The position numbers and the translations under genes are program-made. A model generated the notes under the pieces. That model saw only the letters and a program-made list of their open reading frames with translations, ran no database searches and was not told the origin of the DNA. A DNA stretch of 60,188 bases, filler included, from Hausera hauseri (lineage: Eukaryota): assembly GCA_046269625.1 (NCBI GenBank). It is 11 parts of 11 records of this genome, joined end to end, with 100 filler letters (N's around TTAATTAATTAA, not from the genome) between each part and the next. Parts side by side here need not be neighbours in the genome. Positions count along the whole stretch, not along the records: positions 18,675 to 26,359 come from JBJURY010908865.1; 10 more parts are not named here. One strand, written 5' to 3'. How positions within the stretch are numbered: position 1 is the stretch's first letter; each line of letters opens with the position of its first letter. Below, piece by piece: positions 1 through 60,188 of the stretch.

Positions 1-1400
1 TTGAATTCCAATATAAACCTGGTGTGAAACCCGTTGATACAAATGCGTTGTCACAATTAAAAACGAAAGCAAGTGCTTTTGTTACGATGAAGAAAAACCA
101 GCTCGATGAGTTAGTAAATCGACAGCGAACCTTACCGTCGGACGGAGGAACTAGAATTTCGAGCGAACAAAAGAAAGATCGAATTATCCAACAAATCATC
201 GATTTCGCTGAAGCAAACGTAATGCCAAAAGGGCACCAGTTAAGGAAACATCTACAACGACATGGACATAAATATCGTGTCTCCGAAAACAAGAACAATG
301 AAAAAGTGTTGTGTTACGAACGAAAGGGAAGAAAATTAGTAGTTATACACAAAATTATACGCACTGAAGTTTTAATGGCCAAACACAATTCGTATTTGGC
401 AGAACACATGTCCTGGAAGAATACGTTAGATATGGCGTTAATCAAATACTATTGGCTAGTATATATATTGCTGTGAAAAATTGGGTAAGCTCGTGCGAAG
501 TATGCGCAACTATGGAGAGGAAAATGCGGAATTACATAGCAGAGATGAAACCGATAGCTCTACCAGATAGGCCAATGCAAGCCATGTCAATGGACATCGT
601 ATGACCACTACACACAACGCACAAAAATAACAGATATATACTAACTTGCGTCGATTGTTTAACTCACTTCGTAGAGTTAGTAGCGTTATATGATTAGAAA
701 GCAGAAACACTAGCCGAAGCCGTGGTAAGGAAAATTATCTGTAGATACTAACTAATCGAAGGAGAAACTTCACCAGCGAACTATTCGATAAAATTGCGAA
801 AATATTGGAAATCGAGAGATTAACTACGACAGCTTACCATCCCCAATGTAATTTAATAGTTGAGCGTATGAATGGTACTGCGATACGAATACTGTCAACC
901 GTAGTCGCAAAGTATCAGAAGGATTGGGATGAATTTCTAGAAGGCACACAATTTGCCATCAATAAAACACCGCACCCCGTGACGGATTTTACACCGTTCT
1001 TCATGATGTATGGACGAGAAACAGCTTTACCTACGGACTTAGGAATGATTCCGTATTAAGCAGACATTAAAGAGCTAGAACCAAATTTTGTTGAAGTTCT
1101 ACAAGTCAGACTACAAAAGTGTTGGGCAGTAGCAAAACACTATCCTTAGAATATCAAGAAGGATTTAAGAAGTAATACCACAAGACGGCAAAACTGTACG
1201 ATTTAAGAAACGGAGATAGGGTTTATATGCACTATCCCGTAGCTAAGAAAGGCATATCGTTAAAGCTCACACGTACCGGAAGAGGACTTTATGAATTTAT
1301 CAGAATCACACCCACCACCGTGTATATCAATAAAAACAAAAAAAGAAATCGTGTCAGTTAAACAAGTAGTGAAGACGGAGATAAAACCGGATAAACGACA
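1..1400 (+). pseudogene. Ty3/Gypsy pol 3' end (integrase), degraded
   Basis: HHCC zinc finger (HNSYLAEH...SCEVC), core remnants (TTAYHPQCNLIVERMN, DWDEFL, TPFFMMYGR) and a GPY/F-like tail. Broken by stops and frameshifts. Confidence 0.88.
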
Positions 1401-1482
1401 CCAATTGCGTATAAAGGATACGGAAGTAAATCAGAAGACAAAATGTAAAAAATCCAAAAGCTTATCTATAGTTACTAGACCT

Positions 1483-2795
1483 ATGTCCTAAGTGCAGATA
1501 GTCTTAACACTATCACTGATAGTTTTATATATTCCGAAAGCAAGGGTCAAGGAGGATTAATGCAACAACTAAATAAATGGATAAAGGATCAATTGATAGA
1601 AACAAAAAGAAACGACTTAAGCACCTTAGATCGATTCAAAGTCCAAAGTATAGATCCAAAACGAGACTGTGTGTTATTTAAGATGGATGGTGCCGTGAGA
1701 AAATCAGTAAAATACCAAGTAGTTCTATAGAACGCGAATAAACGAGTAATGACCCATTGCGATTTTTCGTATGGAGCTAAAGAAAGATGTTGTGTCAAAT
1801 TATGGAAACACTTAAACCTTTACAATACGAATGAACTATAAAAACTACGAACGCACACAAGGCACAATAAGACCGCAAGTAAAACTAGTAATACCCGTCA
1901 AAGAACAGATCAATGCAACAGAGTTCGGTGACATAGTACAGTCAACCGGCCCACTTAGATGGGCGTTGAATAAAAACATAGTTGGTATTTCCGAAGATAA
2001 GAAAAACAAGTGTATCCAAATAAATACAAAGGGTAGATTGCCAAAAAACCAGGAGATCTCAATCCAATTTACTAAAATAAACGAGTTAATTTCATCTCCC
2101 AATTACTGTAGCATCAAGAACAAAGATCTTAGGATCTGTTGTAAAATCTCCCAAGGTTATAAATATAGGATTCATTTGGACATCTATGGAATTCAAATAA
2201 ATAAATTGCACATTTATTTAGGAAGATATTATCCGTACAGTAGAGTCTGGAAAATTGCAGCTGAAACAAAGACGACGAGACAGACTGTTTCAGTAAGCAC
2301 TACGACAAAGAAGAAGAACAAGAAGAAATTACTTAAGATCCCTGTAAAGTGCTAGACACAGCAACGCAAAATAATATTTTTGGTTGAAGAAAAGCTCAAC
2401 TATAATGTCGAAATAAATTGCCGTACGATGTATAAGAATATAAAAACAACTTTATTGAAAGGCATATATCACACCAAATGCAACTCATTAGTACCAAAGA
2501 CAGAATACATAATACAAATGCATGCTAAAGGCCTGCAGAGCCGAACCTTCGCAATACAAACCCTAGAAGAAATACAAATGGCACCACATGCAGACAAAAA
2601 CGCAAGACAGGAAATCACTACAGCGATAACGACTACAAAACCCGAAGGGTTGACTTGTCAACGCTTGTGCTTATAATATGCATCGCAATATTTCAATTAT
2701 TTGCCATAAACTGCCTAACTAAACATCTTAAAATCATAGAACGAGAATTAAGGGTATTGGAACCCCAAGAATACGTTTATGATAAAATAACCTGA
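1483..2795 (+). pseudogene. Retroelement-encoded type-I membrane protein with FN3-like domain, disrupted
   Basis: Signal-peptide-like start (MS*VQIVLTLSLIVLYIPKA), two Cys-patterned segments ending in CC, FN3-like motif CNSLVPKTEYIIQMHA, Thr-rich stalk, TM segment (LVLIICIAIFQLFAI) and tail ending YDKIT*. Homologous to 54580-54966 (-). Confidence 0.6.
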
Positions 2796-2859
2796 CAATT
2801 ACAGATCGGGTTATTCTGTCGTCAAACAAAGAATTGGTTTTGGTTCAAAACCACTTTTG

Positions 2860-2896
2860 TCATAAGATTAACCCTTACTGTTCATTTTTTAGACTG
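2860..2896 (+). promoter_or_regulatory. Putative splice acceptor upstream of the second accessory ORF
   Basis: TTAAC branch-like motif, pyrimidine tract, then TAG|ACTG immediately before the ATG at 2897. The same arrangement is conserved at 54479-54515 (-). Confidence 0.5.
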
Positions 2897-3737
2897 ATGA
2901 GTAAAGAGAGAGATACAAAAATTGGTACCGGACGACCTAGGATCGACGGACCACTATCTATCCAAGAACGAGAACGATGTACTATCGATAAATCACCAAA
3001 ACGCCGATTTAGTATTCACGAGGTCTTGCAGAATTACGCTACCATCTTCCTCCCCAAGTCCAAATCAATATATAGAGAAATTAATAACGAATTGCATGAG
3101 AAAACCTTCGTGAAGTATGAGCAGACAAGTAAAATTCCTAACAATTTAAAGGGTATAACGGAAGAAAATAGGATTGTTTACCTTTACGCCATTACAGAAG
3201 ACAAGGATTCCCGAGAATATTCACTCAAACAGATGACCACATGCGAATATCACCAGAATATTTATATCCACCTGGCAGATGGTGAGATATACTATCGGTT
3301 CAAAGACCAATAATGGAACACAAATAACCGAAGGCAATATAGATTTAGTACCCTTAGCCTACATAGCGAAGATTTACAGCATTATGAATTAGAATTCCGA
3401 GTACCCACCCTCCCTGTAAAATTGATGTTTGAAGTAACATACGACGATTACCCCTATATCAAACTGCCACCTTTGAAATTCTGTCAACAACCATCAGAAA
3501 AGGATTTGGACGCATTCTTACAATCTTATAGACTAGGGAAAGATGCCAGAAATACAAGAATCATGGCAATCAGTTGTGGTGAAGGAAATGATGCGCAAAG
3601 GATTCGAAAAACGAACGGAAGTATATTGTACCATTATTAGCCCGGGAAAACGCGTTCGCGAAACATACTACGATACGACAGGAATTTGTAAGAAAACACT
3701 GTCGAGAGGTAGAGACATCAGAAGTGAACCTATGTAG
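2897..3737 (+). pseudogene. Unknown retroelement accessory protein ('IPNNLKG' family), disrupted
   Basis: ORF pieces 2834-3313, 3422-3640 and 3543-3737 align collinearly with 54469-53450 (-): KIPNNLKGITEEN, EIYYR, YELEFR..LPVK, RDIR/KDIR. Confidence 0.65.
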
Positions 3738-3829
3738 ACCAATATATCTCCTAAGACAATCACGTTAGTGCGTCACCTCTTCTGAAGCAATATGCACATC
3801 CGAGCATGCCTCTCAGACAGGAGAAATGT

Positions 3830-4705
3830 TGTAAAGACATCCAATATTGTGAAGACGTACAAAAATTGTAAATACTACTATAAGCAGCATATTTTAAATA
3901 TTTATTATTTTATGGTACTTTCCATTATTGTACAAACTTAGAAATTTGTACAAATATAAAGAAGAAATTTAGCAATAAATTGGTATATTTTTTAAAACTT
4001 TTGGAAAACGCGTTGAATTTGTATTAATTTTTAAATCAGATAATACTAAAAAATTCAGTAGAAACTGTCTATAATTCCAAGAATATGAAATGAAATCAGT
4101 CACGTACGCAGTTGCATTAGTATATAAGCGAGTAGCAGACATGAAAATTTTGAGTTTTATTTGAAGCTATTTTGAGTTTATTTGAACTTCCTTAGAGAAG
4201 TTTAGAAGCTGAATTAAGAATTATCAAGAAGCTGAACTATTGTTGCAGAACTGTTGAATTGTTGAGAAGACAGAATATTCAGAAACTGCCTAGGAGCACT
4301 AATTCGTTGAAGTTATTATTACTGTGGATTGATTCCTGAACCAATTGATTTGAATCCGATACCGGAGCTGTCTACAGACGCTGTATAATTATTTTTGCTG
4401 TAAAATATATTTGTTATTCTAAAATTCTTATATAGTTTTCCATTGCCCCTTAAGGGTGATCTGACTACACTAAGGTCTAAAATTTTACTGTAAAATCGCA
4501 TAGTTAAGAGGAGAATTTTGTTAAACATTTTTGCACAGAACCGCAAGCGAGTACCAACATTAATAATTAAAGTAATTGTTATAAGGCACAATCTCCTTAT
4601 TCGATAACGGTAGACCGTACCTGCATTAAGGTACTCAAATCTCAAGTGTAATTATTGTTATATAGTGGGAGTTGTATAAGGGCCACCGCGATATATAAAA
4701 CGTGT
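3830..4705 (+). repeat. Possible LTR (5' part)
   Basis: Purine-rich AGACAGGAGAAA shortly before TGTAAAG; AATAAA near 3974; TATATAAG near 4121; non-coding. No second copy in the window to confirm. Confidence 0.3.
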
Positions 4706-4805
4706 NNNNNNNNNNNNNNNNNNNNNNNNNNNNNNNNNNNNNNNNNNNNTTAATTAATTAANNNNNNNNNNNNNNNNNNNNNNNNNNNNNNNNNNNNNNN
4801 NNNNN
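4706..4805. other. Artificial contig-joining spacer (44 N + TTAATTAATTAA + 44 N)
   Basis: Identical 100-nt spacers with stops in all six frames also occur at 9883-9982, 13982-14081, 18575-18674, 26360-26459, 31489-31588, 36224-36323, 41789-41888, 45860-45959 and 54967-55066. The window is therefore 11 separate contigs. The N-run at 27109-27269 has no linker and is an ordinary scaffold gap. Confidence 0.98.
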
Positions 4806-5628
4806 ATTGGTACTCTACTTTACCACTTAACAAACAATACATAATCCATACGTGGAGCACGGGCGTTTAAGTCAAAATATATTTAATTACTTCTTCATAC
4901 GTAGCAATTATCTATTTGGTTCCAACCATACAAAATTCCTCAATCCATCTGCACCGCATTTGTCAATTGTTAATATTGGTTGCTTATATAATTTATTTTG
5001 ACTTTACGTTTTCACGTTCTTTTAGGTATTATTTGACCTTAAACCATGTTATTTGGTGTTCTGATATTATTGTATGTAAGTTTTCTGTACTATTTCCTAA
5101 AAAGCAGGCGTTATAATGACGATTCTGGCACAATATACTTATACTCACATAACTTTATGCTTAGACACTATTGATCGAAATCCTACTACTTTCGATGTGT
5201 CATGAATTTAGTTTGATACATTTTTCATCACTTGCTAAAATTTCACAACTTTTAGAAGAACCTTTTATCACGCCTGGATTTGCTGCGCTTCTTTTTGTGT
5301 TACGCATCATACGTTATATATTACGTGTTATATTGTGCAGGTAACGCATTACAGATTACATAATGAATTTACAATACCTTCATAGACCTCAGAGTATCAT
5401 TTAATACTGGATTGAAAACCACGTTTTACACAATACGTTTACATACCTTTCCTAAAAATTAACACGTTTATATAAATATGTAATATGGTTATAATGGGTC
5501 TAAATTTATACACCGACGTAATTTATTTTAGTATATTTAAGTTTCATTATAGCCAATACAATTTCAAATAATTGTAAAATATTAATTTTTCAGCTTCATT
5601 TTATGCGCAAAACTAAACAAAATCATGT

Positions 5629-6165
5629 TTGAAAATGTCTGCTTGTATTACCACAAATTGCGATCCAAATTTAATCCACAATGGAATAAATAAAGTAGTA
5701 ACCGATTTGAGTGAAGCGATAAAACGAGGTCGCGGTAGACCACGTCTGAAAATGGTTGATAATAATATGGAAATTTGTAATGTACCAAAGCGACCTAGAG
5801 GACGACCACCATTAAAGCACGAACATGAAGAAGATGGAACACCCAAGCGAGGACCCGGTAGACCGCGTCTTACAAATGCTATTGAAGAGACAATCGAAGC
5901 ACGTTTAACAAGAAGAAAAGCACGATTACAAAATGGTGAAATGCCGGGAAATACTGTTAAATATGCCGATAGTGATTTTGAATTTGAAGATGAAGAGAGA
6001 GAAAATCGTACAAAATATTGTTTCTCTGTTATTGATAATTATAAGAATAATACTGTTCGAAATCTTATCTTAGATTACAAGATGAGAACAGCTGTTGAAC
6101 AAGAAAAGAGATTTTTTGAAATGAAAAGAAAAGAAAAGGACTTCTTAATTACAGTTATCGTTTAG
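5629..6165 (+). CDS. Triple AT-hook DNA-binding protein (~178 aa)
   Basis: KRGRGRPR, KRPRGRPP and KRGPGRPR motifs; uninterrupted ORF; TATA-like sequence near 5469; AATAAA near 6212. Confidence 0.75.
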   Translation: MKMSACITTNCDPNLIHNGINKVVTDLSEAIKRGRGRPRLKMVDNNMEICNVPKRPRGRPPLKHEHEEDGTPKRGPGRPRLTNAIEETIEARLTRRKARLQNGEMPGNTVKYADSDFEFEDEERENRTKYCFSVIDNYKNNTVRNLILDYKMRTAVEQEKRFFEMKRKEKDFLITVIV

Positions 6166-8425
6166 CGAGTTTCATGAATGCAGCTAAAAACTACAGTGTG
6201 TTTTCTATATCAATAAATGTTGTTTAACAATTAATTTAATTTTTGTTTTCACTTTCAATTCAATTTAAATTTGAATCAAATAAAAATCTCACTTAGTACT
6301 ATAAAAGTGTCATGTATATTTTTTCGTTTATTAACGCTAGTTGGATTGTATTTTAAAAACATTTTGTCACGGAAAATATGACTCACGCTTTAAAAGTTGT
6401 TAGTAAACCCAACATATAGACATTACAAGTAACTTCCACCATGCATAAGGGTCGTTACATCTAACTTGGTTTTGTTTTCACTGTTTTCTTATATCCATTT
6501 CTACAAAATCATTCATTTTAATAAAGAAGTTGTGACATTCATGTTAAATTTGCCTATTTATTATTGTCCAAAACGTAGTACTCTCACACTTACACAGTTT
6601 ATATAATATAAAATAATTAAATTCAATTGCCTATATTTTCTCTATCCTAAAACATCAAAATAAAAGTTAGATTAAACAACTATGTTTCATTATCCTTCCA
6701 CTGATTACTCTATATAAATTTAAAAATGCTAATTTTCAATTTATTATATTACCTTGTATTTTAATACCGAATTCATTGTTTGAATTCAAATTATTAAGTT
6801 CTTTATTAGTATTATCACGTTTCAACTAATCCAATGCACTGACCTCTCAAAACGCCTTCTTGCACCATAATAAAACAGAACTAAATTACAATGTATCCAT
6901 TTGATAAAGCCACAGTTAATGCTATTTCAAAGCACATGCGAAAGATCATTTTCAATTTCTTTATTATCCACATCAATTCATGAAAAAACATATACGTTTA
7001 TTTTGTTCAATTTGGAATAAAGTCATCATTCATGTAATACAATATTTTACAAAGTTGTCGTGGATTTGAAATTCATAATACATGAAGTACACAATTTTGT
7101 ATGATAATGTCACAAATATATCGTTGGTTTCCGTGAAAATTCCAACTATAGTTCTGTACAACAGAGTTATTGGTAGGACATTCATATTTCAATTTGAACT
7201 GAGATTAATTTAAATTAAAATGTCAACGTTTTATTATTATTTATTTTACCTTCTATACTTCTGTACTTTCCATGGTTAAATAATTGTAATATTACAGCAG
7301 CTACATATTGCTATAATTTTCAGTGATGATAAATTTTCGTTGAATAAAATTAATTGATACGTTCAGGGCAATCAGTAAATAACAAAATCACTCATTGGTA
7401 TATTTAGTATGTAAGAAAAATCTGTTCACGCTCCAATGAAAAAGCTTCGCAAAACATAATATACACAAAATCTCACATGAAAAAATGAATAAAAAATTTA
7501 TATTGTATAGTCATGCCTTATGTTTTGTAACCAAATTAATTCAATTTAACATTATTTGAAGAAATGTTTTGTCGTTTTATGGGAAATTGAGTACCAATTA
7601 TCTTGGACACTTCTTCATAAATCTTCTTAATGATAAGTTTAAAAAGGTTCAGAAATAACTTGGGTTTCTCAACCTCAAACGTATGCTTACTTAGGATCGA
7701 ATATGTTGCATGAAATTTTTCCTTATTCGAAGCCAAAGGAATTTATTTATTCTTAGAGGCAGAGTGTGGGGTTTGCCTGATAGATTATTTAGTCCTAATG
7801 AGTTCGAACACTAGGAGGAACACTAGTGCCGTTCTCTTAATTACGAAAGTTTACATTTATGGTTTTCTTATGATCGTTAAAAGAAACGGGTTTAATATTT
7901 ACTTTAAATAAAACCCTATTGCAATACGTACAATGTTAATTAATGTACTTACGATGTTAGGTATGCTATCAATAAAACACTAATTAATAAATATTAAAAG
8001 AACAAAGATAGAATTAAATAATTAAAGGTCTAAACAACCTTCACAATAAGGGATTAAAATAGGCTACGAAAGTTTAGAAAAGAAATGACAATCATTACAA
8101 TAAAACTGAAGTATAACAAATTAAAAGAAACTCACATGAGTTGTAACCATACATGTTGATCAGTGGTCAAGAGTATTTGGGTTTTATTTTCAAAATTTTC
8201 GGTATTTATAGGATTTCAGAGGTATAAGAAAATACCGATAAAATTACAATTAAATAAATAACATTGTGCAAAATCACAAATGAATTAAAAATGACACACA
8301 AAAACCAAAAGAATAATATTGGTTGTCTAGATCTAATCAAATTTTATATTTAAATTAAACAATTGATCAAAGTTAAGTTAAACTAGAATCTCAAATATCA
8401 AAGATTTGAAATTCATAATTTATTG

Positions 8426-9076
8426 TCAACACTTCCGTCCGCAGACAATGCTGTCCTCAGCATTGCTGGCTAAGTCTCCAACGTTCCATTCTCCAAACGA
8501 TAATTCAAAGATTCGTATTGCCGCCATTGATCCTTTTTCAAATTTGAGTTTGAAAGTGATCGACTCTTCCGTAGGGATTTTCCTTTTCTTTCTTTTCGTT
8601 AGGCCAACGAATGTTAGTTCGTGAGGCGTGACGAATGGTGATTGAGATAATGGTTCTAATTTGACGACTGATGATTGTAGTGACTATTTTGGTCGACTTC
8701 TTACCTTTGGAGATTCATCGATATCGATCGATGATTCGAATGATGACTCTGATTTGGAAACTGTTATTTTTGAGGGGTCGTCGATGTCCACTGATTCACT
8801 AAGTGATGGAGCAGTTTCATCGTCCGATAAAGCGAGCGATGTGAACTGTTCATTTTGAAGCTCCTGTATTGATGGTTTAGGTATTGACCCTGTAGTTTCG
8901 TCTCGATATTCTTCCAAGGTATTGTACATATTAAGTATGACTAACGCTTTATCTTTTGTCTTTGTTGGGTAGTTGATATTGTTGTATTTTAATAAAATTT
9001 GTTTCTGGGTCAGTTTTATCTTCGGGTTTATTTGTTCGTTGTGATAAAGGTCTCTGATGCCCATTATGTAGTCCAT
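8426..9076 (-). pseudogene. Unknown Ser/acidic protein with one in-frame TAG
   Basis: ORF 9076-8684 continues in the same frame past the TAG (SLQSSVVKLEP...TKRKKRKIP...CGRKC*) to a TGA at 8426, followed 1 nt later by AATAAA. Confidence 0.45.
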
Positions 9077-9982
9077 GTTAAACAGGGTGATTGGGAGTTA
9101 ATAGTAAATACATACATTCCAACGACCATCTTTTCTGTAAGTTGCTATAGGATAGTAGGCCAAATTTGACATTGATCGGTTTGGCCAATTAAATTAACTC
9201 CTTTTATTCCCATTATTGGGCCATTATAATTATCTGCACTCTCTCGTGGAGTAATAAGCTGGTCAAAGATAAATATTTATTCAAATCCATTAGAGTTCTC
9301 TCCACGAGAGTGGCTTCGGAACGATTGGCTGTGATTAAATAAGAAACATTAACGGCCATTATTACTATCTCGTTTATCGGGACTGTTGTATCCTGGAGAA
9401 GGTGAGTCCTTCCTCTAATTGTGGTCTGCTCGGGAGGGGTGTACTGAAGATGGCTATGTAATATTTTTGATGGTGGATGTTTTCTCTTCTAGTCACTACG
9501 ATGTAAAGAAATGGACTGAGCCTTCCTAAAGTTCTGAGTATTACTGTAGCGTTCGTATAGAGACGCTGATCCAGACAAATAGTAGAAAAAGGTGTTATGT
9601 CAAGTATATCTGCTATATTGTCATTGTGAGCTCTGCTTTTTAATTGCAGGCTTGCTTTTAGTGCCGATATATTTGTTAACCGCTCAGGAGCATCCGTGTT
9701 AAAAATAAGCCTACCAATTCTTTAAAATTCTGAACAACTTTATTTTCAAATATGCAATTTTATACAATCCACAATTTTAATCAAATCCTGTTACTTACTT
9801 TGCTCATTGGTACTCTACTTTACCACTTAACAAACAATACATAATCCATACGTGGAGCACGGGCGTTTAAGTCAAAATATATNNNNNNNNNNNNNNNNNN
9901 NNNNNNNNNNNNNNNNNNNNNNNNNNTTAATTAATTAANNNNNNNNNNNNNNNNNNNNNNNNNNNNNNNNNNNNNNNNNNNN

Positions 9983-10350
9983 TAACGTATTTGTCATATG
10001 AATTGTCTTCCATGGTGACAAAACTGAATCAGCTTATTTCATCAATTGCTATTTGGATAAATAAAGATTTGTAATTAAATTTCTTATGCTTTGTTCCAGG
10101 GTATGACTTTGTTCTAGGGGTGGGAATAGTGAAACCCAATCGGCGCCAGAATGCTTTGTTCCGGGGTGGGAATAGTGAAACCCAATCGGCGCCAACTTCT
10201 TCCCTGATTGGTCAGTTTTCCTTCCTTCCCCCAATGACGTGTCCTCTTCCCATTCGCCAGTTTCACTTCCCCCGATGACGTGTTCTCTTCCAATTGGTTT
10301 CTTTCCTTCCCCGGGGGGGTTGTGGCGCGAAGTACTCACATCCTACTACT
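9983..10350. mobile_element. Maverick/Polinton-type terminus (right end)
   Basis: GC-richer tract with internal direct repeats (GGGTGGGAATAGTGAAACCCAATCGGCGCCA x2; TGACGTGTYCTCTTCC x2) ending CCTACTACT, the reverse complement of the AGTAGT terminus. Confidence 0.55.
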
Positions 10351-10579
10351 GCCGACCTATTCCAGCCCTTTTGTAACTACTCATTGCTAAGTGAACCATT
10401 TTATCGAACTTGAAGTAGTCTGTGAAGCAATATAGGTGCAGGCTAGCCCTTTTGGTAGCTAAACCGCCGAACGAACTCACCGCATGAAAAATTACACAAG
10501 CGTAACTGCCTAGTTACATAAATATAATGCTGACTGATAACATGAAAAGAGATTTGTGCAAAATGTTCTTAATAAAGAG

Positions 10580-13500
10580 CAGCAGTGGTTGAATTAAGTG
10601 CTAAGTTTAAAACCTGTAACTTCTTAGTTATGGATGACCTGAGCCCTGACACTATTCTTGGGATACGAAGTATGAAGAGTCTTAGGCTTAATATCGATCT
10701 CAATAATAGTAGAGCTGATAATGGAGCAGTATTTGTTACCTTTATGTCAAATGTGAATTCAGTCACAACAATCCCAATAAATATGTTAAACCAATAGGGC
10801 AAATTTAAGGAGTCGACAGCAGTACAAGCCCTGAGCAGCTGCAGTTACGTACGACGCGACCGAAACTGAAAGTATTTTATACAAATTTTAATGTATAGAT
10901 GAAAGAAAGAGATAATATCGGTTGTCCCAGAAAAACCGCGTTTTTGGGTATTTTTACTACTACAGTCCTTTGATACTTAAAAGCATTGAAATCCAATTTT
11001 TTCTGCAGTTCCCTTTTTTGCTGTCTTAATGAATTTAAAATTGTGAAATGTAGAATTTAATTTGTTGTGTTTCCTTAAAAATGGAAGTCAGTTCGCAGAA
11101 TGTTTATGCAGTTATTGAAACGCTCAGAAAAAATAGTTACGCACTCAGATATCCACAGATTGTTCACAAATGCGTAGAGGAAAGAAACAATAAGCTTAAG
11201 ATGAGTTCAAGAAGTAAGTAAAGATTTCAGAGCTGAAGGTCGTGTGAAATTTGACAGAAGTGAAGGCAGTGGAAAGAGAAAAAGTGATGAAAGATAGGGA
11301 CAAACTAAAGAGATTGAAACATTTAAGAGAAAATATGAAAATAACCACACACTACGACAATTATCGCAAATATTTGACATTCCAAGAATGACAGTTTATC
11401 GCATTATGAACGACGACATACGGTGGAAAAGTCTACACGATAAATGGGTTCCCGTGATGTTACAGCGGAACAAAAAGTTGCCAGAATTCAATGTTGCCAT
11501 CGTATGCAGGATTACTTTAACAACAGAAACTCTACGAAGTATTGTATTGTAACTGATGAAAAATGGTTTTTCGCCCGACCGTTGGGAAATTTTCAAAGCA
11601 AGAAGTCTTGGATATTACTCGATGGTGATTGCAAAACAGTTGGCAAGCGAATTATGTCAGATAAAAAATTTATGGCGTTGGTTGCCATAAACTTTTTCGG
11701 TTTGTCGTTTAATAAAATTTTGCCAACAAATGCTTCTGTTAATGGAGATGTGTGTACCAAATTTTTAAAAAAAGCTGTTACGTCTTTTAACACTTAAGGG
11801 TTACAAGTTTAGCAAAGATCAGTACCGTGGGGAAATCTCGTTTTACAGCATGGCAACACCACTCCACACAAGTCTCAGCATACTCAAAACTTCTTAACGG
11901 AACTCCACTGTGGGCTTCTTTTTTTATTAGAAATGAAATATTGTCGTCGAACATTCGAAAATGAGAATGATTTAGTGAGTACCTTAATAAACAATTTCGT
12001 CAACAAACACACGAAATTATAAATCACTAGTTGGATGTGCTCAAACTTCATGTCTAACACGACATTGACATCGAGGGTGATTATTAAATGACAATAGAAG
12101 TTGCTATAATTATTACTTAGTTTTTCTTGTAAATAAATGTAGTGGTTTTTAAAATGAGTTTAACTTTATAGAAACTGAAAAGAAAATGCTTGGTGAAAGA
12201 ATTTAGATATGTATTTAATTTGTCTAATTATGATGTAGGATTGGTGCGAAATGTCGAGCATAAAATGGAGCTTAAAGATAATAGCCCAATACAGGAGCAG
12301 GCAAAGACAACCCCTATTGCACTCCAAGAAAAGTCCATAATTTTGTTGAATAGTTGCTGCAGAAAAATATTATTCAACCAAGTGTATTAGAGTGGAACGC
12401 TCCTATAGTTATTGTGCCTAAGAAGTACAGAGATATTCAACTTACAGTGCATTACCAGGGATTAAATCAAAAGACAAACTGTCTTCATTTCCTATTCCGG
12501 ATACGCAGCCACTTTTTGATGCTCTAGCAGGATCGAAATACTTCAGTACAGTTGATCTGGCTGCAGGATACTATATCATACTTCTTGCAAATTGTGACAG
12601 AGAAAATAGCTTTTAGTACGCGAAAAGGACATCGAGAGTTTTTGAGATTGCCAATGGTCTGGCTAGCTGCTCCAGCAACTTTCCAGACAGTTATAAAAAC
12701 AATATTGAAGGAGGAAGACTGGAAGGAATGTTTAATATATTTGGATGATATCTTAGTTTTTGGAAAAACACAGGAAAAACATTTTGCCAGCCTGAGAAAT
12801 GTGCTAACCAAAATCAAAGAAGGTGGCTTAAGAATTGCACCAGCAAAGTCCATTTTTTGAAAATGGTGTAATGTATCTAGGCCATGAAGTATCAGTTAAT
12901 GGAATTCCAACGGATGAGGATAAAAACAAATGCGTCTAAGATTGGCCACAGTCAGAGTCTCAGGAAGATACGAGGAAATTTCTTGGACTTTGCGGATACT
13001 ACCGAAATTACATTAAAGTTTGCGCCATTGGAAGAGCCATGTAAAGACATTTGTAATAAAACAAAGCCTGGAAAAATTGATCCGCCACAATGGTCTGATT
13101 ATATGCCCAACGTCTTAATTCATTAAAAACAATGTTTAATAACAGTTCTAATTTTGTCTGTTCCAAATAGCTATGATCATTTTATTTCGGATACGGATAC
13201 ATGCGATAATGCCATTGGATGCGTCCTTTCTCAAGTTCAAAGTGGAGAAGAAAGATTAATAGCTTAGGCCCCACATAAATTGTCTACAGCAGAACAATAT
13301 TATTGTGTGACAAATAAATAGTTGCTAAGTGCCTATAAATACACAAAAATGTTTAGACACTATCTGTTTAAAAGAATATGTCATAAGAATAGAACACAAG
13401 ACTCTATGCTGAATGATGAATAGGTAAACAACAATTACAAGCCAATTTAATTCATGGATCAATGATATGGATATCCAATACAGGAAAGGAAAAGAACATA

Positions 13501-13981
13501 AGAATGCAGATGCTCTATCGCGAGCCCCGGAACAAAGTCAACAATGTGAAATAAACCACGGGAATCCTATGGCAAAACGAAGTGTGAAAAACTACAATGA
13601 AAATCAAAATGATAAAAAAAAACGGTTGTCTTTTGCCATCTAATAGTAACTGAAGAAAATAACGCCTGTCAGATAGATGATGATAATCTTGCATTTATAA
13701 TCAAACTAATGAAAAACAAAAACATTGAAAATAAGTATCTGAGAGAACTCCAGAATGCAGGCAGAGAAGTCCAGACGCTCTGGAGATATGGTAAGGACTT
13801 GCGATTTAGAGGAGATTTGCCGTATATAATTCGCCATGGAGACTATAAACTTCTGTTGCCAAAAATAGGAATTATGAAACCATCTGCCATGCTCATATTT
13901 TACATGGACATATCAGAGTCAGCAAAACGACATGTCTTTTAAAGGAGAAATTCTACTGGCCACGTATATCTTTTGATGCTA
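10580..13981 (+). pseudogene. Ty3/Gypsy pol (protease tail, RT, RNase H, start of integrase), degraded and interrupted by a mariner
   Basis: ILG protease motif near 10650; RT PATFQ and YLDDILVF (12552-12860); RNase H DT..NAIGCVLSQ; integrase H..GH...FYWP at the contig end. Confidence 0.85.
11081..12087 (+). mobile_element. mariner-type transposase pseudogene nested in Gypsy pol
   Basis: KWVP linker, VTDEKWF (cf. TGDEKW), LQHGNTTPH (cf. HDNAxPH) and terminal GDY*. Many stops. Candidate left TIR near 10917. Confidence 0.85.
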
Positions 13982-14081
13982 NNNNNNNNNNNNNNNNNNN
14001 NNNNNNNNNNNNNNNNNNNNNNNNNTTAATTAATTAANNNNNNNNNNNNNNNNNNNNNNNNNNNNNNNNNNNNNNNNNNNN

Positions 14082-14650
14082 TCGTCAAATATATAAAGAA
14101 TAAAGATGATTGAATCGACACTAGTGTTGTCTCTTGTGTAAACAAATTTGTTAATTGCAAGCAACTGGAATTACGTTGTCCGGAATGTAAAGAACCATTC
14201 CAATTGACGAATCCTGTGGTTAGATATCCATATCATAAGTGTTGAAATACCATTTGCAATAAAGAGATACAGTTGATGGCAATCACCATAATGAACAAGA
14301 TAACAACTGATCAACGGCAGCTAATTCGAGCATATTACAATTTATCTGTGTGTAATGAACCCGACTGCAATTACGAGTCTAGAGCTGTCTCAGGTACACT
14401 ATCGACTGTATTAAAGAAACCCATTGACCGAAATGGTCGTACCATTTGTCAACATTGCGGCGACAGAGAGACGAAATCTATGGTACCGGCTGCTCAACTG
14501 TACAAACAACTGTGTTTCTATGAATATCTATTTCCAACAAAAGAAATGGACAATTTCACTCTGTATCCGTCGGTTAAACGGATACAGGATGAAGTGAGAT
14601 TTGTCATTGCGTACTATTTGTCTGGCAACCATATTTTACTTGATTTACTA
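14082..14650 (+). pseudogene. POLA1: DNA polymerase alpha catalytic subunit C-terminal zinc-finger domain, intronless, two in-frame TGA
   Basis: CKQLELRCPEC...KC*NTIC...NKITTDQRQLIRAYY..SVCNEPDC...CQHC...LYKQLCFYEYLF matches the Pol alpha CTD pattern (CEEPTC...LYTQLCFYRYIF). Stops at 14111 and 14243. Confidence 0.75.
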
Positions 14651-15479
14651 ACGATTCCTATTTCCCGTTTTTCTCTTGTTTTTGTTCTTAACATGTCCGC
14701 CATTGACACAACATCATCCCTTTTAAATTTCGCTCTCCATTACTGGTGTAATTTACAGACCTTTTACTTCAATACTTCAGATACTTTAAAACGTTTACGG
14801 TTCCCCAATATTGATAACCATCTGATTTCTGAAGATACCATCCATTCACTTTGTGCTGGTTTGCTGGCTTATTGTTCATTGTCGAGGCCGTGTCCACCAT
14901 GTTTCAAATTAGCATGCAAAGGCGGTATAGAAATCGCTGAATATTTCGCTGCTGCATTAAAGTTCATTGGACTTGATTTAAAAGAATATGACATAAAGAC
15001 AGCAGGCCTCATGGCTATTCCCCATCTTACGCGAATAAATATATGTCTAACTAAATTTGACATCGTTCCGACCCCTAAACGTGAATAAGGTTATACCAAT
15101 TCGTCGTCAATGATTCTCCACATCACGAATAACAAATCTAATGAGTTCCGAGTACATCACAGCGTGACCGCCTGCCAAACAGGTTGTCCAATGTCAATCG
15201 GCGTTACGCTACGGCCCGTTGCGTCACCACTAGGGCCAACACCCCTCTTCCCTTTTTATTCTTCCTACATAATTGTCATTTCCTGACCCTAAATACAACG
15301 TATTTTATTGACGCACATTACTTACAGTATTATGTACTATGCTTCGTTAATATTTCCGATTTTTACCTCACTTACAACAACCTACCTGTAATTAACGTCG
15401 ATTTTCGCTACCTTTTTGTTCCTTCATCCCGTTGTGTCATTATTCATGTACAAATTCGCATTCGTGGTGGCATGCATTT

Positions 15480-18400
15480 TTCTCCTACCATTGACACTAC
15501 TGACAAATCTACCTCTAAACCATCATCTTTTACTTTTCACCAAAAATCAACGACCATAACCACGCCATCTACTTTCACCAGTTATACACCTTCCATCCCG
15601 CCAGCCAAACATACTTCTCAGTGCACAGAATATTTTATCGATCACAAAAAATCCAGCAAAACCCGGCTTAGCTTTCACAAACTTTGGCTGCAGCCTAACA
15701 ACGTTACTGATCCCTCAGCAAAAGCTCATAGTTTACTTTGCCTCTTACCAAACACAGTAAAGACTTCTCTTCGCGATATTTTAGACATCTTTTAACAATT
15801 TGTCCCGTAAACACATCTCTATAATGCAGTCTCAAACTTACCAAACCGCCAATGGAATCAATAATCCATAGATTTTTTAATGATAACGCCATGGGAACAC
15901 AAAAGCCTTCTGAGTTCCTGCGTACGTTGTTGACTCACCTACAAACGCAAGGTGTAATTAGGCAGAATAATTCAGACCTTCTGCAACTATATTTCGTAAA
16001 TGCGTTGCCTATACAAATTAGGGCACTTCTTACTGTTGTCGAGGAATCTACGGCGTTGGATAAATTGTCGGAATTGGCTGATAAAGCACATGAAGTGCAA
16101 CAATTGAATTCCCAATTAATTGCATCACAGCGGTCACAACAAGCGACAATCAACTCAATATAACAATAGAGCAACATTTGAACCAATTACGCGCTGAAAA
16201 TTTAGCACTACAACAGATAATAAATAACATTAATAATAGGTTGAACGATCTTTCATTACCACGATAAAGTGTTCCTATTTATAATCATACTCATTCTGTT
16301 TCCAAAAACAGGTCACCATCGCCTACACGATCTTTTGTGTGCTATTATCATAGCAAATTTTATAAAAAAGCTAATAAATTCTGTTTAGGGTGTAGATTAT
16401 ACACTCCAAATTTACATTCAGTCAAGATTGTTTGCATCTACCATGCGAATTTTGGATCTTACGCTTAAAAATGTCTTTCAGGCTGCATTTATAAGAATAA
16501 CACTACCCATACTATCGACAGACCTTTTATTTCCCGTAGTAATAGTCGGACGATGTCCCTAATCCAAAAAACTAATTTCGTCGCCAGTACTCAAGACAGA
16601 GACTGGCAAAGGCAACTTCTCTAGTACTGCCTGCCGACACGCTTCGTTTGCAGTCTTTACACTAAAGGCTTCGATAAACACACCAACAACTCAATCCATA
16701 GACTTCCTTATCGACACAGGTGCTGCGGTTTCTTTGCCACCACTCACTTTCCCTGTATAAAATTCACCATTCAAAGCTAAATCGTCATTTACGGCTTCAG
16801 AACAACCGCTTTACATTTCAGGTACATCTAAATTGTCGTTCACCTTACCAAAATTTTAGTCCACGTTTCATTGGACGTTTACCGTCGCTAACGTCCGCAC
16901 AGCCATCCTAAGTTCGGATTTCTTATCGCACTATAATCTTTTAGTTGATTGCAAACAACAATGTCTGAAACGTAACACTACTGAATATTTTACTGAGCTA
17001 ATAAACAGTATTTCCGCTAAGGTGCAAGCGATTTTCCTGCGGAAGCCTATATTCAAAAATCCTGTAAGTAATCCAAACTTCTTCAACAAGCATTTTTCAT
17101 TTCGTAAATTTTTAATGATAATATCGATATTCCTTCGAGATTTAATTTTGACAACTACGGTTGCGTCGGCTCGCTACATTCAATAGACAAAATTACCTCT
17201 TCAAACACTATTTTTAATACTACTATCCTACATTAAATTTCCCTTGATTTCAATAACTTGCAAACACCACTCGTCACTGCACATATTGACTCAACACCAC
17301 CATCATCACCCAATTTCTCGCAATTGCCTGCATGTCTACGGCAATGCATACTCACTTCATTCCCCCGCTTAATCCAGGAGGACCGAACCTTAACACCTAC
17401 AAACAGCACTTTTCATCACATCATAACGGAACACCAAAGACCTCTTCGTCAAAAGGTACGTCCATTGTTACCTCATCATAAGCAAGCTGCCGAAGCGGAA
17501 TTTCTAGACCTTAAACGCTCCGGCATTGTACGCAGGTCTTAATCGCCGTGGTCTTCATCTTTACACGTTGTCCAAAAAAAGATGGATCCTTCCGACCATG
17601 TGATGATTACCGTCAGCTAAACACTTTAACTGTTATGGATGCATATCCTTTACCATTAATTAAGGATATCCTTTACCGGCTCAATTCCACTACAGTATAT
17701 TTAACTACAGACTTAGCCAAGGCATATCATAAAATTCCTGTAGCACCCGAGGAAGTCGAGAAAACTGCCGTTACGACACCTTTCGGCCTGTACGAATACA
17801 TTTATATGCATTTTAGTTTACGCAACTTTGCGCAGACTTTCCAACGTCACATCGATTCCATCCTCTCGGATTTCACTTTCGTGCATCCATATATTGACGA
17901 TATCTTATTGCTTCGTCTTCAACCAAACAGCATGAGGAACACCTTCGTTCTATTTTCCAACGACTTAACCACCATAATTTACAAATTAATTTTACGAAAT
18001 ATCACTTCTTCCAAAAGTGTATTAACTTTCTCGGACACATCATTTCATAAAATGGTCATTCTCCTTAGCCAGAACGTGTTGAAGCTCTCAAAAGTATACA
18101 ACTACCTCAAACAACAACAGAAATGAGGAGCTTTTTGGGAACTTTGCACTTCTTTCACAAGTATGTGCCGTTCTGCTCTGAACTTACCGCACCATTTGCT
18201 CACTTAAGAGGCAGCAAGAAAAACATCAGCCAATCGAGAGGACGCCTGACCTTGTTGATAAATTTGATAAGCTACGCGAAGGTATTAAGACCATCGACAT
18301 TCTCGCTTTCTCCAATCCTGATGCAGAACTGTTTCTTACTACAGACGCTTCAACCACTGCAGTAGGTGCTGTACTGCGCCGAATCCACAAAGGAGAAAAT

Positions 18401-18574
18401 CAACCGCTAGAATTTTTCTCTCGTAACTGACATCCCCTGAACCTAGATATTCAACGTTCGATCGAGAATTATTGGCCATCGTACTCGCTTTAAAGCATTT
18501 CTCCCACCTACTTTTCACTCGCCGTTTTACCATACAGACCGATCACAAGTCCTTGCTAAACATCATGGCTATAA
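15480..18574 (+). mobile_element. CsRn1/Kabuki-clade Ty3/Gypsy retrotransposon (gag-pro-RT-RNase H), degraded
   Basis: Gag with CxxH...C..C (CHCC) motifs near 16338-16490; protease FLIDTGAAVS near 16700; RT (KKDGSFRPC, TPFGLYEY, YIDDIL); RNase H (TDASTTAVGAVL, YSTFDRELLAI). Confidence 0.88.
16566..16608 (+). promoter_or_regulatory. -1 ribosomal frameshift signal (gag/pol)
   Basis: A AAA AAC directly before the gag stop TAA, followed by a GCCAGT/ACTGGC stem. The -1 frame is open through the protease DTGA motif. Confidence 0.75.
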
Positions 18575-18674
18575 NNNNNNNNNNNNNNNNNNNNNNNNNN
18601 NNNNNNNNNNNNNNNNNNTTAATTAATTAANNNNNNNNNNNNNNNNNNNNNNNNNNNNNNNNNNNNNNNNNNNN

Positions 18675-18928
18675 AACAATGGTAGATCGCTGTCCTCGGA
18701 CGAAGTAGGTAACAAATTTCTGTTTCTTTTCAGTTGTCGGGCTCTCGCTTCTGCGAACCTTTTTCTAGCTGCTGCTCTAGTATTTGGATATGATGTGGTA
18801 TCTTCTGCTTTACTACTTTGGTTGGTTCGTATGGGGATTGTATCTTTCATGGGTGTCATTGACAAAGGTATTGGGCCTATCGCGTATCGGGTATCACTAT
18901 CAGAACCATCAAAAGTTTCACTGCTCAT
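18675..18928 (-). CDS. ORF2, 5' part (continues across the circular junction)
   Basis: Ends ...RNRNLLPTSSEDSDLPL, identical to the start of ORF 26323-25409. Confidence 0.8.
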
Positions 18929-19226
18929 TTCATTTCTATCCGTGTCGTTGCTCCATCTGTATTCTGCTTCTCAATGTTTTTCTCACCAATTCCTTCGCTG
19001 TCGTTTCTTGCTCGCTGTATGGGACAGGGATATTGATTCCTGGGATGTGGGGTATGGATATTAACTTCCTTCATGCGCTTGGGACAGGGATGGATTGGTT
19101 TGGGGATTGTTCTGCAATTCTTTTCTGAACAACGTCTCTTGCTATCTTCATCTACTTCCCTTGGTTCTTGTTCATTTCACTTCACTACTAATGGTCTTGG
19201 GTATCTTCGACTGATATCTCTCCTGT

Positions 19227-21524
19227 TTACGGCTTTCGTTTCCGTTGTTTTCTCCGCCCTGGCTGACTACTTTGTCTGTGTTTCCTTGATTGCTTTTCTG
19301 TCACTGGTTCCGTTTTACCTTCGCTACATCTCTCTGTTGCTATGTTACTATGAATATACCCCTGCGGTGGTGTCTGCGGATGCCTTGTAACAATGTCCCG
19401 ACTCAATTCTTGGTACCATTGGTTTATAATCGGGACTTCTTTCAGGGCACCTACGTACGTTTCATTTATCAAGTCCATGGTTTCTTTCTTGAGTCTTGCA
19501 TTGACACAATTCAGATACCAGTCCTCCTGGAAGTTAACTATCCGGTCTAAAATTTCATATAGTCGGTCTTTCCCTTCTTGTAATATTTTCTCGTATTCTT
19601 CCACCGAGGTTTTGTCAGCATCGACCCCCTCCACATGACAGTGTTGGTCGTTACTCAATGCTTGCAGGAGCGCCTCTTTTTCTGACAAACTCCTCTTGAG
19701 CTGTTCGATTGTTGGCTGTTGTGATTGCATTTGCTCTATCTCTTCCTTTATCTCCTCGTGGGATTTCCTCAAGGCTGCGTTTTCGGCCATCATACGGTCT
19801 AACTGATGCTGTGGAACTGTCATCATTTTTTCTTCCAACGTTTTGACTAATGTATCCGTCTTCTTCTGTATTTCTGTAAACTTCTCTTCGACACTTTGTT
19901 TCTGTTCAATTGCTTTATTCAACTTGTCCTGTAAGTCGACAAGTAACGTCTCTTTCTCTACAATATCCTTGTGTAGCTGGTCAACCAGTTCTCTGTGTTT
20001 GTAAACTTCTTCACAGTTGGTTTTCATTACTACCTTGTTGCTGTATAATTCTTCCTGCAATTCGTCATTTGCTTTTAGTAGTTCTTTATTTTGTTTCTCC
20101 AAATGCTCTACAATTTCTATCTGTACTTGACTCTCTTCTTTCAATTTTCTTATCAGCGCTTCTAAATTCTGAATTTTCTGTATATTCTCATTAACGCTTT
20201 CTGTCTCTTCAACAACCGCGCCGCTTTTAAGTTCGTTGCCGTACATTTTCTGCTTCTCCATTGTGCTTGTTAAAACATCTAACTGTGGCACACGCCTTTC
20301 GTCTTCAACTAGTTGTTCATTTGTCTCACTTGCAATGGTCTCTACTTTCTGTCGACGCCTTTTATTTCTAATTCTTCTTTGTCCAACTAGCTTCGTGTCT
20401 GGACTTTCAGTTTTGTGAACCGTATTCGCTGGCATTACCACATTCAAGCGTGTGGGCTGGCCAATCGGGATTCTTGAGGGTCTTATCCTTCTGTCCTCGA
20501 CTGCTCTTTGAACGGATCTTCCTCTTAAGTTTACTTGTCTAATCATCTTAAGGCGGGGTTCTTCTTCACTGGATGTGTCAGACTCTGCATGTCTCTGTGT
20601 GTTCTCTGACGTATCTGTTTCACTATTGCCAACACCTGTGTCAGCCTCCGTTTCTTTGCTGCTTTCTTCAGTTGACGTTTCTTTGTCAATCACTCTAATT
20701 TCAACTCTACGTTTCTTCAGATTTCTTTCGTCTTCGTCTTCGTCACCGCACTGACGCCCATTTTTCATACATTGTCGACTGACTTTGTGTATTAAACCTT
20801 TCAGTTTCTCGACTTCCTTGTACAGTTTCTGTATATCAACTTTGTCATATTCCGTTCTCTGTGTGAGTTCATTCTTATTGAATTCATCATCTGTGAACAA
20901 GTCTAACTGACCTTTCGTATTCTGTATACTGTCATTACAGTATATTTTGTGCACTTCAGTTACATGTCTGCACTGCTTGCATCTATTAAGACGAATGCTA
21001 CTGACTCGTCCGTTGGGTATGGAGCGCACTCCCATACTTCTTTCTATATGGTTTCTAGCGATTTGCTTTTCTGAAACCGAGGACTGTAACTCTGTCCTAC
21101 AAAACCTTGCAATGTGGCCTTCTCTTCCACATCTATAACACTTAATTCTCTTCTTAAATTCATATCTTCCACCTTTTCTTCTCATATGCTGTCGAGCGAT
21201 TTGCTTTCCAGCAATCAAGGTCTGCATCTGTTTTCTACAGACCCTGGCAATGTGGCCTAGTCTTCCACATTGAAAACACCTTATCCGCTTTCTGACTTCC
21301 TCTCTGCCGACTGTCTTCGATCTAAAGCCTGCAGTGCCGGGATTTTCTTTGAACGCGCCTGAACTCAAGGGTCTCCATTCTCCAACTGGAGTATGTCTGC
21401 CTACCCGCAAACTCTTCATCTTCCTCGTCTGTAACCCAGTGTACGCCTCTCTCCTCGCGCCATATTTCGCCATCCCAGTATCTATTTGACGCTGTGTCGC
21501 TGCTACCATTCTTTCTTCCGCCAT
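19227..21524 (-). CDS. ORF1: tandem CCHC zinc-knuckle plus long coiled-coil protein (Gag-derived, no evident capsid domain)
   Basis: CFQCGRLGHIARVC and CYRCGREGHIARFC near the N-terminus; heptad-rich C-terminal half. Likely start is the ATG at 21524 just after the PBS; the ORF track starts at 21578. Confidence 0.8.
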   Translation of the reverse strand: MAEERMVAATQRQIDTGMAKYGARREAYTGLQTRKMKSLRVGRHTPVGEWRPLSSGAFKENPGTAGFRSKTVGREEVRKRIRCFQCGRLGHIARVCRKQMQTLIAGKQIARQHMRRKGGRYEFKKRIKCYRCGREGHIARFCRTELQSSVSEKQIARNHIERSMGVRSIPNGRVSSIRLNRCKQCRHVTEVHKIYCNDSIQNTKGQLDLFTDDEFNKNELTQRTEYDKVDIQKLYKEVEKLKGLIHKVSRQCMKNGRQCGDEDEDERNLKKRRVEIRVIDKETSTEESSKETEADTGVGNSETDTSENTQRHAESDTSSEEEPRLKMIRQVNLRGRSVQRAVEDRRIRPSRIPIGQPTRLNVVMPANTVHKTESPDTKLVGQRRIRNKRRRQKVETIASETNEQLVEDERRVPQLDVLTSTMEKQKMYGNELKSGAVVEETESVNENIQKIQNLEALIRKLKEESQVQIEIVEHLEKQNKELLKANDELQEELYSNKVVMKTNCEEVYKHRELVDQLHKDIVEKETLLVDLQDKLNKAIEQKQSVEEKFTEIQKKTDTLVKTLEEKMMTVPQHQLDRMMAENAALRKSHEEIKEEIEQMQSQQPTIEQLKRSLSEKEALLQALSNDQHCHVEGVDADKTSVEEYEKILQEGKDRLYEILDRIVNFQEDWYLNCVNARLKKETMDLINETYVGALKEVPIINQWYQELSRDIVTRHPQTPPQGYIHSNIATERCSEGKTEPVTEKQSRKHRQSSQPGRRKQRKRKP

Positions 21525-21548
21525 ATTGTCTCTCAAACTTTCTTCCAA

Positions 21549-21569
21549 ATCCTGGTTGTCGCGGCACCA
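21549..21569 (-). promoter_or_regulatory. tRNA-His-type primer binding site
   Basis: TGGTGCCGCGACAACCAGGAT; 11 of the first 12 nt match the tRNA-His complement TGGTGCCGTGAC. Lies ~25 nt upstream of the ORF1 ATG. Confidence 0.65.
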
Positions 21570-21710
21570 AATAAACATATATAATGTTTGTGTGGCAGAT
21601 ATACCTACTACTCAACCATCTAGTTACTGCGATGCAGAATTGGTGCGCAGTGATCTAATATAGTGTTAGCATCTGTAGTCATCTGACGGTGGTTATCAAA
21701 TGCCCCCCAG

Positions 21711-23150
21711 TGTTCGTGTATTCACCGCATCAGACCCAAGCCACAAGCATAGTCAGCAACCTCAAATGAGACAACCAATACCGATCTATAAACTCAACAG
21801 TTATCCGTGCAATAATGTCTTGACACGAACTTTATAGACTGGAGAATGCGGATCTTGTCAATTAATGCAAATTTATTAACAACTATTAAAACTAACAATC
21901 ATGCATTAATGCGAACGGAATATTCAATATTCACACATATACGCTCGGGTACCAGTTTGGAAACATACCCATGAGCTATTAACTACAGATATAATGGCTC
22001 GTACATTAACAAACGTAGACACGGACCTCGGACACACAATGTCGAGATTTCAGACGATCAACAGAGGAAGCAACAGCGGGGCCGACCATAAGGTGCCGCA
22101 ACGTACACTCCATTGCCGCCTCTACGAATACATGTAAACATTCACAATAGACATGAGCCAAGACAACTAAACATAGAACAGCTAAGGTGCGCACTGACTA
22201 GCATTATCTTTACGAGCTCAATGTTCAACACCACAAGGTGGATATATATCCGTTTCCGGATCTCATTAGATACATCTTCCTATTCATCATTCGAACGTGC
22301 ACCATAGTTAATATCCCTAAACAAATACACGCTGAAATTGTACTCACGGCTTATCTGAATTAATACCCAATCCAGCTTCCGTTATTCACAGCGCTGGGTT
22401 CAGATAAAACATTGCTACCAAGTGGCGAAGTGGTTGATGTGCCACCTTGACGAAAGCTTCAATACAAATTCCTTATAAATCCTCAACCTTCTTCTGGTAC
22501 TCATACGAACGAGACACGTACCTTTGTAGAAGACGAAATCTGCTGTATTTTCTGTTGCAGACTTATACGTTGGTGGTTCTCCACAACCACGTCGTCACAA
22601 ACACTGGAATATCTTCGTAGACGATATCAAAGCTGTAGCTGAATCCAGCTGTGCGTGGGTTCAAAGCACATGAGCTCCAAGTTGGGCTCATCAAGGAAAA
22701 CTTTCCCTATACCAATACAGAACACTCCTCTCCCTCTCTGGAGTTCAGACGAAGAATGCGTTCATACAAGGCTGAAACTGGCCTTCTCCAATAGAGCAAT
22801 CTGCTCTGACAACAATGGTGTCCTCTCTCCACGAGGTTCTGACAAAAATGCGCTCATACAAGGCTGAAACTGGCCTTCTCCAATAGAGCAATCTGCTCTG
22901 ACAACAATAGTGTCCTCTCTCCACGAGGTTCTGACAAAAATGCGCTGCCGTTGCCGCGTTACAATTAGTTTTGTTACTTTCCGTTGTTAACCATGACGTT
23001 ATTTCACGTGCGGTTACGACTACACAAGTCGTTAGGTTGATTTATGTACCTTTTGTCTGCTGCTCTTCTTCGAGGCTATTTGTCGCCTTTTTTAGTGACG
23101 TCATTCTTCTTATTTATCTTCTGGCGTCTGGCGTATCGTACTCTACGACA
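21711..23150 (-). repeat. Putative LTR (~1,440 bp), TGTCGT...ACGAACA
   Basis: Preceded by PPT AAGAGAGGGGCGTG (23151-23164); TG...CA ends with an imperfect inverted repeat; AATAAA at 21872-21877; followed by C-TGGGGGG. The 3' boundary could instead extend to ~21570. Confidence 0.65.
22762..22945. repeat. 92-bp tandem duplication in the U3-equivalent part of the LTR
   Basis: 22762-22853 and 22854-22945 differ by one mismatch. Confidence 0.9.
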
Positions 23151-23396
23151 CACGCCCCTCTCTTAAATGAAAGATGTTTTTTCTACTCCTGTAGACAAAA
23201 CTTCTTTCTATACGTTCCAGTTCATCTGTGTTCTCGTTTGAATGTTCATTGTGTGGGCTTCACTCTCCATACTCCGCCCCTCCCTTAATGAAAAATTATT
23301 TTTCATTTCCGTTCCATATTGTTACAGGTCTATAATCTGTTCGGTTACTCGTGGAAATGGAAAATCTTTTCCTTTCCGTGTTGAATTCTTGACTTT

Positions 23397-25472
23397 CTAA
23401 ACCTTCTGTATGGTGAGACTCGGGTAAATAGTTCCGATGTCCCTATATTCGACTCTCGTCGCCTTGCTGAGATTGTCAGCTTTCTCGATAATTGCTTCAT
23501 TGTTATTGTTATCTCGCTCTTTCTTTGCGTGGTAGCCTATGAAATTTCGTAGTTTTGGCCAACAGTGAAATTTCCGATTCACTCCGAACAGTATGGCTCC
23601 TGCCACTATTATCGCTATAATGATCAAGATACCAGGATCGTTTCGATTGCTTCCCACTTCTAAGTCTTGGATGGTCTGGAACTGGTTTAGTTCATGGAGC
23701 ATTTCGTGGAAATCGATCTTCTCTATGTCTTTCAGATGTGTGGGGAGTTTAACAAATTTTAACTTCACGCTGTTTTTGACTTTGTCATCTGCTAGTCCTT
23801 GCCATTGTTGTAATTGCAGACCTGTTGTTTGTGCCTTGAATGTAATGAGATCGACTTGTGACTTGAAATTCTGCGTTTCTGTAATAATCATTTCTCTGGT
23901 GTATAATGAGCATGTACTTGGTAAGCGAAGTATCTCAAGATTCTTTGTAAATTGAATTTCTTCTGTATGTGTTTGTCCTCCGTTTTCGCATATGTGTCTG
24001 GCTTTCGTTGGTGTGTTGGACAGGAGTGCCCATGTTTCGGTTCCCAGTTTGATCGCTTGTGGTGTTCTTGGTCTTCGAACTAGTTCTGATCTGCATACTT
24101 TGCTTGTTATTGCTGTGTTCCCTTCGTATAAATTGAGAAGACAGGACTCTGAATCTTTAGTTGTGTACATTGGTTCTTCAATATTACAATATTCTGTGGT
24201 GGTTTCTCTGCAACTTTGTAATTTGTCTGCTTGTAGTACTGTGTACAAAGTTTCGGCTTTATTGATCAATAGCGTTTTGCCTTCGGGAATGTATCTAAGA
24301 TAATAGTTGTTCAGCCAATCAGGTTGTTTGGTGTTTGTGTTAGCCTGCGTCATCCCGATGCTTGTAACGTCATATAGCTCGTATTTGTCATTGATGTTAA
24401 CCAACAGCATGTCGAGTGTGATAACCATTTGTCCTCGATGTATGTATGTTGCCGTTTCTATTTGATTATAATATTCACTGAGGTGTCTTTCAAGATCTAT
24501 TGGCATGTTCAGTGTACGTGGAATATTTTGTTGTATATCTCGTAATATCTGTTGTAATTCGCCTGGTTTGACTGTGTTGATATTGAGTCTTCGTAACGGA
24601 ATAAGGCTTACTATGAACTCGAGTCTGCGCGTAATACTTTCTGCTCGTCGTACTAACTCTTTACATCTTTCTTCAATAGACATTATCATGCCAAGCGTGT
24701 TCAGTTGTGTTTGTAAATCGTGTGTTATGTTTTCTATATTTTCTTCCATGTCTTGCATCCCTGTCTCGATGCGGCTTAAATGACCTGCATATTCATTTAT
24801 CTTTTTCCTGTTCTCGCCGATTTCTTTGTTGGAAATGTTTATTGCTGAGATACTATGTTGCAGTGCGTGTTTCATGATCTCTATATTTCCATTTACCACA
24901 TGTATGCTCTGCTTGATGCTCTGCAGATCGGACTCTTCAGCAGTACCGACTAATGTGTCTAGTAATTCTCCCACAAACGGAAGTATTGCTCTTTTTCTTC
25001 TCCCTTTCGTCAACCAGTTCAATCGTGTTTTCATATCTTGAACTTCTTCTTGCCATATTCCAATTTCTCGTTCAGATTCCAGGATAATCGTTTGGAAATG
25101 AGTTGCTGGCGTAGGTTTCTGAATTCTTTCTTTGCGATACACCGATTTGTGAAGCAATAATCTGGCATTCTTCAGCTGGGTCTCAATGTCTGTTAACTGT
25201 ACTTTAAAAGTCACTAGTGATTGTATTATTACTAATCTCCATCGAGCTTGTACCATATGTACATCCTTAACTTTCAAAAATATTGTGCCTTGCGACTGAA
25301 ACAAGTCCTGCTTGGTGTGTGTCATTCTGATCAGAACCGAGCATGTAAACACTGTTATCCACTGATACCAGCGCATTGTTCTGTGGACAAACATGGTATG
25401 TACTGCTATTATGCTAACTTTAGCATATTTTGTAAAAATAGTTTCATAATGTTTTCTTTTTCTGTTTCCCAT
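23397..25472 (-). CDS. env: Class I fusion envelope glycoprotein, baculovirus-F / errantivirus Env-like (691 aa)
   Basis: Signal-like MRWYQWITVFTCSVLI; furin site GRRKR followed by fusion peptide AILPFVGELLDTLVGTAEESD; heptad repeat; Cys-rich region; TM GILIIIAIIVAGAILFGV; tail ending IYPSL. Confidence 0.9.
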   Translation of the reverse strand: MGNRKRKHYETIFTKYAKVSIIAVHTMFVHRTMRWYQWITVFTCSVLIRMTHTKQDLFQSQGTIFLKVKDVHMVQARWRLVIIQSLVTFKVQLTDIETQLKNARLLLHKSVYRKERIQKPTPATHFQTIILESEREIGIWQEEVQDMKTRLNWLTKGRRKRAILPFVGELLDTLVGTAEESDLQSIKQSIHVVNGNIEIMKHALQHSISAINISNKEIGENRKKINEYAGHLSRIETGMQDMEENIENITHDLQTQLNTLGMIMSIEERCKELVRRAESITRRLEFIVSLIPLRRLNINTVKPGELQQILRDIQQNIPRTLNMPIDLERHLSEYYNQIETATYIHRGQMVITLDMLLVNINDKYELYDVTSIGMTQANTNTKQPDWLNNYYLRYIPEGKTLLINKAETLYTVLQADKLQSCRETTTEYCNIEEPMYTTKDSESCLLNLYEGNTAITSKVCRSELVRRPRTPQAIKLGTETWALLSNTPTKARHICENGGQTHTEEIQFTKNLEILRLPSTCSLYTREMIITETQNFKSQVDLITFKAQTTGLQLQQWQGLADDKVKNSVKLKFVKLPTHLKDIEKIDFHEMLHELNQFQTIQDLEVGSNRNDPGILIIIAIIVAGAILFGVNRKFHCWPKLRNFIGYHAKKERDNNNNEAIIEKADNLSKATRVEYRDIGTIYPSLTIQKV

Positions 25473-26359
25473 TGGTTTCCCACAAATACCACATTTTGCT
25501 GAGCTGAGCCTGGAAGTTGTGTTTCTTTGTCGATTTCATGCGTTAGCGTGTTGTCTCTACAACCACTCTGCTTCTCCTGTATCTGTCTTACGCTCGACTG
25601 ATTCACTTGGGCGGTCGGCTCTTTTCTCGTGATTACCTCAGTGATTTGTTTTCTCAACTTTGTAATCGTCGCTGTTTTCTCCGCACTGGCTTCTTCCAGC
25701 TTTGTAGTTTGATGTTCCATTTCTCGAAGCATGGTTTCCGTTTCATGAACCCTGTGTTGTAATTCTTTGGTTCTGTTCTCGGCTTCTCTTCTCGCTTCTA
25801 TAAGCTTGTCAAGACTTTCTCGTATACTCTTCATTTCCTCATCTTTGTGCCGCGCTATTTCTTGTATTTCTGCAATCTTGGTTTCTACTTGGCGTCTGGC
25901 TATTTCTTGTTGCTTTCTAATTTCTTGAATCGGTGTTACAGTATTTCGATTGTTTTTCATGACCGCACTAATGGGAATTCTTGACCGTTTTCGCCCATTA
26001 TCGTCAGTTCTGTGAACATATGTTCTGCGTATAGCTTCTTGGCGAGTGACTTTATTTCTTGGGGCATCTTCCGTGGAGGTGTCTGCATCTCTGGTTCTCT
26101 TTGTATGTCGTACAATGCGTTCCATTTCCGACGTCGTGGTATCGGAAGTGTCTTCACTGACTGTGTTGGCAGAGTCTCCTGTGCTACTATCTTGTGGTGG
26201 TGCTATCTGCGTTACATCCTTATCTTCGTTAGCTTCTTGTGATTGTCTAATTTCTCTGTCACGTAGCCTACGTTTTCTTTCTAACAATGGTAGATCGCTG
26301 TCCTCGGACGAAGTAGGTAACAAATTTCTGTTTCTTTTCAGTTGTCGGGCTCTCGCTTC
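25409..26359 (-). CDS. ORF2, 3' part: coiled-coil protein (~375 aa when joined), paralogous to the middle of ORF1
   Basis: Open frame continuous across the junction; DTSTEDAPRNKVTRQ...SRIPI aligns with ORF1 DTSSEEEPRLKMIRQ...SRIPI. Confidence 0.8.
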   Translation of the reverse strand, partial: EARARQLKRNRNLLPTSSEDSDLPLLERKRRLRDREIRQSQEANEDKDVTQIAPPQDSSTGDSANTVSEDTSDTTTSEMERIVRHTKRTRDADTSTEDAPRNKVTRQEAIRRTYVHRTDDNGRKRSRIPISAVMKNNRNTVTPIQEIRKQQEIARRQVETKIAEIQEIARHKDEEMKSIRESLDKLIEARREAENRTKELQHRVHETETMLREMEHQTTKLEEASAEKTATITKLRKQITEVITRKEPTAQVNQSSVRQIQEKQSGCRDNTLTHEIDKETQLPGSAQQNVVFVGNQWETEKENIMKLFLQNMLKLA

Positions 26360-26459
26360 NNNNNNNNNNNNNNNNNNNNNNNNNNNNNNNNNNNNNNNNN
26401 NNNTTAATTAATTAANNNNNNNNNNNNNNNNNNNNNNNNNNNNNNNNNNNNNNNNNNNN

Positions 26460-29400
26460 CTTCGTTGCTTCTTTCGTTCGTTCGTTCGTTCTTTCATCCC
26501 TTCATTCGTTCATTCCTTCGTTTGTACCTTCGTTCGATCGTTCCTTCGTTCTTTCGTTCGTTCGTTCTATCGGTCGTTCTTTTGTTCGTTCCTTCGTTCG
26601 TTCGTTCGGTCCTTCTTTCCTTCGTTTGTTCCTTTGTTTGTTCGTCCGTCCGTTCGTTTGTTCATTCGTTCGTTCTATAGTTCCTTCGCTCGTTCTTTCG
26701 TTCGTTCGTTCGTTAGTTCGTTCGTTCGTTCTCTCGTTCGTTGGTTCCTTTGTTCGTTCGTTCGTTCTCTCGTTCGTCCGTTTTTTCATTCTTTCGTTCG
26801 TTCGTTCTTACGTTCGTTCGTTTGTTCTCTCGTTCGTTCGTTCCTTTTTTCGTTCTTTCCTTCGTTCGTTCGTTCGTTCGTTCGTTCTTTCGTTGCTTCT
26901 TTCGTTCGTTCTTTCGTTGCTTCTTTCGTTCGTTCGTTTGTTCGTTCGTTCGTTCATTCGTATGTCCGTTCTTTTGTTCTTTCGTTTGATTATTTGTTCG
27001 TTCAATCGATCTTTGTTCGTTTGTTCGTTCGCCCGTGCTTTCGTTCGTTCGGTCGTCCCTTCGTACGTTCATTCCTTCGTTTATGTGTTCGTTCGTTCTT
27101 TCGTTCGTNNNNNNNNNNNNNNNNNNNNNNNNNNNNNNNNNNNNNNNNNNNNNNNNNNNNNNNNNNNNNNNNNNNNNNNNNNNNNNNNNNNNNNNNNNNN
27201 NNNNNNNNNNNNNNNNNNNNNNNNNNNNNNNNNNNNNNNNNNNNNNNNNNNNNNNNNNNNNNNNNNNNNCGTTCGTTCGTTTGTTCATATGTCCGTTCTT
27301 TCGTTCTTTAGTTTGATTGTCCGCTCGTTCAATCGATCGTTGTTCGTTCGTTCGTTCGCCCGTGCGTTCGTTCGTTCATTCCTTTGTTCGTTTGTTCATT
27401 CCTTCTTTCTTTCGTTCATTCGTTGCTTCTTTCGTTCGTTCGATCGTTCATTGGTTCGTTCGTTCGTTCCTATGTTCGTTCGTTCTTTCGTTCGTGCGTT
27501 CGTTCGTTCGTTCGTTCGTTCGTTCGTTCTTTGCTTCTTTCCAGCTTTGGTTCGTTCGTTCGTTCGTTCGTTCTTTCGCTCGTTCGTTCGTTCGTTTGTG
27601 CATCCCTTCTTTCGTTCATTCCTTCGTTCATTTCTTTGTTCGTTCCTTCGTTCGTTCTTTCTTTCGTTCGTTCTTTCGTTCGTTCTTTCTTTTGTTCGCT
27701 CGTTCTTTCGTTTGTTCGTTTGTTCGTTCGTCCCTTCGTTCGTTCATTCCTTCGTTCGTTCCTTCGTTCGTTCCTCCCTTCGTTCTTTCTTTTGTTCGTT
27801 TTTTCTTTCTTTCGTTTGTTCGTTCGTTGATTCTTTCCTTCGCTCTTTCGTTGCTTCTTTCGTTCGTTCTTTCGTTCATTCATCTCTTCGTTCGTTCATT
27901 TTTTCCTTTTTACGTTCGTTCGATCGTTCGTTCGTTCGATAGTTCTTTCGTTCTTTTCTTCTTCGTTCCTTCGCTCTTACCTTCGTTCTTTTGTTCGTTC
28001 TTCCGTTCGTTCGTTTGATCGTTCGTTCGTTCGTTCTTTCATACTTTCGTTGGTTCATTTCTTCATTTTTACGTTCGTTCGATCGATCGTTCGTTCGTTC
28101 CTTTGTTGGTTCGTTCTTTCGTTCGTTCGTTCTTTCGTTCGTTCGTTCTTTCGTGCGTTCTTTCGTTCTTTCGTTCGTTCGTTCGTTCGTTCATTTGTTC
28201 GTTCGTTCCTTCGTTCGTTTTTCTTTCCTTCCTTCGTTCTTTGCTTCTGTCGTTCGTTCGTTCGTTCGTTCGTCCCTTCCTTCGCTCATTCCTTTGTTCG
28301 TTCCTTCGTTCGATCCTTCGTTCGTTCCTTCTTTGGTTCGTTCTTTCTTTCGTTCTTTCTTTTGTTCGCTCGTTCTTTAGTTTGCTCGTTCGTTCGTTCG
28401 TCCCTTCGTTTGTTCATTCCTTCGTTCGTTCCTTCGTTCGTTCCTCCGTTCGTTCTTTCTTTCGTTCGTTCTTTCTTTTGTTTGTTTGTTCGTTCGTTGA
28501 TTCTTTCCTTTGTTTGTTCGTTGCTTCTTTCGTTCGTTCGTTCGTTCTTTCATCCATTCGTTCGTTCATTCCTTCCTTTTTACGTTCGTTCGTTCGTTCG
28601 TTCGTTCGTTCCCTCGATAGTTCGTTTGTTCTTTCGTTCGTTCGTTGCTTCTTTCGTTCGTTCATTTGTTCGTTCGTTCTTTCAATCGTTTGTTTTGTCG
28701 TTTGATTCTTCGTTCGTTCGCTCGTTCGTTCGTTCGTTCCTTCGTTGCTTCTTTCCATTGTTTGTTCGTTGCATATTTCGTTCGTTCGTTCGTTCTTTCG
28801 TTCGTTCTTTCTTTTGTTCGCTCGTTCTTTCGTTTGTTTGTTCGTTCGTTGGTTCGTTCGTTCGTTCATCCCTTCTTTCGTTCATTCGTTCGTTCGTTCC
28901 TTTGTTCGTTCTTTCGGTCATTCGTTCGTTCGTTCGTTTATTCGTTCGTTCTTTCGTTCCTTCGTTTGTTTCTCTTTCGTTCGTTCGTTCATTGCTTCTT
29001 TCGTTCGTTCGTTCTTTCGGTCGTCCCTTCGTTCGCCCATTCCTTCGTTCGTTCCTTCGTTCGTTCTTTCTTTCGTTCGTTCTTTCTTTCGTTCGTTCGT
29101 TCGTTCGTTGCTTCTTTCCTTCGTTCCTTCGTTGCTTCTTTCGTTCGTTCGTTCGTTCTTTCATCCCTTCATTCGTTCATTCCTTCGTTTGTACCTTCGT
29201 TCGTTCGTTCGGTCCTTCTTTCGTTCGTTCGTTCCTTTGTTTTTTCGTCCGTCCGTTCGTTCGTTCATTCGTTCTTTCTATCGTTCCTTCATTCGTTCTT
29301 TCGTTCGTTCGTTCGTTAGTTCGTTCGTTCGTTCTCTCGTTCTTTCGTTCCTTCGTTCGTTCGTTCGTTCTCTCGTTCGTTCGTTCCTTCATTCTTTCGT

Positions 29401-31488
29401 TCGTTCGTTCTTTCGTTCGTTCGTTCGTTCTCTCCTTTGTTCGTTCCTTTGTTCGTTCTGTCCTTCGTTCGTTTTTTCGTTCGTTCGTTCGTTCGTTCGT
29501 TCTTTCTCTCGTTTGTTCGTTCCTGCGTTCGTCCGTTCGTTCGTTCGTCCGTCTGAACCTTCGTTCCTTCATTCCTTTCTTCGTTCGTTTGTCCTTTCGT
29601 TGCTTCTTTCGTTCGTTCCTTTGTTTGTTTTTTCTTTCGTTCGTTCTTTCGTTCGTTCGTTCGGTCGTTCGTTCATTCTTTCCTTCGTTCGTTCGTTGCA
29701 TCTTTCGTTTGTTCTTTCGTTCGTTCTTTCGTTCGTTCTTTCTTTTGTTCGCTCGGTCTTTCCTATTATCGTTCGTTCGTTCGTCCCTTCGTTCCGTCAT
29801 TCCTTCGTTCGTTCCTCCGTTCGTTCTTTCTTTCGTTCGTTCTTTCGTTCGTTCGTTCGTTTGTTCGTTGCTTCTTTCCTTCGTTTGTTCGTTGCTTCTT
29901 TCGTTCGTTCGTTCCTTCGTTCATACCTTCGTTCGTTCATTCCTTCGTTCGTTCTTTTGTTCGTTCTTTCGTTTGTTCGTTCATTCGTTCGTTCGTTCTT
30001 TCGTTGCTTTTTTCCTTCGTTCGCTCTTGCTTGCGTTCGTTCTTTCGTTCGTTCCTTGCTTCTTTCGTTTCTTCTTTCGTTGCTTCTTTCCTTCGTTCGT
30101 TCGTTTGTTCCTTCTTTCTTTTGTTCGTTCTTTCTTTCTTTCGTTCGTTCTTTCATTTTTTCGTTCATTCTTTGTTTCCTTCATTTTTTCCTTTGTTCTT
30201 TCTTTCGTTCTTTCGTTCTTTTGTTCTTTCGTTCATTCATTTGTTCGTTCGTTCGTTGTTTCGTTCATTACTTCGTTCCTCGTTTTTTCGTTTATTCCTT
30301 TGTTCGCTCGTTCATTCTTTCATTCGTTCTTTCTTTCTTTCATTCTTTCGTTCGTTCCTTCGTTTCTTCATTCGTTCGTTCTTTCGTTCGTTCATTCGTT
30401 AGTTTTTTCGTTCCTTTGTTTGATCTTTCGTTTATTTGTTCCTTCCTTCGTTCGTTCCTTCTTTCTTTCTTTCGTTCCTTCGTTCATTCCTTCGTTCTTT
30501 CGTTCGTTCTTTTGTTCGTTTGTTCGTTCTTTCTTTCCTATGTTGCTTTTATCGTTTATTCCTTCTTTTGTTCGTTCGGTCCTTCGTTCTTTCATTGGTT
30601 CCTTCATTGGTTCGTTCGTTCTTTCTTTCCTTCTTTCGTTCGCTCGTTCTTTCTTTTGTTCGATCGTTCCTTCCTTCCTTTGTTCGTTCGTTCTTTCGTT
30701 TTTTCGTTGCTTTTTTCCTTCGTTCGTTCGCTGCTTCTTTCTTTCGTTCATTCGTTCGTTGTTTCCTTCGTTCGCTCATACTTTCGTTCTTTCATTCCTT
30801 CGTTTGTTCGTTCGTTCTTTCGTTCGTTTGTTCGTTTCTTCGTTCTTTCGTTCGTTCATTTTTTCGTTCGATCGTTCGCTCGTTTGTCCCATAGATCGTT
30901 AGTTCCTTCCCTTTTTCCTTCTTTCCTTAGTTCGTTCGCACTTTCGTTCGTTCCTTCAATCGTTCGTTTGTTCGTTCCTTCATTCATTCGTTCTTTTTTT
31001 CGCTCGTTTTTTCGTTTGTTTGTTCGTTCGTTCGTTCTTTCATCCCTTCGTTCTTTTATTCCATCGTTAGTTTGCTCAGTCGTTCTTTCCTACGTTTGTT
31101 CGTTCATTCCTTCATTCGTTCGTTCGTTTGTTCGTTCATTCGTTCGTTTTTTCGTTCGATCGTTCGCTCGTTTGTCCCATAGATTGTTAGTTCCTTCCCT
31201 TTTTCCTTCTTTCCTTAGTTCGTTCGCACTTTCTTTCGTTCCTTCATTCGTTCGTTAGGTCATTCGTTCGTTCTTTTGTTCGCTCGTTCTTTCGTTTGTT
31301 CGTTTGTTTGTTCGTTCTTTCATTTCTTCGTTCTTTCATTCCATCGTTCTTTTGTTCATTCGTTCTTTCGTTCGTTCATTCGTTCGTTCGTTCGTTCGTT
31401 CCTTCGTTGCTGCTTTCCTTCGTTTGTTCGTTGCTTCTTTCGTTCGTTTGTTCGTTTATCCCATCCTTCGTTCACTCCTTCGTCCGTT
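26460..31488. repeat. Degenerate (TTCG)n / (CGAA)n satellite
   Basis: The whole contig is TTCG-derived with TTCT/TTCC/TTTG/TTCA variants; the + strand is strongly A-depleted. Confidence 0.97.
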
Positions 31489-32373
31489 NNNNNNNNNNNN
31501 NNNNNNNNNNNNNNNNNNNNNNNNNNNNNNNNTTAATTAATTAANNNNNNNNNNNNNNNNNNNNNNNNNNNNNNNNNNNNNNNNNNNNTTTATTACCAAA
31601 TTGCAACGGCTAGTCAAGGAGATGTCAACAAGAACGCTAGAATTAATCGCATCAGCCTCGATTATATTTCGGGTTTTAGGAAATTGGCACTAGTCGATAG
31701 AAAGTTGTAAAGAAAGCTAAGATGCGTTGATAACGGAGAACGTTTGTTAACGATTATATTTCCTATTCCTGAACAATGCTGGATTATGGCAACGTGTCTC
31801 CAGGAACCTCTGCTCTTGTTCCGTTCGCCAACAGTATATATCTGCAGTACAGCAATGACGAAATCACCCAATCAATTTGTCAACTGTATCGCCAGCAATC
31901 CAACATAAATAGGGTGATTATAGCAGATGACACATCGCAAGTCCTGTATCCTGATGTATCTGATTGTACCGAAACAATAAACATTCCAATTCTTTATCTC
32001 ATAAACAATGGTATTTGTAATGTCCGGTTTAAAAGTATTTAAAAAAATCAAACTGGAGAATCAACGCTGTTCTCATTTTACATGCATACAGGCTAGAAAA
32101 TGTTCTCAGACAGGCTGTTGAATGAGATTTAATGTTTCCAGATATTCAATAGACGACAATGAATAAGTGCTCAGAAACACTGAAGGTAAATCACAGCAGT
32201 CGAGTGCGTGCAGCATGCGCTCTATTCATTTGTAAACTTTTTTGGGTCGATATGATGATATAAACATTCCCCGATCAAATTTATTTGAAATATTTCAAGC
32301 TGATGTTTTACGAGACATTCGACGAGATGTAAAGGAAGCCTTGAACACTGAAACCGATGACATTGTTCTAGAT

Positions 32374-34739
32374 CAGAGGTTCCCAAACTTTTTTCTCTCG
32401 CAGACCCTTTGCCATGTTTTTCGGTTTTGGGTAGACCCCTTGCTATACACTATAAAAGATTTAAATTTCAACAGTAATGAAGTTCCTATAATGTGAAAAA
32501 GCAAAAGCAAAAACAAAACAAAACATTTTTATATAATTATTAATTAAATTTAAATTAAAATATTATAGTATCTGTTACATAAAAAGAAATAAGCAAAAAA
32601 ATATATTCATTTAATGGGAGGGATGAACTTGATGATTTAATAACAAATTATCAACAGTTGGCTTCAATTTAGTTAGATTTAATCTCAAATCTCCTCGGTT
32701 AATGATGTCCAGTTTGTTTCTTTTTTTGTAATGAGATTTGTCACTGCGCTGAAACCTCTTTCCACTAGATATGAAGACGGAAAAGCAATTAAAAACTTTC
32801 TCGCGGTATTCCATAATACGGGATAAGTAATAGGTATGTCTTTTTGAAGCCAGAAATGTTGATATCCGTTTCTAAACTGTACCTTAAGTTCTTCGTTAGT
32901 ACTTATTCCAATCAATTCCTCTTGTAACGTGACATCCGTTTCTTCAATGTCACCATATGGATTGATAATCCATTGCGGTATTATCAGCGTCAAAATATCC
33001 TCAAATCTAGTTTCAAAATCTGAATGGAGTGCTGTCAAATGTTGGACATAGATTGCAACATCGTCTTCCTGGCAGTTAACCTGGGACAAATTGGGGAACT
33101 GGGAAAATTCGCACCGTCCAATGTTTTGCTTCATCAGTTTAATTCTGGCAAGAAACGCTGAAATGATCGACTTTGTTTTAATCAGGTTTAAACTGTCACC
33201 TTGCAGCTGCAAGTTCACCATATTAAATTTAGCAAACAAATCTGTCAAATAAGCAATGTCTGTTTTTCTCTTCAATAAATTTTCTTTCAAATTTTCATCT
33301 TTACCATCGAGAAACTCTATAACAGTTTCAAATAGTGTAAAAAATCTTGTTAAGCATAAGCCTTTCGACAGCCAGCGCACTTTTGTGTGAAGAAGTAATT
33401 GGTAGAAGTTCTCGTCATTTTCTTCACACAACTGCGCAAATAACCGCGTATTCAACGCATTGTTTCGAATTCGGTTTACTGCATCAATGACAAATTGGAG
33501 AGATTCATGCAATCTTACATTCAAATTTTTAGCAACTAAATGTTGTCTATGGATGACACAGTGTACAGCTAAAACCCCGGGTACGTTTTCTTTTAAAAAG
33601 CTTATAAAGCCACGATAACGCCCAACCATGGCAGGTGCTCCATCTGTAGCTACCGATATTATATTTGATAAAGGAATTACTTTGTCCATGAAGTAATCCT
33701 TCAAAACATGAAATATTGATTCGCCTTTAGTATCGGTTGCCAAAGTTCTCGCAAATAGCAATTCTTCGTGGATATTTTGATCCATAATAAAACGTACATA
33801 TGCCAATAATAATGTTTCATTATCAGGTAAAGTTGACTCGTCCAGCTGTATAGAGAAATGGGTCGTTTGCAAATAATTACATAAGAAGCTTTCAATATCA
33901 TAACTCATTTCATCAATACGTCTTTGAACTGAGTTTTTGCTTAAGGAAATTTTTTTAATGATATCAAATGCAGGCTTGTGTAAAACAGTTTTTAAAACTT
34001 CCTCAATGGCTGGCAAAATTAACTGTTCTCCGATAGTATGCGGTTTTCCGGATTTTGCTATAAGCAACGAGATATTGTAAGACGCACGCAAACCATCATC
34101 GTTTCTTTGTGACGTTGAAGTGAACATTTTGTCCAGTGTGGGTCTTTTCTGAAAATTCTCTTTAAGTGTTTGAAAATATTTCAAATCTTTATCTGTTTTA
34201 TCAGGGTGACATCGTCTTAGATGATCTTCCAGCTTAGATGGCTTCATAGCGTCATTGCTAAAAACTTTGTTGCATAAAAGGCACAAGGGCATTTGTTTGT
34301 TCGACAATGATGGGATGAACCCAAACTTCAGATAATCTACATTGTACTGTCTGCATTTCTTTTTTGATTCCGTCATGTTTAGTGTCAATTGTCTGTGGAT
34401 AAAAATAATCTATTTAAACAAAATGATATTGATTCACTTTAATTTATAAGTGCCTAATTACCAGTTTACATTATTATTAAATATTTTCCTTTTTAAGACT
34501 AATGATATCATAAATAAGGTTAGTTTTATTGCCGAGAAAGAAGCTTATATTAATATTTTTATAATATTTTTAATATTAAAACTGTATCAATTATACTGTT
34601 TTTTGCATTTTTTGAAAAATTCTTCCCATTGACCCCCAATTACATTTCATAGACCCCCAATTTTTGTTTTTCCCACGTAGACCCCTTGCATGTCTTCATC
34701 GCCCCTGGGGGTCGATATGGACCACTTTGGAAATCACTG
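32374..34739 (-). mobile_element. hAT Buster-family DNA transposon (2,366 bp)
   Basis: TIRs CAGAGGTTCCCAAA / CAGTGATTTCCAAA; subterminal GACCCC repeats at both ends; nnnTAnnn flanks. Confidence 0.9.
32611..34388 (-). CDS. Buster-type hAT transposase (SCAND3/ZBED8-like), single frameshift near the C-terminus
   Basis: BED finger (CLLC...HLRRCH), SIQLDEST, TDGAPAM, HCVIH, VRWLS, FPSSYLVERGFS. The true C-terminus (RGDLRLNLT...HPSH*) is in another frame after an A-run near 32720-32727. Confidence 0.9.
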
Positions 34740-35884
34740 GGCTAGAGTCAGATGTCGTAGTGGTAGATTTTTACAAAACCGAGATGAGCATACAAAAGGT
34801 AATGTTCCATAGCGTTACTAAGCCTTACACGGGAAACCAAAAGTGCCACATTTAGGATGGTACTTGCTCTTTTAGAAGCTCCATGGTAGTTTGGAAACCC
34901 CCAGCCGAGACCGATTGCAATTTTATCAGAATTAAAGAACTTAAGTTTAATGAGACGACAGGGAAACGATGCATCAGTAGCATGGAAACTAACTCTAAAA
35001 CACGAAAAGATGTAGCCGAACAGTCTACACCTACTATACTGATTTCTGATACCCATGGATTAAAATTTGTGAAGAAAGATGTATCACAAGATGCAATGTC
35101 ATAATGTACGTCACCAATTATGAAGTATTCTTTGTAGCTGAGACGGAGATAAACGCCAGGACGTTTAAGCTCTAGACTCAAGATATTCGTTTTGCGGATT
35201 ATTTGAAAATCCAAGGGTTTTTCTAAAGAAAACGATCCGACAACGGGAAGGGTCAACGGTTGCTGGTACCAAATTGGATATTTCAAATCCTCGTAATTGT
35301 CAACATCAACGAATCCATTAAATTTATCATTTTCTTTCAAATTTCAAAGTGCTCATCAGGGTGGTGGTGTTATTGATTTCTTAAACAGTGTCTTTAGAGT
35401 CAACCAGTTGCATCGCGATTTATTTCACAATAAAATACTACAGCCCGTCAAAGCCATATATAAAATTTCCACAGTTATCGCGCGGATAATAAAACTAGCC
35501 TAAAGGCTGTTCAGAATCGCCGCAGGTGACGCACTTCTTATCTGTAGCCTGTTGCCATGCTGGTTGATCCTCGTTTCGAGCAGCTTCGTTTCGTTTTTGC
35601 TCGTCTTCTTAGCACCCAAACAACTCATCTGCTATTATCAGCAGCATTTTATCCTCTAAGGTTCTCATCAGATATCAAAAGCCAAAGCCAATCGTCTTCC
35701 ATAGCTATTACTTCATCAAGCACTTCATCCTGCACTTCATAGAGCTACTTATATTGAATTCTTCCAGATAAGCCTGTCTTCGATCGTGCTGCTAATTTTG
35801 AACAACATTAATGTTATCACACTTTATCGGTGAGCCTTTTATGGCTCGACAGTCTGATCCTATTTCACGATGAGTGTAAATATG

Positions 35885-36050
35885 CACATATTTCCTATAA
35901 TGGTAAAACCCCAATGAACATTCCTGGCACCGCCACCGACAAGTATATGGTTAGAAACGATGTCGAGTAATGCTTGTTAAATTATTACAGACGATTATAG
36001 CCGACATCTGGCTCAGAATGGAACGATGTTGATTTATACTTCTCAATGAA
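35885..36050 (+). pseudogene. hAT C-terminal dimerization domain remnant
   Basis: FPIM...FLAPPPTS motif; heavily decayed. Confidence 0.35.
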
Positions 36051-36323
36051 TGTGAAATGTGGTAACCAATCCAAACATAGAAAATAAAAGTCAGGCCGTA
36101 TAAGATGATAATCTATCGACTAGTCTTACAAATTTTCTTACAAATATCGTACAAATATCTTACAAATATCATATCACAAATTGATGACATACGAGAAAGA
36201 ATTTTTAAAAAGGCCAGCGGTCTNNNNNNNNNNNNNNNNNNNNNNNNNNNNNNNNNNNNNNNNNNNNTTAATTAATTAANNNNNNNNNNNNNNNNNNNNN
36301 NNNNNNNNNNNNNNNNNNNNNNN

Positions 36324-36510
36324 GCAGCGATCGATTTGTGAAATGTGCAAAAGTGCCCTTAGCAACGGTGCCTAACGGCACCGTTGCCAGGCACTTTATG
36401 AATCGATTGTGCTCCGGGTGCACTATCGATCGGCACATGTGCAATATCGATTTATCGATTAACCCCCCACCCCCGGGGGGTCTGTGCCCGAATTCCCATT
36501 TCCCCCTACT
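36324..36510. mobile_element. Probable Maverick-type terminal region with a strong hairpin
   Basis: GC-rich, repeated ATCGAT, hairpin at 36350-36397, ends CCCCCTACT. Confidence 0.4.
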
Positions 36511-37497
36511 ATTCGCAATGGACATAGTCTCCAATCGATACGTATGACGTTGACACCCCTTGGACTGTATAGGTAAATTTCACCGTTGTCTGGTAATATA
36601 CGGGACTTAATCTTGGACCAACTTCATATTCACTTTTAATATGTTTACCTTTGTACTCTATTTTTGAATCCAAATTTCTGCGCCATCTCAGAGGACTCAA
36701 AGTTAACAGTAAATTCAAAATCTGCCATAAAATGTAAGTTTTGATCTAAAGAAAAAGCACCGATTTTGCCTTGTAAATGGCCGATTCTCCAACTGCTATT
36801 TTATTCTTAGTAAGTGTCAGAGTACAAGTATGTGTTTTGGTTTCAGTAGCAGTCTTGTACGTTATTTTCATACTACCTTTCAATGTCACTGGTGCGTAGG
36901 GAAAGTTAAATTCCGTATGTGAAACCTCTCATTTTCCAGATAAATCCAAAGGATTGTTCCAATCTGCAATGTTTTCACGGGCTGAATTGTTCGGAAAAGT
37001 CGTCGGACAACTGTTACTCGGCAATACCATGTAAATACTCAAGCACAATGATATCAATGATGATAATGCAGTTTGTTTATTACCGACGACGTCGAAAATG
37101 TACCGTCAAATGTGTCGTTGACCCAAACAGAAATTTAATGGGTTTCCAAAATTCACCAAGCATATACACGGAAATACTGTGCACAATATTGTGAGACAAT
37201 GATAAGTACATGGGTCTGAGCATATTAACGAGTACAGTTTCACCCGATGTTTTGTACGTGTACAGTGCAATAACACAAATCGTTTTTCTCCGATGTGAAG
37301 AGGCGGAATTGAATGTAATGTCACCGGAACAATGGGGATTGTTTTGCATCAGTGAATGGACACGAAATGAATATAAAGAATTTGGCTTTGGTGATATGGA
37401 CAAAACCACCTGTTTAATGGTTGTGATGATAATAATAATATTAGTTAGTTGTTTTGCTTGTTTTATAAACAGAAAATGATTTTGTACATGATAAGTA

Positions 37498-37980
37498 ATG
37501 GCTACAGGATTTATAGATATTGAAGCTTTCCAAGATGATAATGCCCGGTACATAATAAAGAAATTATGCATTATGGACGTCGGTAACATTTTCGAACCGT
37601 TTGTGTACATATGCAGGCCCGGTATTGTGTGGTAAGACATGACGGAAATTACAAATGGATTTCTCTATCGACATCGTCATGGACTTCATTAGTATGAAGG
37701 TAATTCAACTTTTTGTGCGCCATATATTATGCAAGAGATTTGTGATCGTTTTGACACTGCAAATACGATATTTTACATTAAAGATCAAATTGACGGATAA
37801 AAGTTTACACAACTCCATTCACAGTTTCCCGAGTTGCGAATGATGACGTATTCAACAACATCGAACAACTCGCTGGCGATGGTACCTGACAATATCCGAT
37901 ATCCGTATCGTGATCATGGACAACATTGTGCTTACAAAAAATGTCTATGGCTTTGTATTGACTATATTTCATGCAAATAA
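37498..37980 (+). pseudogene. DEDD-like exonuclease accessory gene of a Maverick-type element
   Basis: MATGFIDIEAFQ (DxE), YIIKKL, HGLH*YEG, FYIK and C-terminal DHGQHCA. Three stops and a frameshift; not in the ORF track. Confidence 0.55.
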
Positions 37981-38090
37981 ATAAACGTATTTCTGTGTTT
38001 CTTTTTTCTTTCCATAAATAAGGTACGACGTATTGGTCATTTCAGTAATTCAAAAACTATAAATATGGGTAGTAAATAATATTCATCATC

Positions 38091-38565
38091 ATGGAAATAG
38101 TTTATCAACTGAAGCAATTGCAAAATTTTGATGGATTATCAATTTCAGACATGGTACGATGGTGGCAAGTGCTTGATAGTGAGCTGGTTGCAACAGCTGC
38201 AGGTGATTGTGGATTTAAAGAAGATTTAGCGTCAATAGCATTGGTGACAACAACAGTAGCAGATTGCAGCTCTATAGAAAATCTAATTATTATGTTAAAT
38301 CAAATGTACATTCACCGATTGTAAGATACAAATGACTTTAATACTGTTGAAAAGGTACGCGGTGGACTAACGAACTTGAAAGAGAAAATAATCGAGAAAG
38401 TACGAGACTGTTAGTTTATATGCGTACTATGTAATCAAAGAAAAGTGGATATGGTATTCCTAATGTGCGGTCATCTTGTTGTGTCAAATATGTTCCACCA
38501 AAGTAACAACCCAATGTCCAGAATGTAAATGTGCTATAATGGAAATTGTACCCATTTATTACTAA
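38091..38565 (+). pseudogene. Protein with C-terminal IAP-type RING finger
   Basis: LCVLC...MVFLMCGHLV...CPECKCAIMEIVPIYY* across frameshifts. Confidence 0.7.
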
Positions 38566-38746
38566 TGACTTCTTCAATAGCGGAACATGGGCTTCAATGA
38601 CGTGGAGGTAATTTGTATCATTGTAATATGAGACAATACTCAGAAAGTAAATGCCTATTGTTTATAATGAAAACAAACCTTTGACATAAATAAAGATATC
38701 AATGTCTTTGGGAAACAATTAAGCAGGTGACAGTCTCAAAAAGCCA

Positions 38747-39163
38747 ATGTACAGCGAATATTCGCTCAGAAATTACCGGTTGTATAATGGATACAACTTA
38801 CATTATCTGCGCAATTCTATTCAATTACCATTGACGCAAACGGCCAAAATCAAACCGGTGAAATATGGTTTATTGGTGAAAAATATCAGCGACGATGATT
38901 TGGATACAATTGAAGACACAATTAGAAAAGTTGACAGTGATTTGGCGTTGAGTAACGATATCCGATATACATCGTCGATTTTTCTGAAAGGAAATATGGC
39001 GAAAATTGTCAGTTCACATGGTGGAGAAACAGCATCATGAGCAAAAGCAGTTTTACCACCGGAAGGAGCTAAAGGCCATCTAACATTGAAGTTGAAAGGA
39101 TACAAGGATCTGCACGGCTTTAAATCACCAATATGGAAGCTGGGAAAGTTTACGCGGATTTGA
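38747..39163 (+). pseudogene. Small conserved pPolB-linked protein (unknown; SSB candidate)
   Basis: One in-frame TGA at 39038-39040; homologous to 48044-48513. Confidence 0.55.
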
Positions 39164-39388
39164 CTTAATTTGTTTTTGATTTTGGCTTATGATGAATAAT
39201 AAATTTTATTGATTTTGTTTGTTTGTCATATTGTTTCTCGTCACATTAAGTTAAATAGATAAATTAAACGATAATAAAACAGAAGGCGAAAACAACGAAT
39301 AATATACATTATTTATACAAAAGAAACAGATCACATTGATTTGTCACAATCATTTGATCTGTCTGCACCGAATTCATGCGTGCGTGTT

Positions 39389-41788
39389 TTATCCCAAACG
39401 CCAATGTCCGTACGCCCAACTCTTATTCCGCCACACCAACTTACGCTTGTCATCATTGCATGATAAAGCGACTTTTGTATTGGTCACCGTATACAGCTGG
39501 TGCTGCATCTGTCGGGTGATCGTTTCTGATACAAGAACCTTTGATTGTCATTATTCTTCTTCATAGATACGACGATAATCACCGTGGTTTATTTCCGTCT
39601 GGGCCAACTGAATTTCTTTGGCGCGCATTTTCGGTCCACCGTCAGTTAAAAGGCTATAACATTTTGGCCGTAGAAATATCCATTCCCAATACTGAACCAG
39701 ACCTTCACTTTCATCCTTGAAGCAGCCGATTTTGTTGGTGATCGCGCTGCTGTACAACGGATGATCTGGTGGGTAGTTGGACGTGTCCAGTAATCCATCT
39801 GACTGCATTTGCTGCATTTGCTGCAGTAGCTGTTGGCTGTTGACTTTTTCAGCCGCAGGAAAACTTTCTATGTCAGCGGCAATTATACTCATGTCACAGC
39901 CATCAAACATTTGCCGGCAACGTGCCAAATCGACATACTGTAGCTCATATATCCGCAACTTGCTCAGGTCAAATACCACTTGTCCGATGTAATTTGGCCG
40001 GTCCAGATCGATTTCTTTTCTGTTTAACAGCACCACAACTAATCCATCGGCAATGTGCCTTACTCGTGTACATGACCAACCGCTTTTCGCTATTGCATAG
40101 ACGTACACTGAGCCGCTTTTTCAGATTCTCCACTGTTTTTCCGTACAGGGAATTATTTTGCAGATTGTAGTAGTCCTTTTCGAACTTTGTACAAGCTGCG
40201 GCTCGTTTTACCGAATTTCCGTCTATGTACGCATTGAATATGGGAGCCTGAGCAAATCGGATTGCACGATGCAGCTGTGTGACGCGTACACCGAGCTGCA
40301 TGTAGAACTGTAGCAAACGCCAATGGACCACGTAATTCAGCTTCGGTTCATGCGTCATGAGCAGTTTCTTCACTTTTGAGCCTGGCGAACATTGGTTAAA
40401 TGGTGCGACGGGTGATATCGTCCAAAACGTCATGAAGCTCATTTGGTACTAAGAAATCGATCTCCATCAGGTATCCGACTGAACCTGCCATGTCTGCTCC
40501 TGGTAGGTTGACCATTATGTCGTCAAGATCTTGTCTGCAGACAACCCATTCGAATGAACCGTATGGCAAAGGTTGCTAAAGCGCCCAGTCATACAGGTTA
40601 TTAATATCAATATACAGCAGTGATGTTATATCGGTAGCACGGACCTGATACTTGTTGACAAATGTCATGCCGCCGTGAATACCAACATCAAACAGCCGGT
40701 ACATTTCCGGGTCTTGCAGCACCTCAATGCCTCGATCCAGTGATATTACAGCTGACGGCCAACTCATTGCCGGTATGGAATAAAAGTTGAGTGGCTCCAG
40801 CATATTTTCAAGCAACGCTTTCGCTCGAAACGCTTGGAACACATCGGCTAATAAGTACACGTCCAGTTTAAGATACTGGAGCATGTAATCCTACATGTTT
40901 CTACAGCAAAGTTCTGTCCAGCAGCTCTGTGCTTTCCGGTATTCATCCTCTGGGATACCTGTTTATTGCGGCAGTAATTCCTCTGATGTTCGGAGTCGCT
41001 TATATAATGTTGCAAAGTTATATGGAAATATGCCTTTGCTGCGTGTAATATGTGCGTGGAACTGCGTCAGTGCTATCGACATATCTGGCAAGGCATTTAC
41101 CAACTTTGCCAATGATTCATTGAGAAATTGCAATGAATCAAGGAAGTGTACCTGAAACCGATTTATATGAGCAGACACTGACAGTCGGAATTATGGATTG
41201 TTCCCCGTGCGGAAATCCGTTCACTGACCATTTCAAAATATGGTGATAATTATAAACAATGATGTTATGAAATACTACCAGTAAGAATGGCCGCATGCGC
41301 CTTGACAAATTTCATGAATTACATGCTGATCCGAGATATCGACCAGTGAAGTGATCGCGATCTGGTATGAGCCGTTTCAGTGCGTCAAACAGTAATATTT
41401 TGTGGCACAGGTGACATTCACCTGTGACTGCAAATGTCAGGCGTTTATCTTCATTTGTCCACATCAAGGGTTTATTGCTATTTCTACTGTACCAGGGTTC
41501 GATTTCAGTTTCCACTATAGTTTGCAACTGCTGCAAGAAATCGCGTACACAATTCCATCCGTGAAAAACATGATATCGAGGTTGAACTGCGGCTTTTATT
41601 GGGAAAACCAACACACCGACGGCGATTGGAACATGTTTTTGGTCATATATGTTGTGCCGTGGTAAGATGGCTTCGATATCGGCATACACTACATATGCCG
41701 GACTGTCTGCGTTTGACCAATCAGTGAACTTGAGTTCCTGTTTGACGGGCATGACATACATTGTGGTTCCTGACGAATTTTGTCTGCA
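39389..41788 (-). pseudogene. Protein-primed family-B DNA polymerase (Maverick/Polinton/adintovirus type), degraded
   Basis: YADIE, KGIFPY, YLKLDVYLLADVF, DINNLY, NSLYGKTVEN, FKDE, PKCYS, AYGHW. Confidence 0.92.
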
Positions 41789-41888
41789 NNNNNNNNNNNN
41801 NNNNNNNNNNNNNNNNNNNNNNNNNNNNNNNNTTAATTAATTAANNNNNNNNNNNNNNNNNNNNNNNNNNNNNNNNNNNNNNNNNNNN

Positions 41889-44800
41889 TTCCGTCTGTTT
41901 CAGCTGGATGCCTTTTGCCCGCATTTTCGGCCCACAGTCTGTCAGAAGACTGTAGCACTTTGGGCGCAAAAATATCTATTCCCTGCATTGAACCCGGCCT
42001 TCACTTTCGTCCTTGAAGCAGCCGATTTTGTTTGTTAATGCGCTGCTGTACAGAGGATGGTTCTGCGCGTAGTTAGACCTATCCAGTAGTCAATCTGACA
42101 TCATTTGTTGGAGCAGCTGGTCTTGATTGATGTTTTTCAGCTCAAGGAAAAAGCTGTCTGTGTCACCGACAACAATACTAATCTCACAGCCGTCGAACAT
42201 TTGCAGATAGCGTGCCAAGCCGCGATACTTGAGCTCGTACATTCGCAACTTGCTCAGGTCAAATACCACTTTTCCGATATAGCTTGGTCGGTTCAGTACG
42301 ACTTCTTCTCTGTTTAGAAGCACGACAACCAATTTATCGGCAATGTGCATTGTTCGCCTAAACTGAGCCTTGCTGGTGTACGTAACCAGTCATTTTTCGT
42401 TATTTCACAGACGCACATTGAGCCGCTTCTTCAAATTCTCCACTATTTTCCCGTACAGTAAATTGTTTTTGAGCTTGTAATAGTCCTTTTCGAACTTTGT
42501 ACAAGCTGCGGCTCGTTTCCGTGAATTTTCATCAATGTACGCCTTGAATATCGGCGCCTGACTGAAGCAGATTGTACGATGCATTTGTTTGACGCGTACA
42601 CTCAACTGCATGTAGAACTGTAGCAGACGCCAATGGACCACGTAATTCAGGTTCAGTTCATACGTCATAAGCAATTTCTTCACCTTTGAGCCTGGCGGAC
42701 ATTGGCTAATTGGAGCGACCGGTAAATCGTCCAAAACGTCATGCAACTCATCTGGTACCACGAGATCGACCTCCATCAGGTATCCAACTGAGCCTGCCAT
42801 GTATTCTCGTGGTATGTTGACCATTATGTCGTCCAGATATTGTCTGTCGACTACCCATTCGAATGAACCGTACGGCAAGGGTTGCGAAAGCGCCCAGCCG
42901 TACAGATTATTAATGTCAATATACAGCAGTGATGTGGTATCGGGAACAGTGACCTGATGCTTGTTGACAAAAGTCATGCAACCGCGAATACCAACATCAA
43001 ACAGCCGGCACATTTTCGGGTCTTGCAATAGGTCTATATCCCGATCCAGTGACATCAGAGCGGATGCCCAACTCATTCCGGGTATTGAGTAAAAGTTGAG
43101 TGGCTCCAGCCTATCTTCTGCCAACGCTTTAGCTCGAAATGTCTGAAACACATCGGCTAACAGGTACATATTTAATTTCAGACACTGAAGAATGTAGTCC
43201 AACAGGTTTCTGCAACGGAGCTCTGCCTAAAATGACTGTGCTTTGTAATAATCTTCTTCTTCTGTGATACCGTGCCATTGCGGGGGTAATTTGTCTGTCG
43301 TCTGGAGCCGCTCGTACGATATCGCAAAGTCATAGGGAAATATGCCTTTTCTGCGTGCAAAATGCGCGGGGAACTGTGTCAGTGTTAGCGACACATCCGG
43401 CAAGGCATTTACCAGCTTTACTAGAGACTCATTGAGGAACTGTAATGAGTCAAGGAATCGCACCTTGAACCGATTTATGCATGCCGACAGAGACAGGTAT
43501 TTCTCCATCGTTGTTGGGATTATGGGCAGTTCCCAGTGTGGAAATCCAGTAATGGCCCATTTCAGAATATGGTAACAGTCATAACCCATGAAGTTATAAA
43601 ATATCACCGGCAGGAATGGCTGCACCCGTATTGCCAAATTGCATGAAATGCATGCTGCTCCCAAGTATTGACCAGTGAAATGATCGTGATTCTGTAACAG
43701 CCGTTCCTGTGCATCGAACGGCAATATTTTTTGGCCCAGGTAACATTCGTCAGTGGCAGCGGAAAGCAGCAGTTCATATTCGTCTGCCCATAACAAGGGT
43801 TTAGTGCTATTATTCCGATACCACGGCACGATTTCCGTTTCCACTATAGTCTCCAATCGATGTAGTAAATCACGCACACAATTCCATCCGTGGAAAAACG
43901 TAGTATTGCGGTTGTTTGTCGGCTTTATTAGGCACAACCAGCATGCCGACGGCGATTGGAACATTCTTTTGGTTATACACGTTGTGCCGCGATAGAATTG
44001 CTTCAATATCGGCATAAGCCACATATGCCGGACTGTCCGTTTTCGACCAGTCACCGCATCTCAGCTCCTTTTTGACGGGCATGACGTACATTGTTGTTCC
44101 CGACACGTTTCATCTGCATAGCGTCACGTGTTTTTCCCATGTCGCTTCTGATCTAGAGGCATTCAAACATATAGGGCATTATTTGCAGCGTATTTGTATT
44201 TGAATGAACTGGTCATAGTCCATGTTCAGCAGTTTGTCCAGATTTGTTACGGCCACGTATTGAAATTTTTCTGCCTGCTCCTATAGCAACATATATTAAA
44301 CGTCCATTCGGGTTCCGACTTCGATAGATTATGTTCACGTGAGGATTCTTGTAAATTTCCTCATCTGCCGGTAACTTTTTTACTGAGTTGTACGGGAAAC
44401 TTTGATTGACAGTGTCGGAGTGCGCAGTTCAAAAGCCGGAATGGTTTTCAGTTTCATCGGCATCCAGATTTCATCAAAGTCCAATTAAAAAATAGTGACG
44501 ATATTGTTTTGAACGATTTGCATGATTTTTGGTCACTTCGTCATATTTTAATATGACTAAAATACTGCTAGGAAAACAGTATTCGTCGCTATTATTTTCT
44601 ACATTCACTACTGTTTTAGAGTGTTTTAGGGCTGCAAGTGTCGGTATGAATGATCTCCCCGGCAATTAAATCATGTCACTCGACTTTGCAATGATAAGGT
44701 CGAGAGTGATAATCTTTACAATTCGCCATCCACTATCCCTTTCCGTGTAGTTGGCGATTTTCTCCTCGAGCTTTTCGCCAATCTCAGCGATAAAATCCTC

Positions 44801-45013
44801 GGTATATGGTACATCTCGATGTGACAGGTACCATTGTTTCCTGTCGCCTTGCATATTTCCGAATTCTGCAAGTGCATAATACTGCACTTTGCAGTGATGG
44901 TGGTGGTGTTGGAATTTTTCCACTTCAGATTCCAACCGGTTTCGCACAATAGATGGAACATATCTCAATTGCGTTGCTGTTGTTGTCGCTGACATGTTCA
45001 CTTTTATATTCAC
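41889..45013 (-). pseudogene. Protein-primed PolB, second closely related copy including the N-terminal region, degraded
   Basis: SGWRI, VVNVENNSDEYCF, YADIE, HDHFTGQYLGAACISCNL, DINNLYGWA, LYGKIVEN, GDTDSFF. Confidence 0.92.
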
Positions 45014-45960
45014 GTACGATTTTTTAGATCGTACATTACAGTAATGCGTGGTTCCTCCTCCTGTTGCTCCTGTTCCTTCTGATGCTGCTGCTCTTTCTGC
45101 TGTTTTTGATTTCTGTTGTTTTGCAAGTATTCGTCAAGACTTGTTAATGCCTGACGTTTCGTACTTGTTGAGGAATACTGCTGCTTCTGCTGCTGTTTTT
45201 TGCTGCGTCCATTAATATTTGTTTTTTTTGACCGCTTAAACTGGTTTAAGTGGTCATGGTGCTGATTATAAATTGTTTATAGTTGATTTGATTATCAGCT
45301 ATAGAACAACCGGGACATATATAAGCCCGTTTACTGTGCAACGCCATAGTATTGCTCTATTGAACTATTGTAACCACCAACGTCACGTACTTTATTGTTA
45401 CAGTAACGTGGGTATGTGGAGCAATGCACAACCGTCATCCTCTTGGATCATGTGAACGGACCGAGATGGTGCTTGTGCATCTCGTAAAATTCGGCGTACG
45501 GGCATGTGTTTTGAATAAAACAAACGGGAAACAGGCACGTGTCCTTGGTCACTAAATAATATTTGGCCATTTCTTTATGGCATTGTCCACCCTCATGTAT
45601 GCGGGCGACGCAATACATGGGATATTGTGAACATTTCTGAATTATAAACAAATTAAACTAAAAACAAATAAAAATGTGTTAATCATAAATAAACAAATTT
45701 AACTTCAATTCATCATAACTTATTCCACTTACTGCAGTCTCAAACGTCGCCTAAATCGGCTATGAACGTTTATTAACATTGCTACACTAAATCAAATGGA
45801 AGGGTATATTGAAAATGAAATTCAGAGATTGACCGATGACATTTTGACCGGACATGTGTNNNNNNNNNNNNNNNNNNNNNNNNNNNNNNNNNNNNNNNNN
45901 NNNTTAATTAATTAANNNNNNNNNNNNNNNNNNNNNNNNNNNNNNNNNNNNNNNNNNNNT

Positions 45961-47475
45961 ATGTTATATTACTTGCGCCTTGATGTATACCTGTTAGCAG
46001 ACATTTTTCAAGCATTTCGAAATAAATCAATTCAAGAAGATAGTTTAGAGCCACTCTGTTTTCTTTCATTACCGGGGATGAGTTGGTCAAGTGCTCTAAA
46101 AACACTGACAGAACCATTGGATTTACTACAGGATTCGGAAATGTATAAATTTTTCAGTCGAGGCATTCGCGGTGGAATGAGCTTCGTCAATACTCATTAT
46201 ACTAAATCAGATGACAAAACGAGCCTATTGTACATTGATATCAACAATTTGTACGGATGGGCCCTCTCTCAGCCTTTACCATGCAGTGACTTTTCATGGA
46301 TAATCGATGACGGATTGGAGCAAACGTGTATGAGTTTACTTCAGTTGGACACAGTTGCGTCAGAATATGGATACACAATGGAAGTGGATTTAGTTATTCC
46401 GAATGAGCAGCATGACAAACTAGATCAATTACCACTGGCTCCCGAATTTAAATGTCCACCAAACAGCAAGGTGAAAAAATTGCTTTTGTCGCATACTCCG
46501 AAATTTAACTATATAATACATTGGAGACTACTTCAATGCTTCATCAATTTAGGAGCTCATGTAATTAAAGTACATCGAATATTAAAATATCGTCAAGCAA
46601 ACGTATTTGCAAATTATATAAATTTTAATTCTCAACAACGTGCATCTTCCTCGTCAAAGTTTGATAAGGATTTTTATAAACTCAAGAATAATTCACTTTA
46701 CGGAAAAACAGTAGAGAATCTTCTCAATAGATTGAATATTCGTCTTTGTAATAATGAGAAGCAATTTATGACTTATACCAGTCAATACGGTTTTAAACGC
46801 AGCATGTACATTGCAGATAGTTTGGTAGCTATTTTACTTAACCGTACTTCAGTATGTTTGGATCGACCCATTTACATCGGTGAGACAGTATTGGACTTGA
46901 GTAAACTCCGCATGTATGAACTACAGTACAAGGAATTGGAATCATACCGACGAGATTTCAACTGTGACATAGACATTATTGCTGGTGATACTGATAGTTT
47001 TTTTCTCCGTTGCCGTAACATTAATAAATTAGAATTACTACAAAAGATGCAACAGGATAAACTACTGGATACAAGTAATTACCCCTCTGACCACATTCTG
47101 TTTTCCACTACTTTTACCAATCAAATAGGATTATTCAAGGATGAAGGGCATGGTGATGAGTTTGATGAGGCTGTGTTCCTAAATACTAAATGTTACAGTT
47201 TACATCGATCTGGTACGGGACAAATGCGCGCAAAAGGCGTAATTCTCAAACAGACATCAATAAATCATAATGATTACCTTAAAGTCTATAATGATGGTGT
47301 GACGCTTAATGTTGATCAGACAACTTTTCAGTCCGTTAATCACCAGATACATACGGTAAAACGTATGAAACGGGCACTAACTATATTTGAAAATAAACGA
47401 CATTGGACGAGTCGTAATACTTCTTTAGCTTATGGTCACTGGAGGCTTAACAATATTAATATTAATATTAACTAA
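45961..47475 (+). CDS. Protein-primed PolB, intact C-terminal 504 aa (5' end cut by the contig edge)
   Basis: GIRGG, DINNLYGWA, KNNSLYGKTVEN, GDTDSFF, GLFKDE, KCYS, AKGV, AYGHW; no disruptions. Confidence 0.95.
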   Translation: MLYYLRLDVYLLADIFQAFRNKSIQEDSLEPLCFLSLPGMSWSSALKTLTEPLDLLQDSEMYKFFSRGIRGGMSFVNTHYTKSDDKTSLLYIDINNLYGWALSQPLPCSDFSWIIDDGLEQTCMSLLQLDTVASEYGYTMEVDLVIPNEQHDKLDQLPLAPEFKCPPNSKVKKLLLSHTPKFNYIIHWRLLQCFINLGAHVIKVHRILKYRQANVFANYINFNSQQRASSSSKFDKDFYKLKNNSLYGKTVENLLNRLNIRLCNNEKQFMTYTSQYGFKRSMYIADSLVAILLNRTSVCLDRPIYIGETVLDLSKLRMYELQYKELESYRRDFNCDIDIIAGDTDSFFLRCRNINKLELLQKMQQDKLLDTSNYPSDHILFSTTFTNQIGLFKDEGHGDEFDEAVFLNTKCYSLHRSGTGQMRAKGVILKQTSINHNDYLKVYNDGVTLNVDQTTFQSVNHQIHTVKRMKRALTIFENKRHWTSRNTSLAYGHWRLNNINININ

Positions 47476-48043
47476 TTATTACTATTATGACAGTTAAAAT
47501 TATTACGTATTTTTCTCGCGAATTTGCTCCTTGATGAGATAAAAATGAAGAAGAAGAATATCAATGATGCAGACAATAACTGAATAAACATTTTTTCTTC
47601 TCAATAAATGTGTTAGACTTTATTTTGCAATGTTTTGGATTTTTCATTGGAAATTTAACCTTAAATGTTATCATTCTAACTGCTTTTATGTTTTAAATTT
47701 AAATTGTATATTATTATCAAATATGACATTTTAATATATTAACTTTTAACGAAATGGTATTACTAATTAATACTAGGCAGACACTAATTAAAAAAAATAT
47801 TACTACTGGACAATAGTATACGTTTTCGGATAAAAAAACAAAAACAACATTTTAATATGTGTCAACAACTAGTATAAAGACAAATTAGACTTTATAATGT
47901 AAATTTGAAAAGTTCAATCTTATAACAATAAACAAACAAAACCATATTTGGACAATTTGACAACACACATAAAAAATAACGTTTTGCATCATATATATGT
48001 CAGTTTCATTTCACATAATTTTAATCTGAATAAGTTAACAACT

Positions 48044-48513
48044 ATGGAACAAGAAAAAGAACAACAACAATGTCTCAATGCTAATGTGATTACAAAAGAG
48101 AATCCAACATCATCTTCTCAATTCAAACCGACAAAAATGTATTTCGGATACCATATCAATTTCTTGAAATATCCAGTTTCTGTAAAATTTGAAAATCCAA
48201 TCACACTTAAAACATGTAAGTTTGGGTATTTGCTCAAGGATGTTAATGACGATGATTTGATCTCCCTGGATGAGGTACTAAACGATATGGCATTTACGGT
48301 GGCCATTGATCGAGACTCGTTTTTCATAAAAAAATTAATAAATGGGGCATGTTCAATTCCAAAGGAGAACGAATTCGTCACCTGCCAGATGAAACACGAG
48401 TCATGATTGAACTAAAGGTATTAGGATACAAAATGTCCGATACAGGAAAATCATCTCCTATGTTAGAAATTCTAAAAGTGAAAGAATGTGCAATGGATTT
48501 TGCTGATGAGTGA
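48044..48513 (+). pseudogene. Small pPolB-linked protein, homolog of 38747-39163
   Basis: YFGYHINFLK..KFGYLLKDVNDDDL / LKVLGYK..KSSPMLEI; frameshift near 48400; acidic end MDFADE*. Confidence 0.55.
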
Positions 48514-49829
48514 TTTGATGAATACTCGTTTAAGTGATGTGCTATGGACTTTGTTGATTACTCATTTATTAAAATATTTATTAAAATGAATAAATTTACT
48601 GTTTAACTGTTTTAGTTTTTTTATTCCTTCTTTCAATTTTAAATCGACTTTATCTTGATGTCCTGGACATATAATTTATGCTGATATTAAGGCTTTATTA
48701 ATTCCCAGTGATGGTAGTAAAACAAAACATCTACCAATTGCTGCAGGGATGCTGTTAGTTCCGTTAGGAGTTCAATTGCAGTGTACAGTGAATTATCAAT
48801 ACTTTGTTGAAGATCATTCTTATAACAATAATAAAAGAGTTATCACAAGCAAAACCATATTTTGGATAATTTGACAGTACACGAAAAATAACGTTTTGCG
48901 TCATATATGTCAGTTTCATTTCACATAATTTTAATCTAAATAAGTTAACAACTAAGGAACAAGAAGAAGAACGACAACAAAATGTATTTGGATAACACAT
49001 CAATTTATTGAAATATCCATTTTCTATAAAATTCGAAAATCCAATCACTTCTCAATTCAAACCCAAGTGCTACTTATTGATTTTTATTTTTGGAAACAAA
49101 CATTAGAGATATTAAGATTAAAACTAAAAACCATTTCGTGCCGTATTTTAAACCAACAAATGAAGACATAATCAATACTTTTCTCATTGACTAAATTTTA
49201 TTTCACTGTTTAACATCACTTTATTGTATTGACAAAACAGTGAACTTCAATTATTCCAAACAAAATTCGTTATTAGGTTTTGTTTTCATAATGACAAATT
49301 ATGTATATTTTACAGTGTCTACTGAACAAAAATTTTCATTATTCATTCTTGTTTTTTGTGGTTTTTAAAAACATAACCTTTGTCGTAAAATTGTTTTGTG
49401 TAAAATTTGATTGAGTCAACATTTTTTATTTCACACTTTAAAATAGTTTGTTCTCTGGTAATTTAAGGAAATAAAATAGTGTTCTTTCTTAAAAATGATG
49501 GTTTTAAATGTCATGATATCTATTCGATATGATGCTTTACATCATTGTGCGATTCCGTAAATGACCTATGGGGTAGCAAGGAACATTCCTCACCAGCAAT
49601 ACACCAAATAGACTGAAAGTTTGCTACAACATTCATTGTGATTTATTAAAAATGACAAAAAGCCTACATGTGGTAATCCAATTTATCAACAAAATATTTA
49701 AACTTTGAAATCAGAATACTTTTAATATTTACTTAGCTCGGTCCTGAGTAAAATTTTACATTTCTCTTTTATTTTACTTTTGTTTTACCTTGATGAACTC
49801 ATGTTTAGAACGTCGTAACAGTTATGAAT

Positions 49830-51580
49830 TAGCCGTTCGTACGAATGGATATAATAATTACTGCTTAACTGGTGATTGTAATAAAAAATTGCAATAATTT
49901 TTACACATCATTTACTACATGTTTTCTTTTCGAACAAATTGTTTCGCGAAGCCATTTTCACGTTAACCGTAATGCTCAGCTTATAACACGTTACGTACAG
50001 ACCGATTGACCTTGTGGTATCTTTGATCGGTATATTGGTTCCGTTCGTACGGATGGATGGTGACTGAAAAATTACAACATGTTTTTGTTTCGAACATGTT
50101 TAGCGAAGCCATGGTCGTAATGCTCAGCTCATACGTACAGACCTACTGCCCTTGTGGCGGTTTCGATTTTTTACAGCTCATAACACGTTACGATTGCCCT
50201 TGTGGCAGCTTTGAGCGGTTTATTGGTTCATTTATGTGATGTTGTCAATAAAATTCTTTGTTTTACTATGGTGAATGTCTCCGTTCACACGGATGGATGG
50301 TGACTAAAAAATTCCAACTTGTTTTTGTTTCGAACAACACGTTTCGAGAAGCCATGGTGTAATGCTCAGCTCATAACAAGCTACGTACAGACCGACTGCC
50401 TTTATGGCGGCTTTGAGCTCTATCGTTTGCGTCCTTTTCCGATTTTTTTTTTCACAATATGCGTTTTGCATTATTTGATGATGACATATTTTTTCTTTCG
50501 AACAACGCGTTTCGCAAAGCCATGATACTCAGCCCATAACAGGCTATTAACAGACCGATTGCCCTTGTGGCAGCTTTGAGCTGCATTTTTTTAACTGAAC
50601 CACCACCACCACCACAAAACGTTTGCGTTTCAAACAAAAAAAACTTTTTCGATTATGCGTTTTTGCATCATTTGATGATGATGATAGCGTTAGAGAGATT
50701 TTTATTTTTATTGAAAAACTGAACCACAAAACCTTTGCGTTTCACACAAAAACTTTGCGTTTTTGCACCATTTGATGATTTTTTCGAACTTCGAACATTT
50801 GCTTTTTATCAACATGTGTCCCCTCACCAATTTCCTGCAATTCGGGATGGGCTTGGCCCGACGACAATTATGACCAACACAAAATAAATATCTCTCTAAC
50901 AAAAGAAACTCACTCATGAATAATTCTTTTGTTAATATTATCCAGTATGGTAACTTCTACTTTTGTGTTACCGTTATCTTTACATACATACATACATGAT
51001 GAAGAGACCATCCATGTCAAAAAACACATCCTAATTGGAGTCGGAAAACGTTAAACCAACAGCTTGCAGTAATTTTTACACATCATTTACAACGTGTTTT
51101 TGTTTCGAACAACGCGTTTCGCAAAGCACATAACAGGCTATGTACAGACCGATTGCCCTTGTGGCGGCTTTGAGCTGCATTTTTTTTCTAATTATTGAAA
51201 TACTGAACCACAAAACGTTTGCGTCGTTTCACACACACACACAAACTTTGTGAGATTTTTGATTTTGAAAAACTGAACCACCACAAAACGTTTGAGTTTC
51301 AAACAAAAACTTTGCGTTTTTGCATCATTTGATTTTTCCGAACTTCGAACATTTGCTTTTTATCAACAGCAGGTGTCCCCTCATCATCATCATCATCATC
51401 ATCATCATCGAAAAACTGAGTTTGCGTCGTTTCAAACACTTTGTGAGATTTTTGATTTTTGATGAAAAACTGAACCACGAAAACGTTTCACACAAAAACT
51501 TTGCGTTTTTGCATCATTTGATGATTTTTCCGAACTTCGGACATTTGCTCATCATTCTATGCCAATTTCCTGCAATTCGG
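49830..51580. repeat. Mosaic modular repeat array in the Maverick subterminal region
   Basis: Recurring modules: CAGACCGATTGCCCTTGTGGC, TTTCGAACAACGCGTTTCGC, AAAACTGAACCACAAAACGTTT, CATTTGATGATTTTTCCGAACTTCG. Confidence 0.85.
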
Positions 51581-52054
51581 ACTACATTGCTTTTTTTCTT
51601 CTGATTGTCTTCTTTCTTCCGCAATGCACTTTTTCCCCGTTCTTTTTCCCGATTCATCATTCCCCCGACTACGACTACCGGAAACAATCAATGACCGAAC
51701 GTACCGATCGATCCGCTCCGCCACAAGCCCATGTCGGGACCAGACCACTTTTCAATTCTTTATACCGACTCACACATTCACCCCACACCCACGATATTCA
51801 AAGATTCGGAATGGGCTTGACCCCTACGACATTCCATCTCATCTAATGCTGCTCAAATTTTGCTTCTAGAAGAAAGGCGTTTTTTTCTTTCGAGTTTCCT
51901 GACTTTTCCTTTCACTTTTCCCAAAAACCGACTTCACTATTAAACTCCGCTTCGCCGAATTGACCGGAAACCACCCTTAAACCACCCGAATACGACTCAT
52001 AATCGTGGACTTTGGACCCCCCTGGTGTGGAACCGACATATCTACCTACTTACT
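51580..52054. mobile_element. Probable Maverick right terminus
   Basis: GC-richer tract ending CTACCTACTTACT, then an abrupt switch to retroelement-derived sequence. Confidence 0.45.
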
Positions 52055-52326
52055 ATCGTTATTATTTACACATTTTGCACCTATTCAATTACCACCATTA
52101 TTTACAATTCCTTCCACCACATTTGTTAGTCTATTTAAAATCACTTCGATTGTTTATCCATGATTGTTTATCTACAACATTTCTCCTCCCTGAGCAGCAT
52201 CCTCGGATGTGCCTATTGCGTCAGGAAACGTAAAGCCACTATCTGGGCTTCGTAATGCATTTATCCGTTCGCGTAGATCGCTTTGCGAATTATCTAATGA
52301 GGAATTTCGTATTCTAGTATGGTGGT

Positions 52327-52944
52327 TTATCTCCAAGTAATAAGCGGAATTCGGCTGTTTTCTCGGGAAAAATATTTCAGTTGGGATACCTCCGTTCGGC
52401 ATACTGGGCATGCAGTCTTCCCGTTTATCAATATTTATTGTTCCAGACAATCTCGACAATGGCGATGTCGATAGTTTTTATTCGCTAAGACTACATATCC
52501 TTGCCATAGATTTGCTTCACATACTGGACAGAAGTTTTTGGTATCATTGTCCAAATCACAATCCGTGACCCACAGTATTTCTTGGAAAACCAAGGCTTTT
52601 GAAGTTTTATACAGGTAACCATGTAGTCGTTTTTGTTCTGGATCTATCGAGCTTTTCCGGGAACCTCCATTCACAGTGATAAGAGTCCATTCTATTACTT
52701 GTTTGGCATATAGATAGGGAATTCCCATCTTTTTATATTGTCTTTTCATTTCTATTCGTGCCTGGTTATCTACAGGTACTGTCAATCTCTTGGTTCCCGT
52801 CTTTGATTTAAAAATTGGCGTAAGGTATCTTTCTAGTATTGGGTCTATTCTAGCGTACGCGTTTTCGTGAAGTTCCAATTTTGGCATGGCATATACGTAG
52901 AACAAAGCTTCTTTGATTTTTTCATGACTTACGTATTCTGCCAT
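52327..52944 (-). pseudogene. RING-finger protein in the retroelement accessory cassette
   Basis: CPVC...YRHRHCRDCLEQ*ILINGKTACPVCR; the last CxxC pair lies in frame beyond a TAA at 52435-52437. Confidence 0.7.
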
Positions 52945-53449
52945 TATGAAGTTCCGGGGCCACTCTTTTTCGTCGTCGTGGGCTGGTTAGTTTGTGTTCC
53001 CTTTGAATTTTCTCCCTTTTTGCTCAATACATTTACTTCGGTGAGTCTCCCTGACTCTTTCTGTTCGTCTTCGAATGAGTCCTTCTTGATCGGTTTTGTT
53101 TCTTTATCCTTTTTTTTAAAAATTTAAAAATTTGTTTCGCTTTCTTTTCTTTGAGTAGTCTAGGTTTCTTTGGTGACGTTTCTCGGCAATTTTGAGATGT
53201 TTCGGGTATCTTGAATCCGTGCGTAATAATGCTCTGATTAGGGTATATAACCTTTTTGTCTTCTTGATTCGATACGGTAACCTATATACTATTATTTTCT
53301 TTTGGATCTATGAAACGTATTGGGGTATAGGGATGAAATTGTTTACGATGACGGTGATTTAGTTCCTTTGGGCTTGTCGTACTTCGCAAATTTTGTTTGG
53401 GATTCAACGGTGACCATTCATGGTCCAATTTTAGTGTATTATACAAGTC

Positions 53450-54469
53450 TCAGAGATATTGAGTTCGCTGAGAGGCGGATAATTGTCTGTTGATTTTATA
53501 AGGCTTTTCACTCATGGCTTCTAACATCGTTTTAAATTGGGTTTCCATAGTCATCGGAACTGGTCGATTCATATTATCCATTATTTCTTTAATTTTCGGT
53601 TGATTCCAAAATTCGCGTATTCCTGCGATTTTCTCTTGGTTTATTTTTAATTTATCGATTTGCTGTTGAGTTTGAAATCCTGCAATCATGCATCCATGCA
53701 TGAAATGATTTAGTTCCATCTCCACAATTCGAATGTCTTTTCTATTAGTTAAGTCTTCTTCCCTGATTCCAGTTATTTCAGCAAAGGTTTTTTTTATTCT
53801 TTGTCGGGGTGTGATCATCCTATAGTAAATTTCTACTCCGTTCATGTCTCGTAGAAATTTCCATTGGAATTAACATTCCATCATTTCCTGCAAAAGTTGT
53901 TACTATGATGCGGATGCTCCGGCCGTCCTGCACGAATTTATAGTATCCAAAATGCTGTTCTTTCTGTTCTTCCGTTGGGTATTGATGATATATTAAGGAA
54001 GGTAAGTGTACCATTGGAATCTCTTCGTGGGTAATTTCTGACATAATTTTTACGGGTAGTGCTGCGATTCGAAATTCTAACTCATAGTCGCATAAACTCC
54101 TGCTACTCAGTCGGAAAGTGCTAAATTTATACTGTCGTCCTTTTTCCAAATTCCATGGTTGTCCTGTCAATCTATAATATATTTCTGCTTCCGCTAAATG
54201 TATGAACGTATCTCGGTAATATTGTATTTTATATTTTAACAGGTTTCGCATTTGTTTCTCATTGCTTATAATCGTAGTGCTTTATTTTCTTCGGTAATTC
54301 CTTTTAAGTTATTAGGGATTTTGTCCACTTGATCATATCCGACTGATGTTTTTTCCTGTAGTTCTATGTGGATCTGTCGATAGATTGCCTTAGAGTTTGG
54401 GGTTATTACTATAGCATTTTCTTGGAAGAATTTGCCGATATCGGTAGAGGATTTGTTGCTTGCTGCCAT
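53450..54469 (-). pseudogene. Unknown 'IPNNLKG'-family accessory protein (~340 aa), disrupted
   Basis: Three consecutive ORF pieces collinear with 2897-3737. Confidence 0.65.
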
Positions 54470-54579
54470 ATTACTTACCAGTCTGAAATAAAAAGAATAA
54501 TGGTTAATCTTAAGACAGGCTTTGCTTCAAAATGAAACATTTTCGCTGTCTGATGGTACAGTAATTCGATCTGTAATTG

Positions 54580-54966
54580 TCAGGTTATTTTATCATATAA
54601 GTCATTTTGGTATACCACCCTTATTTCTCCATCCTTATTTTTGCGCTGTTTTTTACAAATTTTGGCAATTAAATAAAATGACGCAATTAATATTATTAGA
54701 ACGAACACTGACGTTCCAATGATTGATACAATAGGTAAAGTTGTCAATTCAAATGGTTTCTGTGTTGTTATATATGTAGTATTGGTATTCTCTATGTCTT
54801 GACTTTTTCTCGATTCTGGGTAAACACGTTCCGTTAAGGTATGTAAAGTCATTGTTTGATTATGCTTTTCGGCTGCATTAATTTGTATTATATACTCTGT
54901 CTGAGATTTTAATGAGTTACACTCTATTTGTTGTGCATTCTTTACAAGTATCATTTTTTGTCTACT
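54580..54966 (-). CDS. FN3-like/TM membrane protein, C-terminal part
   Basis: CNSLKSQTEYIIQINA, Thr stalk, TM (IVSIIGTSVFVLIILIASFYLIA), basic stop-transfer residues, YDKIT*. Confidence 0.65.
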   Translation of the reverse strand, partial: SRQKMILVKNAQQIECNSLKSQTEYIIQINAAEKHNQTMTLHTLTERVYPESRKSQDIENTNTTYITTQKPFELTTLPIVSIIGTSVFVLIILIASFYLIAKICKKQRKNKDGEIRVVYQNDLYDKIT

Positions 54967-55829
54967 NNNNNNNNNNNNNNNNNNNNNNNNNNNNNNNNNN
55001 NNNNNNNNNNTTAATTAATTAANNNNNNNNNNNNNNNNNNNNNNNNNNNNNNNNNNNNNNNNNNNNCTAATCAAACTTTGCTCGATGGTAAAACATTATA
55101 CACTTTAGAAACTCCTGAATCTATTAATAATTCAGTTTATTATTATACACTGAATCCAAAAACTCCTTTCTCTCTACTTTATTTTCAACCCCATACTTGT
55201 TGTTTATGCAATTGACCAAATAAAACAACCTATCAATTTAGCTGTTGTAATGCTAAATATTTTCCACATTGGTACCAAATGGAATCACACCAAATACTTA
55301 ATCTATACTCTATGTTACTACTGTCCTACATGCATTTTCATATACTTTCGTCATGCTAGAAGAACTTTGCTCAATGTCACCAATGCATCAATTTCACAAT
55401 TGTTACCAACAAGATATTTCTTACCATTACAGCAGTCGTCGGCCCGAATTGAATTTCCCATTCATCGCTTTCACCAAACAACAATATCAAGATCACCTTC
55501 CATCTTATTCAGAGTACCTAGAACACACAAACGTTTCATCATTGCTGCGACAACCATCTTCTATACCTTATCTTCGTTAGCAAATTGAACAAATAAATGA
55601 CCCATTACCTGTACTATCGTTAGATCCCAACGATTATGCCATTGTATTAATCCTACCAACGAAGCTACATTGACAATCAAACCCAGGTTTAGATCCGACA
55701 CAAATTTCAGATAATATTCCATAGTGTTAACAACAAGAATCGTTTTCTTTATGGATAAGAAAATATGTATTATTACAAAACAATATAAAAGAATTAAATA
55801 ACAACAATTGTTAATGCATTTCAAAAAAA

Positions 55830-56165
55830 CTGGAACATTTATAACTGTTGATATAAAAACTGAGATCCATTCGCATTGGTACCACAATTGGCCATTGACA
55901 GGAGACCAGGTTTTGTGTGCATCTATTTGAAGTTTTCGTCAGCAAACTTCTCACCATCTATGCATTTCCCACCGGTACCATTTCCTTTTGTAAAATCAAC
56001 TCCTTGTAGCATGAAATTTTGGATTACACGGTGGAATTTACTTCCCTTGTACCCAAATCCATTTTCACCAGTACACAAAGCCCGAAAATTCGCAACTGGT
56101 TTTGGAACATCGTCGTACAGCTTAAGAGCAATTCTTCCAAAACTTTTTCCATCAACGGCGATTGT
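55830..56165 (-). pseudogene. Cyclophilin (PPIase) intronless pseudogene fragment
   Basis: [58 protein letters not shown]...[29 protein letters not shown]; not in the ORF track. Confidence 0.92.
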
Positions 56166-56328
56166 TAACAGTCGAATCTAGACACATTTTAAACCACTGA
56201 CTTTTAATACATGCGCTTGAAATTCGTGCCTCATTTGGTGAGGACACGAGTTACGTCCGCGACCGCGGCACTACATAGTAAATTCGGGTATGACGTATTC
56301 CGGGTTAGGAAGAAGTTTCTGCTTATAT

Positions 56329-57260
56329 TTAACTTCGATGTAAAACATTGTCGATCGTTCGGAGTATTCCCTGAGGGTGAGTAAATTGTGGAACTTCAGT
56401 CGTATCGGTTATTCCGATTGAATTGTTTTTGCTTTTTAGCTGGAGTGCCCCTTTTGTTACTGATATGTAGGTTGAGCATATGTAGCCGGATATATCGATT
56501 AAGTCGGACAACAGGACAGATTTGGAAGGGCGCTTCATAATAAGATCTGTCCTGGTATTTACCAAATATCCTTTGAGATTGTTTGGAATCAAGGAGAATT
56601 TTTCAAAATATAAGAAATTTCGATTATTGGTCTGATTTAGGTTGTCAATTATATTATTGTAATAGGAATATGACAATATGATAATTTCGGATCGCTCTTG
56701 AACTAAAAGAAAGAAAATTAATATTGACCCAGGAGATTTATCATAGGAAATGATTCTGTTTTTCATATTTATGTGTCACAAAAAGTTTAGCGGCTCTGTC
56801 TTGTACTTCAGTAGGGAGACATATGCTTTTGTCCGTAAGCGGGCGGATCTGCTTCTTGAGGCCGGTCCGTTTTTCCGCTGACTGTTTATTTACTAATGGC
56901 GCACTTATATTTCCCTACAATTCTTCCTGTGAATTTTCCTTTAATAGTTTAAGTCGTTGTAATATATTTATACTTTTTATTTTCTGTCTTCCTTACGTAA
57001 TATGTTAGGGGGAATAAAATAATGATTATCAGTAGAATGACATTTAGTGTAATTATTATTTCAAAATGTCCTTTTCGGATATTTTCAGGACTTCTTGATG
57101 TGGTCACTTTTTTGATAATTTTGGTCATAATAATTATTTGTTTCAACGTTTTCTCTATCCGATTGACTATTTGTAATTTCTTCCCTTCTTCATCCAATTC
57201 CGTATGTAGGATCCTTTAATTTGTATCAGCCCTTAAAAGTTGCAGGCCGATGTTTGATCT
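56329..57260 (-). pseudogene. Distant third copy of the TM-protein plus 'IPNNLKG' cassette
   Basis: TM ORF 57197-56949 with basic tail, followed by ORF 56766-56329 containing FLYFEKFSLIPNNLKG. Confidence 0.4.
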
Positions 57261-58049
57261 CCTGACATTCTAACTCCTTCACTTATCAACCTGTCGTAAA
57301 GGAAATATTCGAATTTTATGCTAACAGTTTTCAAATCAGGTACCGTAATGACGAGAGTATGTACCGCTAACTACATTGTTATATCTAATTCCTTCATAAC
57401 TTTCTTACAAGGAGAGCTTTAAGGACTGCCTCTCAGATTTTAATCAAATTTTGTATGCGGGTGCTAAAATATGCTAAAAACGATAGTGCCTGTCGCCACT
57501 TTCGAAAACCTTCGACATCGGAGTTTTAAAGCGAAAAATGAAAAAGAAATACACACATAACTGACAATCACTTTTCAATCAATTTGCTTCATAAAGGTGG
57601 CAAAACATTTCGGCAATAAAGTGTTCGAAATAAAGATGTTAAAAATAACAAATAATGGGGAAGGAATTGCACTTCTTCGTTATTATAATACCATTGCTTC
57701 ATGCACTAATTGTACAACCTCCCTTATTACTCATGTCATAGGTATGCAAATTATTCAAACAACCTAAATTAATGCAACCTTTAGAAGCAGCTAATAACTC
57801 TAAAAATAGTTCTCCGTGTCCTTATCACGTGCATTTATCACTAGAACACCATTCAATGATTTATTAATAATTATTAATAATTTGCAATTGTGAAAAACAA
57901 CGTTAACAATATTCTATATTTGTTGAATAAAACGTTTAACTATTCACCCGTACAGACATCAGAATGCCTTAAAGCTGACGAACAGTCATGTTTCTCAGCT
58001 TTAAAAAATATTATCGGAATGTATTCATGTAGGTATTGGTTGTGAGTGA

Positions 58050-59110
58050 GGAATGAGAAGAACTTATGTTCGAGTCGGAAACAGACGAAGAAGAGGATGA
58101 AGCATGTTCCATAAAATTTTTACATGAAATGATGTCTGAAAATGTTGCCAAAACGGACAAGAAGAGATCGAAAGATCCAGATTATGAAGGAGAAGTAAAG
58201 CGTTTCTACGGTTTCGTATCTGATCAATTCAGGGAAAAATAGATCCAAGTGGTTCGCGAAGATGTGGAAGCAAACCAAACGTCCATATACATCGCCGAGA
58301 AGATAAAATTATCTTCAGATGATGTAAAAGTGATGAAAATATATGTTCAGAGAAGATCTACAAGTGATCATGAAATATATCAACGAATCCGTATTGGTGT
58401 ACTTCAACAATTTATTGCAGCAAGAATGGAAGGCAAACCCGTTACATCTTTGGATTTTGAGATTTGGGTAGATCAAGCTGTTCAGTTACATAAACCATCC
58501 CGAGAGTGTAGTAGCAAATCATTTTTTGACAGCCTCAAAAAATCGATAAGAATCAGTTCACGACGAGTAACGCATTTTGTAGCGAAAGCCAATATTGTGG
58601 ATGAAGAGAAATTGATCGAAGATGCGAAGAATTTTGCAATTGAAATCAATGAACGCTGTACTAATGAAAGAATTGAGTATTATTTTGTTTTTAATAGTGA
58701 CCAAAGAAAATTTGAGTACGAGATGGTTTGTGATCGTACGTATGAACGAATAGGCACCAAACATGTATAGTTTGTAATGGTTGATAAAACTTCAATTTCA
58801 CATTCTTACTCTACACAATTAATTCTGTCAGAATCTGGAAAGTTAGGTAAGTACCTGCATATTTGCTTCAAAGAACCTAAGGGAAAATTTCGGCCAAATG
58901 TTGCAAAAGATGTAAAAAAAGCTGTCAGAAATGAAAAATCTCGTGGTAGCAGAAACAACTACATCAGGAAAGCTAATAAAATGCCATGTAGATTCTTGGA
59001 TGGAAAAGTGGTTTAGACCTGGTAATAATGCAAATATAAAAACATTTCTTTTACTGGATGCACGGGGTTGCCATAAACATGTAGTACCAGGTGATGAAGT
59101 AGATGTTCAA
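58050..59110 (+). mobile_element. pogo/Tigger-like transposase pseudogene (CENP-B HTH plus DDE)
   Basis: FIAARMEGKPVT...FFDSLKKSIRISSRRVT, VFNSDQ, HSYS..ILSESGKL, LLLDA..CH. Confidence 0.75.
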
Positions 59111-59170
59111 ATGGAGATAGAATCTAATTGTGATAAAACGGAGACTTCATCAGCACAAGAAAACCTCGTG

Positions 59171-60188
59171 AGTAGTAGAAAAATGTTGGTCCTAGCTCAC
59201 TCCCTTCCCGGGAGTACCCCCCATGCAGCCAATACGAAGCGTGCTTGATGCGCACACAGGTACTGGGTTTGTCAATACGGCGACGGAAATTTCAAAAATT
59301 ACACTTACAAAACTGCACGGTGCACCCCGGAAGTAGGGGAAGTGCACAAAAATGCGGATGTTAGAAGGCAATGGTGCACGGTCATGTGTGGCACATAGAA
59401 ATGATGGATCAGCGATGGCGCATCCAATGCCGAAGAAAACAAGTCGATCAGATGGCGCACAGAAGCACGGGGCGATGGGAAAAAAGTGATCCCGGACCGG
59501 CATATGGTTTATGGGGAACTGGAAAACGTTATAGGTGAGGCGGCACCGGTCGGGTAACAATTGGGCGATGAGTAGCCGAACGGTACCGAAAAGAAAGGTG
59601 CACGATGCACCGATGACGTCACAGACACCCATGTGTGTGTGCACTGATGACGGAATCCAGTGTTGAGTAGCATATCAAACGAAAACCCAAGACGCGGGCT
59701 ATTCGATAACGGTGTCCGAATGGAAATAACCCAATACGGAACAAAAGTGCGATGAGAAACGTCGAAAATTGGAAAAGGAAAAACCTTTTTGATGGACACG
59801 GATATCAGTGCGTTTATTCAAAATGAAATCAACAAAATCGTCCTCGAACCATATGAAAGTGAGTCTAAGAAAATTGGATGGACATTAGACCATGTTGAAC
59901 GAATTAACATTAGAATTAACAAACATATGCCAATTAACGTATCATCCTATATACCACTGCCGGATTGGATTGAAGGAACAAAGTCGTGTGTAAATGTGAT
60001 GAATTATAAAGACAACCTGTGCTTCAAATATGCGATTTTAACAAAAATACTGATGGATTAGTACAATGAATGAAATCCGTGTAGAGCGAATAAATAAGAT
60101 ACACTGCAACATCCACATGATTTTTCCTGTATCAACCAGTATCTTCCTGTTATGCCGGAAATCAAAAAATTTGAAAACCTTAATAATA
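59171..60188 (+). mobile_element. Maverick/Polinton left end with the start of a degraded pPolB
   Basis: AGTAGTAG terminus, GC-rich tract, then GWTLDHVERINIRINKHMPINVSSYIPLP...VNVMNYKDNLCFKYAIL (59789-60061). Confidence 0.75.

What the first reader, a model, noticed from the sequence alone, without database searches (positions are those of the whole stretch)
18675..26359. Self-closing 7.6-kb enveloped LTR element with no pol and no capsid: candidate satellite or helper-dependent retrovirus-like system
Seen: an exact 77-nt terminal overlap, and ORF2 reads through the junction in frame, so the 7,608-bp unit is complete. It holds one LTR-like region, a PBS, a PPT and three uninterrupted ORFs (zinc-knuckle/coiled-coil, coiled-coil, F-type Env), leaving no room for PR, RT, RNase H or IN. 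Nearly every other element in the window is decayed. Known: enveloped Ty3/Gypsy elements (errantiviruses) normally carry gag-pol-env, and non-autonomous derivatives usually lose coding capacity. Inference: this is a 1-LTR circle or a shared-LTR tandem array of an element that supplies a fusogen and RNA-binding proteins but borrows pol and capsid in trans. It could be a satellite or one half of a bipartite system.
Basis: partly seen in the sequence, partly recalled or inferred. Interest (0 to 1): 0.9.

Follow-up and report, generated by a model that had tools for sequence, protein, structure and literature searches.

The report
Enveloped retroelement lacking polymerase and capsid
This is a multi-copy, retrovirus-like jumping element of an animal genome that keeps an intact membrane-fusion gene and two unexplained coiled-coil genes but has no copying enzymes, so it must borrow them from related elements.

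Summary
The anatomy is real. The 7,608-bp unit holds a 1,564-nt LTR, a tRNA-His-type primer site, a polypurine tract and three open ORFs: a zinc-knuckle/coiled-coil protein, a coiled-coil protein and a class I F-type Env. No pol is present and no capsid is detectable.

In the best-matching run the LTR has about twice the depth of the internal part (226 against 81-123), and older deleted copies exist. This fits collapsed integrated copies with two LTRs each; the circle is an assembly-graph cycle. A second contig spans the junction at internal depth, so pol was probably not skipped.

Best reading: a non-autonomous, env-F errantivirus-like element mobilised in trans. Sister families share its ORF2 motif, polypurine tract and LTR start, with synonymous changes. 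No helper was found, and no flanks or RNA data were seen. Pol-less env elements have precedent (rotifer TelKA2n, human Harlequin). The knuckle-first, capsid-less ORF1 and its partly paralogous ORF2 have no match in the searches run. Verdict: new variant of a known kind.

The parts
18675..18751 (.). 77-nt terminal overlap, left copy (assembly cycle; lies inside ORF2, not a biological end)
   Evidence: junction spanned by an independent 573-nt contig at depth 115
26283..26359 (.). 77-nt terminal overlap, right copy
21589..23152 (-). LTR, 1,564 nt, TG...CA, with an 8/10 terminal inverted repeat; one collapsed copy standing for both LTRs. Ends inferred from motifs, not from flanks
   Evidence: only such match in 1,872 non-coding nt; depth 226 at 21804-22565
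22743..22946 (.). 2.2 tandem copies of a 92-nt unit in the U3-like part of the LTR (enhancer-like, inferred)
23153..23164 (-). Polypurine tract directly before the LTR start; this block is shared by sister families
   Evidence: loose ends at 23150 and 23168
23274..23286 (-). Second polypurine-tract-like motif about 120 nt upstream, behind a similar lead-in
21570..21588 (-). 19-nt spacer between LTR end and primer site, with a small A/U-rich hairpin
   Evidence: gaps of 7-20 nt in 13 of 17 published His-primed errantiviruses
21558..21569 (-). Primer-binding site, 11/12 match to the 3' end of tRNA-His(GUG), 10/12 to tRNA-Phe
19227..21524 (-). ORF1, 765 aa: short basic N-terminus, two CCHC knuckles from a 138-nt internal duplication, a third Cys/His cluster, acidic low-complexity and basic tracts, long coiled coil (about 441-626), helical C-terminal part; no capsid match
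18925..19176 (-). 83-codon stop-free frame between ORF1 and ORF2 whose stop overlaps the ORF2 ATG; coding status doubtful (0 of 2 variants synonymous)
18675..18928 (-). ORF2, 5' part
25409..26359 (-). ORF2, 3' part (375 aa in all): Ser/Thr/Asp-rich block paralogous to ORF1 281-371, then coiled coil; no transmembrane segment
23397..25394 (-). Env, class I F-type fusion glycoprotein (candidate starts 25472, 25394, 25376): furin site at 25001-24990, fusion peptide, conserved cysteines, transmembrane helix near 23636-23577

Best explanation
A non-autonomous, multi-copy LTR retroelement integrated in an animal (probably invertebrate) genome, of the env-F errantivirus type. The contig is the collapsed assembly of many near-identical copies, each LTR-ORF1-ORF2-env-LTR, closed into a circle by the assembler. 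Shown: cis signals, three open ORFs, an F-type Env, no pol. Inferred: it is transcribed from the 5' LTR, packaged into the capsid of a related gag-pol element, reverse-transcribed from tRNA-His and the polypurine tract by that helper's RT, and integrated by its integrase. Its own Env can coat the shared particles and give cell-to-cell or soma-to-germline spread. ORF1 most likely acts as an oligomeric RNA-binding adaptor (nucleocapsid-type knuckles plus coiled coil) that favours packaging of its own RNA. ORF2 is an accessory coiled-coil protein sharing a block with ORF1.
For: LTR depth 226.2 against 115.1, 123.3, 121.3, 106.8 and 80.8 for the five long near-exact internal pieces of run X1. Low-depth copies with deletions of 81-1,150 nt and one piece with 50 differences in 403 nt show older decaying copies. 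The junction is crossed at internal depth by a 573-nt contig, and by a variant at depth 11.9 with a 12-nt in-frame replacement. One contig spans 20494-21161, just after the knuckles where pol would start, at depth 121. Env: 868 relatives at E<=0.001, best 5.8e-48; 14 of 20 scanned relatives pass Pfam Baculo_F; the model matches RSV F (E 7.7e-10) and baculovirus F (E 2.9e-22). A His primer with an LTR-PBS gap is typical of env-F errantiviruses of annelids, molluscs and barnacles (16 of 17 pure His_GUG rows are ENV_F). Variants in env and ORF2: 13 of 27 synonymous against 21-27% expected, p 0.002-0.016, no stops. Precedent: TelKA2n.
Against: No integration flank or target-site duplication was seen; only 24 of 184 loose ends and 32 of 407 pieces were shown. 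No helper was identified and no host genome is held. Contig depth is a rough measure, and the kind of run X1 is not on record. Unintegrated linear DNA would also give 2:1. The synonymous count rests on 29 of 107 variant rows, which are not independent, and none falls in ORF1. Env alone gives p 0.025-0.084 and ORF2 alone p 0.08. Absence of a capsid rests on Pfam, PDB sequence search and a single-sequence model of mean pLDDT 47.5.
Confidence: 0.62

Rival explanations
1. One half of a stable two-part system: this element supplies Env and RNA-binding proteins to an env-less gag-pol partner and gets capsid, RT and integrase back, each depending on the other.
For: Three ORFs are open in a high-copy family. 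Sister families share the ORF2 motif, polypurine tract and LTR start at high depth, with codon-level conservation. ORF1 is not a simple truncated gag: knuckles come first and are followed by a coiled coil, not by protease.
Against: No partner was seen. A ratio near 2 leaves little room for a partner with the identical LTR. Env-like loose ends near 24943 show that some sister sequences carry their own env.
Confidence: 0.18
2. A recent, neutrally evolving deletion derivative of one autonomous element; ORFs are open only because it is young, and ORF1 may be a fusion of gag remnants with an accessory gene.
For: The main allele is near-uniform over hundreds of nt (0-1 differences in the long pieces). 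TelKA2n arose this way. Selection was not tested for ORF1.
Against: No pol remnant is left in any gap. No parent with near-identical ORFs raises depth over part of the unit in steps. Older deleted copies of this same layout exist.
Confidence: 0.1
3. One reading: a real 1-LTR DNA circle or a shared-LTR tandem array.
For: The contig closes exactly and the junction is supported.
Against: Both forms predict a depth ratio of 1; observed about 2. Another contig of the window closes with the same 77 nt. An LTR-internal-LTR repeat forms this cycle in any de Bruijn graph (established).
Confidence: 0.05
4. Assembly shortcut: real copies contain gag-pol, dropped by repeat collapse.
For: Short-read assembly of a repeat family; not every piece was displayed.
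Against: A shortcut needs a repeat of at least 77 nt inside the unit. The only long internal repeats are the 73%-identical knuckle duplication and the LTR tandem. Depth between ORF1 and ORF2 stays at baseline (119.7 at 19134 and 19160), and none of the displayed loose ends lies there.
Confidence: 0.05

Closest known systems
TelKA2n, non-autonomous env-F LTR family of the bdelloid rotifer Adineta vaga (PMC5408684; passages read)
   Same: Invertebrate LTR element with an F-type fusion glycoprotein, missing most of pol and part of gag.
   Different: [quoted passage not shown] Here there is no pol remnant, the knuckles are kept while no capsid is found, and there are two orphan coiled-coil ORFs.
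'Ancient' env-F errantiviruses, His-primed group of annelids, molluscs and barnacles (Chary and Hayashi, PMC13524379; abstract, first parts of sections 5, 6 and 9, section 14, and supplement rows read)
   Same: F-type Env with furin site and fusion peptide, env last before the polypurine tract, tRNA-His primer, gap between LTR and primer site, multi-copy.
   Different: Those carry gag-pol-env by definition of the survey (full RT and integrase required), with LTRs of about 245-770 nt in the 17 His rows. This one has no pol and a 1,564-nt LTR. Placement in that group rests on the primer and Env type, not on a tree.
Harlequin, human class I ERV mosaic (PMC4724089; passages read)
   Same: Re-amplified proviruses defective in gag, pro and pol but often with a rather intact env; the authors suggest they supply envelopes in trans.
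   Different: Vertebrate retrovirus lineage with another Env class; old decayed mosaics; no orphan coiled-coil ORFs reported in the passages seen.
Defective Anakin (BEL/Pao with chuvirus glycoprotein) copies in mosquitoes (PMC7642597; passages read)
   Same: Two-LTR copies that keep a glycoprotein but lack some pol domains (50 'defective + LTR' against 13 complete).
   Different: gB-like glycoprotein, BEL/Pao backbone, recognisable gag and pol remnants.

Membership tests
Errantivirus (env-bearing Ty3/Gypsy, as used in PMC13524379) | Env ORF of F or gB type with furin site, fusion peptide and transmembrane anchor | tested here: met
Errantivirus (env-bearing Ty3/Gypsy, as used in PMC13524379) | pol with PR, RT, RNase H and integrase that groups with Ty3/Gypsy | tested here: not met
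   No pol and no room for it. So it is not filed as a member, only as working like a dependent of one.
Errantivirus (env-bearing Ty3/Gypsy, as used in PMC13524379) | gag with a capsid domain | tested here: inconclusive
   Only nucleocapsid-type knuckles match. The model is low-confidence, and fold searches return generic coiled coils and barely test other parts.
Errantivirus (env-bearing Ty3/Gypsy, as used in PMC13524379) | LTR with tRNA primer site and polypurine tract | tested here: met
Non-autonomous LTR retroelement | Two LTRs per copy | tested here: met
   Indirect: depth ratio about 2
Non-autonomous LTR retroelement | Chromosomal insertions with target-site duplications | not testable with these tools
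   No host genome held; flanks not among the displayed loose ends
Non-autonomous LTR retroelement | An autonomous helper sharing LTR ends and priming sites | tested here: inconclusive
   Sister families share the polypurine tract and LTR start, but their gene content is unknown; pattern scans found nothing
Troyka LTR retrotransposons | CG...CG termini, LTR 100-400 bp, no env (PMC12440569) | tested here: not met
   TG...CA ends, 1,564-nt LTR, env present
BEL/Pao with F-like env (roo type) | BEL/Pao-type pol and gag | tested here: inconclusive
   No pol to place; no BEL/Pao Pfam family on ORF1 at E<=0.1; roo's F-like protein is mentioned

The most novel reading that the evidence does not exclude
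A long-lived lineage of enveloped satellite retroelements that have given up both pol and capsid and are kept by selection as envelope donors to env-less gag-pol partners. ORF1 (knuckles plus long coiled coil) would serve as a packaging adaptor or even a capsid-free RNA scaffold, making this a functionally two-part retrovirus-like system in an invertebrate genome.
Probability: 0.2. Interest if true: 0.8.

Novelty: new variant of a known kind. Interest (0 to 1): 0.55.

Why it matters
The one systematic survey of env-bearing Ty3/Gypsy elements that I read required a full pol, so elements like this would be invisible to it. If pol-less, env-intact families are common and under selection, envelope function can be split from replication and traded between elements. 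That would change how env retention and loss in invertebrate retroelements is read, and it offers a natural case of pseudotyping. ORF1 and ORF2 are also unexplained protein families. If it is only a young deletion derivative, it is a tidy but ordinary non-autonomous family.

Tried and rejected
Protein relatives: word-index searches gave no hit for Env, ORF1 or the 316-aa part of ORF2 (near lengths only). The Env blank was a sensitivity failure, since the HMMER scan found 868 relatives. ORF2 was searched only as separate pieces, never as one protein. Atlas search of ORF1 180-765: best score 0.87, no family. PDB sequence search of ORF2: nothing. Fold searches of the ORF1 model: no Foldseek match at E<=0.001; VIA-align best Z 8.7 to generic helical bundles over 496-632; no capsid listed, which does not exclude one.

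Genomic context: Env alignments were too divergent to seed locus scans. Single-protein scans found no relative in metagenome or viral contigs. DNA patterns for the polypurine block and primer site found 0 matches. No host genome is held. No RNA holder was listed. Runs X2-X4 hold short pieces at depth 2-6, many identical; all eight runs date from 2024, so cross-talk cannot be excluded and I do not count them as independent hosts. Joints suggesting env-deleted sisters (23375 to 25024, depth 112; 23308 to 24989 in X4) have only 22-24 nt on the short side and were not trusted.

Within the window: no blastn match of the element elsewhere, no second env by profile, no Rfam or tRNA hit. The leader RNA folds no better than shuffles (z 0.18). 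Splice-signal scan: one acceptor-like site before ORF2, none before env, no donor; expression of the downstream ORFs is unresolved.

Literature: Troyka rejected. Searches for this layout gave no direct description. A recalled springtail lineage name returned 0 papers. The library lacks most subscription journals and Repbase, so absence from print is not established. Culex non-autonomous elements lack coding capacity and differ (passages). A fusion-peptide motif search in the eLife supplements found nothing. Earlier-scan look-ups by sequence, place and words were empty except.
Full report
Setting. The window is a chain of 11 small contigs joined by N-padded spacers. Most are repeat families: Gypsy-like fragments, polymerase-B-like frames, a transposase and a simple-repeat array. 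This looks like the unplaced, repeat-rich part of a short-read animal assembly (inference). No host genome is held. The finding covers exactly one contig, 18675-26359.

Observation. The contig ends in an exact 77-nt overlap, giving a 7,608-bp unit. A second contig closes with the same 77 nt, so 77 is most likely the assembler's k-mer. On the minus strand the order is LTR, primer site, ORF1 (765 aa), ORF2 (375 aa, across the junction), Env (659 aa or slightly longer), polypurine tract. The two ORF2 pieces agree over 25 residues in one frame. Gaps between parts are 45, 298, 14-32 and 232 nt, and the longest stop-free stretch in the non-coding part is 117 codons. No pol motif sits on the coding strand, and pieces of the neighbouring decayed pol do not hit the element.

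Cis signals. A polypurine tract at 23164-23153 is followed by TG. A reverse-complement match of 8/10 to the first ten bases ends at 21589 and is the only one in 1,872 non-coding bases, giving a 1,564-nt LTR. Sister sequences in runs X1-X3 keep the tract and a similar LTR start and then diverge. The primer site matches the last 12 nt of tRNA-His(GUG) at 11/12, as listed in the supplement of PMC13524379. It lies 19 nt after the LTR end. In that table 17 elements are purely His-primed: 16 carry F-type Env; hosts are 10 molluscs, 4 annelids, 2 barnacle-group crustaceans and 1 wasp; 13 of 17 have gaps of 7-20 nt. Six further rows with a mixed Phe/His label were left out of that count. This supports the LTR end and suggests kinship with that group, but it is not a phylogenetic placement.

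Env. A word search found nothing, but a full HMMER scan gave 868 relatives at E<=0.001, best 5.8e-48 at about 25% identity. Fourteen of 20 relatives that I scanned (of 150 listed) pass Pfam Baculo_F; the query itself does not. The atlas put it with Baculo_F clusters at 0.97, though with a low recognition value. In 113 aligned sequences four cysteines are invariant and the furin arginine nearly so. The model (pLDDT 75.6) matches RSV and paramyxovirus F (best E 7.7e-10) and baculovirus F (E 2.9e-22). A transmembrane peak lies at residue 581. The gene looks intact; fusion activity is untested.

ORF1 and ORF2. ORF1 has two CCHC knuckles, made by a 138-nt duplication now 73% identical, and only these match the PDB, as retroviral nucleocapsids. 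They lie at residues 80-143, leaving no room for a capsid before them. After them come low-complexity and basic tracts, a long coiled coil and a helical C-terminal part. The single-sequence model is poor (pLDDT 47.5) and fold searches return generic coils, so a hidden capsid is unlikely but not excluded. ORF1 281-371 and ORF2 share a block at 35% identity (E 5e-7); 0 of 200 local shuffles reached the score, and no extended DNA match remains, so this is an old duplication. Neither ORF found relatives, in searches weaker than the one that found Env relatives.

Topology and copy state. One run, X1, holds 95% of sampled words and may be the source sample. Laid on the contig, a 573-nt contig crosses the junction at depth 115, and a variant at depth 11.9 crosses it with a 12-nt replacement. 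The five long near-exact internal pieces have depths 115, 123, 121, 107 and 81; the long LTR piece has 226. Ratios are 1.97, 1.83, 1.86, 2.12 and 2.80. The low piece coincides with variant contigs at depth 32-46, which would restore the baseline. A 1-LTR circle or shared-LTR array predicts 1. No LTR-LTR joint is listed. Low-depth copies with deletions, and a piece with 50 differences in 403 nt, show older decaying copies. The simplest reading is many integrated two-LTR copies whose individual flanks were too shallow to branch the graph; copy number is perhaps tens (inference from minor variants at depth 3-19). Limits: the tool warns that contig depth is no copy number, flanks were not among the displayed rows, and unintegrated linear DNA would give the same ratio.

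Sister families and selection. Extra depth over ORF2, the 3' untranslated part and the LTR start shows related families in X1. Read by hand, the loose end beside 18747 continues the ORF2 frame with 7 of 10 residues identical, 6 of them through synonymous codons. The loose end beside 24943 continues the Env frame after the fusion peptide. Of the 40 displayed variant rows (107 in all), 11 are non-coding and were set aside, 2 fall in the doubtful 83-codon frame (both non-synonymous), and 27 fall in env or ORF2: 13 synonymous, no stops, p 0.016 or 0.002 depending on the transition weighting. Env alone and ORF2 alone are only borderline. These rows compare families and are not independent, so they show that the genes were constrained in the lineage, not that constraint continued after pol was lost. 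Runs X2-X4 carry short pieces at depth 2-6 and may be cross-talk.

Mechanism. Shown: cis signals for reverse transcription, an intact-looking fusogen, nucleocapsid-type knuckles, no enzymes. From established retroelement biology, amplification needs RT, RNase H, integrase and a capsid supplied by another element that accepts the same primer and LTR ends. Inferred: the element rides in a helper's particle, its Env coats that particle, and ORF1 binds its RNA and oligomerises to favour its packaging (confidence 0.62 for the overall reading; the ORF1 role is a guess). Whether the helper needs this Env in return is open (0.18). A young neutral derivative (0.10), a true circle or array (0.05) and an assembly shortcut (0.05) are less likely.

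Comparison with what is known. It works like a non-autonomous env-bearing LTR element. It is not filed as an errantivirus because the defining pol is absent. TelKA2n of Adineta vaga is an env-F family missing the C-terminal gag and most of pol (PMC5408684). Harlequin proviruses are defective but often keep env, and were proposed to supply it in trans (PMC4724089). Defective two-LTR Anakin copies keep their glycoprotein (PMC7642597). The metazoan errantivirus survey required full RT and integrase and would not list such elements (PMC13524379). Troyka does not fit (PMC12440569, parts 1-2 of 5 read). Seven searches aimed at this layout or its kin gave no direct description, within a library that lacks most subscription journals and Repbase. 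Two unchecked earlier notes of this scan describe env elements with accessory genes in other genomes; they make accessory ORFs beside env less surprising but are not evidence.

Verdict. A real feature, correctly described, wrongly read as a circle or array. It is a new variant of a known kind: pol loss with env retention has precedent, while the knuckle-first ORF1 without a detectable capsid, its partly paralogous ORF2 and the conserved sister families are unexplained. Interest 0.55. The two-part satellite reading has probability about 0.2 and would deserve 0.8.

Noticed in passing
window 1-4705 (+) and 52175-54966 (-): Two decayed contigs share orphan accessory ORFs (41% identity, E 2e-26 and 8e-11). 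In the first they lie downstream of an integrase; one homolog ends in a hydrophobic, membrane-anchor-like stretch. This suggests a family of complex Gypsy-like elements with extra genes in this host.
   Followed up: partly
window 4806-9882: A second contig that closes with an exact 77-nt terminal overlap (5,000-bp unit). It has a 182-codon frame with several AT-hook-like motifs (label recalled) and no Pfam hit.
   Followed up: no
window 36324-47472: Several protein-primed polymerase-B-like frames, one with an endonuclease VII match, in three contigs; Maverick/Polinton-like by recall.
   Followed up: no
window 32688-34409 (-): Open 574-codon frame with a weak BED zinc-finger match, hAT-transposase-like by recall.
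   Followed up: no
window 24139-25716: Main-allele depth drops to 81 while variant contigs at depth 32-46 appear. This may mean a subfamily with a different ORF2 end and env 5' half, i.e. recombination between sister families.
   Followed up: partly
window 21548-21569 (-): Beyond the 12-nt match, the primer site seems to continue pairing with tRNA-His after a 3-nt insertion (tRNA sequence recalled, not checked by a call).
   Followed up: partly
window 18925-18928 (-): The ORF2 start codon overlaps the stop of the upstream 83-codon frame, the layout used for termination-reinitiation in some RNA viruses (recalled); untested.
   Followed up: no
window 26460-31488: A long, degenerate simple-repeat array of 4-nt units forms the next contig.
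   Followed up: no
protein P0130: A 1,090-aa Env relative has a weak integrase C-terminal match (E 0.004) upstream of its Env part, hinting at a pol-env fusion in a relative.
   Followed up: no
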